The position numbers and the translations under genes are program-made. The notes beneath the pieces are model-generated. The model was not told the origin of the DNA, searched no databases, and worked only from the letters and a program-made list of their open reading frames with translations. Positions 1 to 64,000 of a stretch of 64,000 nt of DNA are shown in pieces; within the stretch, counting starts at the first letter, position 1; each line of letters starts with the position of its first letter. The stretch lies in the IMG/VR virus record IMGVR_UViG_3300044445_000054, one strand, 5' to 3'. The DNA comes from a virus. Taxonomy: Duplodnaviria > Heunggongvirae > Uroviricota > Caudoviricetes.

Positions 1-285
1 TGGACGGCGCTGGTGTGGGCCAGCAGCTCGCGCCACAGGCGCACCTGCGCGTACACGTCCATCGGGGTCGGCGGCCGGTTGGTCTTGTAGCGAGGGTAGA
101 TGGCCTGACGGCGGGCGTTGTGCTCCTTGCCGTCCCACACCCAGATTTGCGTGCCGGGCGCGGCGGCGGACGTCGCCTCCAACCGTTGGCGCAGCGACAT
201 GGGTCGCTCGCCGGGCATCTGGTACTTCGTCTCCATCGCACGGCGCATGACGTTGTTGCCGTCGTACAGGTTGATGGTCATGATG
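1..285 (-). CDS. 5'-3' exonuclease / flap endonuclease, N-terminal part (gene continues beyond window start)
   Basis: Reverse-strand reading from about 285: MTINLYDGNNVMRRAM...IWVWDGKEHNARRQAIYPRYKTNRPPTPMDVYAQV. This matches the PolI/T7 gp6-type 5' nuclease N-domain pattern (LxDGxxL...KxxRxxxP). A GGAGG sits 7 nt upstream of the ATG. Absent from the ORF track because it is truncated at the window edge. Confidence 0.55.
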
Positions 286-354
286 GCCTCCAACGAAAAG
301 ACCCCGCCGCAGGTACGCCGCGGCGGGGTCCAGAACAGCCCGAGGGCGGCGGCC

Positions 355-1017
355 TTACTTGGCCTTGCCGATCAGCTTGAAGCCGACGACGCCCCACTCG
401 TTGTTGTTCTTGTTGCGCTGCGGCAGGCATTCGATCTCGACCTCGACCTCGTCGAGGGCGAAGCCCTTCTCGCGCACGTCCTGATAGAACGCGTTCCAGA
501 ACTTCACGCCGGTGATCGCCGGAGTGATGCCAAGGCGCTGGCCCTTCTTCGCGCCGGGGACGTCTTCGCCCAGCAGGAAGGGCACTTCGACCGTACGGTA
601 CGGACCGTCGACCTTGGTGTTGTTGGCCTGCAGACGCGCCGTCGCCTGCTGGAAGTTCTCGCCCTGCGAGGTCTTCAGGCCGTCATACGACTTGATGAAG
701 GTCGTATTGCCACCCGTGTTGGCACGGACCGACATGATGACGGCCACTTCCTTCATGTTGATGCGGCCCTTGGCCTTCTGGAAGTACGGGTTGGTGTCGA
801 TGCGGAGGCCCGCATCCTTCACCGAAAGGTACGCATCGACGACCATGCCGGAACTGTCGGCGAGATCATCAAGGGTCAGGGCGGCGGGTGCCGTGGTCTG
901 CGTGAGGGCCGTACCGGCGACCTGCGTCGAAGGCAGGTTCGAGGTGGCGTCCGCAGCTGCGGCGGCCTGGTCCATCACGGAGTCGAGAGCAGAGGTCATG
1001 TAAAAGTTCCAGTTCAT
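355..1017 (-). CDS. hypothetical early protein (220 aa), possibly a nucleic-acid-binding protein
   Basis: Complete ORF with protein-like composition, directly upstream of and co-oriented with the exonuclease gene. An operator-type palindrome lies in its 5' region. No motif I can name with confidence. Confidence 0.5.
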   Translation of the reverse strand: MNWNFYMTSALDSVMDQAAAAADATSNLPSTQVAGTALTQTTAPAALTLDDLADSSGMVVDAYLSVKDAGLRIDTNPYFQKAKGRINMKEVAVIMSVRANTGGNTTFIKSYDGLKTSQGENFQQATARLQANNTKVDGPYRTVEVPFLLGEDVPGAKKGQRLGITPAITGVKFWNAFYQDVREKGFALDEVEVEIECLPQRNKNNNEWGVVGFKLIGKAK

Positions 1018-1093
1018 TATCGGTTGCGTTGAAACCCCGAGGGGTGAGGCCCTTCTACAGGCCGGATCAGATCATGCAAATCTCCATTTAGAT

Positions 1094-1109
1094 ACTACAG
1101 TGTAAGATT
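1094..1109. promoter_or_regulatory. operator-type palindrome TACTACAGTGTAAGATT (TTYTAC-AGN-GTARAA family), approximate coordinates
   Basis: ATACTACAG|TGTAAGAT, flanked by CTCCA...TGGAG. Same core as the elements at 2.1, 34.2, 40.2 and 48.6 kb. Lies in the 5' region of the 355..1017 gene. Confidence 0.4.
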
Positions 1110-1115
1110 GGAGTG

Positions 1116-1440
1116 GCCCGTTTTTGTGATCGGTGGGCCAAGCCGCCGGTGGGTCAGGCTGCGAGAGCCATGACCTCCGAGGAGTCGTTGTCGTTGGCGT
1201 TTATTCTACACCGCAAGGAAGCTCGATCCTAGTTCGCCCCCCAACAGAGCAAGCGGGCAGTTCGAGGAGAGTTTTGCACCATGCCCGCCGGGAGTCGAAC
1301 CCGTTTCGGTTGGGGTCACGATCCCCGCTGCACTCTCTGGCCGACCGTTGGCCTTTGCTGACCGCTTGCTCTGGTGGAGGCGGCGGGTACCGCCCCCGCG
1401 TCACTCCCAGCAGTCCGGCCTTGCGACCGGACGCCTGATC
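1116..1440 (-). ncRNA. ssrA: tmRNA-like gene (permuted two-piece type), boundaries approximate
   Basis: Minus-sense 1198->1154 reads GCCAACGACAACGACTCCTCGGAGGTCATGGCTCTCGCAGCCTGA = ANDNDSSEVMALAA*, a tmRNA-tag-like peptide. Upstream at about 1241 is GGGGGGCGAACUAGGAUCGAGC, resembling a tmRNA 5' end. Further upstream, at about 1399->1372, is GCGGG-GGCGGUA-CCCGC-CGCCUCC-ACCA: a T-arm-like stem, an acceptor 3' strand and an encoded ACCA. CGCCUCC pairs with GGGGGCG, giving G3-U70. Between the two pieces is an internal anticodon arm (anticodon CGU) plus a canonical GGUUCGACUCC T-arm. Confidence 0.5.
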
Positions 1441-1733
1441 TACGCCACCCGACGCAAGCGCGCAAGATGCAAGTTGTCGATTTCGCGGTAGACCACCTCG
1501 TTCCACTCCTTCACGGGACGGGCGTAGGTGATGCCGCGCTCCGCCAAGGCATAGAAGTCGGGGCCGCCGATGCGGCGATAGACCACAAGGGTCTCCAGCG
1601 GCTCGCTGGTGTGGAGGGTGTGACCCACGACCTCGTAGATGCCGCCTTTGTAATGCTGCCACACGCTGTAGAGTGGGAACTTCGATCGGGCGAGGTCGAG
1701 CAGGTTGCCCAGCTCATCAGTTGTCAGTTTCAA
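1440..1733 (-). CDS. DUF1653-like protein
   Basis: Motif FPLYSVWQHYKGGIYEVVGHTLHTSEPLETLVVYR matches the YxHYKGG signature of DUF1653. Probable TTG start overlapping the stop of the upstream gene (TTGA). Confidence 0.5.
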   Translation of the reverse strand: MKLTTDELGNLLDLARSKFPLYSVWQHYKGGIYEVVGHTLHTSEPLETLVVYRRIGGPDFYALAERGITYARPVKEWNEVVYREIDNLHLARLRRVA

Positions 1734-2107
1734 CAGAACGTCTCCTTGGCGTACTTCTCCCAGCGGGAGAACATGGTGGGGTCGGGCGGTGTCGGCTGGG
1801 CTGCACCGCCGAAGCAGATGTGCGGCGGGATGTCGTGCTCGTACGTCTCCAGCCACGAGCGGTACAGCCGCGTCGCCGTGGTTGCCATGATGCCCTCCAT
1901 CGTGCGCGTGTCCAGCTTCACCATGTAGCGATAGACCACGGTGATGAAGCCCTCATCCATGTTCACCAGTCGGTCGGCGCGGTCGATGAAGGGCATGAAC
2001 GGCATGATGAGGTACCGCGGCGGCTCACCGCCTCGCCGCTTGCGCAGGTAGGGCGGCAGCTCGGGCGGTGCGCCTGCGGTGGGCGGCTTATCGATCGTCA
2101 GGGTCAT
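1730..2107 (-). CDS. hypothetical protein (125 aa)
   Basis: Good coding composition. ATG preceded by AGGAAAG. Immediately downstream of the AT-rich conserved element. Confidence 0.55.
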   Translation of the reverse strand: MTLTIDKPPTAGAPPELPPYLRKRRGGEPPRYLIMPFMPFIDRADRLVNMDEGFITVVYRYMVKLDTRTMEGIMATTATRLYRSWLETYEHDIPPHICFGGAAQPTPPDPTMFSRWEKYAKETFC

Positions 2108-2114
2108 CAGCTTT

Positions 2115-2166
2115 CCTCTTATATATTTTTATGACTCTCATTTTTACTCTGTAGAAATGAGAGTTA
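2115..2166 (-). promoter_or_regulatory. conserved AT-rich promoter/operator element, copy 1; near-identical inverted copy at 48566..48617
   Basis: cctcttatatatttttatgactctcatttttactctgtagaaatgagagtta. This is an AT-rich island in a GC-rich genome, containing the imperfect palindrome CATTTTTAC-TCTG-TAGAAATG. In minus orientation it reads hairpin, then TCATAAAAATATATAAGAGGAAAG, then the ATG of 1730..2107. Confidence 0.5.
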
Positions 2167-2173
2167 GAAGATA

Positions 2174-3859
2174 CTAGGAGGTGAAGTCCAGCACCGGCCG
2201 GGTATGATCGACGGCGTTGGCCAGTGCGCTCTTTTCCTTCACGATCTCGTACATCCGGTCGTCGATCGAGTCCTCGTACTTGAAGAAGATGACGAACAGC
2301 GTCTTGGTGCGCGAACCGCGGCTCGCGCGCCGGTACGCCTGCAGGATGTTGACGTCCATGAAGTCGATCGACGCGAAGATGACGAGGTCGAACATCTCCC
2401 AGTTGTACCCGACCGCGGTGGTCGGACCGGATGCGACGATCACGTCCAGCTCGCCGCGCTGCGCCGCCTCGTCAATGCGGATGCGCTCGGCACCCGACAC
2501 GTTGGCGTTGATGAGCGCGACCCGCAGGTCCAGCGACTCGGCGAGCCGCTTGATGCGCTCCTGCTCGGGCTGGAGCGAGGCGAAGATGAGCGTTTTCTTG
2601 CCGCCCGACAGGTGGACCATCAGCCGCTCGTCCTTCTCCGTCCACTCCGGCATGTCCGCCAGCATGGTCTCGGGATGCGCCATGATCTGACGGGCGCGCA
2701 TCTGCGCCACGCCTGTCATGCTGCCGTCGAGGATGCGCCCGTCGGCCAGCTCCAGCAACGCGTTGTCGTGGAACTCGTCGTAGGCGGCGCGCACCTTCTC
2801 GTGCATCTCGATCGTCTCGGCGGCGAACACCACGTCCTCTTTGCCGTAGACCTCCTCGAAGGTGCGGCGGATGGAGTGCTTGGCGAGGATCGCCGTCAGC
2901 TTGGCGTGGTTCTTCCACCGGATCGGGCGGCCATAGTCGTCCATCGCAAGGACGTGCTCGAACACGAAGCCCTGACGATTGCCGTAATAGCGCGGCTCGA
3001 TGACGTGGACGGCCGGGAAGGCCGTATCCAGCCGCCCGTTGATGAGCGTGCCCGTCATGCCGACGAAGCGGTGGACGCGGCGGTTGACCTCGAAGAACGA
3101 GGCCGTCAGCTTGGAGTCCAGTCCGCCGTACGCCATGTGCAGCTCGTCGACGAGCAGCAGGTCGATATCGGGGAAGGCGGCGAGCACGCGCTCCCAGTGC
3201 GCCGACATGAAAGCGAACGTGCAGATGACAGCCTTGACGCCGTCGGCCGCCGCGGACGCGATCAGGTCTTTGAACAGCTCGGGGTCGTTGCGGGTGGCCT
3301 TCTGCGCAAGCCCGTCAGGGCCACAGACAGGCTCAACAGCCAGCCAACCCTCGGGGATGGCCTCGTACTGCCCCTTGCCGTTCAGCGTGGCCCAGTGGCC
3401 GTCCTCGTGACGATAGCAGAACTTGAGCGGGCCGAGGCCGCGGGCCTTCGCCGCGTCCGCCAGCTCGAATGTCGTGGTCTCGGTCGTCGTACCCGGCAGG
3501 CGCACGCGGTAGCCGCTGCGCTTGCGGTCGGCGGCGATCGTCGGCCCCGTCCAGTTCGCCGTCAGCGCGGCGCGGTCGGTGCGCAGGATCGCCACGTCGT
3601 CGCCGGGCGTGTACTTCTTGTCGTTCGACACCTTGAACTCGGTAAACCGGACCAATTCCCGGAGGTTCTTCTTCAGCAGCGACTTGGGCATCGACCACAG
3701 GGTCTTCTTCTGCCCACGTGCCCACATCATGTACGAGTAGACGCAGCAGGGCGGGGTCTTGCCGGTGCCTGGATCCGAAAGGTCGAGGCACTTGGGGTTC
3801 TTGATATAGAACGCCAATTGCTGAATCTGTTTTTCCCGCAGCTGTGGAATGTCAGTCAC
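2174..3859 (-). CDS. SNF2/DEAD-like superfamily-2 DNA helicase
   Basis: Walker A DPGTGKT, DELH box (LLLVDELHMAYGG), C-terminal helicase domain. GTG start preceded by AGGGAGA. Confidence 0.85.
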   Translation of the reverse strand: MTDIPQLREKQIQQLAFYIKNPKCLDLSDPGTGKTPPCCVYSYMMWARGQKKTLWSMPKSLLKKNLRELVRFTEFKVSNDKKYTPGDDVAILRTDRAALTANWTGPTIAADRKRSGYRVRLPGTTTETTTFELADAAKARGLGPLKFCYRHEDGHWATLNGKGQYEAIPEGWLAVEPVCGPDGLAQKATRNDPELFKDLIASAAADGVKAVICTFAFMSAHWERVLAAFPDIDLLLVDELHMAYGGLDSKLTASFFEVNRRVHRFVGMTGTLINGRLDTAFPAVHVIEPRYYGNRQGFVFEHVLAMDDYGRPIRWKNHAKLTAILAKHSIRRTFEEVYGKEDVVFAAETIEMHEKVRAAYDEFHDNALLELADGRILDGSMTGVAQMRARQIMAHPETMLADMPEWTEKDERLMVHLSGGKKTLIFASLQPEQERIKRLAESLDLRVALINANVSGAERIRIDEAAQRGELDVIVASGPTTAVGYNWEMFDLVIFASIDFMDVNILQAYRRASRGSRTKTLFVIFFKYEDSIDDRMYEIVKEKSALANAVDHTRPVLDFTS

Positions 3860-4028
3860 GTCGGCATCTCCCTGTCGGTGTCATGAGCGCGTTCAGGCAT
3901 TCTTCCTTGGCCTCGGCGTGCCACGCGCGGGCGGCCTGCTGCGGCGTGTTGTAGAAGGCAAGGACGCGCAGCTCGATCGAGGCGTAGTCCGCCTCTAGGA
4001 AATCTCCGGGGCATCGTTCATCAGGCAT
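3852..4028 (-). CDS. small hypothetical protein (~58 aa), not in the ORF track
   Basis: MPDERCPGDFLEADYASIELRVLAFYNTPQQAARAWHAEAKEECLNALMTPTGRCRRD. Strong SD GCAGGAGGATATT before the ATG. Its stop overlaps the helicase GTG start (coupling). Start coordinate approximate. Confidence 0.4.
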   Translation of the reverse strand: MPDERCPGDFLEADYASIELRVLAFYNTPQQAARAWHAEAKEECLNALMTPTGRCRRD

Positions 4029-4131
4029 AATATCCTCCTGCGCACACGCGGCGCACGTGACTGGCTGAGCAGATGTTGCAGGTGGCGACGGTCGAAGGGG
4101 CCGACAAGCGCCGACCCCTTCATTATATCCG

Positions 4132-5010
4132 TCAGGGTCGGCCTAGCGTGGACAACATCGGAAAGTTGTCTCGCATCCGCCGTTCGTTCTCCTCGATATG
4201 CTCGTGCATCATCCGAGCTACCATCGGGACTTCGTCGTGATGGACTGTCACCTTGAAGTTGTCCGTCGAGTTCGGGTGAGGCTTGACGATCGAGAGCGCC
4301 AGCTCCTTGGCTATGCGTTCGGCCAGCCGCTTCGGGTAGACAAACTCGCCGCCCCGCTTGCGCAGTAGCTCGCTCAGATCGGTGGCTTCCAAAGGCTTGC
4401 GTGTCATCAGCGTTATTGGGCCACCCACGTTCATCGTCCGAGATGTGCCATGATCGAACACCAGCGGCTGACCCGGCGTCGTCGCCCTGCTCCCAAGGTT
4501 CAGTTTCCAAGACGGGTACTTCTCCTTGAGGCGCGACCACCGTTCCAAGGAACGGACGAACTCGCTGTCGTTCACGACAGGCACGAGCCGGAAGACCTGC
4601 GCCCGCTTGTCGAGGTGGTAGTCCCGCGTGCGCAGGATGCGCTTGCCGTCGAACTCGATCTGGCAAATGCCGAAGTCGAACTCCTTGAGCGCATACGGCA
4701 TCACGATGATGTTGATCGGCGGACAGCCGGGGAACTTGGTCTCCAGCGACATCGAAATACGCTCGCCGTTGTAGGTCTTGTCGCTGACCACGTCGATGTC
4801 CTGCCAGCCGTCGGCAGCCATCGCCCTCCGAACACGGCGACCGTGCTCGACGTCAGTCGACTCGCACGGCACGAAGATGTCGATGTCCTTGACCTTCACG
4901 CCCTGCTCCCGGTCGCGGAGACAGCCACCGGCCATCACCGCATCGGGGTAGAGCACCTGCACCGAGGCGAGCGCGCTGCGCCACGCCTTCGGGATGTCCG
5001 CGACTTCCAT
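4132..5010 (-). CDS. CCA-adding enzyme / poly(A) polymerase-family nucleotidyltransferase (head domain)
   Basis: AGGCLRDREQGVKVKDIDIFVP matches the GGxVRD...DxDh signature of the tRNA nucleotidyltransferase family. AAGGGG SD. Confidence 0.6.
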   Translation of the reverse strand: MEVADIPKAWRSALASVQVLYPDAVMAGGCLRDREQGVKVKDIDIFVPCESTDVEHGRRVRRAMAADGWQDIDVVSDKTYNGERISMSLETKFPGCPPINIIVMPYALKEFDFGICQIEFDGKRILRTRDYHLDKRAQVFRLVPVVNDSEFVRSLERWSRLKEKYPSWKLNLGSRATTPGQPLVFDHGTSRTMNVGGPITLMTRKPLEATDLSELLRKRGGEFVYPKRLAERIAKELALSIVKPHPNSTDNFKVTVHHDEVPMVARMMHEHIEENERRMRDNFPMLSTLGRP

Positions 5011-5030
5011 GTCATTTCCCCTTCAGGAGA

Positions 5031-5696
5031 TTATCGAGCGATTGATGCGACGCCCGCAAGACCCGGTACTGGACCGAGTCCATCCGGCTGACGATCGAGG
5101 CCGGGAGCGGCGGGCGGGGCGGCGGTGCTGGGGCGGGTGTCATCGGCTTTCTCCAATCGGTGCTGAACGAGCTGGCCCTGACCCCATGCGAGGGAAGCCA
5201 GCGCGCGGTCATATAGGCGACGGTCGCCCTTGTTCATGACCTCCAAGACCAACTCCTTCTCGCGCAGGTAGGTCCGTGCGAAGCCGGGGTCGTTGGCCGC
5301 AATCGACGACGTGTTGTCGATCAAGTCGGCCAGCTTGATGTCCTGCGCCTGCGCGCTGATCGTCGCCAGCCGCTCGCGCTCCAGCTGCTTGCGCGCCGCC
5401 CGGTTGCCCTGCGAGGGCAGGACGAACTGGTCGGTCAGGTCGAAGACCATCGCGGCCACCGCGCTGCCGAAGCGGCGCTCGATCGTCTCGATCGAGACAG
5501 GCGTGTCTTCGACCACGTCGTGGAGGACGGCGGCGACCAGCTGGTCTTCGGTCACGATCGAGGCCGTTTCGTGGAGGATCGTCATCACCCGCAGCGGGTG
5601 AACGATGTAGGGCAGGCCGTCATACTTGCGCACCTGCCCGCCGTGCGCCACCGCGGCGAACGCGATGGCTTGGTCCAGTTGTTTCCAGCTCGTCAC
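5031..5696 (-). CDS. HD-domain (p)ppGpp hydrolase-like protein (SpoT/small-alarmone-hydrolase type)
   Basis: AHGGQVRKYDGLPYIVHPLRVMTILHE...AAVLHDVVEDT is nearly the SpoT N-terminal HD consensus. GTG start in GTGA overlap with the upstream gene, GAGGAGA SD. The N-terminal 156 codons of the track ORF are rejected as upstream read-through. Confidence 0.65.
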   Translation of the reverse strand: MTSWKQLDQAIAFAAVAHGGQVRKYDGLPYIVHPLRVMTILHETASIVTEDQLVAAVLHDVVEDTPVSIETIERRFGSAVAAMVFDLTDQFVLPSQGNRAARKQLERERLATISAQAQDIKLADLIDNTSSIAANDPGFARTYLREKELVLEVMNKGDRRLYDRALASLAWGQGQLVQHRLEKADDTRPSTAAPPAAPGLDRQPDGLGPVPGLAGVASIAR

Positions 5697-6076
5697 AGTT
5701 CGGTCTCCTCGTATTGCAGGCCGTTCAGCACCTTGACAGGCACCTCGAACTCGACCTGCGTCGACGTGCCGCCGCGGTTCTTCGGCATGAGATCGCGGCG
5801 CGGACTGGCGAAGATCGTCAGCTTGATAGCATCCATCTTGGCCTGCGACGACAGATGGTAGCGCTTGAACTCGATGACCGTGCCCTCTTCGAGAACGAAC
5901 TCGGTCATCCGTTCCGCCGCCTTGTAGTCCCATACCACACCGGGATTGTTGATGCGCCACGCCGCGTCGCGGACGTTGGTGTTGCCGTAAGCGTTCACGC
6001 AGTCGGCGATCACGATCTTCCACGAAGCGAGCAGGCGCAGCTTCGATTTGAGCGGCGGGATGTAGAGCTGGGTCAT
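5693..6076 (-). CDS. hypothetical protein (127 aa)
   Basis: Protein-like composition. ATGA overlap with the upstream gene, GTGA overlap with the downstream gene. Confidence 0.55.
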   Translation of the reverse strand: MTQLYIPPLKSKLRLLASWKIVIADCVNAYGNTNVRDAAWRINNPGVVWDYKAAERMTEFVLEEGTVIEFKRYHLSSQAKMDAIKLTIFASPRRDLMPKNRGGTSTQVEFEVPVKVLNGLQYEETEL

Positions 6077-6360
6077 TCCATTCCCTCCACCAGCGAAACA
6101 TCAGCGCACCGCAACACGAAGTTCGAGACGGTGCGGTGATGACCGTACGCCGCCGTGCCGCCATACTTCTTCATGGTCAGCTCCGGCGTCTCGCCCATCA
6201 GGATGGTGACCTGCACGGCCTCGTCGTCGGTCGCCGCTTGGTTGACCCGCGTCTTGTCGACGCGGAACACCGTGCCCTTCTGCATGCTCTGGCCGTAGCG
6301 GCAGTCGATGTCCTGCTCGGCGCGGAAGCGGTCACGGCGGTTGGGGATCAACAGTTTCAT
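6073..6360 (-). CDS. hypothetical protein (95 aa)
   Basis: Internal ATG (MKLLIPNRRDR) gives ATGA coupling with the upstream gene's stop. Confidence 0.45.
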   Translation of the reverse strand: MKLLIPNRRDRFRAEQDIDCRYGQSMQKGTVFRVDKTRVNQAATDDEAVQVTILMGETPELTMKKYGGTAAYGHHRTVSNFVLRCADVSLVEGME

Positions 6361-6908
6361 GGGCGCAGCTCCTGATAGCGGCGAATGAAGTTCGCCTTGG
6401 CCTGTCGGGGCGTCCACGACGTCAGGTCGACGCCGGGCATGTCCTTGAGGTGTTCATATTCGATGCCGTCGAGCACCGCCCACTTCTCTTTCAGCTCCTT
6501 GACGTACGTCGCCTCAAGCCCGAGCATCTGGGCGTCGGCGAGCTTGACCTCGGGGGCGAGCGGGTAGGTGAAGCCGAACCGGCGCGACATGGCCGACTCG
6601 ATCTTCACTTCCAGTTCCTTGAAGATCGGCAGCGCCGTCTTCAGGGGCGTCGGCAGGTCGTTGGTGAATGCCTCGGCCGTGTCGTGCATCAGCGCATCGA
6701 AAGCAAACGCCGGTGACACAATGTACGAGCAGTTCACGACGTGCTGTGCCACCGAATAGAACCTCGGCAGATGGCCGGCGAAGCGGCAGATGTTCGACAG
6801 CGGTGTGGCGATGTCGTCGATCGTCAGCGGGCATTCGTCAGGGTTGAGGTAGTCGAAATACGACCCGCTCAACATAGAAATGCCTGCGGTCAACGGAATA
6901 GCGTTCAT
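6357..6908 (-). CDS. HD-domain phosphohydrolase (YfbR-like 5'-deoxynucleotidase type)
   Basis: RFAGHLPRFYSVAQHV...ALMHDTAEAFTNDLPTPLK fits the H...HD...D metal-binding pattern. Confidence 0.6.
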   Translation of the reverse strand: MNAIPLTAGISMLSGSYFDYLNPDECPLTIDDIATPLSNICRFAGHLPRFYSVAQHVVNCSYIVSPAFAFDALMHDTAEAFTNDLPTPLKTALPIFKELEVKIESAMSRRFGFTYPLAPEVKLADAQMLGLEATYVKELKEKWAVLDGIEYEHLKDMPGVDLTSWTPRQAKANFIRRYQELRP

Positions 6909-7537
6909 GCCTGTTGCTCCTTGCGTGCTTGGTTCTCAGCCCACTTGCCCTGCTCGTCGTAGTCGAACGTTTTCTTGAACAGCGTGCCCGACGGGCCGTG
7001 GCGCATCACGATGCCCTCGGGGTCCATGAAGCCGGGCGCAAAGCGCGAGCCGTTGGCCTTGAGGTCGTCCATGATCCGCGCGAACTCCGCGCCCGGCTCG
7101 CCCATGTAGCCCTCCGCCAGCACCGGCACGACAGTAACGCGGTCCGGCAGGTCAGCACCTGTCCAGCGCGCCGTGTTGAACAGCGCGAACCGCTTATCTG
7201 GCAGGCCGTACTGGCGCTTGTTGATGCCCTTGCCGACCCACTCACCGTAGTGACGGCCCTCGCCGAGCATGGCGATGAGAGCCTTTTGGCTTTGATGCAC
7301 GAACTGAGCGAAGCCCGCGTTGTCCTTGTCCAAGGACAGCAGGTTGTTCCGGGACTGCGCGAAGATGCCGAGGCCACTCTCGCGGTCGTAGCCAAGGCGA
7401 TGTCGCTGCTGTTCTTCAGTGCCACGCTCGGTTGTCGGCGCGATCAACACGCAGGCGTTGGTGCCGTCGAGCTTCTCGGTGATCGCCCAGCCGTGGCTGA
7501 ACCGGGTGAGGCTTGCGAACTTCTCGAACATAATCAT
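6905..7537 (-). CDS. RNA ligase (Rnl2-like nucleotidyltransferase domain, PF09414-type)
   Basis: WAITEKLDGTNACVL matches motif I KxDGTN of Rnl2-type ligases. ~210 aa, typical of phage stand-alone RNA-ligase domains. ATG preceded by GGAGAA. Confidence 0.55.
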   Translation of the reverse strand: MIMFEKFASLTRFSHGWAITEKLDGTNACVLIAPTTERGTEEQQRHRLGYDRESGLGIFAQSRNNLLSLDKDNAGFAQFVHQSQKALIAMLGEGRHYGEWVGKGINKRQYGLPDKRFALFNTARWTGADLPDRVTVVPVLAEGYMGEPGAEFARIMDDLKANGSRFAPGFMDPEGIVMRHGPSGTLFKKTFDYDEQGKWAENQARKEQQA

Positions 7538-7578
7538 TCTCCATTGGAAGGTGGGCCGCCCGAAGGCGGCCCGGTAGG

Positions 7579-7884
7579 TCAGCTGGCGAACAGGAGCGCC
7601 GCGATGACGAGGATCACGGCGATGCTGCCGATGACCCACATCTTGAGCTTGCGGTTCGGCTCGAAGTCGCCCTCGCTCAGGTCGAAGATTTGGTACCAGA
7701 CGTAGTCGCTGGGGATCATCGACTGGCTCGGGTTGTCGTTGCTCAACACGCCGACGAACGGCTTGCCCGAAGGATTGAGGCTGAACCCGGTGCCGACATT
7801 GTCGTCGGCGTAGGCGGTGTAGACGAAAGGCTCGGTCGGCTCGGGAGTGAAGCCACCGGGACGGTCAACAGGGGTATCACGCAT
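7579..7884 (-). CDS. small membrane protein (C-terminal TM helix)
   Basis: MRDTPVDRPGG...KMWVIGSIAVILVIAALLFAS. GGAGAA SD. Confidence 0.45.
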   Translation of the reverse strand: MRDTPVDRPGGFTPEPTEPFVYTAYADDNVGTGFSLNPSGKPFVGVLSNDNPSQSMIPSDYVWYQIFDLSEGDFEPNRKLKMWVIGSIAVILVIAALLFAS

Positions 7885-7960
7885 GCTCGTTCTCCTTGGG
7901 TAAAAGAAAACCCGGCCCACACATCGTGGACCGGGTTGTAGAAGTCAACAGATATATAAC

Positions 7961-10309
7961 TTACGCGGCGGCCTTGAAGTCGATCGGACAGGCACCCGAC
8001 GAACAGTCGACGTGCTCCCGGCCAATGTCCTCGGCGACTGCCTCGGTGATGGCGCGGGTGATCTCTTCGTACTGCGCCTTGGTCACGGGTTCCTCGGGCA
8101 GATATTCGTACGCCGAGTTGGCCGCGTCCGTCTGCGGCATGACCGAGCACGCCCGCACGTCGCCCTGATTGGCGGTCAGCGTCGCCAGATACTGCTCGAA
8201 GGACGTGTCCTCGAACTTGTACTTGAGCGTGTAGCTGATCTGCCCGCCGTGGCGGTCCTCGCCGGGCCGCGCGCCGTTGCCCGCCAGATACTCGGCGACG
8301 CTGCCGCCCTCGATCCAGAAGAACTCACCCAGCTTGAGCCAATCGTACTGCTGCTGCGGCGTGGCGTCGCCCGCCAGCACCAGCTCGTCGCCCATGCCCA
8401 GCGTCGCAATCGTCGGCTCGGTCGGGAAACCGACGACGGTCGTGCCCTGATAGGTGACCAGCTCCTTGGTCTGGTAGCCCTTGGCCTTGTACTCGGCGAC
8501 CTGCGGGCTGTCGGACCGGAACTGGACCCAGCGCAGGTAGAAGGCGAGCGCCGGAAGATGCCAGCCCTCGGACAGGCCGAACAGCTTGGACGTCGTGCCC
8601 GCAGGCTTGATCGTCGTGACCGTGTGCGGGCGCTCCACGCCGATCGCATCGGCATACGCGAACGCGGCGCGCATGACGTGGCGGGCGTAGTGACCTTGGA
8701 ACTCCCAGAACGCGGCGGCGCGAACGCGGGGGCGGGTGTCCTTGGACAGAGTCTGGATAACCACCAGCGGGTCAGCGAACGGCGGAAAGTGTGCTGCGAC
8801 CTCGGTGTACCCGGCGAAGTCCGGCGCGACCAGATCGTTGAACCCGACCTTGAAGAACTTCCACGCGAACTCATGGACGCCCGTCTGCCCGACGCCGATC
8901 CGGTTCGTGCGAGCCGTCTCCTTGGCGTACAGGTTGTCCATCAGGTTGACGCGGATCAGGGCGCGTGCCGAATGCTCACCGGCGTCGAGGATTTCCTCGA
9001 AGCTGTCGGCGTGGAAGGGCACGTTGTCGGCGATGACGCAGTAGCCGCCGTACAGGGCCAGCGGGATTTCGCCGCAGGGGTTGACGATGGTGTAGTGCTT
9101 TTTCTTTTTCGCACGCTTGGCGACCGCGCGTAGCAGCATGGTCGTCTCGTCGCTGACCTGAAAGCGCATCGACCCGACGCCGACGACGTCCGGCACCTCA
9201 CCCTTCTGCGTCAGCTCGTCGAGGTTCAGGAACCCCGGCTCGCCCGTGCCATCGGCGTAGCTGCACTCGGCGGCGACGCGCATGACCTCGCGAGCGTGGC
9301 GCGTCATTTCCGAGTTGTACCCCTGATCGCCGGGCTGCAACGCGAGGCGACGCCAGAAGTCCTTGGTCACGCCGATCGAGTTGTTCGAGGACCACAGGAA
9401 CGGGAAGGGCTGCACGCCCGAGGCACGCAGGGCCACGACCTCGTCCATCGACAGGCCGTCGAACTCGGTCGGACGCTTGATGCGGATGAAGTCCAGCACC
9501 GACTTGTCGGTCCAGATTTTCACCGCCATGCGCGCCGCCCGTCGCGCGCCGCCGACCAGCACCGGCTCGGCGAGGTAGTGGTCGACGTACATCGCCTGCA
9601 ACCACTTGGGCAGGCCCGCGCCGCGCAGCGTGGCGATCTTGTGCAGCGCGTCCATCATCGGACGCGGGCCGGACGACGGCCGGTTCTGCATGCCAGCGAT
9701 CGGCGAACCCTTGGGGCGCACGTCGGAGAAGTCGAGGACGAGGATGTGATCGCGGAACGCCTTCTGGAAAGCGTGCGTCTCCATCTGCTCGATCGCCTGC
9801 GCCCAGCCCTCGCGGCTGTCTGGCACCTTGAACCAGATGACGCGCTCGCCCTTGGCGTACTTGTGCCGGGCGTCCTTTACGCTCTCGTCGGTGCCCCAGA
9901 TGAAGTCGGCATGGGCTTCGTCGAGGACGCAGCGGACATTGGGACAGTCGTCCCAGTCGACGACCATCATGTCGTCGTCGTAGCTGCGGCCGACGCCGGA
10001 GCCGTTGAGCAGGAGGTAGAACAGGAGCATCGACAGCGCGCTGGTCGAGCAGTTCGAGAAGACTTCGAGGTTGCGGGTGGGCTGGTCCGCGTCACCGTGT
10101 TGCAGGTGGCGACCACTCATCAGGATGGTGGCGTTGCGCAGGTGGCTCTGGAAGCCTTCGCGGTCCAGCTTGCCGGAGTCGTGGAGCATCGTGTTGCCGA
10201 GGCTTACGCGGTCGGCGACGTCGCCCCACCCCTCACCGGGGCGCAGGATGGTGCGTTCTGCAACAGCCTGGCCCATGCCGGGGTGGAACGCGCGTGCGAG
10301 GGTCGTCAT
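7961..10309 (-). CDS. ribonucleotide reductase large chain (probably class II, B12-dependent; no NrdB in window)
   Basis: 782 aa. Active-site block TIVNPCGEIPLALYGGYCV (NxCxE). GGAGA SD. Confidence 0.85.
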   Translation of the reverse strand: MTTLARAFHPGMGQAVAERTILRPGEGWGDVADRVSLGNTMLHDSGKLDREGFQSHLRNATILMSGRHLQHGDADQPTRNLEVFSNCSTSALSMLLFYLLLNGSGVGRSYDDDMMVVDWDDCPNVRCVLDEAHADFIWGTDESVKDARHKYAKGERVIWFKVPDSREGWAQAIEQMETHAFQKAFRDHILVLDFSDVRPKGSPIAGMQNRPSSGPRPMMDALHKIATLRGAGLPKWLQAMYVDHYLAEPVLVGGARRAARMAVKIWTDKSVLDFIRIKRPTEFDGLSMDEVVALRASGVQPFPFLWSSNNSIGVTKDFWRRLALQPGDQGYNSEMTRHAREVMRVAAECSYADGTGEPGFLNLDELTQKGEVPDVVGVGSMRFQVSDETTMLLRAVAKRAKKKKHYTIVNPCGEIPLALYGGYCVIADNVPFHADSFEEILDAGEHSARALIRVNLMDNLYAKETARTNRIGVGQTGVHEFAWKFFKVGFNDLVAPDFAGYTEVAAHFPPFADPLVVIQTLSKDTRPRVRAAAFWEFQGHYARHVMRAAFAYADAIGVERPHTVTTIKPAGTTSKLFGLSEGWHLPALAFYLRWVQFRSDSPQVAEYKAKGYQTKELVTYQGTTVVGFPTEPTIATLGMGDELVLAGDATPQQQYDWLKLGEFFWIEGGSVAEYLAGNGARPGEDRHGGQISYTLKYKFEDTSFEQYLATLTANQGDVRACSVMPQTDAANSAYEYLPEEPVTKAQYEEITRAITEAVAEDIGREHVDCSSGACPIDFKAAA

Positions 10310-10347
10310 ACATATCTCCGTGAGAAAGTGGACGACCCTGCTACGCG

Positions 10348-10572
10348 TCAGGCAACCCGTGGTCCATCACTAGGTGGGGAATTACGGGGTGGTTTCGGTT
10401 GGTTGGCAGCAATGAAGCTGCTGATGCGGCGGGCGACGGCGGGCGACGCGGTCGGCAGCAGGCGCTGCATGTCGCGGATCGCGGTCGGCACGATGGCGGG
10501 GTTGGCTTCGCGGTGCGAGCGGCAGCGCTTGGCGACGCGCCAGTATTCCAGTCCGTGTTCGAATAGCTGCAT
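10348..10572 (-). CDS. hypothetical small protein
   Basis: ORF with weak SD. C-terminal half is low-complexity. Confidence 0.25.
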   Translation of the reverse strand: MQLFEHGLEYWRVAKRCRSHREANPAIVPTAIRDMQRLLPTASPAVARRISSFIAANQPKPPRNSPPSDGPRVA

Positions 10573-10575
10573 GGG

Positions 10576-11031
10576 TTATGCCTTATAGATAGGGAAGGGA
10601 GTCTGACACAGGACGATCATCTCGTCGAACGTCATCTTGCGGGCGGCGGCGAGCCGGGCGATCTGGGAGATCGTCCAGTTGTGCGTCCACACGCGGGCCA
10701 GTGCCGCCCGTTGCTGGCCGTTGGTCAGCCCGGTCAGCTGCGCGATGTCGGCGTAATGCAGGTCGTCACGCAGCAGCTGCAACTGCTGGCCAAGGCGCTT
10801 GCGCATCAGCTCGCTCGTGTCCTTGAGGCCGACAGGCGATGCCCGGTTGCGGCCGGTCGGCACGACCAGCCCGGCAGGCTCGGCGATCTCCTTGCGCATC
10901 CGGGCTGGTTCGTTCGCGGGGTCGAGGCCCTCGCGGTCGCAGATGTCTGCGACCGCTCGCCCCGCCTTGATGTGGCCGATGATCCGGGCTTTGCGGCGCG
11001 CGAGCGCGCCGCTGCGTACACTATCCGACAT
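10576..11031 (-). CDS. hypothetical protein (152 aa)
   Basis: Internal ATG (MSDSVRSG...) with GGAAGAGG SD. The track's N-extension is GC noise. Confidence 0.5.
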   Translation of the reverse strand: MSDSVRSGALARRKARIIGHIKAGRAVADICDREGLDPANEPARMRKEIAEPAGLVVPTGRNRASPVGLKDTSELMRKRLGQQLQLLRDDLHYADIAQLTGLTNGQQRAALARVWTHNWTISQIARLAAARKMTFDEMIVLCQTPFPIYKA

Positions 11032-11752
11032 ACCTCTTCCCTGTGCCGTGCGCCATGATCTGGATCGACACGCGGGCCTTGGCGGAGGTGCCCATGCAGG
11101 CCTTGCAGTCGATGCATTCGACCTTCTGACCAGCCTCATGGCTTGCCGGGCAGACGATCTCGGTGCCCTTGATAGGACCAACACCGAGCGGCGTCACGCG
11201 AAACGTGCGGTAGCCCAGCGCATGCGCGTCGACCATTTCAGCTTCGGTATCCGCCGATGCCATGACGAACGGGTGCCACGTTGCAGCATCGATCGATCGC
11301 CACTGGTGCGTGTAGCCCGTCCAGCCTTTGGCGAACTTGGTCGCCAGCTGCCAGATGCGGATCGGGACAGCAGCCGGGTCGCCGTAGGTGCCGAGCCGCA
11401 GCATGCGGTCGGCCGCCATGTCGACGAGGTCGAGGCCGAAGCCTGCACGCGGGTAGCTGCCGCGCTTGTACGCCGCCCAGACACCGCGGGGGCCGTGCAT
11501 CAGGGTGACGTAGCAGCTGCGACCCTTGCCGGTGCCGTCGCCGCGGTGCGTGCAGCCGCCGCAGATCGAGGCGTCGTCGCCCGACTTGACCGCGTCGATC
11601 GGCGGGATGTCGGAGCGCAGGATGTAGGTCTGGATCATCGCGCCAGTCTTGGCGTTGGTGGAACCGGTCTTGATGCCGGTGGCGATGACGACGATCGGTG
11701 CGCCGTCGAGCATCGACGGGCCTTCGTACAAGATGAGACCGTTGGCAGGCAT
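11021..11752 (-). CDS. Cys-rich hypothetical protein (possible Zn-binding)
   Basis: MPANGLILYEG... with CGGCTH...C and CIDCKAC cysteine clusters. AGGAGC SD. Confidence 0.5.
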   Translation of the reverse strand: MPANGLILYEGPSMLDGAPIVVIATGIKTGSTNAKTGAMIQTYILRSDIPPIDAVKSGDDASICGGCTHRGDGTGKGRSCYVTLMHGPRGVWAAYKRGSYPRAGFGLDLVDMAADRMLRLGTYGDPAAVPIRIWQLATKFAKGWTGYTHQWRSIDAATWHPFVMASADTEAEMVDAHALGYRTFRVTPLGVGPIKGTEIVCPASHEAGQKVECIDCKACMGTSAKARVSIQIMAHGTGKRYVG

Positions 11753-11762
11753 GGTGTTGCTC

Positions 11763-11957
11763 CTAAAGGATGGGAGTGAAGATGTACGCACCGTGTTCGA
11801 TGCGATGCGCGCCGCCGAGGCGACCCGCTTTCTTGAGATTGAAGCACCGCTTGCGCAGCTTGTCGTCGCGCCACCGCAGCGTCACCCTGAAGTAACCCTG
11901 ATGCTTGGCGATCGCGACGATCTGATCGGCTGTGAGGCCCGAGCCTCGGTTGGTCAT
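11763..11957 (-). CDS. small hypothetical protein (64 aa)
   Basis: MTNRGSGLTADQIVAIAKHQGYFRVTLRWRDDKLRKRCFNLKK... ATGA overlap with the NTase gene stop. Confidence 0.4.
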   Translation of the reverse strand: MTNRGSGLTADQIVAIAKHQGYFRVTLRWRDDKLRKRCFNLKKAGRLGGAHRIEHGAYIFTPIL

Positions 11958-12928
11958 CTGATCTGCTCCATATACAGGGCCAGCACCGTGCGGTCGGCCA
12001 GCTTGTGATCGGACTTCTCGGGCAGGATGCTGTCTTCCGACGCGCGACCGACGGCGGCGACCAGTTCCTCCAGCTCGGCGGACACGTCGCTGTACGGGTA
12101 CATGCCCTGCTTGATGCCGAGCAGGTAGGCGGCGTCGGGCCGCGGGAACGTGATGTGCCCGGTCTCCAGCAGCTCGATCGCCTGCCCCGCCACGCGCACG
12201 GCGTGGCTCACGGCTTTCCAGTCGATGCCGTCGTTGTCCTTGGCCTTGCGGGCACGCTCGCCGTAGTTCTCCCAGACCTTGGTCCAGATTTTCTCGGCCT
12301 CTTCGATCGAGATCGTCATCGGCACCTTGCGGTCGCAGACATTCAGGTGCCAGCAGCTCTTGCCGCCGGGGTGCGGGATGTCCTCCCACATGACGTGCTC
12401 ACGACCGGCCGACCAGTCGTGCAGCTTGGCCTCGATCGCCGACATCTTGGCCGTGCGGGTCAGGCCCAGCTTGGCGATCGCGAGGAAGTCAAGCACGCCT
12501 CGCACCGCACCCATGCGCGAACCCTTGATGCCGTACTTCGCCGCCTGCCGGACGCAGTAGCCGACGAAGCCCTTGCACTGGCGGTTGAGCAGCTGCTTGC
12601 CGATGTTGCGGACATTCAACCACTCGGCGCTCGGGTAGTCGACGGGAGCGAACAGGATTTCGGTGGCGACGGTGTCGCCCTTCATCAGCATCTCGAAGAA
12701 CTTGGCGACGCTAAACGACTCGTCGTCGATCGCGTCCGCGGTGTTCTTGTCGGTGCCCTCCGCCTTGGACACGACGTTGCGGTTGATGTGGTTCTCGGGG
12801 CGGCCGAGCACGATCGCCTCACCGGACGGCAAGTGCACGCCCTTGAAGTCCTGATCGGACTGCGGTGTCGAGGTGCCGTACAGGTGCGAGCCGTGGCGGA
12901 TGCGGACGAGTTGACGGACGGGTTTCAT
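11954..12928 (-). CDS. Pol-beta-superfamily nucleotidyltransferase (MNT/ANT-like motif), function unknown
   Basis: RHGSHLYGTSTPQSDQDFKGV fits GSx9-11DxD. 325 aa with a C-terminal helical domain. GGAGAA SD before MKPV. Confidence 0.5.
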   Translation of the reverse strand: MKPVRQLVRIRHGSHLYGTSTPQSDQDFKGVHLPSGEAIVLGRPENHINRNVVSKAEGTDKNTADAIDDESFSVAKFFEMLMKGDTVATEILFAPVDYPSAEWLNVRNIGKQLLNRQCKGFVGYCVRQAAKYGIKGSRMGAVRGVLDFLAIAKLGLTRTAKMSAIEAKLHDWSAGREHVMWEDIPHPGGKSCWHLNVCDRKVPMTISIEEAEKIWTKVWENYGERARKAKDNDGIDWKAVSHAVRVAGQAIELLETGHITFPRPDAAYLLGIKQGMYPYSDVSAELEELVAAVGRASEDSILPEKSDHKLADRTVLALYMEQIR

Positions 12929-12995
12929 GTGGTGTTCTCCAATAGGCATGAAGAAGGGGCCGAGCGGCCCCTTCAACATCAACAATGTGCTGGAC

Positions 12996-13238
12996 TTACT
13001 TGTCGTGGACCTTGACCACGACGGCGTCCTTCGGGGCACCTTCCTTGTCGAGGCCATCGCTGATGATCTCGACCTTGGTGCCGCGCTTGATGCCTTCGAG
13101 GCCGTCCTTGATCGTCGCCTGGATGTGGCGACCGTCGTGCAGTTCGAGAAACGCGTAGCCGTCGTTGGCATCCGTCACGCGGAACACCTTCTGCGCCTCG
13201 GCAGGCTTCGAGGTCGTCGGGGTGGGGGCATCTGCCAT
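12996..13238 (-). CDS. small hypothetical protein (80 aa)
   Basis: MADAPTPTTSKPAEAQKVFRVTDANDGYAFLELHDGRHIQATIKDG... GGAGAG SD. Confidence 0.45.
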   Translation of the reverse strand: MADAPTPTTSKPAEAQKVFRVTDANDGYAFLELHDGRHIQATIKDGLEGIKRGTKVEIISDGLDKEGAPKDAVVVKVHDK

Positions 13239-13239
13239 G

Positions 13240-13539
13240 TTACTCTCCAATCTTCGAGGACGTAATTGATATTCGCATCTCTGCCTCGTGTCGAGAACCG
13301 TTGCCGGTCATGACCCAAGGGATAACATCATGGACCAGACCGGGCGTTCCGCCACTCAGCCAGAAGGTCATGATCGTGCCGTTCATTTCGATCGTGTCGA
13401 CCGTCAGTGCGGGGTCAACTTCCACCCCGTAGCTGGCGATCCCGCCACCATTTGCAACCGCCTGCGCCCACTCGCCGTCATAAAACAGGCGCTCGCCGAC
13501 GGTCTTGGGCGGGAAGTTGGAAGGAAATGCGACAGCCAT
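13240..13539 (-). CDS. hypothetical protein (99 aa)
   Basis: ATGA coupling with the upstream 434-aa gene. Confidence 0.45.
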   Translation of the reverse strand: MAVAFPSNFPPKTVGERLFYDGEWAQAVANGGGIASYGVEVDPALTVDTIEMNGTIMTFWLSGGTPGLVHDVIPWVMTGNGSRHEAEMRISITSSKIGE

Positions 13540-13541
13540 AT

Positions 13542-14846
13542 CTATCTCACGATGAACGAGCGAGACGGAGCCGTTACCACGAAGCGACGCGAAGGCGAAG
13601 TAATAATGAAGCTGCGGCTCTGCGGTTGCACCACGAAGCGGCGGCTCGGGTCGGCACGCACCGACACAGGCGTCGTCCCGCGCCCGACACCGTCGGCCGT
13701 CGAGCTACCGCCCGCCGCACCGCCCGCTGCCACGTCTGCCGCGCCGACGCCCTCGCCGTCCGAGTGCCCGACCGACAGGCCACGCACGCAGACAGTGGCC
13801 TCGGCACGCCCGTCGGCCATGTCCCATCCAGCCGCAAGGCCGGAAGCGCTGACGTCCGAAGCCGCATCAGCTGACGCGGTGGACCGGGCGGCGACCACAC
13901 CGGCCGCGCTGATCGTCGAGGCTCCCACGCCCGCCGCCGTCGCACCGCCCATCGCAGTGCCGCGAGCGGCCGACTCGATGCCGACCAGCGTGACGCCCGT
14001 CACCGTGGCTGCACCCGCGCTGCCACCAGCCGCCGACACCGTGACGCTGACCGCGCCCGCCGCCGTGCTGCTTGCCGCCGCCGTGCCGCGCGCGGCTACG
14101 CTGGACGAGGCCGCCGCCGACGCTGTGGCGACGCCGTAAAGCTGACCGCTCGCGGTCACCGTCGAGGAGGCAACACCCGTCGCACTGGCGCTGGCCGCGG
14201 CGGTGCCCACCGTGGCTGTTGCAGGCGGTAGGTCGTAGAATACCGCGAAGCCTACAGGCGCACGAGTGATCGATGCGTTGGTCAGCTGACGATCGAAGTC
14301 AGGTGTTGAAAACGATCCGGTCCATGTGACAGCAGTAGCACCCGTGGCGCACTTGGCTGACACTGGCCCCGCCACCACGCGCGTCTGCGCCGTGCTTGAC
14401 CGCTGCGATGCAACACCCGGACCGACATACCCGACCGCAAGTGCGATGCCGGGGCCAGTGGCTGTTGCGGACACAGGGTCGGCGGTTGTGTCACCAGCGG
14501 TTGCTGTGATGCCGGAGGCTGTCGCTCCGTAGATTGAATAGATCTGCAGCGCGCCGCGCGCCATTCCGACATTCCATGTCGCGACAACATCAACGACGCC
14601 GCCAGTTGGAACGAGCGCGTAGAACATGCCCGCATAGTTGCCGCTGTTCTGAAAGCCGGTGATCGGGGTTGCTGCAACGCCGCCGATCGTCACGCTTTGC
14701 ATTGTGACTGTGTTGGCGGAACGCCCTGTCGCGCACACGATGACCAGCCGTTCGGGCGACGCCGTTCCAAGGTCGACGGACTGCGAGTATACGGTCGCAA
14801 AGGCGCTTGTGAAAAATGACCCGACAAGGACGGCCGACGCGGGCAC
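13542..14846 (-). CDS. fibre-like Ala/Gly/Ser/Thr-rich repeat protein with C-terminal PSR(R/S)F(V/I)(V/I) repeats
   Basis: 434 aa with long AS/TA/GA low-complexity tracts. The C-terminus is SRRFVVQPQSRSFIITSPSRRFVVTAPSRSFIVR (4 repeats). Confidence 0.5.
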   Translation of the reverse strand: MPASAVLVGSFFTSAFATVYSQSVDLGTASPERLVIVCATGRSANTVTMQSVTIGGVAATPITGFQNSGNYAGMFYALVPTGGVVDVVATWNVGMARGALQIYSIYGATASGITATAGDTTADPVSATATGPGIALAVGYVGPGVASQRSSTAQTRVVAGPVSAKCATGATAVTWTGSFSTPDFDRQLTNASITRAPVGFAVFYDLPPATATVGTAAASASATGVASSTVTASGQLYGVATASAAASSSVAARGTAAASSTAAGAVSVTVSAAGGSAGAATVTGVTLVGIESAARGTAMGGATAAGVGASTISAAGVVAARSTASADAASDVSASGLAAGWDMADGRAEATVCVRGLSVGHSDGEGVGAADVAAGGAAGGSSTADGVGRGTTPVSVRADPSRRFVVQPQSRSFIITSPSRRFVVTAPSRSFIVR

Positions 14847-14850
14847 GACC

Positions 14851-15279
14851 TTAGTCCTCGGTGATGACGGTCTGCGTCGTCAGCTTGGGGGTCACGTTCA
14901 CGCCAGTCGCGATGTTCGGGGTGATCGGACCCTTATACAAGAGCCGTCCCGCGCCCGACTGCGCCGTGCCGACGCCGAAGTGGGTGATCGTACCGTCGGC
15001 TGCGGTGCCGATCGGGAAGGAGATGTCCGCCGTCGGCGACACGCTGCCGCCCGTCACCGTCCAGCCGCCTGCCGTGCGCGCCACTGCGACGCGGGCGTAG
15101 CCGCCGTAGGCGACCTCGCTGGTCGACTGCGTGCCTGCCTCGCCGGGGTCGGCCTTGTGGAACGACACGTACAGGTTGGCGGCGGGCGAGATCGCTGCGT
15201 TGTCGGCGATGTTCGCCATCGCGACGCCGTTGAAGATCAGCTTGAGCAGATCGTTCTCGAATTGGTCAGACTTGGACAT
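14851..15279 (-). CDS. hypothetical protein (142 aa); by position and a tentatively remembered family match, possibly a fibre partner
   Basis: MSKSDQFENDLLKLIFNGVAMANIADNAA...LYVSFHKADPGEAG. I tentatively recall this family next to tail-fibre genes in alpha/beta-proteobacterial phages, but cannot verify that here. Confidence 0.45.
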   Translation of the reverse strand: MSKSDQFENDLLKLIFNGVAMANIADNAAISPAANLYVSFHKADPGEAGTQSTSEVAYGGYARVAVARTAGGWTVTGGSVSPTADISFPIGTAADGTITHFGVGTAQSGAGRLLYKGPITPNIATGVNVTPKLTTQTVITED

Positions 15280-15334
15280 GGGTATCTCCGAAAGGCGGCC
15301 CCTCGCTGAGCGAAGGGCCGCCCCCTGTCAAGTC

Positions 15335-16498
15335 TTAGTCCTTGCGACCCTCCGGTTGGAAGTCCACCACAACGGGGAAGCGCGGGACACCGTCCGGCGA
15401 CCGCATGAAGAAGCGAACCGTCGCGGTCGCGGTCGGCCACCACTCGGGGTGCGCCTGCCAGTCGGCGAGCAGCGCCTTGTTCTTGGCGTAGCTGCCGCGG
15501 ATGCCCGCGCCGAACACGTCTTGCGGGAAGCCCTCGTTGTTAATCAGGCTCATGCGCTTGGCCGCACCCGCCCAGTTGCCGGTGCCCGCCTCGATCGACA
15601 TCACCCTGAACTCTTCAGTGATGAAGTCCTTCATCTTGAGCAGGCCCTTGGAGCGGCGGCCGATCTCGTACTCGTAGCCGTCGGGGGCGAAGATGCCGCC
15701 TTCGTAGCCGTCGCCGATCGCCTCGCCGTACTTCTGGCGCAGCTCGACCTCGGTCTCGATGCGCGTGCCGAGCACCACTCGGATCCAATCCTCGGGGATG
15801 TTGGCCTCGTCGAGCAGCACCGCCAGCTGGAGCTTTCGGGCCGACCGATTGCCGCTGCCCGTCACCAGATCGTAGGCGTGGTACTGCATGACCTTCTCGG
15901 CCAGCTCCAGCTGCTCGGCAGTCGGGTTCTTCTTGCGGACGATCGAGCTGATCGCACCGAAGTCCTCGCGCAGGTCGTGGTTGTAAAGCTCGCCGTCGAT
16001 GACCGCGTCGGGTTCGATCGCGAACAGCGGCGCGAGGGCTGCGTGGATGTGGGGGACAGCGATGATCGGCTGGCCCTGCCGCGTCCACAAGCCGTTGATG
16101 TCGGCGATGCAGCGGATGCCGTCGAACTTGGGATCGAACGTGCCCGGCCCCGGAAACTTGTCGTAGGTCTTGGCGAGCATCGGCTCGATCATCTTGGGCT
16201 GCGACACCGTGTCCGCGGTCAGATGGTACTCGCGGTTCAGCTGGTGATCGTACTGCGCCAGCACCTCGAAGCGCGCCTGCTCGAAGGCGGTCTCCTTGGA
16301 CTTGGGCACCACGTCCGTCCAGCCGGACTCCGCCTGCTTGCCGTCGGCCAGGCCGGACAGCGTGCGGTAGCGGCCGAGCGGCGCGTTCAGCTCCATCGCC
16401 CACGTCCGCAGGCGGCCGGTGCTGTCGAGCTTGTAGAGGGTCGGCCCCATGCCAATCGTGGGCAGGACGCCGTCGATGCGTGCGATATACTGGCTCAT
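15335..16498 (-). CDS. ATP-dependent DNA ligase (T7-type)
   Basis: Motif I DPKFDGIRC (KxDGxR), motif III-like IDGELY. 387 aa. Confidence 0.85.
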   Translation of the reverse strand: MSQYIARIDGVLPTIGMGPTLYKLDSTGRLRTWAMELNAPLGRYRTLSGLADGKQAESGWTDVVPKSKETAFEQARFEVLAQYDHQLNREYHLTADTVSQPKMIEPMLAKTYDKFPGPGTFDPKFDGIRCIADINGLWTRQGQPIIAVPHIHAALAPLFAIEPDAVIDGELYNHDLREDFGAISSIVRKKNPTAEQLELAEKVMQYHAYDLVTGSGNRSARKLQLAVLLDEANIPEDWIRVVLGTRIETEVELRQKYGEAIGDGYEGGIFAPDGYEYEIGRRSKGLLKMKDFITEEFRVMSIEAGTGNWAGAAKRMSLINNEGFPQDVFGAGIRGSYAKNKALLADWQAHPEWWPTATATVRFFMRSPDGVPRFPVVVDFQPEGRKD

Positions 16499-16740
16499 GC
16501 GAGCAAATCCTTATGAATGTAGACCATCGAGTGCGTCGATGATCCGGCGTTGTTGAAGGGATAATACTGCCCCGGTGCTTCGAGGCTCAGCTCTTCCGAA
16601 CTGCGCCACACGCCCGCGCACGGCCCGCCGATGCACAGGTATCGCTGCACGCGGTGCCGCCGCGGCGGGCCGCCGCGCAGGATCGGCGCAGTCTTGACGA
16701 AGTAGTGGGTGCCCTTGTCGGACAGGATTTCGACGCTCAA
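16495..16740 (-). CDS. hypothetical protein (81 aa)
   Basis: ATGA overlap with the ligase gene. Confidence 0.4.
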   Translation of the reverse strand: MSVEILSDKGTHYFVKTAPILRGGPPRRHRVQRYLCIGGPCAGVWRSSEELSLEAPGQYYPFNNAGSSTHSMVYIHKDLLA

Positions 16741-16800
16741 CTTTCGTCTCCTTCGAAAAAGTCGGAAAACTCCGCAAAAATTTTTTCGGGGTTTTCCGAG

Positions 16801-17025
16801 TTATAGAACTTCTACGAGCGCCTTCAAGGGATAAATCTGAACGCTGCCTTCGTGAAGCTCGCTCTCAATCGCAACGCCCTCGCCGGTCAGCTTGGTCGTG
16901 TAGTAGCCCACCACCCGGCCCTGCCACTGCGAGCCGGAGAGTTTACGCCAGCGACTGCCCATCGGGGCTTTGCGTTTGAGGTTCTCCAGCCGCAGGTTCT
17001 GCTCGGCTCTCCAGATTGCGTCCAT
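16801..17025 (-). CDS. hypothetical protein (74 aa)
   Basis: GGAGAAG SD 6 nt before the ATG. Confidence 0.4.
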
Positions 17026-17554
17026 TATTCTTCTCCATCTCTCGTCCGAGATCGCGGAAGCGGTCGAACACGTTGTTGCCGTAGCACATCAGCTCGGTGT
17101 AATTGGCGCGCTGAATAGCGTCTTCGACCTCGATCTGGCTCATGAGGCGATCGCGTGCCTGATTGTAGTCGACCTTGGGCGGGACCGCCTCGATCCGCAC
17201 GCCGTTCGGCGCGTCGTGGTCCCGAACTTCGACGGTCTCGATGCTACGCACCGGGTCGCGGGGTGTTTCTTCCCGATCGGGAACGTCTTCGGGGTCCAAC
17301 CCGGCGTTTAGCCAGTCGATGACAGCTTTGCGGTCGCCTACGAACTCGGCCCCCACATCATCAACGACGCGGATAGTGCCGTCGGGTTGCGGATCGACAT
17401 GAGCAACGTCCTGACGTTGAGCAAGGTCGTTGAGGTAGGCCATCAGGCCTTCCGTGTCGGTGGGCACGTCCACGCGCTCGCTGTCGACACCCTTGGGGAT
17501 GTCGCTCTGGCGGTGGACGTAGCGGCTCTCGGCCGCGATCCAGTATAGCTTCAC
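16943..17554 (-). CDS. hypothetical acidic protein (203 aa)
   Basis: GTG start with AGGAA SD and GTGA coupling. Its 3' end overlaps the next gene by 82 nt. Confidence 0.4.
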
Positions 17555-17754
17555 GGCAATTTCCTAACTTGCTTGGCAAGGTCTTGTAGCGCCCAAATCG
17601 ACCGAGCATTCTCGTGCTCGTGCCACATGATGTAGTCCATCACTTCCTTGGGCCAGCCGTCGGCTTTGCCCTTCTTGTAAAGGATGTCGTCACGCTGCTT
17701 GAAGGTATTGGCTCGCTGTTCAAGCAGCCGGGCGATTGTAGTTTTGTCAGTCAT
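17551..17754 (-). CDS. small hypothetical protein (67 aa)
   Basis: MTDKTTIARLLEQRANTFKQRDDILYKKGKADGWPKEVMDYIMWHEHENARSIWALQDL. Confidence 0.4.
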   Translation of the reverse strand: MTDKTTIARLLEQRANTFKQRDDILYKKGKADGWPKEVMDYIMWHEHENARSIWALQDLAKQVRKLP

Positions 17755-17756
17755 GA

Positions 17757-18398
17757 TTAACCCCAAGTTTCGGCCATCGCCTTGGCGATGCCGGGGAATG
17801 TGCGGCTGCGATCCTTCCACCGATCGGGACCGGGCGAGGCGTTGTGGATCACCGACCACGCCTTGTGCTCGGATGTGCCCTTGCGGGGCGGCACGAGCGC
17901 GGTGGCAGGCTTGGTCAGCGGCGACAGGCCCTTGAGCGTGAAACCGGTGGCCTTGAACGCCTCGTCACCGAACCACCACGGCTGCACGAAGTAGGTGGCG
18001 GGCATCACGCCGATCGGCGAGCCTAGCTCATGGCCGATTGCTGTTCGACCATACTTGTGCATGACCGGGTTCTCGACTGCAATCTTAGCAATCGGAGCCT
18101 TGAGCAGCTTGGCAAAGAACGCGGCACCGTCGAGCATCTGCTGCCAGCGAGGTGCGTCACGATCGCCGCCGCGAAGCCACCGCACGCCGCTGTTGGCGAG
18201 GTAGGTGCAGGGTGGGTGGGCGATCATCAAGTCCCATCGGCGTCCGCTATCGTTGATGACGCTGAACACGTCGTCGACAATATGAAACGGCGAGTTGTCC
18301 TCGCTGGGCAGCAGGTCGCAGCTGTAGACCTCGTGACCGCGGGCGCGGAACGCCTCGCGAGTGCGCCCGCTGTATTCGCAGGCAATTAGAACTCTCAT
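17757..18398 (-). CDS. C5-cytosine-methyltransferase-like protein with degenerate SAM motif (214 aa)
   Basis: VLIACEYSG...AFRARGHEV sits where motif I FxGxGG belongs. DLMIAHPPCTYLANSG aligns with motif IV GGPPCQxFSxAG. IAVENPV aligns with motif VI ENV. No target-recognition domain. GGAGAG SD. Confidence 0.4.
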   Translation of the reverse strand: MRVLIACEYSGRTREAFRARGHEVYSCDLLPSEDNSPFHIVDDVFSVINDSGRRWDLMIAHPPCTYLANSGVRWLRGGDRDAPRWQQMLDGAAFFAKLLKAPIAKIAVENPVMHKYGRTAIGHELGSPIGVMPATYFVQPWWFGDEAFKATGFTLKGLSPLTKPATALVPPRKGTSEHKAWSVIHNASPGPDRWKDRSRTFPGIAKAMAETWG

Positions 18399-18607
18399 GG
18401 CTCTCTCCATGCTCGGTAGCCGCCCGCGTAGTAGATCGCGTTCAGCGGGTGATGCCGTTTCGCTACGGCGTAGCGGGCCGCGCCCGACGAGCGCGCCCAC
18501 ACGAACTCGTCATCGCGACGACCTGTGTGAACCACCCGGTAGCGCCACAGGCGCACCGGGTGGTCGTAGCGGCGCGGCCGGTCGTCGATCAGCGGCAGGA
18601 GCCTCAC
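18395..18607 (-). CDS. small hypothetical protein (70 aa)
   Basis: GTGA/ATGA coupling on both sides. Arginine-rich. Confidence 0.3.
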   Translation of the reverse strand: MRLLPLIDDRPRRYDHPVRLWRYRVVHTGRRDDEFVWARSSGAARYAVAKRHHPLNAIYYAGGYRAWREP

Positions 18608-19002
18608 GGCAACGTCGGCAGGGTGCGGAGCAACGTCTGGACCATGTCATCGGTCAGGGTGTCGTCGCGGTAGTTGACACGCTCCAGCGCCGTCTTGAGC
18701 GCCGCGATTTGATCGTGCGTCAGGTAACGCAGATCATAGTGCCGACGCTCATATTCGTTGCGGTCATCCGGCGCGGGTCGAACGTCGATTTCGCGCCGCC
18801 CGAAGCCGGTCTCGTAGTCCTGCTGGCTGTCCATGCGGACGCGAATGGACCCGAAGCTGTCGACCTTGGGGTTGGTGACACTACCGTAGCGCCACACTTC
18901 TACCTGAACCCACGGCCGACCATCCGCTGTTGCCGGATTAGGTTGGCCCTCTTTGGTCAGGCAGACGACACGCTGGCCGCGGCGGAATTGGTTCTTGCTC
19001 AT
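18604..19002 (-). CDS. hypothetical protein (132 aa)
   Basis: Protein-like composition. Coupled to its neighbours. Confidence 0.5.
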   Translation of the reverse strand: MSKNQFRRGQRVVCLTKEGQPNPATADGRPWVQVEVWRYGSVTNPKVDSFGSIRVRMDSQQDYETGFGRREIDVRPAPDDRNEYERRHYDLRYLTHDQIAALKTALERVNYRDDTLTDDMVQTLLRTLPTLP

Positions 19003-19253
19003 AGCAGTTCTACCGTTTGAGGATCGAGGTTGACCACGACCACGCCGTCGTCGCCCTCCAGCACCAGCACGCCGTCCCAGACGCCGAGCAGGCCCACGAC
19101 GAAGCCGTAGCGGGCGCGCTTGCCGTCGAGATCGCGCGCCTCGGCGGGGAAGAAGCCGTTGTCGCAGCCGTTGTTGCAGAGCATCGTGCGCTCGCCCTCA
19201 AGGCGCTCGCGGCCGGTGCCCTCGCAGACATCACAGGTGTGCAGGTTTGGCAT
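18999..19253 (-). CDS. zinc-ribbon small protein
   Basis: MPNLHTCDVCEGTGRE...CNNGCDNG with CxxC...CxxxC. Confidence 0.4.
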   Translation of the reverse strand: MPNLHTCDVCEGTGRERLEGERTMLCNNGCDNGFFPAEARDLDGKRARYGFVVGLLGVWDGVLVLEGDDGVVVVNLDPQTVELL

Positions 19254-19476
19254 CGAAGCCCTCCGAAAGTTCGAGCCACACCCTAGCACCGCAGGACAGT
19301 GGCTTGTGCGGAGAATAGAAGAAACGCGCGACCACCGAACCGTCAGGTCCGGTGATCTCGACTTCGCTATGGCGTTCGGGCTTACTGCCCCGCCGGACGA
19401 TAATCGCCGGGCGCGTCCCGCCGTCCTTGGTGTTCGCCCGGATCGCGTCCTGAGCGACGTGGATTATCGTTTTCAT
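19231..19476 (-). CDS. hypothetical protein (81 aa)
   Basis: GGAGG SD 8 nt before ATG (MKTIIHVAQD...). Confidence 0.5.
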   Translation of the reverse strand: MKTIIHVAQDAIRANTKDGGTRPAIIVRRGSKPERHSEVEITGPDGSVVARFFYSPHKPLSCGARVWLELSEGFDAKPAHL

Positions 19477-19660
19477 GCATAGCCTCCGTGAGGACTTGTT
19501 CGAGGGAACGGAAGGCGTCGAGCGCCTCCGTCATGTTCGCACCGAGCGTGGGGTCGAAGTCCTTGCCGAACTTGGCGACACCGCGCTCCGTCTTGCGCCT
19601 ACGCTCGGTCACGAGCGCGAGCAGGCGACCAACGTCGCGCCGCGGCAGATCGAGCTTCAT
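19382..19660 (-). CDS. hypothetical protein (92 aa)
   Basis: Starts right after the terminator-like hairpin. Its 3' end overlaps the next gene by ~95 nt. Confidence 0.35.
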   Translation of the reverse strand: MKLDLPRRDVGRLLALVTERRRKTERGVAKFGKDFDPTLGANMTEALDAFRSLEQVLTEAMHENDNPRRSGRDPGEHQGRRDAPGDYRPAGQ

Positions 19661-19680
19661 AGATTTCTTTCTGGAAAGGT

Positions 19681-19702
19681 GGGGCGACCCGAAGGCCGCC
19701 CC
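19681..19702 (-). terminator. GC hairpin GGGGCGGCC-UUCG-GGUCGCCCC after the rIIB-like gene (weak U tract), approximate
   Basis: 9-bp stem (one mismatch) with a 4-nt loop, 8 nt after the stop at 19710. Followed in minus sense by ACCUUUCC. Confidence 0.3.
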
Positions 19703-19709
19703 GAGTAGT

Positions 19710-20936
19710 TTAGCCGACGTCCTTCGTCAGACGGACGAGGTCGAACTGCGACACCGAGCTGTCGCTGTTGAAGCGACCGGTCGCGGTGTAGACGTTGCCG
19801 CCGTCATCGACGATCGGATAGCCGGAGCCATCCCGCGCCGTGGCGATCGCCACCCTCGAACCGTTCCGACGCATCCACGTCTGACCCACGGCGAAACCGC
19901 CGCGAGTGCGCGCGATCTTCGGTGCCCGGCGGATCACGTCGATCACGTCGTAGTAACGATCGCTTTCAGGCGTATCGCTTCCCGCGTCACGACCAGTCCG
20001 GGCATGAACATGCAGCGGCTCGATCGCCAACTTGACGACGCCGACACACGCCACGGATCGCACCGTCGTTTCACGACCGTCGCGCAACCGCACCACATCG
20101 CCCGGCTTGAGATCGCCGGTCCACGTCCGAACCTTGCGGGCCGGAGCCACCGGAGCAGGCGACCAGTCGTAGACACGCGCCGTGCCGTAGTAGTCGCGCG
20201 CCGCCTTGTGCGGCACCTCGCCGACGACGGTCAGCTTGCAGCACCGGCCCTTGGACAGGTTGTAGTCCGTCGGGATCGCGGTGATGTCGGCCGGGTTCAC
20301 GGTGACGGCCATGAGGCGGTCGCCGCTGTCGAACGAGCCGTACGAGCCGCTCTCGACATATTCCATCGAGCAGAAGTGGATGCCCGTGGAGCACGTCTGA
20401 TTGCGGTTCGGATTGCACTCCTCACGCGGCTCGGTGACGACGTCGCCGATCTGGTGACGCAGCTTGCCGCGCTTGCCTGCCCGCTTCGAGTAGAAGTCCG
20501 ACTGGACGATCTTCCACGCCAGCAGCTGGCCGTCCGGCGTGATCGGCAGGTTGCCCTTGACGCACCAGTCATAAATGGTGTCGACCAGCGCCAGATCAGG
20601 GTTATTCCGGCAGTTCGCAAGGAACTTCTGGAAGGGAAGTGCCGCAGCCGGGTCTCCCGACTTGACGAAGTTCAGGATGACAGTCGCGAGGTTGTTCTTC
20701 ACCTCGGAGCCGCGATAGTACAGCTTGCCGTTGACGACCTTGATCTCGTCGCCGGTGAAGCTGGTGATCGCGGTCGGGATGTCGAGCAGCGGGGTGATGT
20801 CCCGCTCGGTCGTGTTCGGCTTCGTCGCCAGCTCGGAGAGCTGCTTGAAGTTCGGGTGCGACGAGGGGATGATGTGCGGACGGAAGTTCACGATCAGCGT
20901 GAGCGAAGTCGGCGTGCGAGTGTAGGCGATACCCAT
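19710..20936 (-). CDS. hypothetical protein (408 aa), possibly rIIB-like
   Basis: Adjacent to and co-oriented with the rIIA-like GHKL ATPase gene. Size and position fit an rIIA/rIIB pair. No motif seen. Confidence 0.35.
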   Translation of the reverse strand: MGIAYTRTPTSLTLIVNFRPHIIPSSHPNFKQLSELATKPNTTERDITPLLDIPTAITSFTGDEIKVVNGKLYYRGSEVKNNLATVILNFVKSGDPAAALPFQKFLANCRNNPDLALVDTIYDWCVKGNLPITPDGQLLAWKIVQSDFYSKRAGKRGKLRHQIGDVVTEPREECNPNRNQTCSTGIHFCSMEYVESGSYGSFDSGDRLMAVTVNPADITAIPTDYNLSKGRCCKLTVVGEVPHKAARDYYGTARVYDWSPAPVAPARKVRTWTGDLKPGDVVRLRDGRETTVRSVACVGVVKLAIEPLHVHARTGRDAGSDTPESDRYYDVIDVIRRAPKIARTRGGFAVGQTWMRRNGSRVAIATARDGSGYPIVDDGGNVYTATGRFNSDSSVSQFDLVRLTKDVG

Positions 20937-21005
20937 GATGTTCTCCAGTTCAAGTTCGGTTTCGGTAACGTGCCGCGGAAGCCGCCGCGGCTCGGTCGTA
21001 CACGC

Positions 21006-23114
21006 TTACAGGTGCTTAAACAAGATGTCGCGGTGATCCGCATCCTTGAGATCAAGCACATTCAGCAGGATGCGAACATCGCGCTGTTTCTCTTCGAGCG
21101 CCTCGGTCAGCGCCTTCGGGTTGATGCCGTCGGGCAGCTTGGCCTTGACGAACGGGGCCAGCCTGCGCTGGTCCGTGTTCAAGGGCTGGACGTATTTCTT
21201 CCATGCGCTGAACAGCTTGCCGAACGGGCGGTTGCGCGCCGCGGCCGGAAGCATGTCGTAGCGATGGTCGTGACGCATGTTGAAGAAGTCGTCCGACAAG
21301 CCCATCATGCGCCGATCGTTGGCCAGCGCCAGCTGTGCAGGCAGTTCGGGATACGCCGCCAGCGCCTTCTTCAATCGCTCGGCGAACACGTCGTCGAAGG
21401 ACTGGAAGGTTGCCGTGAGCTTGCTCTCGTCAGCCTGATTGACGAACACCAGCTCGCCGAACGACACCAGCTCGGCCGCCATCTTGTTATGGAAGCCGTT
21501 CGGCAGGTCGAACGAGTTCATGACCACCATGATGCCCTTGGCCGGTTGGTCGGCGTAAGGCACCTCGGTGACCGCCTTCTCCTTGCTGCGAGACGGCGTC
21601 AGGTTGTTGATCGGCCGATGCGTGTAGGCATCGTTGCCGCCGTTGAACAAGAACATGCGGACGCGAGGCCGCACATTCTTGACGCGCGCCGCGGCTGCGG
21701 CAGGCTCGGGCATCGACGAGGTCAGCACGTAGTCGGTCGGGTTGCGCATCAGGCCCAGCAGAAACTGGACCTTGGTCTCGTCCTCACCGCGCAGCACGAG
21801 CGTTTTCTTCACCTGCGGCTGGTCGGTGATGTACTCGCGCAGACGTGCCGTCGTCTTCGACTTGGGCGACTGCGGCAGGTCGTCGATGATGAGCGTCTCG
21901 ATCTCGCCCGGCGTGATGCCGTACAGCTCGACCAGACCGGTCCACTTGGGCGTCGGGCAAGTCGAGGACCGCCGCGAGCGCTGCGGGTCGACCGTCCACG
22001 CCTTGACCCCGTTGCCCCACACGATGCCGAGCGCCTTGGCGTCGTCCGATGCAATGCGGAACGACGTCTCCAGCTTGTTGCCCTTGTACTTGGCGTTCGC
22101 CATGAGCAGCTTGCCGCGGCCGGTGGTGGCCGTGCTGCCCGTGCCGACTTCCTCGTACAGACGCTTCATCGCGTCCCACTCGCTCGCGTCGTTGTCGAAG
22201 TAATGCGAGAACGTGGCGACCACGTCGTCGATCACTGACTCCAGCGCGATGCGGATGTTCTCGGTGGTCTTGGGGATGTACGACAGCTGCTCGCGTGACA
22301 TCGCCACGCCGCACGCGCCGAGCGGCAGGATAAGGTCGAGGCCGTATTCGAGCAGCGGCGACAGCTTGGCGTCGGAGCGCAGCTTCCAGTCGAGCGACGA
22401 CGTGGCGACCGGGTAACGCACGCCGCCCATGATGACGCCCAGCGGTCCAGCCTTGGGGCGGATAGACCAGTTGGTGCCGACGTAAGTATAGTCGGGGGCG
22501 TTCAAAGTACCGTTCGTGACGAGCGGCAGCGGCCGGAAGTATTGGAGCGCTTCCTGCGCCGCAGCAGTGAACGTCTCCATGTCGGCTTCCTCGACCGGGA
22601 AGCTGACCTCGACGCCGTTCGGCTCGTCGGTCGTGGTCTGGCCCTGCAAGCCGACGGCGGGGATGCCGTCCTCGTCCTTGAACATCGTGTAGACGGACAG
22701 GATGCCCTCGTGGACGACGCGCAGGGTGTACTGGTCGACGTAAGCGAACGGCGACTTGGAGCCGATGCCGAACCCGCCGATGTCGTCGTCCGACTTGTCC
22801 TTGGTCGAGCCGTCGGTGTACGCCATGAACGGCCCCATGACGAAGTCGTGGGCCATGCCGGTGCCGAAGTCACGGACGATGCAGGTGGGGTCGAGCGAGC
22901 ACGGCAGCTGGACCTCGACCGGGCGGGTCGGACACACGGTCCGCTGCGCGTCGATGCCGTTGGCGACCAGCTCGCGGAAGATTGCGAGCGGCTTGTTGGC
23001 GTAGGTGTCGTTGGCGAACATGTCGAAAATCTTCGGCGTCGCCTTGATGGTCGCCTTGGCGACCTGCATCGTGCCTTGCGAGCTAACCTCGCGGCGAACT
23101 TGTTCGAGCTGCAT
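21006..23114 (-). CDS. rIIA-like protein with N-terminal GHKL (HATPase_c) ATPase domain
   Basis: N-box ELVANGIDA, G1 box DFGTGM, G2 box GGFGIGSKS. ~700 aa, as in T4 rIIA. Confidence 0.5.
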   Translation of the reverse strand: MQLEQVRREVSSQGTMQVAKATIKATPKIFDMFANDTYANKPLAIFRELVANGIDAQRTVCPTRPVEVQLPCSLDPTCIVRDFGTGMAHDFVMGPFMAYTDGSTKDKSDDDIGGFGIGSKSPFAYVDQYTLRVVHEGILSVYTMFKDEDGIPAVGLQGQTTTDEPNGVEVSFPVEEADMETFTAAAQEALQYFRPLPLVTNGTLNAPDYTYVGTNWSIRPKAGPLGVIMGGVRYPVATSSLDWKLRSDAKLSPLLEYGLDLILPLGACGVAMSREQLSYIPKTTENIRIALESVIDDVVATFSHYFDNDASEWDAMKRLYEEVGTGSTATTGRGKLLMANAKYKGNKLETSFRIASDDAKALGIVWGNGVKAWTVDPQRSRRSSTCPTPKWTGLVELYGITPGEIETLIIDDLPQSPKSKTTARLREYITDQPQVKKTLVLRGEDETKVQFLLGLMRNPTDYVLTSSMPEPAAAAARVKNVRPRVRMFLFNGGNDAYTHRPINNLTPSRSKEKAVTEVPYADQPAKGIMVVMNSFDLPNGFHNKMAAELVSFGELVFVNQADESKLTATFQSFDDVFAERLKKALAAYPELPAQLALANDRRMMGLSDDFFNMRHDHRYDMLPAAARNRPFGKLFSAWKKYVQPLNTDQRRLAPFVKAKLPDGINPKALTEALEEKQRDVRILLNVLDLKDADHRDILFKHL

Positions 23115-23276
23115 GATTTTGGATCCTCTTGTTGAGATAGTCGAGGCCCTCGCTGGTGAGGGCCTCATCATTGTCGGCGTCGAAGTCAGGGTCGACGATG
23201 TTGGAGGAAACGACGGGCACCGAGCCACCCGCGTCGATCCTCGAAAAGGTGCGAAATACTCGGTGCCCGTTCGGTG

Positions 23277-23654
23277 TCACAGGGCCAGCTGGGCGAGGAC
23301 AGGCGACATCTGCTTGTCGCCCATCGCATAGCCCTCCCGCGGTGCCTCGCTGCGCTGCGGGCGCTGCTCCAGCATGTCGATCTTGTTGATCGAGAACAGC
23401 GTCCACTGCGGCAGCGGACGGCTGGCGGCTCCGGCAAGCTGGTAGCCGCGCATGACCAGCGACTGGTCCTTGGGCGACCGGCCGACGGCGTGGACCTCGA
23501 CGACGCGGTACTTGCCGTCATACATGAAGTCGACGGTGCCGCCCTGCGCCATTGCCTCGATCAGCTGGGACGCGTAGTGCGCGCCCGGCTGACCCCACAG
23601 GGCCTCCGTCGTCTGTGCGACGGAAAGACCCATGAAGCAGGTGACGGCGATCAC
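23277..23654 (-). CDS. hypothetical protein (125 aa)
   Basis: FMYDGKYRVVEVHAVGRSPKDQSLVMRGYQL... Confidence 0.45.
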   Translation of the reverse strand: MIAVTCFMGLSVAQTTEALWGQPGAHYASQLIEAMAQGGTVDFMYDGKYRVVEVHAVGRSPKDQSLVMRGYQLAGAASRPLPQWTLFSINKIDMLEQRPQRSEAPREGYAMGDKQMSPVLAQLAL

Positions 23655-23974
23655 GCCCGCGCCTCACGCTGCGCGCGGCGCTGACGCCGATCCTTGAGCA
23701 TCTGGAGACGCTCCATCCGGTAATCGTCGTTGACCGTCGTCGTGCGCGTCGTGGTGACGGGCACCAGCGTCTTGGCCGTGATTGACAGACCCTTGGTCGT
23801 GCGGATCGGCGCGTACGGGTTGCCGCTATGCCCGCTGTAGCCGGTGCGCAAGCGGCCGAAGACGCGGCGCGGGCGGTTGTGATGCGGCACCCAGAGCGCA
23901 CGCTCCAGCGCCTGCAATGCCGTGGCGTTGCCCGTCGCCGCGGCGGCGCGCAGCGTGTTGAGATGCTTACCCAT
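23651..23974 (-). CDS. hypothetical basic protein (107 aa)
   Basis: ATGA coupling. Confidence 0.35.
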   Translation of the reverse strand: MGKHLNTLRAAAATGNATALQALERALWVPHHNRPRRVFGRLRTGYSGHSGNPYAPIRTTKGLSITAKTLVPVTTTRTTTVNDDYRMERLQMLKDRRQRRAQREARA

Positions 23975-24170
23975 AGGTCGTCTCCATTTCGATTGTGGCG
24001 ATCGGTGCGATCACCAGGATGCCGTGTACGAAGTAGGCGAGGCCCGACGTCAGCAGCAAGTTGCGAGCCTCCGCCCAGCTTCGGCTCCAGTCCGCCAGAG
24101 GCACCGCCTCCGGGGATTGGACGCCTGCACGTATGACGGGACGGTGGAACGCTGTGAAGTCAGGCCTCAT
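23967..24170 (-). CDS. small membrane protein (67 aa)
   Basis: One C-terminal TM segment: LLTSGLAYFVHGILVIAPIATI. Confidence 0.35.
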   Translation of the reverse strand: MRPDFTAFHRPVIRAGVQSPEAVPLADWSRSWAEARNLLLTSGLAYFVHGILVIAPIATIEMETTYG

Positions 24171-24187
24171 GATATTACCCCGTAGTT

Positions 24188-24784
24188 TTACTTGGACTCG
24201 ACGGTGAACGAGGTCGCCGCCTTGTTCTCGATGGTCGCCGCGGCGATGATGCGACGCTGCATCGCCTGCGACAGCCCCTCGTTGGCGAGCGCCGCGGTGA
24301 GTGCACCGGCTTCGAGCCGGGTCGAGGCCGCCTTGGTCGTGGCGGTCACGACGTAGCGGTCGCTGTCGAACACGACGCCGTTCTGCACGTCGCCGGTGAT
24401 GATGCCCAGCTTGGTCAGCTCGGTCTTGGCCTTCTTCTTCTCGGCCTCGCCGGTGCGAACCAGCTCGGCGGCGACGCCCAGCTTGCGGACGGCCTGCTCC
24501 TTGGCGCTGTCGGCGTCGAGCGGCTTGAGGAGCGTGTCGAGGGCGGCTTTCACGAGGGTCTTGAAGTTCTTCATGGCATGTCCTTTGGGAGTCAGGTTGC
24601 GAATGTCCACGACGCGCTCCCGGCCGTCGTAGTCGAAGCGAGCGAGGATCAGGTTGCGGTCACTCGACCGCGTCTTCACCTGCATCTTGGTGATGGTGCA
24701 GGCCTTCCCCGACAATGTCGAGGAAGGCCCGGTGTAGACACAGTCGCTACCACGCATCATGTAGCGACCGTTGTTCGGGTCCAC
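24188..24784 (-). CDS. hypothetical protein (198 aa; alternative internal start at 24574 with AAGGA SD)
   Basis: Coiled-coil-like C-terminal half. Confidence 0.45.
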   Translation of the reverse strand: MDPNNGRYMMRGSDCVYTGPSSTLSGKACTITKMQVKTRSSDRNLILARFDYDGRERVVDIRNLTPKGHAMKNFKTLVKAALDTLLKPLDADSAKEQAVRKLGVAAELVRTGEAEKKKAKTELTKLGIITGDVQNGVVFDSDRYVVTATTKAASTRLEAGALTAALANEGLSQAMQRRIIAAATIENKAATSFTVESK

Positions 24785-25192
24785 TTACCCGTCCAGCGCG
24801 GCAAGCTCGGCGCGCAGCGCCTCCGGCGACTTCGACCCCAGCTCGCGACGCTCGGCCGCGGCGATCGCGTCGAGCAGCACCTCGCGCTGCTGGCGCTTGT
24901 TGACGAGTTCACGCTCACGGGCGTTGGCGGCCTCGCGGTCGGCGATCACGAACTTCACCAGTTCGAGCTTCTCGTTCAGCTCGGTGCGCGCCGGGTCGGT
25001 CGACGCGGTGGTCACGAACGAGCGGGTGCCCGCCTTGTCCAGCTCGTCGGCGATGCCGATTGCGACGTCGTTCAGGTTCGCCTTGCTGACGCTGGTCAGC
25101 GGCAGGCCGAAGAGCTGCTCGGTGGTGAGCAGCCCCTGCGGCGAGTTGAAGCGGAAGCGCTTGCGCGCGGCGATTTCGAAGAGATTGGGCAT
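24785..25192 (-). CDS. hypothetical protein (135 aa)
   Basis: Protein-like composition. Confidence 0.45.
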   Translation of the reverse strand: MPNLFEIAARKRFRFNSPQGLLTTEQLFGLPLTSVSKANLNDVAIGIADELDKAGTRSFVTTASTDPARTELNEKLELVKFVIADREAANARERELVNKRQQREVLLDAIAAAERRELGSKSPEALRAELAALDG

Positions 25193-27156
25193 CAGAACTG
25201 TACCTCGTATGTGCGGCCATCGGCGATCGCAATCACCTTGTCACCGCGGGTGGAAGAGAAACCGACGCCGGACAGCTGGCTGTCAGACGGCGGGCACTTG
25301 GTCTTGGAGGACAACACCTCGAAGACCTTCCGGTGCGGGTCGAGCGACCCACGCAGGAACTCGTTGACGAAGCCACGGGTGGCGTCGGGGTTCTTACAGC
25401 CTTCCAGCATAAAGAACCAGTGCTTGTTGCCGACATCGCCCGCACCCTCCCAGAAGTTGGGCGAGGTCATGATCGTGTCGACGCGGACCGGGGTCAGCGT
25501 CTTGACGCCCCACTTCTCGGTCGAGACCGAGCGGTTGGTCATGCCAGTGCCGTGCTTGATGCCCGCCAGCTGGCCGTTGGCGATCGTGAGCGTGATCGAC
25601 ACATTCTCGCCGGTTCGCATGCCCTTGGGGTAGGACAGCTCGTGCAGCGCGCCCTGCACCTCGATCTCCAGCCGGAAGCCTTCATTCTCGCTGTAACGGC
25701 GGCTGTACTGGTTGACGGTGAACTTGTATTCGCCGTCGCGGGGCATGACCTTCCACGCCATGTTCTCGACCGGGTTGGTGCGGTTGGTGGCCGCGCCAGC
25801 GTTCATGTCGACGTCGAGGATGCCACGCTTCTCGTAGAAGGCAATGTGCTGACGATCGGGCGTGTCGCAGTGCAGATCGAGGTCATCGCCGTTGAACCAG
25901 CCGAGGCTGACCCGCATGGCACCGTCGACCCGTCCGCCTGCCGCCTTGACGCGCTCCTTCATGCCGGTGTCCGCCAGCTCGCCGTCGTACATCCAAGCGA
26001 AGCCGTTGCTCCACTTGAACAGCTGGCCGCCGTCATCATAGACGGGCGCGGTCAGCGACACGAAGTTGCTCTGCTGGCTGTTGGCGATGACCAGCTCGAC
26101 CGACTTCTTGGGCAGCGCCATGAAGGCCTCGATCGAGATCGGCGTCGCGTCCTTGGACACGGTCGCGGCCTTGACCTTGGTCGACCCCATGAGCAGGTCG
26201 GCAAGGCCGCCCTTCATCTTGCCGCGCACCTCGTTGTCGACGAACAGCACGTCGTTGACGCTCACGTCCTCGATTGTGGCGTAGCGGCGGTCGACCGCAT
26301 GCTCCAGACCCAGCTCGGCGAGCTTGGCGACGGCCTGCTCGATCATCTTGGGGGTGATGAGCGCGGTCGGACGCTTATAGTTCTCCGGCGCGACCTTCGC
26401 CTCGAACTTCTTGACGGCCTGCTCCAGCTCGGTGCCATCGGCGAGGTCGGTCAGCAGCGTGCCGATGACCGTGTTGCGGAAGCGGGCGTTGCGGTTGTCG
26501 AGGTTGGCCCAGATGAAGGCGTTGCGGTCATCGGCGGACAGGTAGTCGCGCTGGAGATCGCGGAAGCCCTTGATCGACGCGACGTGTTCCGCGCCGCGGT
26601 ACAGCGCCTTGGCCTCGATCAGGTCGAGGACCGTCTCGAAGTCGCCGACGTTCAGCTCTTCCAGACCGCGGCGCAGCACCTGCGCGGTGGTGTTGATGTC
26701 GCCGCGTGCCTTGTCGGGCGTGGCGGACAGGTGGCGGGTCGCGACCTTGCCGAGGAAGTGCTCCCAGCGGATCGTGGTGTCGTGGTTGTCCCAGTTCGGC
26801 GCGCTGCCGAAGCTGCGCTCCTTGGTGCGGAACACCGAGACGATCGGAGCCTGCAACACGACATCGTTCAGGCGGCGGGCGACCTCGTTGTACGGGTAGG
26901 GCATGTCGTCCATGCCGGTCCACACCGACTCGCGGTGGCCGTCGTCGTAGATCGCGACCACGTTGCCGAGACGCCGAATGAAGTTCTTGTCGGCGTTACA
27001 GTCGTGGACGGTGCGGACCCGGTAGATCGGGTCGGTGCCTTCGGGGAAGGCGGCGAGATAGCTGGCGAACAGGTCTTCGACGTCGACCACGAACAGTTCG
27101 CGCTTGGCGAGGTTGTCGTACTTGGCGGCGACGGCGGCTGCGAAGGTCTTAAACAT
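25192..27156 (-). CDS. large hypothetical protein (654 aa)
   Basis: Long ORF with excellent composition. No motif I can name. Confidence 0.65.
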   Translation of the reverse strand: MFKTFAAAVAAKYDNLAKRELFVVDVEDLFASYLAAFPEGTDPIYRVRTVHDCNADKNFIRRLGNVVAIYDDGHRESVWTGMDDMPYPYNEVARRLNDVVLQAPIVSVFRTKERSFGSAPNWDNHDTTIRWEHFLGKVATRHLSATPDKARGDINTTAQVLRRGLEELNVGDFETVLDLIEAKALYRGAEHVASIKGFRDLQRDYLSADDRNAFIWANLDNRNARFRNTVIGTLLTDLADGTELEQAVKKFEAKVAPENYKRPTALITPKMIEQAVAKLAELGLEHAVDRRYATIEDVSVNDVLFVDNEVRGKMKGGLADLLMGSTKVKAATVSKDATPISIEAFMALPKKSVELVIANSQQSNFVSLTAPVYDDGGQLFKWSNGFAWMYDGELADTGMKERVKAAGGRVDGAMRVSLGWFNGDDLDLHCDTPDRQHIAFYEKRGILDVDMNAGAATNRTNPVENMAWKVMPRDGEYKFTVNQYSRRYSENEGFRLEIEVQGALHELSYPKGMRTGENVSITLTIANGQLAGIKHGTGMTNRSVSTEKWGVKTLTPVRVDTIMTSPNFWEGAGDVGNKHWFFMLEGCKNPDATRGFVNEFLRGSLDPHRKVFEVLSSKTKCPPSDSQLSGVGFSSTRGDKVIAIADGRTYEVQF

Positions 27157-27592
27157 GGGCTTCTTCCAATTCTGGCAGGGTGTTGAAGTCGTCGAGGTTG
27201 AAGTAAAGGCGGCCTGCGCCTCGCATCTGTCCTTTCAATTTCTTGGGGGTGAGGAACTGGCTCGGGCTGGCCACCACCTTGACGGTGATCTGGTTCTCGC
27301 CGGAGCGGCTGACGTGGTATCGCTCGATCTGGAGCACGGTGCCCGACGGCAGATTACCGTCGAAGCCGCGGGCTTCCCGCTCACTCTTGCGCCACTCGTG
27401 ATAGGCTTCGACCCATGTCGACCCGGCCCCGACCGTGCTGATGCCCGTTGCCTTGGTGAAGGCGTCGAAGTTGTACTTCGGTTGGCTCCACAACGTCTCT
27501 TCATTATCCGAGTCGTTCTTGAACCTGTCACTCGACGCCCAGTCCTCGGCGAGCCGCCACTGGCTGTCGAGGGGAGGCAGAAATGCCTTCAT
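27149..27592 (-). CDS. hypothetical protein (147 aa)
   Basis: MKAFLPPLDSQWRLAEDW... Confidence 0.45.
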   Translation of the reverse strand: MKAFLPPLDSQWRLAEDWASSDRFKNDSDNEETLWSQPKYNFDAFTKATGISTVGAGSTWVEAYHEWRKSEREARGFDGNLPSGTVLQIERYHVSRSGENQITVKVVASPSQFLTPKKLKGQMRGAGRLYFNLDDFNTLPELEEAHV

Positions 27593-27733
27593 AGCTGATC
27601 CCTTATGAAGCGTGCGAGGTCGCAGTCGACAGGCTCGCACTCGTGGTGGTCAGGGGACTCGCCCCGGAGCGAAAAGCGGCGCAGGTGGGAGTCAGGGATG
27701 TTGTTGCCCTGACCCCACACCTGCGGCTCCCAC

Positions 27734-28507
27734 TCAGCGTCCGGCGACGGCGGAGACGAGCGCATCGCCCTGCGTCGTGATCTGCACCTTGCCGCCGCGC
27801 GTCACCGGCTGGAAGTACGGCTGACCATCGACGACCGTGATGTCGAAGTGATGGACGACGGGAGGGTTGACGTTGCGCAGTTTGATCGCGCTGCCGGTGC
27901 CTCCTTCCGAGGCATGGAAGCGGCCTTCCTTGGTGAAGGTGTACCAGCGGTTGTCGACGCCAACGACGGAATTGCGCGAATTGGCGATCGTGATATTGCC
28001 GTCCTTGCCTTCGGCGATGACGGTCACGGGAGCCGCAGTGCCGCTGGTGTTGACGATTTCGAGCGGCTTGGTGGTGTCGATGATGGTCACGGTGATGATC
28101 TCCAAGTTCTTGAGGTACGATACAGGCGAAGGGCCGCTGGGGTTTTTGTCATCCCAATCGACGCGGGCCGACGAGATGCCGAACTCATCGACCAGACCAG
28201 TTACTGTTCCAGCCGAGTCAGGATGGTATTTCTGACCGCGGCTGGCACCTACGCTCTTGATAGCGCAGTAGTGAACGCGGTCGCCGACTTGGATCGGGCG
28301 CTCGATCAAGACGAGGTTGGTTTCGAGGACTGCTTGGGTCGCCGTCCGATTGCCGTCGTCGTACTCGATGACATAGCGGTGGCCGTCCGGCTCCGCGTAC
28401 ATACCGCTCGTGCGCAGCACCGTCGCGGGCTTGTCGTGGCGGCCGATCGTGGCCCCGACGTAGCGGACACGGTCACCTTTCCGATATTTGGGGTCGGGTA
28501 TATTCAT
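27734..28507 (-). CDS. paralog-family protein A (two KOW/SH3-like GDRVRY repeats plus a DTTKPL domain)
   Basis: KGDRVRYVG...VGDRVHYCA...IIDTTKPLEIVNTSG. Shares a domain with 29773..30396 and 32871..33473. Confidence 0.55.
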   Translation of the reverse strand: MNIPDPKYRKGDRVRYVGATIGRHDKPATVLRTSGMYAEPDGHRYVIEYDDGNRTATQAVLETNLVLIERPIQVGDRVHYCAIKSVGASRGQKYHPDSAGTVTGLVDEFGISSARVDWDDKNPSGPSPVSYLKNLEIITVTIIDTTKPLEIVNTSGTAAPVTVIAEGKDGNITIANSRNSVVGVDNRWYTFTKEGRFHASEGGTGSAIKLRNVNPPVVHHFDITVVDGQPYFQPVTRGGKVQITTQGDALVSAVAGR

Positions 28508-28698
28508 TTGAACATCTCCTTGGGGTCGACCACGCGGGCGACCTGCGGCGGGGGTGGGACTTGGGCGGCCAAGCGCATCATGTCCTGACCATTCATGGGG
28601 CGATCGAGCTGCGCCATGATGTGGTCAGGAACATGCGGCTTGGGCTGGTACAGGCTCTCGGTCATCGCACGAAAGAGGCCGTCCAACCCGCGGCTCAT
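28504..28698 (-). CDS. small hypothetical protein (64 aa)
   Basis: ATGA coupling. Confidence 0.35.
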   Translation of the reverse strand: MSRGLDGLFRAMTESLYQPKPHVPDHIMAQLDRPMNGQDMMRLAAQVPPPPQVARVVDPKEMFK

Positions 28699-28913
28699 GT
28701 GAAGTCGATGCGCGCGACCTGCGCCATCATCACCAGCGAGGGCGTCTTGCTACCACGCAGGGTGCCGAGCAGCCCGCCTTCGACCACCGCCTCGATCGTG
28801 AAATTGATGTGGCTACCGTCGGCCATCGTGATGAAGACCGTGTCGTTGCCCTTCTGCTGGGCGGCGACGAGGGCACCTGTGACGGTGCGGGCGACGAGAC
28901 TAGGACCGGACAT
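28695..28913 (-). CDS. small hypothetical protein (72 aa)
   Basis: Internal ATG MSGPSLVARTVTG... Confidence 0.35.
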   Translation of the reverse strand: MSGPSLVARTVTGALVAAQQKGNDTVFITMADGSHINFTIEAVVEGGLLGTLRGSKTPSLVMMAQVARIDFT

Positions 28914-29268
28914 GTATCTTGGCCTCCTTGGGTTTGCCGTCTTCGCAGACGAGTTCGAGGGCGAACTTGGCGGTGCCGTAGTCGTCCCACACGCCGGAGA
29001 GGCTCGACATGCCCCGGCCGTATGGCTCGGCACCGCCTCCGCCGTGGGTGCGCAGCGGGTAGAAGCCGCTGCTGGTCACGACTTCGTTGACGAGGATGGG
29101 ACGCATGGTGTCACTCTCGCGCCCGCGCTCCCGGCCGTTGTCGGTCCGAAATCGCATGATCTCGTTCTCGACTTCGACCAAGAGGTCGCCGTTGCTCGTG
29201 ACTCCGACCTTCCTGACGATACGCATATCCGGCATGCGGAAGCGTACCGGCTTGGAAGCGTCGATCAC
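28900..29268 (-). CDS. hypothetical protein (122 aa)
   Basis: GTG start with AAGGAGGA SD. GTGA overlap with the 42-aa gene. Confidence 0.4.
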   Translation of the reverse strand: MIDASKPVRFRMPDMRIVRKVGVTSNGDLLVEVENEIMRFRTDNGRERGRESDTMRPILVNEVVTSSGFYPLRTHGGGGAEPYGRGMSSLSGVWDDYGTAKFALELVCEDGKPKEAKIHVRS

Positions 29269-29393
29269 TTCGCGTCCTCCTTCACCTTCGGGGCACCCGC
29301 CTTGGCACGGCCATTGACGAGGCTCGGCTCGACGCGCTTGCCGAAGTCCTGATGGGCGGCGGTGACGGACGTGCGGTACGGGGAAACGATCAT
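29265..29393 (-). CDS. very small ORF (42 aa)
   Basis: Strong AAGGAGAA SD before ATG (MIVSPYRTSV...). Confidence 0.3.
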   Translation of the reverse strand: MIVSPYRTSVTAAHQDFGKRVEPSLVNGRAKAGAPKVKEDAK

Positions 29394-29410
29394 GGTAGTT
29401 CTCCTTGTGA

Positions 29411-29776
29411 TTACCGGTCGTAGACCAGTTCCTTGGCAAGCACGACGAGCAGGCGTCGCGCGGTGGCGTAGTCGGTGGCGTAGACCTCGCCGCGGTGGCT
29501 GCGGTTCCACGCCTGCGTGGCGGTCGGGCTTTCGACGGCGATCTTCCACGTCCCCGAGGCCTCGTTATACATCCGCACGAAGCCGCGCAGGCGGTAGCTG
29601 CCGGGCGGATACAGCGTCGTGGTGCCCATCATGTTGCCCGGCCCCAGCAGGACCAGCTCCCACTGGCCCTTGCCGGGGTTCTTCATGGCACGCGTCGCCT
29701 GGGCCAGCCACAGGTCGTTCGTGCCGGGGATGCGCTCGACTTCCTTGAGCACGCGACCTGTGACTGTCGGGGTCAC
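29411..29776 (-). CDS. hypothetical protein (121 aa)
   Basis: ATGA coupling with paralog B. Confidence 0.45.
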   Translation of the reverse strand: MTPTVTGRVLKEVERIPGTNDLWLAQATRAMKNPGKGQWELVLLGPGNMMGTTTLYPPGSYRLRGFVRMYNEASGTWKIAVESPTATQAWNRSHRGEVYATDYATARRLLVVLAKELVYDR

Positions 29777-30396
29777 GAGACGATCGCCTCACCCTCGCAG
29801 TTGCTGACGCCGAGCTTGACGACACGCGCCTTGTCGGTGTTCGAGCGAACCAGCTTGGCGTCGACGATGATGCCGTCGCGGTAGGTCAGCTCGATGTCGG
29901 CGATCGCCGTGCCGCCCGTTGGTCCCTTGTGGTAGCTCGGGTGACCGAACCCGACGTTGCTCGCAGGCACGCGCAGGTGCAGCTTGGTCTCGACCACCTT
30001 GTTCGACAGGACGATACCAGAGCCGTGCCGCGGGTCGGGCTGGTGGCTGCGCACGAACTTGCCCTGTTTGTCGAACATGTACCAGCCGCTGACAAAGCTG
30101 TTCGGGCCTGACAGGTCCACGAGAATGTGACCCTCGCTGGTCTCAGTGATGAACGTCACGTCGAGCGGGCCGGTGCTGTTGACCGCGGTCAACGGCTTGG
30201 TGGTGTCGATGGTCTTGGTCATTTCGATCAGCTCCAGATTATAGGTGTTGGGGTACGAGGGCGGGCCACGGCGGTCCCAAAGGACTTCGCAAATGACTCC
30301 GCCAAACTGCTTGAGCGTGCCCTCCGCGCCGACATGGTCGAGCATCGCGTCCCGGCCGCCGATCTTGTACCGGACGCGGTCACCCTGCTTGAACAT
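29773..30396 (-). CDS. paralog-family protein B (one GDRVRY repeat plus a DTTKPL domain)
   Basis: MFKQGDRVRYKIGG...IDTTKPLTAVNSTGPLDVTFI. AAGGAGAAG SD. Confidence 0.55.
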   Translation of the reverse strand: MFKQGDRVRYKIGGRDAMLDHVGAEGTLKQFGGVICEVLWDRRGPPSYPNTYNLELIEMTKTIDTTKPLTAVNSTGPLDVTFITETSEGHILVDLSGPNSFVSGWYMFDKQGKFVRSHQPDPRHGSGIVLSNKVVETKLHLRVPASNVGFGHPSYHKGPTGGTAIADIELTYRDGIIVDAKLVRSNTDKARVVKLGVSNCEGEAIVS

Positions 30397-30676
30397 GGTA
30401 CTTCTCCTTGAGGGTGGCGACCAACCCGCGCAGAATGTCCGTGCAGCCGTCGTCGTAGAGGTCTTGCAGGCGTTCCATGTCGTCCTGCTGCTCGGTGGGC
30501 ACCTCGACACGCAGGCAGGCGTCACCGCGCATCAGGTGGGCAATACTTTTGGTATCGCCACCCGCGGCGGCCAGCGCCGTCCGTTGGTCGGGCGTCATCA
30601 TCAGGCCCACCACGCAGGGCGTGGTGTACTTGCAAGTCTGGCCGTCAGCGGAGGCCTCGACGTCGTCGGGGATCAT
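30380..30676 (-). CDS. hypothetical protein (start uncertain)
   Basis: ORF 30380..30808; internal ATG chosen. Confidence 0.3.
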   Translation of the reverse strand: MIPDDVEASADGQTCKYTTPCVVGLMMTPDQRTALAAAGGDTKSIAHLMRGDACLRVEVPTEQQDDMERLQDLYDDGCTDILRGLVATLKEKYHVQAG

Positions 30677-30825
30677 CTGGAGACCGGTGCGCAGGTCAAG
30701 CGATATGGTGTCGGCCACGTTGGGCGAGTCCTTTGATGAGGGCGGCGACGGACATGCGAATGCCCGCCGTGCCGGTTGCTGCCGAAACCCGAACATGATC
30801 CGGGTCAACTGCTCGGACGTACAGC

Positions 30826-31359
30826 TTAGATGGCATGATACGTATCCGGGTCGTTCGAGTCGAAGCTGTCGGGGATGCCGAACGCGTCGTAGTATTCGAG
30901 GCGGCGCGCGGCACCCTGCGGTGTGTTATCGACTGCCGACCAGTCGCCGCCGAACAGGAAGTAGAAGGCCTCGTCGCCGTTCGGCGTGAGCGGGGACAGG
31001 AACACCCGGTTGCGATACTTCCACCAGTTGATGTCGCCATCCTCGTTGAAGTCGCTATCGACCGCGAGGAAGCCTGCCGACGGGCCGTGCCCGACGGCGC
31101 ATGCGACCGCACCGCACTTGGCAACGCCGCCGTTCTCGCGGGCGTACTGGTTGGCGATCGCCGCGGCTTCCTCCACCGCTTGGTTCAGGGCGCAGTATTC
31201 GACCTCGCTGGCGCGATACTTCAGGCGAGTCTCGATGACCGACAAGCTCTGAAAGAAATCCTGCATTTCGAAGCCCTGATAGTCGGGCGGCAGGTTGCCC
31301 AAGTAAGCGGCAAGCACTTGGCGGTTGTCGCGCTGTTGTTCGAGAGTATAAACGGTCAT
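30826..31359 (-). CDS. hypothetical acidic protein (177 aa)
   Basis: Good composition. Confidence 0.5.
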   Translation of the reverse strand: MTVYTLEQQRDNRQVLAAYLGNLPPDYQGFEMQDFFQSLSVIETRLKYRASEVEYCALNQAVEEAAAIANQYARENGGVAKCGAVACAVGHGPSAGFLAVDSDFNEDGDINWWKYRNRVFLSPLTPNGDEAFYFLFGGDWSAVDNTPQGAARRLEYYDAFGIPDSFDSNDPDTYHAI

Positions 31360-31415
31360 GTTACTTCTCCACTAGCGAGTGACCAAGTGGTGCCGAAGCA
31401 CCACTTGGGTAGTCG

Positions 31416-32255
31416 TTATTGGGGAATAGTGACGCAGGGCGTATCGCTGTTGCAGTACACAGTGTTGGGCAGCTTGCCGTCCCACTTGCGCATGTATTCG
31501 GACTGGTAGCCCGGATTTTGGGCGACGACCGCGTTGCGCAGGCGAGTTGCCTCGGCTTGGCCGCGCGCCTTCTCGATCTGGGCATCGGCAGCGGCCTTGG
31601 CCTCGGCCACCTGTGCCTGTCCCTCGGCCTCGGCGGTCAGCACGCGGGCCTTGGCTGCGATCGCGGCCTGCTCGGTCTGGGCACGGGCGTTGATGCGCTC
31701 GGTGATCGCCTCGGGGATGCGGATCGGGCCAGCCCAATCGAGCTGCTCGATGATGAGGCCACGCGGCGCGAAGTAGGCGGCGACCTTGCGCTGGGCCTGC
31801 TGGATTAGCGCGGCCTTGCGCTTGCCGTAGATGTCCTCGACCGACATGGTGGAGGCGACCGACACGATCGCGGCCTTGACGCGGTCACGCACCGGGCCGG
31901 ACACGATGGTGTCCATCTCGCCACGGTACGTCTGGAACAGGATCGGGGCCTTGTTCGGGTCGGCGCGGTAGGCGACGTTGACGTCGGCCGACACGATCAG
32001 GCCGTTCACGTCTTGGAACGTGATCGACTCGTCACGCTCTTCCGACTTCTGCCACGAATAGCGGTTCGTGTAGGTCGGGTAGGAGTAGATGTCGGAGCCG
32101 AACTGGAACCAGTAAGTGCCCACGCCCAGCGGCTTGGCCTGCACGCCTGCGCTGGAGCCGTAGTTGTTGACCTTGACGCCGATGTTGCCCGACGAAATGC
32201 GGTCGCAGGCCGCGAGCGATAGGCCAGCGATGAGGATGGCGAGGAGTTTCTTCAC
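31416..32255 (-). CDS. SPFH/band-7 family lipoprotein
   Basis: GTG start with AAGGAAAT SD. Lipobox signal VKKLLAILIAGLSLAAC. SPFH core followed by an Ala/Glu/Gln-rich coiled coil, AEAEGQAQVAEAKAAADAQIEKARGQAEA. Confidence 0.65.
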   Translation of the reverse strand: MKKLLAILIAGLSLAACDRISSGNIGVKVNNYGSSAGVQAKPLGVGTYWFQFGSDIYSYPTYTNRYSWQKSEERDESITFQDVNGLIVSADVNVAYRADPNKAPILFQTYRGEMDTIVSGPVRDRVKAAIVSVASTMSVEDIYGKRKAALIQQAQRKVAAYFAPRGLIIEQLDWAGPIRIPEAITERINARAQTEQAAIAAKARVLTAEAEGQAQVAEAKAAADAQIEKARGQAEATRLRNAVVAQNPGYQSEYMRKWDGKLPNTVYCNSDTPCVTIPQ

Positions 32256-32434
32256 GGGATTTCCTTCTTCACGAATGTGTAGAGAGCGTGTGAGCCGTAG
32301 AGCGTCGCAGCCGCGATGAGCAGCGCGAGGACCAAGGCACCGTCGTTCTGGAGGTTGACGAGACCGGGGATGACCACCCGGACGATCAGGATGATCGCAA
32401 CCAGCCACGCGAGGAAGATGTAGAAGCGAGTCAT
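32252..32434 (-). CDS. small membrane protein (60 aa, 2 TM) coupled to the SPFH gene
   Basis: MTRFYIFLAWLVAIILIVRVVIPG...LVLALLIAAATLYG. GTGA overlap. Confidence 0.4.
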   Translation of the reverse strand: MTRFYIFLAWLVAIILIVRVVIPGLVNLQNDGALVLALLIAAATLYGSHALYTFVKKEIP

Positions 32435-32646
32435 TCTGATCTCCGGTGTGGGTAGGGCAAGTGGGCGGATTAGGCCCGAGGTCATGATTGCCTCCTGTGT
32501 TGTGCCCGCCAATTCTGGTGGTACGGGCGCACCGAATGCTTATGCAGCTAGGGCGGGTCTTACACCTTGCGGATGCCCAGTTCTATATGTTGTCGGCAGA
32601 GAGTACAGGGTAGTTTGCTACGTGTCGGGAATTGGCCCGGTCTGGG

Positions 32647-32883
32647 TCATGCGAAGAGGCTCCAGATGAAGTTGACGAACGCGCCGATGCCGTACACCGC
32701 GCCGAAGAAGATGCCGAGGACGAGCATCGTGATGCCAAGGCCCTTCAGCTCGTCGGTGAAGGCACGCCACACATAACGTGCCCCGCGCTTGCGGAAAGTG
32801 GTGATGACGGCCCACAGCATGAGGGCGGCGAGCGCGATGCAGAGGATCACGATCCCCATCTGCATGTTGCTCACTTGATCCAC
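32647..32883 (-). CDS. small 2-TM membrane protein (78 aa), holin-like topology
   Basis: MQMGIVILCIALAALMLWAVI...GITMLVLGIFFGAVYGIGAF. Confidence 0.45.
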   Translation of the reverse strand: MDQVSNMQMGIVILCIALAALMLWAVITTFRKRGARYVWRAFTDELKGLGITMLVLGIFFGAVYGIGAFVNFIWSLFA

Positions 32884-33473
32884 TCCACGCCGGTCAGCAC
32901 GCCGTCGGTGAGGGTCAGGTCGAGGTTGATGATGTTATCACCCCATTTGGCCACTGCGCCCGCCTTGCTGATCTCGGGAGCGTTCACCCACTCGCCCAGC
33001 GTCCCCCGGCCAAAGCCGGGCCGGATGCGGCCGGTGGATGCCAGCACCTCGAACACGATGAGGGTGCGGTCGTTGCGCAGGTGGAGGACGGGTTCGGAGC
33101 CGTCGGTGGGCGTGAACGTGCCGACGTGCGTGTAGCTGTCGTCACCGCCCTTGGTCGTGATCGGCTTGGTCACGTCGAGGACGATGCGCGGCACGAGCTG
33201 GCCCCACTGCGACAGGCCGTCCTCGCGCAGCGTGGTGCTGGCGATCTCGTTGTTCAGGTATGCCTTGCGGAGGTCATAGCCGAACCGCTCCGCGTTCTCG
33301 AAGCCACCGTTCCAGCCGGTGATGCCTCTGGCGCGCTTGGCGAACACGTAGAACTCACCCATGCCGTCGCAGTGGAAGGCGATGGGGCGCGGCCCGAACC
33401 CGACGATCTCGACTTCGGGGCGGCCCTCGATCATGACGTCGGCAGGCTTGGTGTCGGGGGTGATCTTAATCAT
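32871..33473 (-). CDS. paralog-family protein C (DVTKPI domain)
   Basis: RIVLDVTKPITTKGGDDSYTHVGTF aligns with the DTTKPL blocks of 27734..28507 and 29773..30396. Confidence 0.5.
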   Translation of the reverse strand: MIKITPDTKPADVMIEGRPEVEIVGFGPRPIAFHCDGMGEFYVFAKRARGITGWNGGFENAERFGYDLRKAYLNNEIASTTLREDGLSQWGQLVPRIVLDVTKPITTKGGDDSYTHVGTFTPTDGSEPVLHLRNDRTLIVFEVLASTGRIRPGFGRGTLGEWVNAPEISKAGAVAKWGDNIINLDLTLTDGVLTGVEWIK

Positions 33474-33687
33474 GCCGATGGTTCCTCTTCTGGCGCTTGC
33501 GGTCGGGGCGCGGGTTGCGGCCGAAATAGCGCTGCACGCGCTTGTGCAAACGGTCGTATCCGGCCTGCACGTCGTCCCACGTCGTGACGTGGCCGCTCCA
33601 GCGCATCAGCGCGAAGCGGTGGTCAGGGGCGATGTCCTGCTCGGCGAAGTAGCCGTAGCGGCGGTCGTAGCAGAAGGGCTTGGACAT
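33466..33687 (-). CDS. small basic protein (73 aa)
   Basis: ORF; weak SD. Confidence 0.35.
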   Translation of the reverse strand: MSKPFCYDRRYGYFAEQDIAPDHRFALMRWSGHVTTWDDVQAGYDRLHKRVQRYFGRNPRPDRKRQKRNHRHD

Positions 33688-33851
33688 CAGCCGAACACCG
33701 ACTTGAAGGCGGTGGTGACTGCCGTTGCGTTGCTGACCGGACCGCCTTGCGCGAGCGCGGCGGCGTAGATGGTGGCGTAGGCCTGGAGGCGGGTGGCCTC
33801 GGCCAGCTTCTCCTGCGCGTTGGCAAGGCGGATCACGTCGGAACTGGTCAT
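33687..33851 (-). CDS. small hypothetical protein (54 aa)
   Basis: Internal ATG MTSSDVIRLANAQEKL... Confidence 0.3.
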   Translation of the reverse strand: MTSSDVIRLANAQEKLAEATRLQAYATIYAAALAQGGPVSNATAVTTAFKSVFG

Positions 33852-34084
33852 CGGTCGCTCTCCCATGTCGTTGCGATCCCGGCCAGCGGCACCCCGGCGA
33901 TCTTGGAGGGCATCCACCAGTAGGTGCCCGGCTTACGATCGTGCTCGAAGGTGTGCCACTTGCCCTCGAACTTCACCTGAAACAGGCTGTGGTCGTTGGG
34001 GTGGCGGCGCGTCGGGATGTCGATGCAGGTGAAGGGCGGGGACGCGCCGAGCTGGAGGACGGCGCTGGTCAGCTGGAGCCTCAT
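33848..34084 (-). CDS. small hypothetical protein (78 aa)
   Basis: ATGA coupling. Confidence 0.4.
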   Translation of the reverse strand: MRLQLTSAVLQLGASPPFTCIDIPTRRHPNDHSLFQVKFEGKWHTFEHDRKPGTYWWMPSKIAGVPLAGIATTWESDR

Positions 34085-34221
34085 GCCACGATCGTCCAGA
34101 AGCTGCCGCGACGCTCACGAGGGGTCAGGGCCAGCCACTGTGCGCGGCGGATGTGATAATTCGAGTGCGTCATGGTTCTTCTCCGATGGAGGCGAGCGGG
34201 TTCGCTCTATGTTCTCTTTCC

Positions 34222-34338
34222 AACTCTCATTTTTACAGTGTAGTCTCTATATAATTTTTTTATGACTGCTTCTTAAAAGATATAGAAAAAGAAAATAAAA
34301 GAGAAGGGACTACACTGTAAAAATGGGAGTTATGACTG
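34222..34338 (-). promoter_or_regulatory. AT-rich conserved element, copy 2: two inverted half-sites, CATTTTTACAGTGTAG (34228..34243) and CTACACTGTAAAAATG (34310..34325), around a 66-bp AT-rich core
   Basis: Same TTYTAC-AGN-GTAR core as the other copies. The core contains TCATAAAAAAATTATATAGAGA in minus sense. Lies between the HTH gene and the downstream small-gene operon. Confidence 0.5.
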
Positions 34339-34353
34339 CCCTTAGAATGGACC

Positions 34354-34821
34354 TCACCCGACCGCGAGAAGCGCGGTATTCCGCCATTTCTGGCGCAGGT
34401 CACGCCTGCCGGTGCACATCACGACCACCTGATCGCGGGTCAAACCGAGCGCTTTGGCGATCTTGGGCTGGCTCATGCCCGCATCCCGCATATCGAGCAC
34501 CGCGAGCCGCACAATCGGTGGCACCCAGCCCTGCTTCCAGCCGCCGTCCTGCATGGCGCGAAGCACGGCCAAACCATCCTCGCGGGTCGGTTCGGCCACG
34601 TTCTGTTCCACCATCGCCTGAACGTGGCCGAAGCCCTTGAGGTGGTCGCGCAGCCGCTCGTAATGGCGCTTCGCGTTGGGCACCCATCCAAAGACGTGGC
34701 GCGCGGCGGGCCAACCGATGGTCTCCACGAACGCGACCAACTCGCAGGCGTCGGCGTAGTCCAGGCGGGTGACGGGAATATACTTCGCCACCCTCCTGAA
34801 CTTCTGGGAGCTATACCGCAT
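34354..34821 (-). CDS. HTH-domain protein (possible transcription regulator or sigma-region-4-like; start uncertain, 34821/34857/34875)
   Basis: C-terminal HTH MSQPKIAKALGLTRDQVVVM. Immediately upstream of AT-rich element copy 2. Confidence 0.45.
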   Translation of the reverse strand: MRYSSQKFRRVAKYIPVTRLDYADACELVAFVETIGWPAARHVFGWVPNAKRHYERLRDHLKGFGHVQAMVEQNVAEPTREDGLAVLRAMQDGGWKQGWVPPIVRLAVLDMRDAGMSQPKIAKALGLTRDQVVVMCTGRRDLRQKWRNTALLAVG

Positions 34822-35041
34822 CTCCGCGGGCAAAAGGGCGTCCATCGTGTACCGCATAGAGCACGACCCTACCATCGTCCTCCTCGTGCGGGTAGGTGTT
34901 AAACCACGCATCCGCATAGGCCTGGCGGGCCTTGGCGTTCCGCAACTCGCGAGCCGCGGGCGTCTTGTCGCGGATGGAGAACGCGACCCCGATGCACAGG
35001 GCGATGACTCCGAGCACGCCCAGCACGTACAGCGCGCCCAT
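34811..35041 (-). CDS. small membrane protein (76 aa)
   Basis: N-terminal TM segment VLGVLGVIALCIGVAFSI. Confidence 0.35.
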   Translation of the reverse strand: MGALYVLGVLGVIALCIGVAFSIRDKTPAARELRNAKARQAYADAWFNTYPHEEDDGRVVLYAVHDGRPFARGDAV

Positions 35042-35181
35042 TACGCGGGCACCACGGTGTAGTGCTCACCCGAGTTGACCTCGGCGACCAGCGCGTTGGC
35101 CAGCGCGTCGCGCAGGCGGGTGAAGCCCGCGCCCACCGGGCACGCCCGGTCCACATTCCACACGATCCACTTGATCTTCAT
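35041..35181 (-). CDS. very small ORF (~46 aa), not in the ORF track
   Basis: MKIKWIVWNVDRACPVGAGFTRLRDALANALVAEVNSGEHYTVVPA. GGAGTGA SD. TAATG coupling. A CTTAAATGTTTAAG box lies just upstream. Confidence 0.3.
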   Translation of the reverse strand: MKIKWIVWNVDRACPVGAGFTRLRDALANALVAEVNSGEHYTVVPA

Positions 35182-35194
35182 GATCTTCACTCCG

Positions 35195-35208
35195 CTTAAA
35201 TGTTTAAG
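35195..35208. promoter_or_regulatory. palindromic box CTTAAATGTTTAAG (copy 1 of 4), approximate
   Basis: Perfect 6+2+6 palindrome about 15 nt upstream of a minus-strand gene start. Confidence 0.45.
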
Positions 35209-35211
35209 TCG

Positions 35212-35676
35212 TTATCGGATCGACCGATAGGCACGCATGGCGTCCGTCATGTTATACAACGGACCCTTCATGACCATGCCATAGCTCGCGAGCCGCGCCG
35301 CCTCGCGCAGCAGGCACTCGTTTCGACGCTCCGCGTGGTCCGCGGCGACGCGCGGCGCACCCGGCTCGATCGGCGCTGGCCGCACATACGGCAGCGGCTG
35401 CGCGGGCAGAAACTTGTTGGGGCGGTGGAAACGCTCGACCGCGTGGCCGTAGCGTAGGGCCGAGTTGATGCGCTCGCGCTGGCCGTCGGACAGCTTGGGC
35501 CGGTCCCGAAGGGGCGTGACGGCCGGGCGCTCCCGCGCAATCCGCTTCAGGTGCGCCTTGGACGGCGGCTGAAACTCGCGAACCGCCCGCAAATCGAACA
35601 CATCATCGGGCACGATCGGCTTCGCGTGATCCCGCAAATACGCCCATTGCTCGTGGAATTGTTCCGACTGGCCCAT
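35212..35676 (-). CDS. hypothetical protein (154 aa)
   Basis: Protein-like composition. Its start is preceded by box copy 2. Confidence 0.5.
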   Translation of the reverse strand: MGQSEQFHEQWAYLRDHAKPIVPDDVFDLRAVREFQPPSKAHLKRIARERPAVTPLRDRPKLSDGQRERINSALRYGHAVERFHRPNKFLPAQPLPYVRPAPIEPGAPRVAADHAERRNECLLREAARLASYGMVMKGPLYNMTDAMRAYRSIR

Positions 35677-35684
35677 GCCAACCC

Positions 35685-35698
35685 CTTAAATGTTTAAG
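35685..35698. promoter_or_regulatory. palindromic box CTTAAATGTTTAAG (copy 2)
   Basis: About 10 nt upstream of the ATG at 35676. Confidence 0.45.
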
Positions 35699-35788
35699 TC
35701 CGAAACCAGCTGCGCTAGGCGCAAGGCTACAGCGTCCGCCACGTAGGTGGCGGGCGGTGTAGCCGCCGCCCCGTAGGGCGGCGACTGG

Positions 35789-35802
35789 CTTAAATGTTTA
35801 AG
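35789..35802. promoter_or_regulatory. palindromic box CTTAAATGTTTAAG (copy 3; overlaps the stop of 35798..36529)
   Basis: Identical 14-mer. Confidence 0.45.
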
Positions 35803-36529
35803 CGTTGACGGCGACCGGGGCGGCTTCCATCGCCGCGTTGATGCGATCATCGAACGATGCGGTGACGGCGGCGAAGTCATCATAAACGCCGCTCAATTCG
35901 TCATCGCTGGCGGCGTCGATTGCCAGCATCAAGGCGGCCAGCATATCGGCCAGCGACGTAGCGGGCGGCGTAGCATCCGCCTCCGGCGCGGGATTGGATG
36001 CATCCAGCTTGGTAGCTTCCGCCTCCAGCTTGGCCGCCGCGGCGGCTTCCTCTGCTGCAATGCGGGCCGCCTCCTTAGCGGCGGCTTTCTTGGCGTCGGC
36101 CGCCGCCTTACGGATCAACCCGGCACGGTAATGGATGGAAGAGACACCGGCACGAATGTCCCGCTTGTCATCATCCGACAACGCATCGAACGTTTCAGCG
36201 ACAAGGCGAGCGTTCGAGAAGTAAACTTCCATGCGGCTCTTGGCTTTCTTGCCCGCGTCGGTGGTGGCCAGCGACGGCCAACCCGCCGCCATCTTGCTAT
36301 CGCCAATCAACGCATCCAGCGTCAGCGGCTTGGTATCGTCCGCCGGATAGGCCAGCGTAAACACGTTGGCCCCCCATGCCTTAGCCGTATCGGCCAGCTT
36401 GCCCTCGACTTCGATGACAGTCGAGACAAGCGACGCGGCGCTTGCCAGCATCATGCTACGTGCATCCGGGGCGGCGGCGTCGATCGTGAGAGCGTCGGTG
36501 GCGTTGATGTCGATGATGGAAACAGTCAT
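35798..36529 (-). CDS. hypothetical acidic/Ala-rich protein (243 aa)
   Basis: AAAGGAAC SD. Coiled-coil-like middle region. Confidence 0.5.
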   Translation of the reverse strand: MTVSIIDINATDALTIDAAAPDARSMMLASAASLVSTVIEVEGKLADTAKAWGANVFTLAYPADDTKPLTLDALIGDSKMAAGWPSLATTDAGKKAKSRMEVYFSNARLVAETFDALSDDDKRDIRAGVSSIHYRAGLIRKAAADAKKAAAKEAARIAAEEAAAAAKLEAEATKLDASNPAPEADATPPATSLADMLAALMLAIDAASDDELSGVYDDFAAVTASFDDRINAAMEAAPVAVNA

Positions 36530-36568
36530 GGTAGGTTCCTTTGGTTATGCCCGCTTGGGCGAAAGTGA

Positions 36569-36582
36569 CTTAAACATTTAAG
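36569..36582. promoter_or_regulatory. palindromic box CTTAAACATTTAAG (copy 4, same palindrome)
   Basis: About 40 nt upstream of the ATG at 36529. Confidence 0.45.
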
Positions 36583-36967
36583 GCCACACCGGCCTTATGC
36601 ACCAGACACACCCCTCCCGTCACCAGAAGCAGGGCTTCATGGTGTCGCTTGGTGGCCGCCGGGGCCGATGTGCTCAAAGCACGTCCTTTACTTAGAAGGA
36701 TATATAGGCGGGTATAGGTGGGGGTGCTGGGCCAGGTGGCTATCCATGCCCTAATCACCCCTAACCCCTTAGGGTAACACGCTTTTTTCTTCTAAAAATC
36801 GCACTCCCAATGCAATCATACCCCCACCGGTCGCATTATATTTTTCACGATTTCCGAGATATATAACTGGAATTGAGCCAAACCTGACGCATAATCGAGG
36901 ATTATGACCGCCAATGCGTCAAATCCGGGGTGTAAATCACGATTACACCCCGGATTTGACCCAAAAC
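36583..36967. other. 385-bp non-coding, lower-GC region adjacent to the primase-helicase gene (candidate replication origin / regulatory region)
   Basis: No credible ORF. AT-rich stretches (tatatatttttcacgatttccgagatatataactgg). Short inverted repeats (TGACGCAT...ATGCGTCA). A perfect 18-bp inverted repeat at 36918..36960. Confidence 0.4.
36918..36960. repeat. perfect 18-bp inverted repeat GTCAAATCCGGGGTGTAA-atcacga-TTACACCCCGGATTTGAC
   Basis: Lies 8 nt past the primase-helicase stop. No U tract on either strand. Confidence 0.6.
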
Positions 36968-39436
36968 CTAGCGCATCAGCGGCGTCGGCATCAAAACCTG
37001 CCGCAATGCCAGCCCGTGGACCTCGTGCCGCAGCTGACCCGTGCCATCGAAGTAGGACTGGGTGGTGTACCCCAGCTCGTCCGTCATCTGCATGAAGCGC
37101 TCGTACGTGACCCCGTATCCGCGTGCCACGTTCTTCATGAAGTCGATATACTGGTCGAACAGGGCCGTCAGATCGGCCTTGCCGCCCTCGATCGTCTCCA
37201 CCTTGTCCGAGGACTGGATGAAAGCCGCGACCGAGTTGTTCGCACGGGCCACCTGATTGAGCCGCATGATGTGGCTGGCGGGCTGGGTGTAGTCGCCCTT
37301 GGCCAGCAGCCGCTTCAGGCCCTGTGCCGCCCACGCGGCGATCGCCTCGCGTTCCTCCGCGACGAGGATTTTGTAGAAGTCGACGATCTTCTCGGCGTCC
37401 GGCACCACGCGCAGGAAGTCGAAGATCAGCCAGCGGCGCACGAACCCGCGCGACGTGTCCCGCGACCGCGGCAGATGGTTGGATCCGAACCACTGCGCCG
37501 CCTTCGGCTTGAACGGGAAGATGGCCCCGCCCTTGAACTCGGTGTTCTGTTCGGTGCCCTCGACGATTTCCTTGAAGGCCCGGCCGCCGATCGTCGCTTC
37601 CTCCGGCAACTCGCCGCAGACGTTCAGGCTCTTGCCGACCATCGGGGCCATCTGGAACCGCTCCGACCACAAGGTGGGCGGGACGGAGCAGGTGGCGGCG
37701 GGCGGCATCATGGCGCGCAGCACCTCCAGCGCCTGCGTCTTGCCGGAGCCAGCCTTGCCGTGGAGCAGGAACGCGCGCTGGAACTTGGTCGCGATGCCGA
37801 ACATCGTGGCCGCGAACGCCTCCTGCAGGGCCATCACCTTCTCGGTGTAGTCGGGATCGTCGCCCCACGACCGCTCCAGATATTCGAGCCACTTGTGGCA
37901 CTCGGCCGCCCGCTCGGGGATGTAATTGAACGGCATGGTGAAGGTCTTGCCGTACTTGGGCGAGTGGTCGTGCAGCACGAGGTTCGTGTCGAGGAACCCA
38001 TTGGCGAAATTGATCCCGTCCTCCAGCTCGTTGGCGAGCGGGGCGCGGCACAGCATCGCGATCGTCTTGGTGATCGCGACATAATCGTTGTGCCGACGCG
38101 CCAGCAGGTTGCCCTTGACGCGCTCGGCGACCTCGCGCTGGATCGCCTCGTCGTCCAGACTCTTGAAGTGCGCGCCGTTCCACTGCCAGAACAGGCCCTG
38201 ATCGTGGCGCAGCTCCCCGCCGCGGCCGATTTCCTCGATCACTTGGCGCGCGATGGCGGCGTGATCCTCGGCGATGTCGACGTCACCCTTGCGAGCGGCC
38301 TTGAAATCGGCCTTCAGATCGGCCTTCGCGTAGCCCACGTCCTTGGTGCGGGCGAAGATTTTCCCGGCCATGACCTTCATGTTGGCCTCGCTGAAGTTCT
38401 CGTCCGCCGCGAGCAGGCCGATCAGCTCGTCCACGATCTCGACCGTGCGGTCGATCGACGGCTCATGGACCATGTGCGCGTCCAGCCAGTCGGTCGCCTT
38501 CTCGATCGACCAGCGCTGGACCAAGTTCTTCTCGATCATCGCCGCGATCGCGGGGTGCGCCCGCTGGTCGTCGGTCAGCCCGTCGTCCCAGCCGTTCGGC
38601 AGGGTCGATCCGCCCTCGACGTCGCGCAGCAGGAACTCGACCAGCTTGGCCACGCCCTTCTCGGGGTCCATGTCGTCGCCCGACGACGTGGCCGTGAAGT
38701 TCTCGACCCAGTGGCGCATGTGGTTCATCGCCTCCACGAGCGTGAACCGGACGGCCTTGTCGATGCCGCGCACCACGCGCGCCAGATACCCGGCGTGCCG
38801 AACCATCTGGATGTCGCGTTCGCCCTGTGGCACCACGTCCAGCGGTGCGGAGCGGCCCGTCTGCGCGATGGTCAGGCCGGGCAGGTCGCCCAGCGCCTGA
38901 CGCAGCACCCGCTCGATGTCCGTCGGCAGGACTTGGATTTTGCCCAAGACCTCCCACAGGTTCGTGTCCGAGACATAGGGGCGCTCGGTCTTGGGGTGGA
39001 TCGAGGGCGGCAGCACCATCTGGTTGCCCTTGCCCAGAAACTCGACGATCGACTGGTTGTCGCCGTCGCGCAGCTTGAAGTTGGGCTGACCCTGCCAGCG
39101 GTAGATCAGGCCCATGCCCTTCTGACCGACGCGCTTCCACGGGGACGGCGGCAGGGCGGCGAGGATGGCGTCGATCTGCGCCTGATCCTCGGTGTCGATG
39201 TCGATCGCGCACAATCCCGAGGCCTCGCCGAACGGCAGGCCGATGTTGGAGTCGGGATAGGTGTGCAGCCACGACCGCCGGATCGCCTCCGATGGCATGA
39301 ACTCGCCGTACTGCGTCCACTCGTTCAGGATCGGGGCCTTACCCGCTCCCTTGCCGGGGCTGTTCCAGCGCTTCAAAGGCATGACGGGGATGCCCGCTGC
39401 CCAGTACAGCGGTGCGAAGTCCTTGAAAATGCTCAC
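36968..39436 (-). CDS. bifunctional primase-polymerase (PrimPol) fused to a D5/P4-type SF3 helicase
   Basis: N-terminal prim-pol block LPFGEASGLCAIDIDTED. C-terminal Walker A FLLHGKAGSGKTQA. 822 aa. Confidence 0.85.
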   Translation of the reverse strand: MSIFKDFAPLYWAAGIPVMPLKRWNSPGKGAGKAPILNEWTQYGEFMPSEAIRRSWLHTYPDSNIGLPFGEASGLCAIDIDTEDQAQIDAILAALPPSPWKRVGQKGMGLIYRWQGQPNFKLRDGDNQSIVEFLGKGNQMVLPPSIHPKTERPYVSDTNLWEVLGKIQVLPTDIERVLRQALGDLPGLTIAQTGRSAPLDVVPQGERDIQMVRHAGYLARVVRGIDKAVRFTLVEAMNHMRHWVENFTATSSGDDMDPEKGVAKLVEFLLRDVEGGSTLPNGWDDGLTDDQRAHPAIAAMIEKNLVQRWSIEKATDWLDAHMVHEPSIDRTVEIVDELIGLLAADENFSEANMKVMAGKIFARTKDVGYAKADLKADFKAARKGDVDIAEDHAAIARQVIEEIGRGGELRHDQGLFWQWNGAHFKSLDDEAIQREVAERVKGNLLARRHNDYVAITKTIAMLCRAPLANELEDGINFANGFLDTNLVLHDHSPKYGKTFTMPFNYIPERAAECHKWLEYLERSWGDDPDYTEKVMALQEAFAATMFGIATKFQRAFLLHGKAGSGKTQALEVLRAMMPPAATCSVPPTLWSERFQMAPMVGKSLNVCGELPEEATIGGRAFKEIVEGTEQNTEFKGGAIFPFKPKAAQWFGSNHLPRSRDTSRGFVRRWLIFDFLRVVPDAEKIVDFYKILVAEEREAIAAWAAQGLKRLLAKGDYTQPASHIMRLNQVARANNSVAAFIQSSDKVETIEGGKADLTALFDQYIDFMKNVARGYGVTYERFMQMTDELGYTTQSYFDGTGQLRHEVHGLALRQVLMPTPLMR

Positions 39437-39439
39437 GAA

Positions 39440-39646
39440 TTATGCTCCGAGGAGAGGGTTCTGAGGCGGAAAGTCATCGTCATCGGCCGGACCGATGCCG
39501 GATTTCACGCAGACTGCCGCGCCGACGAGCCACAGGAAGCCCAAGACGGGCTGGCCGTGGCGGGCCGCGGCGATGCCGAGGACCGCGAGGATCGCGGCGG
39601 CGATGATGTTCCCTATGCCGATCGCATAGGTGTTCGGGATTTTCAT
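39440..39646 (-). CDS. small membrane protein (68 aa)
   Basis: MKIPNTYAIGIGNIIAAAILAVLGIAAARHGQPVLGFLWLVGAAVCV. GGAGCC SD. ATGA coupling. Confidence 0.4.
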   Translation of the reverse strand: MKIPNTYAIGIGNIIAAAILAVLGIAAARHGQPVLGFLWLVGAAVCVKSGIGPADDDDFPPQNPLLGA

Positions 39647-40140
39647 CGGTAAGGCTCCAGTCTTTTCATGAATTGTTCGCGGTCGGCCTCCGACACGAGG
39701 TCGTCCAAAATCTTGATGACCTGCTCCTGAAACTCGCCCATCTTCTGCACCGTGGTGTGGCGCTCGGCGAGTTTCAGCATGCGCTCCAGCTGGTCGCCCT
39801 TGGTTTTCAGGAGGGCGAGCTTCTCGCGCACATCCATGCCATCTGTGGCGTCCAGATCGTTGAGGCTCTTGATCGTGGCCCGGATTTCGTCCAGAACCAG
39901 CTGTTCGTCCTCCGCGGACAGGCGAATGTCCTTGGTCGGGCGGCCTCGTCCGTTCTTGGACTCGACCTGCACCTCCTTTTCGACGATCTTCTCGATCACC
40001 TTGGGCGCGAGCAGCTCGGCCAGCGCCAGCTTGGTCTCGTCGTCGTACGGACAATCGGGGTTTTCGAGGGTATCGAGCTGGCTTTTCAGCCCGATCAGGC
40101 CGGTCAGGACGGCCAAGCGGAGGGGAGGGAAGTTGCTCAT
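39643..40140 (-). CDS. hypothetical protein (165 aa); first gene of the minus-strand arm
   Basis: Good composition, acidic and helical. Confidence 0.55.
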   Translation of the reverse strand: MSNFPPLRLAVLTGLIGLKSQLDTLENPDCPYDDETKLALAELLAPKVIEKIVEKEVQVESKNGRGRPTKDIRLSAEDEQLVLDEIRATIKSLNDLDATDGMDVREKLALLKTKGDQLERMLKLAERHTTVQKMGEFQEQVIKILDDLVSEADREQFMKRLEPYR

Positions 40141-40182
40141 GGGCCTGTCCTACCCGGATCGCCCGTACGCGCAACGCCTATT

Positions 40183-40210
40183 CCCGTTTCTACAGGGTAA
40201 GAAACTCGGG
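40183..40210. promoter_or_regulatory. operator-type palindrome CCCGTTTCTAC-AGG-GTAAGAAACTCGGG in the divergent control region between the minus and plus arms
   Basis: Same TTYTAC-AGN-GTARAA core. Sits between the start of 39643..40140 (-) and the start of 40279.. (+). Confidence 0.5.
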
Positions 40211-40278
40211 CTGGTTGCCTCATAACCGCTTTATTTTGGGCTGGGTCGGAGATACCCCGCCACTCTCAAGGAGCACCT

Positions 40279-43200
40279 ATGGCCGACGTGAAGACCTCTG
40301 CGTTCATGCTTTCGAGCGCGACGATCATGATCGGCCGCGCCTTCGTGGACGACGTGTTCGCCCTGACCCCCGACAAGCACTCCGTCGGCATGGTGTCCGA
40401 AGTCAACATCACGATGGACAGCTCGCTCACCGAGCTGACGAACGGCGTTGCACAGGCGACGGTCGACTCCAAGCGCACCGGCCTGAGCACGGCAATCAGC
40501 GGCAACGTCTTCGAGATGACCGCCCAGAACTTCCTCCGCGCACAGGGCATCACGACCGCCGCGACGCCCGTCAAGCGCGGCATCCTGATGGGGTCGGCCG
40601 CTGGTGGCTCGACCTCGCTCTCGGTCGCCTCCGACCCAATCCCCGGCGAAGCCACGTCGGCGCTCACGTCTGTCGGCGACATCCCGGCAGGATCGACCAT
40701 CCTGATCCAGCGCGGCGACGGCGAGACCGATTACATCTTCCCGACCGTGTCGAGCGGCGCGGCGACGCTGAACGCCGGGCGCTACACGATCCCGATTGCG
40801 GGCGCGAGCGCGGTCCCCGCCGACATGTCGTTCCTGATCGGCGCACGGGTCTGGATCGTCCAGCCCGTCCCCGTTGGCGACATCGGCGATGACGAGTTCT
40901 TCTGCGTCAAGATCGTCGGCACCCTGTCCAACTTCGATCGGCCGGTGGTCTACATCGCGCCGAAGGTGAAGATGGTAAAGGGCTTCTCGGCCGCCTTCAA
41001 CGAGACGCAGTACAGCTCGATGCAGTGGGAGCTGAAGCCCCACATGATGAGCCGCGGCGAGATCGCCTCCGGTGGCCGCCTGTCCGAGATCGGCGCGCGT
41101 CGCACCGGCCGCCTGTTCGTGGGCGCGGGCAACGACAGCGCAACGCCGGGGGCCGTTGTCCCCGACGCCACGTTCTCGACCAACCCCAGCTTCACGCCGA
41201 CCAGCGGCAACTCGGACACGGTCTTCACCGCCAACGACGGTGTCATCGTCAACGGCGCGTTCGCCGGACGCCGCTGGCTGCTCAGCGGCACGGCGATCGG
41301 CAGCGGAGCCACGATCAAGACGAACGCCGCGGGCCAGCTGGTGCTGGAAGTCTCGGCGCTCGGCACCAATGGTCGGGTCATCCAGTACACGACCGCGCCG
41401 CTCACGGTCGCCGCGGCTGCTGCCAAGACGCTGACGTTCCGCAACCCGCCGACGGTTCAGCTGAACGAGGGCGACTCGGGCACCAAGACCTTCACCTACT
41501 ACATCGACGCGTCGGAGGCTCCGACCAGCAATCTTGTTGTTCCGCTTACGTTCCAAGCGGGCGGCACCGACGCCTCGGATTATCCGGGCGGCACGCTGCC
41601 GTCGGTGACGAGCGCCACGATCCTCGCCGGGCAGACGTCCGTGCGCGTCGACATCGTCACTTCGGGCGACACGACGGTCGAGGGCAACGAGACCTTCAAC
41701 CTCCTGCTGTCGACGCCGACCGGCTGGACCGTCGGTGCCTTCACCAGCGCCAGCGGTGTCATCCTGAACGACGACGTCGCACCCAGCCCGACCGTCTCGC
41801 TCACCGCCGTGGATCCTCAGAACGAGGGCAACAGCGGCGTCACCAACTACGTCTATACCGTGACCCGCTCGTCCACGAGCGGTGCGGTCAACGTGCCGTG
41901 GGCGTTCGCGGCAGGCACGACCAATGCGGCCGACTTCTTCGGCGGCCTGCCAACGGGCGGCACGGTGGCGCTCGCCAACGGCGTGGCATCCGGCACCTTC
42001 ACCATCATGGTGCAGGGCGATGTCGACGTCGAGTCGAATGAGACCTTCACGGTCAGCCTGAACCCGCCGTCGGGGTACATCCTCGGCGCGACGAGCAGCG
42101 CGACGGGCACGATCCTCAACGACGACACGGTCTCGGCGATCGTGCCGTTCACGTCGGCGTTCATGACCGGCGATAGCCGCATGGACAACTCGGGCGGTCG
42201 AGGGGTAACCACAACCCTTTCGCTCACCTACGGGCAGACGGGTTACTCCAGCGCCGGGTTGATCCAGCCCATGCTTGGCAACAAGTGGCTTTGGCCGGAG
42301 GGGTTCCAGCGGTCGGTCGGTGCCAGCACCACGCTGCGCATGGTCGAGGCAAATAAGACCGCCTCGTTTGCGCTGACGGGAAACACAGCGTTCGACAGCA
42401 CCGCCAACGTTTACGACAAAATCTTCAACCGTGGCGCTGACGGTCGCTACGCCCTGCGCGATCCGGGCACGGGCGCGCACGTCTTCGAGCTGAACAGCGT
42501 GAACGACGGCGGCGGCAACGGGTACTATAATCAGCCCTTTACCGCTTCCAAGTCGATCATTCATACCGCCGCAGACATCGACGCCAATCTGGCGGCGGGC
42601 AAGGTGGTGTGGCTGTTCAACGGGTGCCCGTCGTACGCATCGGCGTACACGATGGAGCTTCGCACGATCACCGGGAATAGTTGGACTGCGACCCAGACGG
42701 CTGGCTTCATCGACGGCTTCGATTACGGCGCACCCGGCGTAGTCGGTGAGTTCGGTAGCACGCCCGCTGATTACCGAGTCATGACCCGCAAGGGCAGCAA
42801 CCCCGGTCAGTACGAATACACGGTCGACGCCAACGGCAACTACGTCGCGGGCGGCACGGCACCGACGCGAGTGTGGGTCACGCACACGGGCGGCGGCACC
42901 CTAAACGCGATCACGCCGACTTCCTCGCACATCAAGACCATGTGGGCGTGGTACAACAGCAACGCCGCAAACTTCGTGTATAACGGCAATGACTACGGCA
43001 TTCCGGGGTGTCGCTACAACCGCGATCCGAAGCGGCTCATCATCGTCGATACGATGAAGTGGCTGCGCGCTGACCTAAATGACGGCGACGTCATGGCGGC
43101 CAAGCCCGGCACGATGGACATTCTGCGTTTGCACCACAACATTCTCGGTGCATTCTGGATCAGTAAGGCCGTCGAAGAGGCGATGGCCACGGCGGGTTAT

Positions 43201-44232
43201 GCCGCACAGCCGTCGCTCGACAAGCGCCCGATGCGCAACAACTGGCCTGCGGCGATGGCAGCGGGAACTGCAAATCCGACGCTGACTTGCACTCTTCCTC
43301 CGTCCATGCGGATGGCCGTTCCGACTCAGCTGCGTCTCGGAACCGTCGTTGTTGGTCTGGTGGACACGGCAACTGGCAATATCACAACGGCCCCTGGCGC
43401 GACTTATGCAATTACGGCGGGCAATATCAACTTCGCAACGGGTGCGCTTACCGTGACGTTTGCGGGAACGCCGCCTAACAGCACTCGACTGTATTGCGAG
43501 CAGGATTTCGGCGACGGCGCGGGCGTTGGGGGAAATCTGATCCTTAACGGCATGCTTGACATGACGCCCTTGGACGGAAGCAACATCAACTTCGCTCGCA
43601 CGGGCACCTCAACGATAACGGGCATCGCGAACTCGGAAGTCCCCGTGGGATACACGCTCCAGTCGTCGGGCAATGGTATGAACACGGCGATTGCAAACGG
43701 CACCGCATCGCTGACGGTGAGTTCCGACACCACAAACGGGTATCCGATGTTCCGGCTGTCTGCGAAGGGTATCCACAGCTCAGCTATTGCCTTCACGCTG
43801 CAGCAGGCCAACGGGCCGTACGCGGCTCTGGTCCAACCCACCGACAAGATTATGGCAGGGGCAACTCTGGTTCTTGAAGCTGGCTCGGACGGCTGGCTGT
43901 ACGGCTTCGGTGGTTGCAATGTGTCGGGTACGCTGTCGATCCCCACGACCGATAAGACCGGCCCCAACGGTACGTTCGCGGTTACGCAGGTTTCCTCGAA
44001 TGGATCGCGACTGGGTCAGAACGCGCAGAGCCTGTATGTGGACAGCGCGCTGCTTGCCGCCAACGGGGGGCAGCCGTTCAAGAACCACTACCTCGGGCCT
44101 CAAGTCCAACCTGACGTGCAGCCGACTGGCACCGGAGGGTCGTTCTCCTTTTCGGTCGGAGCCAACGTCCCTTTCAGTTTCAAGATTGGCATTGGCCAGT
44201 ATCACTCGCGCGTTCGCAACGACGTAACCTAA
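40279..44232 (+). CDS. 1317-aa virion protein: N-terminal major-tail-protein-like domain, three Calx-beta-like repeats, large C-terminal domain
   Basis: Residues 1-~290 are highly similar (I estimate roughly 80%, not computed) to the 283-aa protein at 54975..55823. Repeats of VDIVTSGDTTVEGNETFNLLLS / VQGDVDVESNETFTVSLN. AAGGAG SD. Confidence 0.8.
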   Translation: MADVKTSAFMLSSATIMIGRAFVDDVFALTPDKHSVGMVSEVNITMDSSLTELTNGVAQATVDSKRTGLSTAISGNVFEMTAQNFLRAQGITTAATPVKRGILMGSAAGGSTSLSVASDPIPGEATSALTSVGDIPAGSTILIQRGDGETDYIFPTVSSGAATLNAGRYTIPIAGASAVPADMSFLIGARVWIVQPVPVGDIGDDEFFCVKIVGTLSNFDRPVVYIAPKVKMVKGFSAAFNETQYSSMQWELKPHMMSRGEIASGGRLSEIGARRTGRLFVGAGNDSATPGAVVPDATFSTNPSFTPTSGNSDTVFTANDGVIVNGAFAGRRWLLSGTAIGSGATIKTNAAGQLVLEVSALGTNGRVIQYTTAPLTVAAAAAKTLTFRNPPTVQLNEGDSGTKTFTYYIDASEAPTSNLVVPLTFQAGGTDASDYPGGTLPSVTSATILAGQTSVRVDIVTSGDTTVEGNETFNLLLSTPTGWTVGAFTSASGVILNDDVAPSPTVSLTAVDPQNEGNSGVTNYVYTVTRSSTSGAVNVPWAFAAGTTNAADFFGGLPTGGTVALANGVASGTFTIMVQGDVDVESNETFTVSLNPPSGYILGATSSATGTILNDDTVSAIVPFTSAFMTGDSRMDNSGGRGVTTTLSLTYGQTGYSSAGLIQPMLGNKWLWPEGFQRSVGASTTLRMVEANKTASFALTGNTAFDSTANVYDKIFNRGADGRYALRDPGTGAHVFELNSVNDGGGNGYYNQPFTASKSIIHTAADIDANLAAGKVVWLFNGCPSYASAYTMELRTITGNSWTATQTAGFIDGFDYGAPGVVGEFGSTPADYRVMTRKGSNPGQYEYTVDANGNYVAGGTAPTRVWVTHTGGGTLNAITPTSSHIKTMWAWYNSNAANFVYNGNDYGIPGCRYNRDPKRLIIVDTMKWLRADLNDGDVMAAKPGTMDILRLHHNILGAFWISKAVEEAMATAGYAAQPSLDKRPMRNNWPAAMAAGTANPTLTCTLPPSMRMAVPTQLRLGTVVVGLVDTATGNITTAPGATYAITAGNINFATGALTVTFAGTPPNSTRLYCEQDFGDGAGVGGNLILNGMLDMTPLDGSNINFARTGTSTITGIANSEVPVGYTLQSSGNGMNTAIANGTASLTVSSDTTNGYPMFRLSAKGIHSSAIAFTLQQANGPYAALVQPTDKIMAGATLVLEAGSDGWLYGFGGCNVSGTLSIPTTDKTGPNGTFAVTQVSSNGSRLGQNAQSLYVDSALLAANGGQPFKNHYLGPQVQPDVQPTGTGGSFSFSVGANVPFSFKIGIGQYHSRVRNDVT

Positions 44233-44244
44233 GAGGATAAAGAC

Positions 44245-45219
44245 ATGATGAAGTTTTTGATTGCTGCTGCAGCGATGCTTTGGGCGTCGCCCGTAGCCGC
44301 TGCTGATCTGACGGCGACCCCGTCGACCTACAAGACCGTCGCCGCCGCGGCCAAGTGCGGCGACACGGTGACGCTGGCGGCCGGTGACTACGGCGCGGTG
44401 CAGGTCACGCGCTACAACACGCCGGGTGCGATCGCGTGCCCCGCCGACAACCGCATCGAAATCCGCGCCGAGGATGCGCGAATGGACTCGCTGACCTTTC
44501 GCGCCGTGCAGGGCGTCAACTGGTTCGGCGGCTTCATCAGCGCACCGCTGGGCGTCGCCACCCCCGGCGTGACGATGGACAGCTCGCGCTTCGTCCGCTT
44601 CGCAGGCGGACTGGTCACCGGCCACAAGGTCGGCGTCACCGCGGTGCGCGGCTCCGACTATGAGATCGTCGGCAACCGCTTCCAGGGTCTGCGCAGCGAC
44701 GGTATCAATGTAACCTCCTCGCAGCGCGTGCTGATCGAGAGCAATCAGGTCGTGATGACGGTGCCGATCAAGGCGACGTACACGCCCGAGGGCAAATTGC
44801 TGGTCGACGGCGACCATTCGGACGGTGTCCAAGCGTGGAATACGGCGGGCCTGCCGCGCGTGACCGATGTGACGATCCGCGGCAATTACTTCCGCGGCAT
44901 GATGCAGGGTATCGCGGTGTTCGACGCGGGCAAGGGCGGCGTCGACCGCTTCATCGTCGAGAACAACACGATCGATGGCATCGACTTCTGGCACGGCATC
45001 ACGCTGACCGAGGCGCGCGACAGCGTGATCCGCGATAACATCGTGCTGACGCGCAAGGGTGCCAAGGCGTGGAACTTCCCGTTCCAGCCCATCAAGACGT
45101 GGGTGTCGATCCCCGGAGCGATCAACGTGGTCGCCTGCGGCAACACCGTCCCGGCGATGCCCGGCGGCGTGGGCACCAAGCCCTGTTCGGCGGCCACTGC
45201 CTTGCGGTCTGCCAAGTAA
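44245..45219 (+). CDS. secreted right-handed beta-helix (pectate-lyase-fold) protein
   Basis: Signal peptide MMKFLIAAAAMLWASPVAAA. Repeated xNxxIxxN beta-helix rungs (IESNQV, IRGNYF, VENNTIDG, IRDNIV). Confidence 0.65.
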   Translation: MMKFLIAAAAMLWASPVAAADLTATPSTYKTVAAAAKCGDTVTLAAGDYGAVQVTRYNTPGAIACPADNRIEIRAEDARMDSLTFRAVQGVNWFGGFISAPLGVATPGVTMDSSRFVRFAGGLVTGHKVGVTAVRGSDYEIVGNRFQGLRSDGINVTSSQRVLIESNQVVMTVPIKATYTPEGKLLVDGDHSDGVQAWNTAGLPRVTDVTIRGNYFRGMMQGIAVFDAGKGGVDRFIVENNTIDGIDFWHGITLTEARDSVIRDNIVLTRKGAKAWNFPFQPIKTWVSIPGAINVVACGNTVPAMPGGVGTKPCSAATALRSAK

Positions 45220-45245
45220 CGGTTGCCCCACAACCATTTGATCTT

Positions 45246-45273
45246 GCCGTCGCCTTCAATCTAAGGCGACGGC
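45246..45273 (+). other. 9-bp hairpin GCCGTCGCC-(10 nt)-GGCGACGGC abutting the terminase ATG
   Basis: The right arm ends 1 nt before the ATG at 45274 and contains the only SD-like AAGG. Approximate coordinates. Confidence 0.4.
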
Positions 45274-47031
45274 ATGTTCGACGAACTATATCAAGCAGTG
45301 AAGATGCGCTTCGGCGACGTGAACGCGTCGCAGTCGATGGGCAACTGGATCACGTCGAACACCACCATCAAGAAGCGCCCTTTCTCGTACGAGGGCTACG
45401 GCTTCCAGAAAGCCATCGCCGACGACATGCACCGCAACGTGTCGGTGAAGAAGTGCTCGCAGATCGGCCTCACCGAGGTCCAAATCCGCAAGTTCTTGGC
45501 GATCCTCACCCGATCGACAGCGATCGCGGGCATCTTCTCGATGCCCAACGAGAAGATGTTCACCAAGACCTATAACGGTCGCATCAAGCCGATCCTCGAA
45601 GCGGATGCCGTCTTCAACCCGCCGTCGGCCATGAAGCCGACGCGGTCGAAGGATCAAATCCAAATCCGGGACAGCTTCGGCTATATCACCGCCTGTACCG
45701 AGGGCGACGCCACCTCGCTGTCCGCCGACTTCCTGTTCCACGACGAGCTGGACCTCAGCCCGCAGGAGATCATCGCACTGTACCAGAGCCGCCTCCAAGG
45801 CTCGGACATGCAGATCACCCAGTCCTTCTCGACCCCGACCTTCTCCGGCTACGGCATCGACAAGAACTATCAGCTGACCGACCAGCGCGAGTACAAGGCG
45901 AAGTGCGGTGGCTGCGGCCGGTGGCACATCCCGCTGTTCAAGCCCGAGTTCATCTACCTCAAGAAGTTCCCGTTCGACGTCGAGCACTTCACGGAGCTGA
46001 CGGCGCAGCAGATCGCGCTGCTCGATCTGGAGGACTGCCACGTCAAGTGCCCCGACTGCTCGACGCGGTTCGATCTGGGCAACGACGACCTGCGCGAGTG
46101 GGTGGCGCTGCGCCCGTCGGTGCTCAACTTCCGCGGCTATCAGGTCCGCCCCTTCTCGACGCCGCGCATCAAGCCGTCCTACATCTTCGGGCAGCTGGCG
46201 CAGTATCAGGAGAAGTCGTTCACCCGAGGCTTCTACAACACCGTGCTCGGCGAGGAATACACCGCCGCCGACGCGCGCCTGCAAGAGGCCGACATCAAGG
46301 CCTGCATGGCGAAGGGCACCGCCGCGGTGCCGGACATTTCGGCGGACACGCCGTGCTACATGGGCATCGACGTCGGCCTGACCTGCTACATCACCGTCAG
46401 CTATGACGATGACGACGGCAACCCGCACTTCGTCTATTGGGACACGGTGCCCGCCTCGTCGCTCCAGCGCCGGGTCGAGGAGTTGTGCCGGGTCTACAAC
46501 ATCGTGCAGGGCGCGATCGACCGCTTCCCGTACACGACCGAGGCGGATGCGCTGCGCGACACGACGCAGGGCCTCATCATCCCGGTCCAGTACCGCGGTC
46601 TTCAGATGCTGTCGCCGGTGATGGAAGCCGACACCAAGGTCTTGAACCATTATTCCGCAAACAACACGCTGGCGCTCGATCGCGTGCAGGCGCTGGTCAG
46701 CCACCGGGTCATGACGATCTCCGGCTATCAGGGCCAGCGCGAGACGGTCATCAAGCACCTGATGGACATGGTCCGCGACGACAAGCCGTCGGACAGCGAC
46801 AACGTGCTGGGCGAGTGGAAGAAGACCAGTGGCAACGACCACTTCATGCACTCGGCCGCCTTCAACCTGCTCGCGCGCCGGATCGGCGACCACATGTTCG
46901 CGACCCAGATTTCAACGGTGGCCACTACTTCCTCTTTTCTCGGGGCGAGCTTTGCGAGTACGCAAGGAATGCTCAACTTCAACGGGACCGGCAAAATGAC
47001 CGGCCTCAACCGCATTTCGAGGCTCGGATAA
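45274..47031 (+). CDS. terL: terminase large subunit
   Basis: 585 aa. Deviant Walker A VKKCSQIGLTE (T4 gp17-type SRQLGKT variant). Walker B LFHDELD. C-terminal nuclease-like Asp-rich blocks (GIDVGLTCY). Confidence 0.7.
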   Translation: MFDELYQAVKMRFGDVNASQSMGNWITSNTTIKKRPFSYEGYGFQKAIADDMHRNVSVKKCSQIGLTEVQIRKFLAILTRSTAIAGIFSMPNEKMFTKTYNGRIKPILEADAVFNPPSAMKPTRSKDQIQIRDSFGYITACTEGDATSLSADFLFHDELDLSPQEIIALYQSRLQGSDMQITQSFSTPTFSGYGIDKNYQLTDQREYKAKCGGCGRWHIPLFKPEFIYLKKFPFDVEHFTELTAQQIALLDLEDCHVKCPDCSTRFDLGNDDLREWVALRPSVLNFRGYQVRPFSTPRIKPSYIFGQLAQYQEKSFTRGFYNTVLGEEYTAADARLQEADIKACMAKGTAAVPDISADTPCYMGIDVGLTCYITVSYDDDDGNPHFVYWDTVPASSLQRRVEELCRVYNIVQGAIDRFPYTTEADALRDTTQGLIIPVQYRGLQMLSPVMEADTKVLNHYSANNTLALDRVQALVSHRVMTISGYQGQRETVIKHLMDMVRDDKPSDSDNVLGEWKKTSGNDHFMHSAAFNLLARRIGDHMFATQISTVATTSSFLGASFASTQGMLNFNGTGKMTGLNRISRLG

Positions 47032-48558
47032 ATGGCTGACAGCATTCTCAGCGGCCTCGGAGCCGTTCTCCTGCCCAAGGGCAAGGGCGTGAAGGGCGGC
47101 AAGGGCGCGCCACCGGGCTTTGTCCGGTCGCAGCCCACCATGACCGCGCCGACGTACCGCGACCATCTGACGGACGTCTATACTACCCGCGTCGCCAACG
47201 ACAGCCGCGAGCTGATCGCCACGCTGGCGAACATGGACCCCGACGTCTCGGCCGCGATCAACGCGTTCCTCGGCGTCGCCGGATCGGTGGACCCGGTCGT
47301 CACCGCCTATGACGAGAACGACGAGATCGACGCCGAAGGCATCGCGATGGGGCAGCAGCTGCTCGCGCTCCTGACGACGACCAACGATTACACGCTGGGG
47401 TACAGCGACAAGCCGACGGTCGACGCCCTGTGCAGCGACCATCGCTACATGATGCTGCTGCGCGGCGGCACCGCGTGCGAGCTGATCCTCGACAAGACCT
47501 ACGTGCCCTATGAGCTGCGCACCGTCGATCCGGCGACGCTGACGTGGAACCAGACCGCGCCCGGCGTCTACAAGCCGGTCCAGAAGCCTGCCGGGTCGAA
47601 CGAGGAAATCGACCTCAACATCCCGACGTTCTTCACGTCCAACTTCCATCAGTCGCCGCTCGGCAAATACACCTTCTCGCCGTTCGTCTCGGCGATCAAC
47701 ACGATCGCGTCGCGCACGCTCGTCATCAACGAGCTGTACCGGATCATGAAGATCGTCGGCTACCCGCGCGTGGACGTGGCCGTGCTCGAAGACGTGCTGA
47801 TGAAGTCGGCTCCGCCCGCCTTCCGCAATCAGCCGGAGAAAATCCGCGGCTACGTGCAGGCCGAGCTGGCCGCGATCCGCGGCGCGATCGCCAACCTCGG
47901 GTCGGGTGATGCCTTCGTCCACTCGAACGCGATCGACGCGAAGATCATCAACGACAAGAACCCGTCGGCGGGCATCCAAATCCAGGGTGTTATCGACGTG
48001 CTCAACGCCCAGAACCAAGCGGCGCTGAAGGTCATGCCCGCCGTGGTCGGCAAGGCCAACAACGGGCAGGTCGCATCGACCGAGGCGCGGCTGTTCGCGC
48101 TGTCGGCGGACGCCCTGAACCGCGCGGTCGCGGGCATCTTCACCAAGGCGTTCACGCTCGCTGCCCGGCTGGCGGGTTACACCGGCCGGATCGAGGTGTT
48201 CTTCCCGCCGGTCGAGCTGCGCCCGACGATGGAGCTGGAGCCGCAGTGGACCATGAAGGCCAGCCGCCTTCGGCAGGACTTGAGCGACGGCGTCATCAGC
48301 GACATGGAATACACCATGCAGATGTATGGTCGCCCGCCGCTGAAGGGCGCGCCCGAGCTGTCCGGCACGAAGTTCGCCGATCCGGTCTCGCCGATCGACG
48401 CGGGCGCGGCGTCGCCGAACAGCGACTCGCTCGGCCGCTCGCTGTCGGGTGAGGGCGGCAACGGCGTCGGCCGGAACAATGCGGTCAAGAGCGGTGGTGC
48501 CAAGACCAAGCTGGTGTTCGAGACCGGCGACGGCGGCACGATCGAACTCGCCCTTTAG
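47032..48558 (+). CDS. portal protein (by size and position)
   Basis: 508 aa, immediately after terL (TAAATG). Confidence 0.55.
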   Translation: MADSILSGLGAVLLPKGKGVKGGKGAPPGFVRSQPTMTAPTYRDHLTDVYTTRVANDSRELIATLANMDPDVSAAINAFLGVAGSVDPVVTAYDENDEIDAEGIAMGQQLLALLTTTNDYTLGYSDKPTVDALCSDHRYMMLLRGGTACELILDKTYVPYELRTVDPATLTWNQTAPGVYKPVQKPAGSNEEIDLNIPTFFTSNFHQSPLGKYTFSPFVSAINTIASRTLVINELYRIMKIVGYPRVDVAVLEDVLMKSAPPAFRNQPEKIRGYVQAELAAIRGAIANLGSGDAFVHSNAIDAKIINDKNPSAGIQIQGVIDVLNAQNQAALKVMPAVVGKANNGQVASTEARLFALSADALNRAVAGIFTKAFTLAARLAGYTGRIEVFFPPVELRPTMELEPQWTMKASRLRQDLSDGVISDMEYTMQMYGRPPLKGAPELSGTKFADPVSPIDAGAASPNSDSLGRSLSGEGGNGVGRNNAVKSGGAKTKLVFETGDGGTIELAL

Positions 48559-48565
48559 TATTCTA

Positions 48566-48617
48566 TAACTCTCATTTCTACAGAGTAAAAATGAGAGTCA
48601 TAAAAATATATAAGAGG
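48566..48617 (+). promoter_or_regulatory. conserved AT-rich promoter/operator element, copy 3 (inverted near-identical copy of 2115..2166)
   Basis: taactctcatttctacagagtaaaaatgagagtcataaaaatatataagagg. Followed by AAGAGGAAG and, about 55 nt later, the ATG of the scaffold gene. Confidence 0.5.
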
Positions 48618-48674
48618 AAGTGGTTGAGCCAGAACCTGTTGATCTGACCGACCGCAGCGGCATAGGGCGAGAAT

Positions 48675-49850
48675 ATGAAGCAGCTGGAAATGACCCCCGC
48701 CCTCGTGGCGATGATTAAGGCGGCTGTCGGCGAGGACGTCGATCCGTCCGGCTTCGCCGTGTTCGAGACGATCATGCTCAACACCCGGCCGCTGCCGGGC
48801 AAGCGCGGCGCGCTGTTCGAGCAGGCGGTGGTCCAGCCGATCACCCTCAAGGAAATGGTCGATAGCATCAACGGCGGCAATCACCTGCCGCTGGTCGCCG
48901 ACCACGAAATGCTCGGTGCGCCCAAGGGCCGCCTGTTCCACGCCGCGCTCGATTTCGAGGACGCCTCGCTGACCATGCGTGGCCTGTTCTACCTCGACGA
49001 GACCGAGACCACCCTCATTGCGAAGCTGAACTCCGGCACGCTGGACGAGGTGTCGGTCGCGTTCCTGTCGCGCGAGTTCAACTGCTCGGAGTGCGGTTGG
49101 GATTACTTCGCCCCCGGCATCGACCGCGACCACATCTATGCGCGCATGTGCGCGAACGGGCACCAGATCGGCGTCGGCGGCGTCCACGGCGAGATGGTCG
49201 GGCTGGCACAATTCGTAGAAACTTCACTGGTTGCGCGTGGTGCAGCTGACAAGCCCAAAATTGTTGGTAAGTCGCAATCGAAGTTAGCGCCCGAGGGACT
49301 CAAGCTCCTCGCCGCAAGTGGTTTTGAATTGGACGAGCTGGTGGTGCAAGCCTCCCTCGGAGCAAAGGACGAGACGAACATGAGCGATATTGCAGCCCTC
49401 ACCGCCCAGCTGACGACCTTGTCCGTGGACAAGGGCGCGCTGACGGCGCAGCTGTCCACCGCCCAAGGCGAGCGCGACACCGCCCGCGGCGATGTGACGC
49501 GCCTGACCGGCGAGCTGACGACCGCGAACGCCGCCGTCGCCACGCTGACCGCCGAGCGCGATGAGCTGGCCAAGCGCCCCGAGGCGGTCGTGGCCGACGA
49601 GCGCAATGCCGCCTTCGCCTATCTCGAAGCGCAGTTCGATCATCTGACCGTCGCGTCCGGCAAGACCAAGGTCGAGGGCGACGCCCGCCCGAAGACGGTC
49701 GCCGCGCTGACGACCGCCATCGACGAGATGACGGGCAAGCTGACCTCGATCATCCCAATCGGCGGCAAGTCCGGCGGCGCGGGCGGCGAGGACCAGAAGA
49801 AGGTCGAACTTTCCTACAGCCCGAAGCTCGCCTTCGGCGTCCGCCGCTAA
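48675..49850 (+). CDS. capsid scaffolding / prohead-protease-like protein
   Basis: 391 aa between the portal and capsid genes. C-terminal coiled-coil repeats (LTAQLTTLSVDKGALTAQLSTAQGERD...). Confidence 0.5.
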   Translation: MKQLEMTPALVAMIKAAVGEDVDPSGFAVFETIMLNTRPLPGKRGALFEQAVVQPITLKEMVDSINGGNHLPLVADHEMLGAPKGRLFHAALDFEDASLTMRGLFYLDETETTLIAKLNSGTLDEVSVAFLSREFNCSECGWDYFAPGIDRDHIYARMCANGHQIGVGGVHGEMVGLAQFVETSLVARGAADKPKIVGKSQSKLAPEGLKLLAASGFELDELVVQASLGAKDETNMSDIAALTAQLTTLSVDKGALTAQLSTAQGERDTARGDVTRLTGELTTANAAVATLTAERDELAKRPEAVVADERNAAFAYLEAQFDHLTVASGKTKVEGDARPKTVAALTTAIDEMTGKLTSIIPIGGKSGGAGGEDQKKVELSYSPKLAFGVRR

Positions 49851-49862
49851 GGAGCGAATATC

Positions 49863-50285
49863 ATGGCATACAACATTCTCGGCGTCGTGAACGATGGCTT
49901 CCCGATGGGCCTGTTCACCTTCACGTACCACCTGACCGGCCTGTCGGCGACGATCAGCGATGTCGATCTGGCCGCCACGGCGGGCAAGGCCGTCGCGCTG
50001 GACAACACCGCGGCGGGCAGCGTCAAGATGGCCGGTGACGGCGATGTGATCTTCGGTCGCATCTACGTCGCCGAAAATCGCGCGCTGCTGAACGGCGGCA
50101 AGGTCGCCTCGGTGGCCCGCAAGTTCAAGGAGAAGCTGCCCGCCGCAACCGGTCACGGTATTGCGGTTGGCGACCGGATCGTCGGAGCCGGTAACGGCCT
50201 CGTCAAGAAGGACGCGGCAGCCGCAGCCTCCAATCCCATCGTCATCGAGTCCGGCACCGACTACGTCGTCGCCGAGAAGCTGTAA
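49863..50285 (+). CDS. small head protein (140 aa; decoration-like)
   Basis: AAGGAG SD. Between the scaffold and capsid genes. Confidence 0.45.
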   Translation: MAYNILGVVNDGFPMGLFTFTYHLTGLSATISDVDLAATAGKAVALDNTAAGSVKMAGDGDVIFGRIYVAENRALLNGGKVASVARKFKEKLPAATGHGIAVGDRIVGAGNGLVKKDAAAAASNPIVIESGTDYVVAEKL

Positions 50286-50297
50286 GGAACCGCAGAC

Positions 50298-51524
50298 ATG
50301 CCCAACGCACCCGACCTTCTCGCCATCCGCGCTGGCCGTCAGCCTGCGGAAGTTCTTCTGGCTTCGATCAAGCCGGAGGATCGCAACGGCGCATCTTCGC
50401 TGCGGGCGGGTGAGAACCTGATCCGTCTGGCGAAGGAAGCGCACCTGTCGATCGACGACTATCTCCGCCTCGCGGTCGACCCCAACAAGGGTGCGTTCGC
50501 CGGGGAGAAGATGGACGGCTACGAGTGCGCGCTCGCCTTCCTCGACCTGCCGATCCGTGACGACTTCTCCTCGGGTGTCCTGTTGCAGGCCGCCGCCGAG
50601 ACGTTCAACACGTTTCCCGGCTCGCGCGCCCTGTTCCCGCCGGTCATCGACAACATCCTGCAGTGGAAGTACCGCCAGGATCAGATCGAGAACGTCGGCG
50701 CGCTCGTGTCGCAGTCGCGGACGATCAACGGCAACGAAGTCATCACGAACGTGATCGACGACAAGGCCAGCGACTATCAGCAGACGGGCGTCATCGCCGA
50801 AGGTGCCGAAATCCCGGTCCGCTCGCTCCGCGTCGGCGAGAAGAACGTCAAGTTCTACAAGTTCGGCGGCGGCATCGAGTTCACCTACGAGTTCGAGCGC
50901 CGGGTCAGTCTGGACCTCATCACGCCGTATGCCGCGCGCATGCAGCGCGAGGTCGAGATCGGCCAGACCGCGATCGCCACGGCGCTGCTGCTGAACGGCG
51001 ACGGCTCCCCGGCACACGGCGCGGCTCCGGTCATCAATGCGACCGACCTCGCCGCGGGCTTCCCCGAGGACGGTCGTCCGGTCCCCAAGACCGGCCGCCT
51101 GAACTGGGAGGTCGTGCTGAAGTGGCTCGTGACGCAGGCCCAGAAGGGCGTGCCGATCGACACCGTGGTCGGCAACTGGGACATGTATCTGGAATGGATC
51201 CGGATGTTCTCCATCCCGACGGCCAACGCAGGCCCGACGCAGATGGAAATCCTGGCCCAAGCCGGTGTGCAGGTCGCTCGCGAGAACCCTCGCCTGCCCC
51301 TGAACATGAACTTCGCGCTCAGCTCGACGGCCCCTGCGGGCAAGCTCATCGGCTACATCAAGGCCGAGACGATCGAAGAGCTGATCGAGAACGGCTCGGA
51401 CATCGAAGAGTCCACCCGCGCGATCACCAACCAGCGCGTGCGCTACGTCAAGACGACCAACCGCGGCTACCGCATGGTCTTCGGCGACACCCGCAGCGTG
51501 TTGAACCTCAATCAGGCCCCGTAA
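50298..51524 (+). CDS. major capsid protein (by position, size, and a strong terminator downstream)
   Basis: 408 aa. AAGGAA SD. Followed by an intrinsic terminator. Confidence 0.55.
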   Translation: MPNAPDLLAIRAGRQPAEVLLASIKPEDRNGASSLRAGENLIRLAKEAHLSIDDYLRLAVDPNKGAFAGEKMDGYECALAFLDLPIRDDFSSGVLLQAAAETFNTFPGSRALFPPVIDNILQWKYRQDQIENVGALVSQSRTINGNEVITNVIDDKASDYQQTGVIAEGAEIPVRSLRVGEKNVKFYKFGGGIEFTYEFERRVSLDLITPYAARMQREVEIGQTAIATALLLNGDGSPAHGAAPVINATDLAAGFPEDGRPVPKTGRLNWEVVLKWLVTQAQKGVPIDTVVGNWDMYLEWIRMFSIPTANAGPTQMEILAQAGVQVARENPRLPLNMNFALSSTAPAGKLIGYIKAETIEELIENGSDIEESTRAITNQRVRYVKTTNRGYRMVFGDTRSVLNLNQAP

Positions 51525-51544
51525 GCCTGACGACAGGTTGAGAT

Positions 51545-51580
51545 TGGGGCGGTCCTTCGGGGCCGCCCTTTTCTTTTGCA
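51545..51580 (+). terminator. rho-independent terminator after the capsid gene
   Basis: GGGGCGGTCCTTCGGGGCCGCCC stem-loop followed by TTTTCTTTT. Confidence 0.7.
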
Positions 51581-51648
51581 CCGACGGGAACCGCGCTTCC
51601 ATTACCGCCCACTAGCGGTTACTACCCTGCCACCTTTAGGAGGACATC

Positions 51649-51972
51649 ATGTCGAACAAGCCTACCTCTTCGCGCTCCGCCGCCCCCGGCGTCGACCCTG
51701 CCCCGCACGCCGCCGACACCGCGCAGCCTGATCCGTCGCCCGCGCTGGTGAACGACGCATCGCCGAACCTGACCAAGGCCGACGACCCGAAGGCGCTGCC
51801 GGGCAACGGCGCGACCGCCGAGGTCGAGATGGTCAAGGTCCGCACCAAGGAGGACTCGATCCTCATGGACCCGTACTCGGCGCGTCACATCGACCGCGAA
51901 GGCGGCGAGGTTCCGGTGACCACGTTCATTAACGACGAGCTGGCCGAAGGCGGCCGGTTGGAGAAGTTCTAA
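51649..51972 (+). CDS. hypothetical virion protein (107 aa)
   Basis: AGGAGG SD. Confidence 0.45.
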   Translation: MSNKPTSSRSAAPGVDPAPHAADTAQPDPSPALVNDASPNLTKADDPKALPGNGATAEVEMVKVRTKEDSILMDPYSARHIDREGGEVPVTTFINDELAEGGRLEKF

Positions 51973-52679
51973 TGATCGTCCGCAGCGGTCTCGCTTTCTC
52001 GATCCCGGTTTTCTTCACGTCGGGCCTGCCCGACGCGGGGATCAACTGGCGGCTGCTTGGCACCGCCGGTGACGAGATCGCGAGCGGGACCGTTGCGGTG
52101 CCTGCGGACTCCGTCTCCATCGACCTGTCGATCGCTGCCGAGCACAACACGCTCGGCAGCGGTTCGCTGTTCGCCAGCCGCGACTTCGAGTGGAGCTACA
52201 CCGTTGGCGGTGCCGTGGTGAACGGCGAGCAGCGGTACAGCGTCGAGGCGCGTGCGCCGTACGGCGCGTCGAACACGGGCGTGCGAGCCAAGCTCGGCGT
52301 CGAACCCAAGGATTTGCCGGACGGCGACATCTCGCTGATCCGTGCCTTCGTCTCCTTCCGTGACACCGTCACCGCCGATCGGCTGGTCGGGATCACGGAC
52401 GAGGCCGTGCTGCTGTCGATCCGTGATGCGATCGAGGCGCGGGCGGGGCTGAGCCTGATCGCCACGATGGCCGTGCGCGTCGCCGTGTCCGAGGACAGCG
52501 GCACCAACGCGTTCAAGCGGCAGGCGGTGGACTGGGAAGCCGTCGCCGAGAACCTCGCGTCGATCGTCGATGCCGGGATCAGTGCGGTCGATCCGACCTA
52601 CGACCAGACGCCCACGGGCGCGCTGTTCATTCTGGCGACGCCAGCGACCGATCCCTTCACCGGCGGCTCGTACTCCTAA
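51972..52679 (+). CDS. hypothetical virion protein (235 aa)
   Basis: TAATG coupling. Confidence 0.45.
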   Translation: MIVRSGLAFSIPVFFTSGLPDAGINWRLLGTAGDEIASGTVAVPADSVSIDLSIAAEHNTLGSGSLFASRDFEWSYTVGGAVVNGEQRYSVEARAPYGASNTGVRAKLGVEPKDLPDGDISLIRAFVSFRDTVTADRLVGITDEAVLLSIRDAIEARAGLSLIATMAVRVAVSEDSGTNAFKRQAVDWEAVAENLASIVDAGISAVDPTYDQTPTGALFILATPATDPFTGGSYS

Positions 52680-53116
52680 GTCCCGGTCCGCAGCAACTCG
52701 ACCGCCAGCACGCGGTAGTTCCGCTGCTCGGACTGCGACATCGGCATCATCTTGAACGCCGACACGACCAGCTCGCTGCCGACGCTGCCATCGGACAGCA
52801 CGAGCAGATCGACCTTCTTCCCCTCGCCGAACCGATCGTGCATCTGCGCGATCAGGTCGACCTCGGTCAGCAGGTTCACGTCGCGGAAGCTGGACACGGC
52901 CAGCGAGTACCGGATGACCCACCGCCCCTCATTCTCGTCGAACGAGAAGCCATCCACGCCGATCAGCGTGGCCATCGGCAGCTCGGTCTCTGGGGTCCGC
53001 TCTTCCCAGTTGTGGTACTGGACCGGAGTGGGGTAGAGCGGGCTGGCGTTCACCGCTTCGATCAGCTCGGTCGTCGCCCGGACGATCGACTTATAGATTG
53101 CAGGAATTGGTGACAT
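52676..53116 (-). CDS. hypothetical protein (147 aa) on the opposite strand inside the structural arm (moron-like)
   Basis: MSPIPAIYKSIVRATTELIEAVNASPLYPTPVQYHNWEER... GGAG SD. Its start codon overlaps the start codon of 53115.. (CATG). Confidence 0.45.
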   Translation of the reverse strand: MSPIPAIYKSIVRATTELIEAVNASPLYPTPVQYHNWEERTPETELPMATLIGVDGFSFDENEGRWVIRYSLAVSSFRDVNLLTEVDLIAQMHDRFGEGKKVDLLVLSDGSVGSELVVSAFKMMPMSQSEQRNYRVLAVELLRTGT

Positions 53117-53990
53117 GGCAAGAACTCCGCGGCCGATCCAGTATGTCTTCAAGATCGGCAAGGGCAAGGTCAAGGCGCGGCGCGAGTCGGAGAACCCAAC
53201 TCGTACGGTCCTTGAACAGGTGACGCTCCAGTACCTCAACGACAGCTGGGACGCCACCCGCAAACGCTTGGCCGAGACGATCGCCAGCGACGTGCGATCC
53301 GAGCTGGTGTTCGTCGCTGGGCAATTCCGGCGCAACGTCATTGGCGCGCCGGGAAACCAGCGCGGCCTCGTCGGCACCCTGACGACCAAGGCGCGCGGCG
53401 GCACCGAGCCGAAGGAGAGCCTCGGCCGCCTGCCGCGGTGGGCACCACGCGGCGCGCGGTATCTGGAGGACAAGAAGTCCTTCACCGGTCACCAGAACTG
53501 GTTCGACAACACCGGCTGGGAGGGGCAGGGTGGCACGCTCGCGAACTTCTTCGCCAGCGACCGTGTCGCGACGGAGGGTGGTGCCGAGATCAACGTCGGC
53601 AGCGGCGGCATTCTCGAAGACATGTTCGGCGGGATCAACGTCCAGATCATCCGCAACAACCAGATGACCGGGCGCAACTCCGGCGCGATCAAGGTGGGAC
53701 CGGACGGCAAGACCAATGACATTCAGGTTGCGACCATCCGCGTCCGCGCGCTCGGCGCGGTCACCGAGCGCATGATGCAGATTTCCGACCAGCCGAACAC
53801 CGCGCTGCTCGACGTGATCGGTCGCGAGGACAAGGAAGTCGCGCTGCATCTGCGCGGCGGTCGCGGCCGGTATCGGCCGACGCTGGAGCCGTACTTGCGG
53901 TTCTTCCTCGAACGCTCGATCCCGCAGGCCGTGCAGCAGCGGCTGGCGAAGGGCGTCGCCAGCGGCCGACTGTTCAGGCGTGCATCATAG
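53115..53990 (+). CDS. hypothetical virion protein (291 aa)
   Basis: AGGAA SD. Gly-rich middle region. Confidence 0.5.
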   Translation: MARTPRPIQYVFKIGKGKVKARRESENPTRTVLEQVTLQYLNDSWDATRKRLAETIASDVRSELVFVAGQFRRNVIGAPGNQRGLVGTLTTKARGGTEPKESLGRLPRWAPRGARYLEDKKSFTGHQNWFDNTGWEGQGGTLANFFASDRVATEGGAEINVGSGGILEDMFGGINVQIIRNNQMTGRNSGAIKVGPDGKTNDIQVATIRVRALGAVTERMMQISDQPNTALLDVIGREDKEVALHLRGGRGRYRPTLEPYLRFFLERSIPQAVQQRLAKGVASGRLFRRAS

Positions 53991-54671
53991 CCCGGTTGAT
54001 CTGGGATACCGCGTCTTCGACGTTCTTGTGACCCGCCGCCAAGTCGCGCGCGGGGGCCTTGTGCCCGCCCGTCTCGCCGCCGCCGAGCGCCGCATTGACG
54101 ATCATCACGAACGAGTTGTGGTGGGACATGAGGGTAGCGTTCTGCTCGCCGAGCCGCAGCTGTATCTTCTGGGAAATCTCACGCCGCGCGTAGGTCCAGT
54201 AGATGTCGTTGAGGTCTCCCTCAACGACACCGAAGGCCCAGCACACCGCGTCCTCGAAGCTCAGGCTTCGGAACCATCCTTGGTAGGCGTCGGCAGGGCC
54301 TGCTGATACCGGACCCCCAGATTTGCCATTCCCAGGGTCCGTTTCACGAAAAAATACAGGGCGTGTTCCGTCGCCCACATCAGGACCATCTCGGTTTCGT
54401 CCGAGTCGATCCCGACTTCTTCGATCGCGATCAGGTCAGCCGGATCGTTGATGATCTTGTTGCTCTCCGTCAGGACGCGGCGGACGATGTAGTCCTGCGT
54501 GTACGGATCGGTCTGGATCAGGGTGAGCGCGGTGGCCGGGTCCGGCAGTAGCCGACGGATGTCCATCTCAAGACCGTAGGTCATCTTGTAGGACTTGCCG
54601 CCGACCTCGATCGACAGCTCTGGACGCGTCGGCAGCGTCATCGGTGCGGTGGGTGCGGGATCAGAGGACAT
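53974..54671 (-). CDS. predicted -1 frameshift fusion (GT-like) of 54261..54671 with the overlapping ORF 53974..54378
   Basis: The two ORFs overlap by 118 nt. A -1 shift on UUUUUUC (Y106-F107-F108) continues ...FFRETDPGNGKSGG... to 53974, giving ~232 aa. Confidence 0.35.
54261..54671 (-). CDS. tail-assembly-chaperone-like protein (G-like frame)
   Basis: PELSIEVGGKSYKMTYGLEMDIRRL resembles the LxLGGxxYxLxFTL motif of GTA/phage tail assembly chaperones. Contains the slippery heptamer T TTT TTC at 54348..54354. Confidence 0.45.
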   Translation of the reverse strand: MSSDPAPTAPMTLPTRPELSIEVGGKSYKMTYGLEMDIRRLLPDPATALTLIQTDPYTQDYIVRRVLTESNKIINDPADLIAIEEVGIDSDETEMVLMWATEHALYFFVKRTLGMANLGVRYQQALPTPTKDGSEA

Positions 54672-54879
54672 CGGTCACTTCCCGCTTGATGAGCCGCGCG
54701 ACCGCGGCGTCGAGACTAACATGCTCACCCATGCCAAGTCGAAGAAGTTGATTAACCTTGCCGTTGACGTGCATGCCGTCAGCGTGGGCCATATCTCCGA
54801 GCTTTGCATAGATGGACTCAGGAACGCGCACGGTAAAACTCCGGTGCGGTTCTTTGGGTGTGGAAGGCGCTTTCGACAT
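54661..54879 (-). CDS. ribbon-helix-helix (CopG/Arc-type) DNA-binding protein
   Basis: MSKAPSTPKEPHRSFTVRVPESIYAKLGDMA. GGAGA SD. Confidence 0.5.
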   Translation of the reverse strand: MSKAPSTPKEPHRSFTVRVPESIYAKLGDMAHADGMHVNGKVNQLLRLGMGEHVSLDAAVARLIKREVTDVL

Positions 54880-54974
54880 AAATCTCCGGTGGTGACGGGC
54901 GGTTGGCATTTTCTCTATTGAGCCAAAGCAGAAACAAGGCAAGAGGCAATCTGAGTTTGAAAAGGAGCGCCTCG

Positions 54975-55823
54975 ATGGCCGACGTTCAGAAGTCCGCATT
55001 TGCCCTGTCCTCGGCCACGATCATGATCGGTCGCGCCTTCGTGGACGATGTTTTTGGTCTTTCGCCCGACAAGCATTCGGTCGGCATGGTGTCGGAGGTG
55101 AACATCGCCCTCGACAGCTCGCTGACGGAATTGATGAACGGCGTCGCGCAGGCCACTGTCGACTCGAAGCGCAGCGGTATCTCCGCCAGCATCACCGGCA
55201 ACGTCTACGAAATGACCGCGCAGAACTTCCTGCGAGCCAGCGCGCTGTCGACGACCGCCGTGCCGGTGAAGCGTGGCCGTCTGTCCACCGCCATTGCCAG
55301 CGGCGGTGTGTCGCTGTCGATCGTGTCCGACCCGATCCCCGGTGAGGCCACCTCGGCGATCACGGCGCTGACCGACATTCCGGCCGGGTCGACCATCCTG
55401 ATCCAGCGCGGCGACGGCGAGACGGACTACGTCTTCCCGACCGTCACGTCGGCAGCGGCGACGGGCACCGGCCCGTTCGTCGTGCCGATCGCGGGCACCT
55501 ATGCCATCCCCGCCGACCTGTCGTTCCCGGTCGGCGCGCGTGTCTGGGTCGTGCACCCGGTTCCGGTCGGCGACATCGACGCGGACGAGCTGTTCTGCGT
55601 GAAGATCGCGGGCACGCTGTCCAACTTCGATCGCCCCGTCGTGTACGTCGCGCCGAAGGTGAAGATGGTGAAGGGCTTCGGCATCTCGTTCAACGAGACG
55701 CAGTACAGCTCGATGCCGTGGGAAATGAAGCCGCTGCTCATGAGCCGCGGCGAGATCGCCTCGGCGGTCCGGCTGGCCGAAGTCGGCTCGCGGCGCTCCG
55801 GCCGACTGTACGTCGGCGGTTAA
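54975..55823 (+). CDS. major tail (tube) protein
   Basis: 283 aa. AAGGAG SD. A strong terminator directly downstream. Paralogous to the N-terminus of 40279..44232. Confidence 0.55.
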   Translation: MADVQKSAFALSSATIMIGRAFVDDVFGLSPDKHSVGMVSEVNIALDSSLTELMNGVAQATVDSKRSGISASITGNVYEMTAQNFLRASALSTTAVPVKRGRLSTAIASGGVSLSIVSDPIPGEATSAITALTDIPAGSTILIQRGDGETDYVFPTVTSAAATGTGPFVVPIAGTYAIPADLSFPVGARVWVVHPVPVGDIDADELFCVKIAGTLSNFDRPVVYVAPKVKMVKGFGISFNETQYSSMPWEMKPLLMSRGEIASAVRLAEVGSRRSGRLYVGG

Positions 55824-55849
55824 GGGGTTCTCCCTTGACGAATGCACGA

Positions 55850-55880
55850 GAGGCGGTCCAATGGGCCGCCTCTTTTGTTT
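55850..55880 (+). terminator. rho-independent terminator after the major tail gene
   Basis: GAGGCGG-tccaatggg-CCGCCTC followed by TTTTGTTT. Approximate coordinates. Confidence 0.6.
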
Positions 55881-55889
55881 GGAGCCATC

Positions 55890-56381
55890 GTGGCTGAAAT
55901 CCCCGTCGAACACGTCCGTGACTCGCACAAGCTCCTCGCCGACGGGCGGGTCGATTTGTTCGAGCTGACGCCGTCGGGCGGCACGGGTGTTATCCGGTTC
56001 AAGAACGACAACAACGTCACATGGCGCGGCCAGCTCTACACCGGCCTGCCGCTAACGCTCACCGGCGAGAAGCGCAGCGATAACGGCAACACCATGCCGC
56101 GGCTCCAGATCGGTCAGCCCAACATCGACATCTCGCAGTTCAAGGCGCTGGTCTACGACGGGTATCTGGACAACGCGATCGTCACCAAGATCACGGTGCT
56201 GCTCGACAACCTCATCAACAACCGCTTCATCCGCGAGACCACGACCTACCGCGTCAAGCGCGTCGAGGGCTACTCGCGTTCGCAGATTAGCCTCCAGCTG
56301 GCGACCCTCTCCGACAGCCTCGGCTTCTCCATGCCCTACCGGACGTACACGCCGCCGGGTTTCCCCTCGGTGCAAATGTGA
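55890..56381 (+). CDS. minor tail protein (lambda gpL/gpM-like by position)
   Basis: GTG start with GGAG SD after the terminator. The track ORF starts at 55842. Confidence 0.45.
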   Translation: MAEIPVEHVRDSHKLLADGRVDLFELTPSGGTGVIRFKNDNNVTWRGQLYTGLPLTLTGEKRSDNGNTMPRLQIGQPNIDISQFKALVYDGYLDNAIVTKITVLLDNLINNRFIRETTTYRVKRVEGYSRSQISLQLATLSDSLGFSMPYRTYTPPGFPSVQM

Positions 56382-56845
56382 TGAAGTACGAGCACCTTGT
56401 CGGCCGACCCTTCACGGGCATCGGCCGCGACGATTGCCTCAAGCTGATGCGCGACGTCTACCGCGACAACTTCGGCATCGAGATTTCCGACTACGCGCGC
56501 CCGCACGACTGGTCCTCGGACACGCTCGATCTCATGCGCCTGTGCTACCGGCGCGAGCGGTTCGAGATGATTACGGACTGGCGTCCGACGGACTTGCGGC
56601 CGGGCGATCTGCTATGTATGGCGATCGGCAGCAGCAATGCGAACCACTTCGCCGTGTACCTCGGCGACGACCAGATCATCCACCACCTGTACGGACGCAT
56701 GTCGTCGGTCGAGGTGTTCCGAGACTTCTACCGCAACTCGATCTGCTACGTGCTGCGGCACCCCGACGTCCCCAACCTCACGCCGGTCTACCCCGACGTG
56801 GACATTGCGAGTTTGCTCCGTGCTCGAAACAATCCTCCAGCCTGA
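56381..56845 (+). CDS. NlpC/P60-family tail peptidase (gpK-like half)
   Basis: Cys/His/His triad context: DDCLKL...NHFAVYLGDDQIIHH. Confidence 0.65.
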   Translation: MKYEHLVGRPFTGIGRDDCLKLMRDVYRDNFGIEISDYARPHDWSSDTLDLMRLCYRRERFEMITDWRPTDLRPGDLLCMAIGSSNANHFAVYLGDDQIIHHLYGRMSSVEVFRDFYRNSICYVLRHPDVPNLTPVYPDVDIASLLRARNNPPA

Positions 56846-57152
56846 CGACACCGAGGAGCGCTGCGGCCTCATCCTCAACGACGACTCGCTGGTCGAGATC
56901 GAGAACACCGCCGACGACAAGACGGGTAGCTACCACATGCGCGCCGAAGCGGTCCTGCCGTTCCTCGCCGCCGGGATGGTCAAGGGTACGTGGCACACGC
57001 ACCCGAACAGCGACCCGACCTTGAGTGGTGAGGATTATTCCGGCTTCCTTGATTGGCCCGGTCTGGTGCATAGCATCGTCGGCCGCCGCGATGGCGCGGT
57101 AGTCGTGACGACCTACAAGGTCGAGGACGGGCTGGTGATCGCATGCGACTAA
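56820..57152 (+). CDS. JAB/MPN (JAMM) metalloprotease-domain tail protein (gpK-like half)
   Basis: WHTHPNSDPTLSGED matches HxHx7Sx2D. Start approximate (GTG/TTG). Confidence 0.55.
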   Translation: MLETILQPDDTEERCGLILNDDSLVEIENTADDKTGSYHMRAEAVLPFLAAGMVKGTWHTHPNSDPTLSGEDYSGFLDWPGLVHSIVGRRDGAVVVTTYKVEDGLVIACD

Positions 57153-57673
57153 TCTTCCACGGCCAGCTCCGCACCCTCTTCGGCCCCGACGTGGTCATGG
57201 TCGCGCACCGCGTCGGCGATGCGATCGAGGGCTTCTCGCGTCAGGTCGCGTGGCCCAAGGACATGCTGATCGACGTGGTCGGTTTCAACACGCCCGAGAG
57301 CTTCCACGACTTCGCCGAGGAAGTTCACATCATGCCCGCGATGCGCGGCGGCGGCGGCAAGTTCGGATCGATCATTCTCGGCGCGGCGGTGGTCGCGCTG
57401 GGTGTCGCCCTGATCGCCACGCCCTTCGGCATCCCGCTGATCGTCAGCGGCGGCTTGATGATCGCGCAGGGCGTCATCGGCCTGTTCTTGAAATCCCCGA
57501 CGATCAAGGGCGTCAATGACCCCGAGGCGTCGAAGTACCTGCCCATCAACCGCAACACCACCGCGGTCGGCACCGTCATCACGATGGCGTGGGGCACGAT
57601 CGATCTGGCCGGACACTGGCTCAGCCTCCAGTCCGACAGCAACAATATCTCCTACGGCGTCTTCCCAGCATAA
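57143..57673 (+). CDS. tail assembly protein (gpI-like by position); Gly-rich, hydrophobic
   Basis: MRGGGGKFGSIILGAAVVALGVALIATPFGIPLIVSGGLMIAQGVIGLF. Confidence 0.45.
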   Translation: MRLIFHGQLRTLFGPDVVMVAHRVGDAIEGFSRQVAWPKDMLIDVVGFNTPESFHDFAEEVHIMPAMRGGGGKFGSIILGAAVVALGVALIATPFGIPLIVSGGLMIAQGVIGLFLKSPTIKGVNDPEASKYLPINRNTTAVGTVITMAWGTIDLAGHWLSLQSDSNNISYGVFPA

Positions 57674-57682
57674 GGACTGAAC

Positions 57683-58930
57683 ATGGACACTGCCACCCTC
57701 GAAAAGCTCAAGCCTTGGGCCACACCAATCCAGAGCGGCTACATCGACGCGATCATCGCCAGCGACGGCAACGTCAAGAAAGCCGCCGAGCTTCTCGACC
57801 GTCACCCCCGTAAGGTCCAAGAGGCGATCGCTCGCGTCCGCCTCGCCGCCGCCGGGCACGGATTTAGCCCGGAGCACGGCCTCAACTCACCAGTGCCCGC
57901 TCCGTTCATCGCCAAGGGCCACTCGACGCTCGAACGCGTGGAACTGGACGGCTCCCGCACCCCGGTCCTCCAATGGACCAAGACCCGCCTCGACGATCAT
58001 GCGTGGGCCGACCAGATCAAGCTCGGCGTCGAAGCCATGCTGGCCGACATCGAGCCGCGCGAGCTGCCCGCCGCGCCGCTGATCGGCGATCGTGACCTGA
58101 TCCCGTGGATCCAGATTGGCGACGCCCACCTCGGCATGCTGGCCCACGAGGCCGAGACCGGAGCCAACTTCGACCTCAAGATCGCCGAAGCCGAGCTGAT
58201 GGGCGCGATCGACATTCTGATCGACGACCTGCCCGAGGTCGAGCGCCTTGTCATCAACGACCTCGGCGACTTCACCCACTACGAGAACATGGCAGGCGTC
58301 ACCGAGCACAGCCGCAACGTGCTGGACTACGACGGCCGGTTCCCGAAGATGATCGAGGTCTATTCGCGCATGATGCGCGGGATCATCGAGAAGGCGCTGA
58401 CCAAGGCCGCCGTCGTGGACGTGATCGTCAATCAGGGCAATCACAGCCGCACGAACGACATCTGGATGGCGGTGCTGCTGCGGGCGCTGTACGAGGGCAG
58501 CGGGCGCGTCAACGTCCTGAACAACCGTTCGCCGTTCATCGGCTACCGGATGGGCAACACGTTCGTGATGACGCACCACTCCGACACCTGCAAGCCCGCC
58601 CGGCTGGCGTCGGTCATGGCGACCGACTTCGCCCGCGACTGGGGTGAGTGCGACTACCGCTACATCGACATCGGCCACATCCATCACGGCATGGTCCTGA
58701 AGGAGCATCCGGGCGTCGTGATCGAGAGCTTCAACCAGCTCGCGGCCAAGGACAAGTGGGCCACCGACGGCGGCTATCGCAGTCGCCAGTCGATCTCCAT
58801 GATCTATCGCTCGCGCACGTACGGCGAGATCGGCCGCCGTCTCCTGCCGCTGCGGCAGGTGCAGGACCGCATCCGCATGACGGCCACGGACCACTACGTC
58901 GCACCGGAGCGGCGGGCCTTCACCGTCTAA
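57683..58930 (+). CDS. calcineurin-like metallophosphoesterase with N-terminal HTH-like region
   Basis: GDAHLG, NDLGDF, GNHS, GHIHHG motifs. AAGGA SD. Confidence 0.7.
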   Translation: MDTATLEKLKPWATPIQSGYIDAIIASDGNVKKAAELLDRHPRKVQEAIARVRLAAAGHGFSPEHGLNSPVPAPFIAKGHSTLERVELDGSRTPVLQWTKTRLDDHAWADQIKLGVEAMLADIEPRELPAAPLIGDRDLIPWIQIGDAHLGMLAHEAETGANFDLKIAEAELMGAIDILIDDLPEVERLVINDLGDFTHYENMAGVTEHSRNVLDYDGRFPKMIEVYSRMMRGIIEKALTKAAVVDVIVNQGNHSRTNDIWMAVLLRALYEGSGRVNVLNNRSPFIGYRMGNTFVMTHHSDTCKPARLASVMATDFARDWGECDYRYIDIGHIHHGMVLKEHPGVVIESFNQLAAKDKWATDGGYRSRQSISMIYRSRTYGEIGRRLLPLRQVQDRIRMTATDHYVAPERRAFTV

Positions 58931-58960
58931 GGCGGTTGCCGGTCTTCTGTGTTGCATAAA

Positions 58961-58992
58961 GCCATCGCCCGCGGCACACGCGGGCGATGGCC
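58961..58992 (+). other. perfect 13-bp hairpin GCCATCGCCCGCG-gcacac-CGCGGGCGATGGC enclosing the tape-measure start codon
   Basis: The right arm contains the ATG at about 58987. No SD outside the stem. Confidence 0.5.
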
Positions 58993-61900
58993 AATAACGT
59001 CTATACTCAAGAAGTTTTCTTCGATGCCGACGGCAGGCCAGTTCTTGACGCCCTCAAGAGCGTCGAGGGCTTCTTTCTTAACATCCAGAAAATCGTCTCT
59101 GGCATCGGCATTAAGTCGAAGGAAGACGCGCAGGCATGGGGCCTCCAGCTCTCCCAGAACCTCAGTGCGCTCAAGCAGGCACAGAGCGACATGCGTGCCA
59201 TCCAGCAGAACCGCGAGTCCTATCAAAATAAGAAGGGCTTCGGTCAGCTGGAAGCGGCCGAGAAGGAGTCCAACCGCAAGCGGCTGATCGAGTACAAGGT
59301 GCTGACCGCCGACAAGGCGCGGGAGGCAAAGGAAGAGGCCAGCGTCGAGAAGGCCTTGGCTCGCGAGGTTGCAGGCTACGAGGCCGAGCTGCTGCGCGCA
59401 CAGGTCGCCCAGCAGAAGGCCGCCGACCGCGCCGCCATCGCGTCGGCCAAGGAAGTCGCCGCCGCCCGCCGCGAGGCGGCGCAGGCCGCCGTCACCGCCA
59501 AGGCGCGCGGGATCACGAACCGTGACGACATCACCGCCGCCAAGGCTGCGAGCGACGCCCGGCTGGCGCAGCTGCGGCGCGAACGTGAGGCGATGGCCTC
59601 CAACGACGTGGCCGCCGCCCGTACCATCGCCGACCGGATCAATCTGGAGAAGGTGCTGGGACGCGAGCTGGACGCCACGCTCGCCAAGCTGAACCGGCAG
59701 ACGGTGGCCGAAGAGAAGGCGCGTGACGCCGCCAACCGGCGGCTGACGGGCGTCGCCTACAAGGATCAGGCGCTGCTCGCGCCGTCTGCCGTGCAGAAGA
59801 CGGCGGCGAACCTCGGCGCGGTTGGGGCGCGCGACTTCTATAAGAACGAGCAGGCGACGGCTCAGTCGATCCTGCGCGCCCGCATCGCCGACACTCGGTC
59901 GACGCTGGAGTCGCGCGTCGAGGCACAGCGCAATCTGGAGATCGCCAACCGGCGTGTGATCGAGGCCCAGAAGCTGGTCAACGAGGAGAACAAGGTCGCC
60001 GCTGCGCAGGAGCGCCAGCTGCGCGCCGCCGAGCGCCTCACCCTGCAGGAGCAGCGCACGACCGAGCAGGCGGCGCGTCGTGCATTGCAGGAGCAGCGCA
60101 ACGCCGAGTTCGAAGCGCGTCGTTCGCCGATGGGCCGGATCAAGACGGCGGCCACCAACCTCGGGCTGTACGGCGGCGTCGCGGGCGTCGGGTATGCCGC
60201 CTTTGGCGCAATCCAAGGCGGGCTGAGCGAAGTCATCCAGATGGAAGACGAGCTGGCCAAGCTGCAAGCGATCGCCAACGCCACGGAGCCGCAGCTTCAG
60301 AAGATGAAGTCGGCGATCTACAGCATCGGCGAGGCGTCGCGCTTCTCCAACGTCGATCTCGCCAAGGTGGCGCAGACGCTGGCACAGGCCGGTGTGACCG
60401 CGGGCGACATGCAGAAGGTGCTGTCCAGCGTCACCACGCTGGCGACCGCGTCCGGCTCCACGCCTGACGAGGCCGTGAACCTCGTCACGTCGGCGCTCGG
60501 CGCGTTCCAGCTCCAGTCGAGCGAGGCAGCGCGCATCGCCGACCTGATGACGTCGGCCCTGAACCGCACCAAGCTCACCGTGCAGCAGACCGGCCAGGCG
60601 ATCCAGTACGTCGGTGCCACCGCGTTCGAGCAGAACATCAGCCTCGAACAGCTGCTCGCCACCGTCGGTGCCATCGCGCAGGCAGGTGTTCGGTCCGGCT
60701 CGACGATCGGTACGGGCTTCCGCCAGTTCCTCGTCGATCTCCAGACGCCCTCAACCAAGTTGCAGGCTCAGCTCGACGCCGTCGGGCTGTCAGCGGCGCA
60801 GGTCAACGTCGCCGTCCGCGGCCTGCCCGCGGTCCTGAAGTCGCTGAACGAGGCGGGCTTCGGGGCGGCACAGGCGTATGGCGGGCTGGAGACGCGCGCG
60901 GCGGCCTTCTACCTTGTCGCCAAGAACAACACCGACATCATGGATCAGCTCCAGATGTCGTTCGCCCAGCAGGGCGCGGCGGCGATCGCCAACGAGCGGG
61001 CGATGAACTCGCTCACGGCGCAGTGGCAGCGCTTCAAGAACATCCTGTCGAGCGGCTTTGCCGACAGCCTCGAAGTGCCGATGCGGTTCTTGCAGGACTT
61101 GCTCAAGCGCCTGTCGGATCGACAGCTGGAGCTGGACGCGGCGGCCGAGAAGCTGTCGCGCGCCGACAAGGGCGGGCTGGAGGGCTACCAGCAGGAGTAC
61201 GGCACGGTCAGCGGCGCGGTCGGCTATTCGCTGAACACCGCCGGTCGCGATGCGATGCAGCAGGCGGCCGACGACATCAAGTTCATCCTGAACGGCTTCG
61301 GGCTGACCCAGCTTGCGGGCGTCGAAGGCATCGGCGACCAGTGGATCGCCTATACGCAGAAGATCGCGGGCGCGAAGGATGCGACGGACGACTTCGCTAC
61401 GTCGGTGGCGATGAACAGCGAGAACGTCGAGGCGCAGTCCAACAAGATCAGCGAGCTGGACAAGGAAATGGGTCGCCTGCTGACGCAGCAGGATAGCCTC
61501 AAGGATGGCAGCACGCAGGTCTCGGTCGAGACCGTGAACCTGACCTCGCGCTTCCAAGGGCTGGCCAAGTTCCTCACCAACGCCAAGGACAAGTACGGCG
61601 ACCTGATGCAGGCGATGCAGCGGTATCGCCAAGAGGCATTGCAGACGCAGAACGCCTATCTCAACAGCCAGATTTCGACGTTCGGCGAGCAGGCCAGCAT
61701 GGCGCAGGGCCGCGCCACGACGCTCGCCAATGAGGCGCTGAGCAGCGGACGCTACAACAACGACCCGCGCCTCATCCAGGCTCTCAAGCAGCCGCGACTT
61801 CTCGGCAACGCCAGCTACATCGCCGATGCGGGTGAGACGCGCAACGACCCGGTGCTGCGCGAGCTGAGCAAGAACGTCGGCACGCTCGCAATGGCGACGG

Positions 61901-64000
61901 CCGAGCAGAACATCGCGCGGCAGCAGCGGGACAGCGTTCGCACGCAGGCGACCACCGGCGGCCAGTCGCTGGAGCAGCGCACGCTGGCGAGCGAGAGCGC
62001 GCTGACCAAGTTCACCAGCCTGTCGCAGGACGAGCAGAGGGCACAGGCTCCCGCGCTGCGGGCACAGGTTCAGGCGATCGCTTCCGAGACCGCAGCGCGG
62101 CTCGCCAACCCGAAGACCGCCGACGCCGCCCGTGCGACGCTCAGGACGTGGGAGGTGCGTGCCAACGCCGTGCTCAAGGGCGTGGACGCTGCGCTGGCCC
62201 CGACGAAGGGTGAGATCAAAGCCGCCGCGGCTGCAGAGCGGGAGCGCAAGGCGTCCGAGCGGACGGCCAGCCGTAACGAGACGCTGGTCACGCAGGCCGA
62301 CATCGACAAGTTCGGGCAAGACCTCGGGCTGACGCTCGGCAGCGGCGTCCGCACCAAGGCGGAGCAGAACAGCCTGCACGCACGCGGTGTCACGCGCGCG
62401 ACGGGTGATACCTCGTCGCACTCGAACGGCGGTGTTGCCCGCGACTTCGGCGTGCGTGGGCTAGACGACGGAGCGGCCGAGCGGATGGCCGCCACGCTCC
62501 GTGCCCAGTACCGCGCCGCGGGGATCGAGGCGCGGGTCAAGTATGAGCGCGGCGGGCCGAACGATGGCACCGGCCGCCACATCCACGTCGACGTTCGCAA
62601 GGGCGCGAAGCGTCGCAGCGATCGTAGCGAGGAGTTGCAGGACAACAACGAGCTGGACATCGCTCGGTCGCAGTCGTCGCTCGACGAAGAAGACGTGAAG
62701 ATCAAGCTCAAGGACGTTGCGCAGGCGAGCCAAGATACGTTCGACGCGGCGACCAAGGCGGCCCGCGCCGCGCTCGACAAGCTCAACGGCGGCCTCGAAA
62801 GCCTCGCGCTGCAAGAACTGGCGACCAGCGGTGTTGCGCCCGGCACGCCCGAGTTCTCGGCCAAGCTGTTGCAGGTCCGTCAGTCGATCGCCCAGAACAA
62901 GGCCGAGTTCGAGCAGAAGATTGCCGACGCGATCATCAAGAGCACCGAAGCGCAGATCGAGTCGGCGCAGACGGCGTTCGACCAGCAGACCTCCGGCGCG
63001 GCGGGCACGCTGGCATATTCGCAGGCGAGCGCGGGTGGGCTGGAAGCCTACTCGCTGCGCAACCGTGTGCCCGACTACGTCAAGCAGCTGGCGAACGACC
63101 GGATTGGTGCGGGTCAAGAGAACCTCGCGCGCGTTCAGTACGCCGCCCTGCCTTCGCAGATTGCCGCGCAGCAGGCCGCCATCGCCGCGGCGATCGCTAC
63201 CTCCGACAAGGAGGGCGTGACCGAGCAGACGCAGGCCAAGATCGCGGGCATGAACGTCGAGCTGGAGAAGCTGATCGCGAACCGCGAGGCGCTGGCGGCG
63301 CAGCTCGGCGCGGGCGGACTGGTGCCGACCACCTTGGGTGCAGGACTTGAGCAGGCCATTCAGGCGTTCCGTCAGGCGAACGTGCTGGGCAACACCTTCA
63401 GCCAAGACCTCATCATGAACATGGGCGGGGCGCTGGAACAGGTCAACGGCGGTCTGACGAGCATGTTCACGTCGATCATCGAAGGCTCGTCGTCGGCGCT
63501 CGGTGCCTTCGCCAGCTTCTCGAAGGGCATCATGGCCTACATGGTGCAGATCGCGGCGAAGGCCGTGGCGACCAAGCTGATCGGCCTGCTGCTCAACTTC
63601 GCGAGCATCGGCGTCGGCGGGACAGCGTCGGGCGGCGGCAACGCCGCGGCCTCCGGCAGCGCAGGTAGTGTGTCGCTCGGCGGGCGCAGCGTGGTCCCAT
63701 TCGTCAGCAACTTCAAGGGCGGCCCAATCACCGGCTACGAGCGCGGCGGCGAGGTCATGAATGGCTCGCGCAGCCGCGACAGCGTCAACTCCAAGCTGGC
63801 GCGCGGCGAGTTCGTCATGCAGAACTCGGCCGTCGACAGCGTTGGCACCGAGTTCATGGCACAGCTCAACCAGCACGGCGCGCGTGCGCTGGATGGATTG
63901 CAGGCGATGCCGAAGCTCGATATGCAGACGAAGACCGAGACCAACGTCTGGGTGGTGCCGGGTGATCGGCCGCAGACGATGGGTCCGAACGACGTCAAGC
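58987..64000 (+). CDS. tail tape-measure protein, partial (runs off the window end), with embedded M15/VanY-like peptidase motif
   Basis: Open frame, translated by eye over 5 kb: MANNVYTQEVFFDADGRPV..., Ala/Gln/Glu-rich coiled coil. TP901-type core ...MKSAIYSIGEASRFSNVDLAKVAQTLAQAGVTAGDMQKVLSSVTTLATASGSTPDEAVNLVTSALGAFQL... Around 62.4-62.6 kb: SSHSNGGVARD...GRHIHVDV, an H-x-D ... HxH zinc-peptidase pattern. No stop up to 64000, so not in the ORF track. Confidence 0.6.
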   Translation, partial: MANNVYTQEVFFDADGRPVLDALKSVEGFFLNIQKIVSGIGIKSKEDAQAWGLQLSQNLSALKQAQSDMRAIQQNRESYQNKKGFGQLEAAEKESNRKRLIEYKVLTADKAREAKEEASVEKALAREVAGYEAELLRAQVAQQKAADRAAIASAKEVAAARREAAQAAVTAKARGITNRDDITAAKAASDARLAQLRREREAMASNDVAAARTIADRINLEKVLGRELDATLAKLNRQTVAEEKARDAANRRLTGVAYKDQALLAPSAVQKTAANLGAVGARDFYKNEQATAQSILRARIADTRSTLESRVEAQRNLEIANRRVIEAQKLVNEENKVAAAQERQLRAAERLTLQEQRTTEQAARRALQEQRNAEFEARRSPMGRIKTAATNLGLYGGVAGVGYAAFGAIQGGLSEVIQMEDELAKLQAIANATEPQLQKMKSAIYSIGEASRFSNVDLAKVAQTLAQAGVTAGDMQKVLSSVTTLATASGSTPDEAVNLVTSALGAFQLQSSEAARIADLMTSALNRTKLTVQQTGQAIQYVGATAFEQNISLEQLLATVGAIAQAGVRSGSTIGTGFRQFLVDLQTPSTKLQAQLDAVGLSAAQVNVAVRGLPAVLKSLNEAGFGAAQAYGGLETRAAAFYLVAKNNTDIMDQLQMSFAQQGAAAIANERAMNSLTAQWQRFKNILSSGFADSLEVPMRFLQDLLKRLSDRQLELDAAAEKLSRADKGGLEGYQQEYGTVSGAVGYSLNTAGRDAMQQAADDIKFILNGFGLTQLAGVEGIGDQWIAYTQKIAGAKDATDDFATSVAMNSENVEAQSNKISELDKEMGRLLTQQDSLKDGSTQVSVETVNLTSRFQGLAKFLTNAKDKYGDLMQAMQRYRQEALQTQNAYLNSQISTFGEQASMAQGRATTLANEALSSGRYNNDPRLIQALKQPRLLGNASYIADAGETRNDPVLRELSKNVGTLAMATAEQNIARQQRDSVRTQATTGGQSLEQRTLASESALTKFTSLSQDEQRAQAPALRAQVQAIASETAARLANPKTADAARATLRTWEVRANAVLKGVDAALAPTKGEIKAAAAAERERKASERTASRNETLVTQADIDKFGQDLGLTLGSGVRTKAEQNSLHARGVTRATGDTSSHSNGGVARDFGVRGLDDGAAERMAATLRAQYRAAGIEARVKYERGGPNDGTGRHIHVDVRKGAKRRSDRSEELQDNNELDIARSQSSLDEEDVKIKLKDVAQASQDTFDAATKAARAALDKLNGGLESLALQELATSGVAPGTPEFSAKLLQVRQSIAQNKAEFEQKIADAIIKSTEAQIESAQTAFDQQTSGAAGTLAYSQASAGGLEAYSLRNRVPDYVKQLANDRIGAGQENLARVQYAALPSQIAAQQAAIAAAIATSDKEGVTEQTQAKIAGMNVELEKLIANREALAAQLGAGGLVPTTLGAGLEQAIQAFRQANVLGNTFSQDLIMNMGGALEQVNGGLTSMFTSIIEGSSSALGAFASFSKGIMAYMVQIAAKAVATKLIGLLLNFASIGVGGTASGGGNAAASGSAGSVSLGGRSVVPFVSNFKGGPITGYERGGEVMNGSRSRDSVNSKLARGEFVMQNSAVDSVGTEFMAQLNQHGARALDGLQAMPKLDMQTKTETNVWVVPGDRPQTMGPNDVK

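Follow-up and report, generated by a model that had tools for sequence, protein, structure and literature searches.

The window, a 64,000-nt stretch from an uncultured siphophage of approximately 83 kb whose cultured relatives include Caulobacter phage Seuss and Achromobacter phage JWF, contains an island of three overlapping minus-strand reading frames next to the plus-strand tail tube (major tail) gene (54975..55823). The first of these, at 54661..54879, encodes a small protein of the RHH (Arc/Mnt) type (72 aa, 7.9 kDa, pI 9.3). It is followed by ORF A (54261..54671; 136 aa, 15.1 kDa, pI 4.5, with the N-terminus MSSDPAPT...), predicted to encode a G-type tail assembly chaperone, and by ORF B (53974..54378; 134 aa), which overlaps ORF A by 118 nt. 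The ATG of G overlaps the RHH stop by 11 nt, and an overlap between RHH stop and G start is present in every relative. Within the ORF A/ORF B overlap, the heptamer U UUU UUC (54348..54354; frame A codons TAT TTT TTC) is the proposed site of a -1 shift. A shift at this position would generate a GT fusion (53974..54671) that is read in frame A from 54671 to 54348 and in the -1 frame from 54348 to 53974, the T-only part being located downstream of the G stop (53974..54260).

The ORF coordinates, the 118-nt overlap and the phasing of UUUUUUC in frame A were all reproduced as given in the first-pass annotation. The upstream limit of the island required correction: 54999 merely marks the start of the longest ORF, and the RHH start is assigned to ATG 54879, upstream of which lies a conserved CCGGAGATTT (GGAG). 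The island had also been described as antisense to all of its neighbours. This holds for the orientation of RHH-G-GT itself, but a second inverted structural gene (52676..53116; 146 aa, starting at ATG 53116), a homologue of JWF gp016, is likewise located on the minus strand, with the plus-strand gene 53115..53990 between it and the island.

ORF A matches PHROG 37198, 'tail length tape measure protein chaperone' (E=7e-10), and both tblastn and blastp relate it to the chaperones of Seuss and JWF, each of which is encoded between the tube and tape-measure genes. An AF2 model of G (pLDDT 88) was used for Foldseek comparison; the best viral match is the Seuss chaperone (E=1.4e-5, TM 0.71), with Seuss G and GT as the top matches. 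Pfam searches with G, T, RHH and the neighbouring proteins yielded only matches below threshold, a sequence-profile search of the PDB with G returned no match, and neither profile nor fold comparison placed G among curated TAC families or solved chaperone structures. The L.L.GG..Y.L.F.L motif previously read as a signature of tail assembly chaperones could not be verified; none of the 38 G homologues matches the Pfam Phage_TAC families. All 41 database relatives are labelled 'hypothetical' or unnamed, and GT is absent from the annotation of the JWF record. Together with the conservation of the heptamer and of the -1-frame domain described below, the PHROG 37198 match and the homology to G/GT of Seuss and JWF amount to strong comparative evidence for the earlier prediction that ORF A and ORF B represent a G/GT-type tail assembly chaperone pair with a -1 frameshift.

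At the proposed slip site, frame A reads ...CTG TAT TTT TTC GTG..., with T TTT TTC (54354..54348) forming a phased X XXY YYZ heptamer. Re-reading of C54348 leads seamlessly into frame B, as had been proposed, with ...HALYFF followed across the junction by RETDPGNGKSGG... in a fusion protein of 232 aa and 25.5 kDa. The peptide SGGPVSAGPADAYQGWFR is an example of frame-B sequence. T TTT TTC is the sole run of at least 6 T or A inside a coding region of the window. Phased X XXY YYZ heptamers occur only 9 times in 12,405 codons (26 genes), and none of these nine is T TTT TTC; in this genome, Phe is encoded by TTT in only 6.5% of cases and Tyr by TAT in 24%.

Absence of the heptamer from relatives had been set beforehand as an outcome that would speak against recoding. 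Of 18 metagenomic relatives (47-73% identity), 17 carry an in-phase T TTT TTC while their flanking codons differ synonymously, and the identical TAT TTT TTC is located at the homologous YFF of both Seuss and JWF (27-32% identity). The -1 extension is retained as well. KB12-38 has GAT TTT TTT (TTTTTTT) at the homologous site, and the heptamer is kept across phages of alpha-, beta- and gammaproteobacteria. The one exception, L018, reads TAT TCT TTT ACG, leaving just a U UUU tetramer, with the T domain still present in the -1 frame. The heptamer is more than a chance occurrence. The recoding itself is not new, since 'ribosomal slippage' is already annotated at this same site in the Seuss record (YP_009785531 / YP_009785530; 16854), and the novelty of the locus resides in its gene arrangement only. 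The Seuss slippage annotation was itself made by analogy.

The T-only part, with its motif ...DAVCWAFG...ARREISQKIQLKLGE..HNS..., shows a mean pairwise identity of 54%, compared to 56% for the G core. Differences by codon position amount to 0.35/0.30/0.60, and the greater variability of the third position is a coding pattern, as found for a segment under protein-coding selection. Equivalent GT fusions in the relatives range from 228 to 245 aa. The second of the two overlapping ORFs, in the -1 frame, lacks a start of its own. In L001, L002 and L004 the -1 frame has no start codon at any point ahead of the conserved T domain, and elsewhere the sole candidate is an xTG. A conserved Trp codon of G dictates this xTG, which is N-TGG read from the preceding base. 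Inspection by eye of the 18 nt upstream of the xTG revealed neither GGAG nor AGGA.

The first-pass annotation had suggested a search for a pseudoknot or stem-loop downstream of the heptamer, and no convincing structure was found there. A possible hairpin, GGACCC...GGGUCC (54311..54340, minus strand), starts 7 nt 3' of the heptamer and appears in the minimum-free-energy fold of the window sequence. A core of 4-5 bp is retained in most relatives, with 71% of cells paired against 68% in shuffled alignments (86/500). RNAalifold does not pick this hairpin, and downstream of the heptamer yields a weak consensus of -6.75 kcal/mol; the single-sequence folding window has a z-score of -1.2. As the hairpin performs no better than shuffles, we do not claim a frameshift stimulator. 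A GGAG 11 nt upstream of the heptamer is limited to about two thirds of the sequences, and the Glu/His codons at this position account for it.

The proposal that G is preceded by an Arc/Mnt-type RHH gene is borne out at the profile level. A profile built from 12 homologues recovered AmrZ (3qoq, E=1.1e-4 over residues 8-49), followed by Mnt (0.12) and Arc (0.38), thus recognising the RHH fold with its N-terminal beta-strand and two helices. Pfam Arc (PF03869) matches two members of the family (best E=1.7e-7), and the HicB and CopG RHH families weakly match 8 and 4 members. The window's own protein falls below all Pfam thresholds, with sub-threshold HicB, CopG and Arc matches only. RHH homologues occupy the same position in 18 relatives, and further homologues correspond to JWF gp017 ('Arc-like') and to an unannotated Seuss ORF. 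On the basis of these profile matches, the protein is predicted to be a DNA-binding regulator.

The RHH and tube genes diverge from a conserved 95-nt control region (54880..54974), in which the blocks TGCCTCTTGCCTT, (G)CTCAATAG and CAACC are invariant among 11 relatives. A putative promoter-like element directed into RHH-G-GT, CTTGCC-N17-CAATAG (54915..54943, minus strand), was read by eye. It is the sole match to the relaxed pattern CTTGNN-N16-18-YAWTAD on both strands of the window, both hexamers fall in invariant alignment blocks, and it resembles what we take to be the form of alphaproteobacterial sigma-70 promoters (CTTGAC-N17-CTATAT). A scan with the E. coli consensus identified no promoter in the control region, and a search of this region for repeats with a seed of at least 6 nt found none. 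A TGCCT-N2-TGCCT direct repeat lies over the -35 element, as seen by eye only.

The orientation of RHH-G-GT, antisense to and divergent from the tube gene, is genuine and conserved in all 18 relatives, in keeping with the divergent upstream end initially described. The tube family profile matches PDB 9n71_B ('Tail tube', E=1.3e-35), and homologues of the tube gene directly precede G/GT in Seuss and JWF. The tube gene of the window carries an AAGGAG ribosome-binding site, with a strong terminator-like hairpin at its 3' side (55848..55874). The plus-strand tape-measure gene (58987..64000), which runs off the window and encodes >1671 aa, matches PHROG 37649 (E=1.4e-80) as well as 12 other tape-measure PHROGs. 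It is located approximately 4.3 kb from G/GT and, as was already remarked, on the opposite strand, both in the window and in the 18 relatives, where it has the same position. The tail module also contains L, K and I matches, with the tape-measure gene of the window clade coming after I and a metallophosphatase gene. In Seuss, JWF and KB12-38, G/GT are flanked by the tube and tape-measure genes and share their strand, an arrangement that is diagnostic of such pairs and is found neither in the window nor in the 18 relatives. The canonical placement of these homologues supports descent of the inverted pair from canonically placed G/GT.

Between GT and 52676..53116 the scans revealed neither a promoter-like nor a terminator-like site, and the latter gene may belong to the same minus-strand transcription unit as RHH-G-GT. 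A blastn search with 52000..58000 against phage genomes gave no match. The bacterial genome collection that was searched contains no relatives, and there is hence no sign of a prophage. A search of the literature for chaperones encoded on the opposite strand returned nothing relevant, and the TCUP2199 paper does not contain virion proteomics.

Comparison with known systems places both the similarities and the rearrangement in context. Seuss G has 27% identity to the window G (blastp), and Seuss shares the same TAT TTT TTC at the homologous ...H-x-x-Y-F-F as well as a -1 extension of similar size with the same ...DAVCWAF... motif. Upstream of the Seuss tube gene is a minus-strand, unannotated RHH ORF (L014:7321..7713). 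In contrast to the window, Seuss G/GT shares the strand of the tube gene and is immediately flanked by the tube and tape-measure genes, with M-L-K-I-J after the tape measure; the Seuss RHH ORF is standalone and longer (130 aa), whereas in the window clade G/GT is inverted and joined to RHH. JWF gp019 is a homologous G (32% identity) with TAT TTT TTC and a 131-codon -1 extension carrying the T motif, and gp017, an Arc-like gene of the minus strand, diverges from the tube gene gp018. JWF differs in having the canonical order of tube, G(T) and tape measure on a single strand, and in the placement of gp016 on the plus strand upstream of Arc, whereas its counterpart 52676..53116 is inverted in the window. 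The RHH protein resembles P22 Arc/Mnt and AmrZ in its small size and N-terminal beta-strand motif (F-T-V-R-V-P in the window). P22 arc and mnt (immI region) are embedded among late genes and have divergent promoters. Unlike the window gene, they control an antirepressor, none being present here, and the window RHH gene differs in being translationally coupled to tail chaperone genes.

The tape-measure chaperone and slippage annotation of Seuss originates from its genome publication (Genome Announc 2015, PMC4591317), while frameshifting in the tail chaperone genes of long-tailed phages is well documented (Levin 1993; Xu, Hendrix and Duda 2004, 2013, 2014; reviewed in PMC5009743). In lambda, gpG and gpGT are made at a low fixed GT:G ratio, and both are absent from virions (PMC5009743). 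As in the window, lambda G is small and acidic, the -1 shift uses a phased heptamer close to the 3' end of G, the T domain is reached only via the shift, and the products are of ~15 and 25 kDa. Lambda differs in its slippery sequence (G GGA AAG), in the location of its genes (flanked by V and H, all on one strand), and in the lack of an attached regulator gene; furthermore, no sequence, Pfam or fold similarity to the window G is detectable.

It is highly probable, in our assessment, that the locus as a whole is a minus-strand operon that encodes RHH, G and, by -1 frameshifting, GT. The first gene of this proposed three-gene operon would provide the basic 72-aa DNA-binding protein and the second the acidic 136-aa chaperone G. 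A minority of ribosomes, with tRNA-Phe on UUU in the P site and on UUC in the A site, would slip by -1 on U UUU UUC towards the end of G. The slipped ribosomes would go on in the -1 frame to produce GT (232 aa), consisting of the shared G part and the T domain. We infer that frameshifting does occur, and at a rate that keeps it to this minority. On the model of lambda gpG/gpGT, G, on its own or as part of GT, would coat the tape-measure protein and the T domain would recruit the tail tube protein as their presumed binding partners, and neither G nor GT would stay in the virion. The putative promoter CTTGCC-N17-CAATAG in the shared 95-nt region probably drives the operon, and this control region is also the probable target of the RHH protein.

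The same fusion would arise if RNA polymerase added an extra U in the U6 run and the resulting mRNAs were translated normally. As both routes predict the same protein, computation cannot separate ribosomal from transcriptional slippage. Polymerase slippage is consistent with the homopolymeric nature of the site, which extends to T7 in KB12-38, and with the short GC hairpin just 5' of the U run. However, efficient slippage by bacterial RNA polymerase involves runs of ~8-9, longer than the U6 present here, and what stays conserved is the phased X XXY YYZ including its final C. L018 keeps just U UUU, and therefore fits a tRNA slip better than polymerase slippage. With the homologous and analogous G/GT cases being treated as ribosomal, we consider the transcriptional route quite improbable. 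The same U run could instead form the U-tract in an intrinsic terminator or attenuator located within G (hairpin 54376..54359 plus UGUAUUUUUU), so that fewer transcripts would reach the T region and the antisense sequence past it, a function that could coexist with frameshifting. A pattern scan does flag the hairpin concerned as terminator-like (GGGCG-N8-CGCCC; 54359..54376, minus strand), and in an alignment of 18 sequences 80% of the stem cells are paired and 3 show compensation, a level attained by 10/500 shuffles. This covariation is weak, and the hairpin is not universal, being missing in six or more lineages, among them L007, L012, L013, L019, L021 and JWF. Moreover, the stem is just 5 bp long, four bases lie between stem and U run, and the scan returned 5 such sites against 2.3 expected by chance. 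The T domain downstream is under coding selection, so that transcripts must continue past the U run, and we consider a terminator very improbable.

Initiation at GTG 54378 would yield ORF B as a separate 134-aa protein with no need for recoding. The -1 frame of the window and of most relatives does offer a GTG or ATG, 24 nt 5' of the heptamer, and gene callers did call such ORFs (P0002-P0004). This xTG is nonetheless forced by the Trp codon of G and has no GGAG or AGGA visible upstream, three relatives (L001, L002 and L004) have no start at all before the T domain, and independent translation leaves the invariant rare-codon heptamer unexplained, making it extremely improbable that ORF B is expressed in this manner. 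High-GC genomes do hold many long spurious ORFs, as illustrated by the antisense of 53115..53990, which is open for ~290 codons, and the -1-frame ORF and heptamer could in principle be chance features of a GC-rich genome with ORF B unexpressed. This explanation is effectively refuted by a frame that is open, and a protein that is conserved, in all relatives including those of lower GC, by the coding pattern of substitution, and by retention of the heptamer across phages of three proteobacterial classes.

Beyond the proposed frameshift operon, the inversion might represent a regulatory design, in which one RHH-controlled minus-strand transcript would run from ~54908 through RHH, G and GT, antisense over 53115..53990, to 52676..53116. 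We regard this as rather unlikely. If true, chaperone dosage and timing would leave the late structural operon and be tied to an autoregulated repressor that shares its control region with the tube gene, and transcription within the tail module would be convergent. G/GT would then need neither to adjoin their tape-measure client gene nor to share an mRNA with it.

The frameshift proposed here is a further example of a very familiar class. The gene arrangement urges caution for annotation pipelines and frameshift predictors that seek G/GT only between the tube and tape-measure genes. This uncultured clade (18 contigs) departs from the near-universal order of tube, G/GT and tape measure, with the chaperone pair flipped, placed behind a small repressor-type gene in a predicted operon and no longer linked to the gene for the tape measure. 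It thus constitutes a natural experiment, suggesting that cis-linkage of the chaperone and tape-measure genes is dispensable.

Gene G (ORF A, 54261..54671, minus strand), a candidate tail assembly chaperone gene, encodes a protein of 136 aa (15.1 kDa, pI 4.5) and overlaps by 118 nt a -1-frame ORF of 134 aa (ORF B, 53974..54378, minus strand). Because the G codons at the site read ...GAA CAC GCC CTG TAT TTT TTC GTG AAA CGG..., the minus-strand T TTT TTC at 54354..54348 is a phased X XXY YYZ heptamer. Re-reading of C54348 continues as RETDPGNGKSGG... and predicts a fusion (GT) of 232 aa and 25.5 kDa, in which G is joined to a -1-frame domain (T). The coordinates, overlap, phase and seamless -1 continuation described in the first-pass annotation, a reading of the sequence alone, were all reproduced. 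The slip-site run is the sole T/A run of at least 6 within the coding regions of the window, and phased X XXY YYZ heptamers occur only 9 times in 12,405 codons (26 genes), none of the 9 being T TTT TTC. With TTT used for 6.5% of Phe codons and TAT for 24% of Tyr codons, the slip site is not explained by compositional chance.

Conservation was assessed in 18 relatives with 47-73% identity to G, comprising 17 contigs obtained by pattern searches of IMG/VR and one Logan assembly. TTTTTTC is found in the same phase and at the same ...EH-x-L-Y-F-F position in 17/18, with synonymous variation in the flanking codons, and is also in phase in Caulobacter phage Seuss and Achromobacter phage JWF. The -1 frame is open for ~124-132 codons in the relatives, and its product is conserved (...WFR.LSF.DAVCWAFG...ARREISQKIQLKLGE..HNS...). 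Mean pairwise identity is 54% for the segment beyond the G stop, compared to 56% for the G core, and frame B substitutions in that segment fall at codon positions 1/2/3 as 0.35/0.30/0.60. Conservation of both the site and the T domain supports the original reading of a G/GT-type pair with -1 frameshifting, and rules out a chance origin of site and ORF B. The single exception is the most divergent relative (L018, a Logan SRR22868748 contig, 4290..4310), which reads TAT TCT TTT ACG and retains only a U UUU tetramer, the conserved T domain still being in the -1 frame. Either slippage here would involve one tRNA at a weaker site, or the contig is misassembled.

That ORF B is initiated on its own is contradicted by relatives without any start codon: in three of them (L001, L002 and L004), ATG, GTG and TTG are absent from the -1 frame both upstream of the heptamer and ahead of the conserved domain. 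In the others, the sole -1-frame candidate is an xTG arising from the conserved Trp codon of G, and inspection by eye revealed no GGAG/AGGA motif within 18 nt upstream of it. Transcriptional slippage predicts the same GT protein as ribosomal frameshifting, but is disfavoured by the shortness of the run, by conservation of the phased pattern and by the L018 sequence. The most likely course is ribosomal frameshifting to yield the predicted GT fusion. A ribosome translating G would hold tRNA-Phe at UUU (P site) and at UUC (A site), and both tRNAs would slip back by one base and pair again with UUU UUU, such tandem slippage being well established; CGU GAA ACG... would then be read in the -1 frame. 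By analogy with the lambda G/GT model (PMC5009743), G and the G part of GT would bind the tape-measure protein while T would recruit the tube protein, and it would matter that GT is made at a low, fixed ratio to G.

The first-pass annotation had proposed looking for a downstream pseudoknot or stem-loop. A candidate hairpin (GGACCC...GGGUCC) does start 7 nt 3' of the heptamer in the window; across the relatives, it did not outperform shuffled controls, and a stimulator is not established. Immediately 5' of the heptamer, a 5-bp GC hairpin shows covariation that is marginal, and several lineages lack it. Reading this upstream hairpin and the U-tract as a terminator is a weak alternative, at best operating alongside frameshifting. 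The GGAG 11 nt upstream of the heptamer is common, and is accounted for by Glu/His codons.

G matches PHROG 37198 'tail length tape measure protein chaperone' (E=7e-10) and in alignments shares 27-32% identity with the chaperones of Seuss and JWF. A confident AlphaFold model of G (pLDDT 88), built from an alignment of 38 homologues, shows a beta-hairpin, three short helices and a long helix at the C-terminus; in BFVD, only the Seuss G and GT models match it significantly (E=1.4e-5 and 3.5e-4). The upstream gene on the same strand (54661..54879, minus) starts at ATG 54879, preceded by a conserved CCGGAGATTT, and encodes 72 aa (pI 9.3). Its assignment as a ribbon-helix-helix (RHH) protein was borne out at the profile level: a 12-homologue profile best matches AmrZ (3qoq, E=1.1e-4), spanning the beta-strand and both helices, followed by Mnt and Arc. 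Family members match several RHH Pfam families weakly, while the window's protein on its own falls below the Pfam threshold. The RHH stop and G start overlap in every relative (1-35 nt), which fits co-transcription and translational coupling. A protein identical to G (P0001) is recorded from a 131-kb JGI contig, and a 6.8-kb Logan contig (L016, SRR35356176) encodes proteins 100% identical to those of the window across the region; this phage genotype has thus turned up in at least two samplings.

The whole window is of phage origin. Minus-strand replication genes extend to about 40 kb, followed on the plus strand by terminase, portal, capsid and head-tail genes, the tail tube gene (54975..55823; family profile against PDB 9n71 'Tail tube', E=1.3e-35), homologues of lambda L, K (NlpC/P60 and MPN) and I, and a tape-measure gene (>1671 aa) cut off by the end of the window. 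Inside the tail module, a metallophosphatase-type 'DNA repair exonuclease' gene (57683..58930, plus; PHROG 704, E=2.9e-91) separates the I homologue from the tape-measure gene and is kept there in relatives; Seuss and JWF are without it at this position. Strong terminator-like hairpins lie 3' of the capsid gene (51546..51569) and of the tube gene (55848..55874). The listed ATG of the L homologue (55842) is upstream of the latter hairpin; its real start is likely GTG 55890, behind GGAG 55881..55884, which yields the 163-aa length also seen in Seuss and JWF. A 1317-aa ORF (40279..44232, plus), which precedes a tailspike-like ORF and the terminase gene, carries a complete second tube-protein copy at its N-terminus (residues 1-282, 75% identity to the stand-alone protein, E=5e-149) with ~1035 residues beyond. 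It is unusual for a tube subunit to carry so large an extension and to be encoded at a distance from the tail module.

The antisense island, divergent from the major tail gene, is real, with gene order and strands identical in 18/18 relatives; no relatives were found in 185,579 bacterial/archaeal genomes. Its neighbours are not all on the plus strand as had been described. Strands alternate from 51972..52679 (plus) through 52676..53116 (minus) and 53115..53990 (plus) to GT/G/RHH (minus) and tube (plus). The 52676..53116 gene, a homologue of JWF gp016, is a second inverted structural gene, back to back with 53115..53990; their divergent ATGs share a CATG palindrome (53114..53117). As the 53115..53990 frame is intact in all relatives while antisense frames are broken in lower-GC relatives, sequence comparison identifies it as a real gene. 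Gene ends abut or overlap, with convergent overlaps of 17 nt (53974..53990) and 4 nt (52676..52679), so that promoters or terminators have no space between the genes. No terminator-like or promoter-like sites were found between GT and 52676..53116, so a single minus-strand transcript could serve both islands, running antisense across 53115..53990.

The 95-nt gap between the RHH and tube start codons shows DNA-level conservation, and its blocks TGCCTCTTGCCTT, CTCAATAG and CAACC are invariant. It contains CTTGCC-N17-CAATAG (54943..54915, towards RHH), the sole match to a relaxed pattern in the window, which we take to resemble alphaproteobacterial sigma-70 promoters. An E. coli-consensus scan of the control region found nothing, so the RHH-G-GT promoter inferred here is putative. 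In one relative (L008, 4510..5232) the control region is 729 nt, compared to 95-115 nt in the others, and includes a 186-aa ORF on the tube-gene strand with an HNH-endonuclease-like motif (WHVDHV...N...NLQPLW).

Among distant cultured relatives, TAT TTT TTC is present in Seuss and JWF, and GAT TTT TTT in Pseudoalteromonas phage KB12-38. The Seuss CDS record is annotated 'ribosomal slippage (16854)', and its genome announcement mentions a conserved frameshift product (PMC4591317). JWF has a 131-codon -1 extension with the same motif as the relatives (L015:9268..9670, plus), unannotated, with G alone in the record. All three phages have the canonical one-strand order tube, G/GT, tape measure, M, L, K, I, J. 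Divergent from its tube gene, JWF carries a minus-strand gene annotated as Arc-like; in Seuss, the 437-nt gap ahead of the tube gene holds a 130-aa minus-strand ORF (L014:7321..7713) whose N-terminus is of RHH type and which is missing from the annotation. The Seuss ORF and the JWF extension are two apparent public annotation gaps. Since both phages have an RHH gene there, its position divergent from the tube gene is likely ancestral. In contrast, inversion of G/GT behind RHH, inversion of the gp016 homologue and displacement of the tape-measure gene are clade-specific. A limited search found no literature description of an inverted, RHH-coupled layout unlinked from the tape measure. The predicted recoding event is another member of a thoroughly known class, its site already annotated in a relative. 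What is unusual is the layout, a conserved variant of phage tail-module organisation in which G/GT is inverted, coupled to RHH and unlinked from the tape-measure gene.
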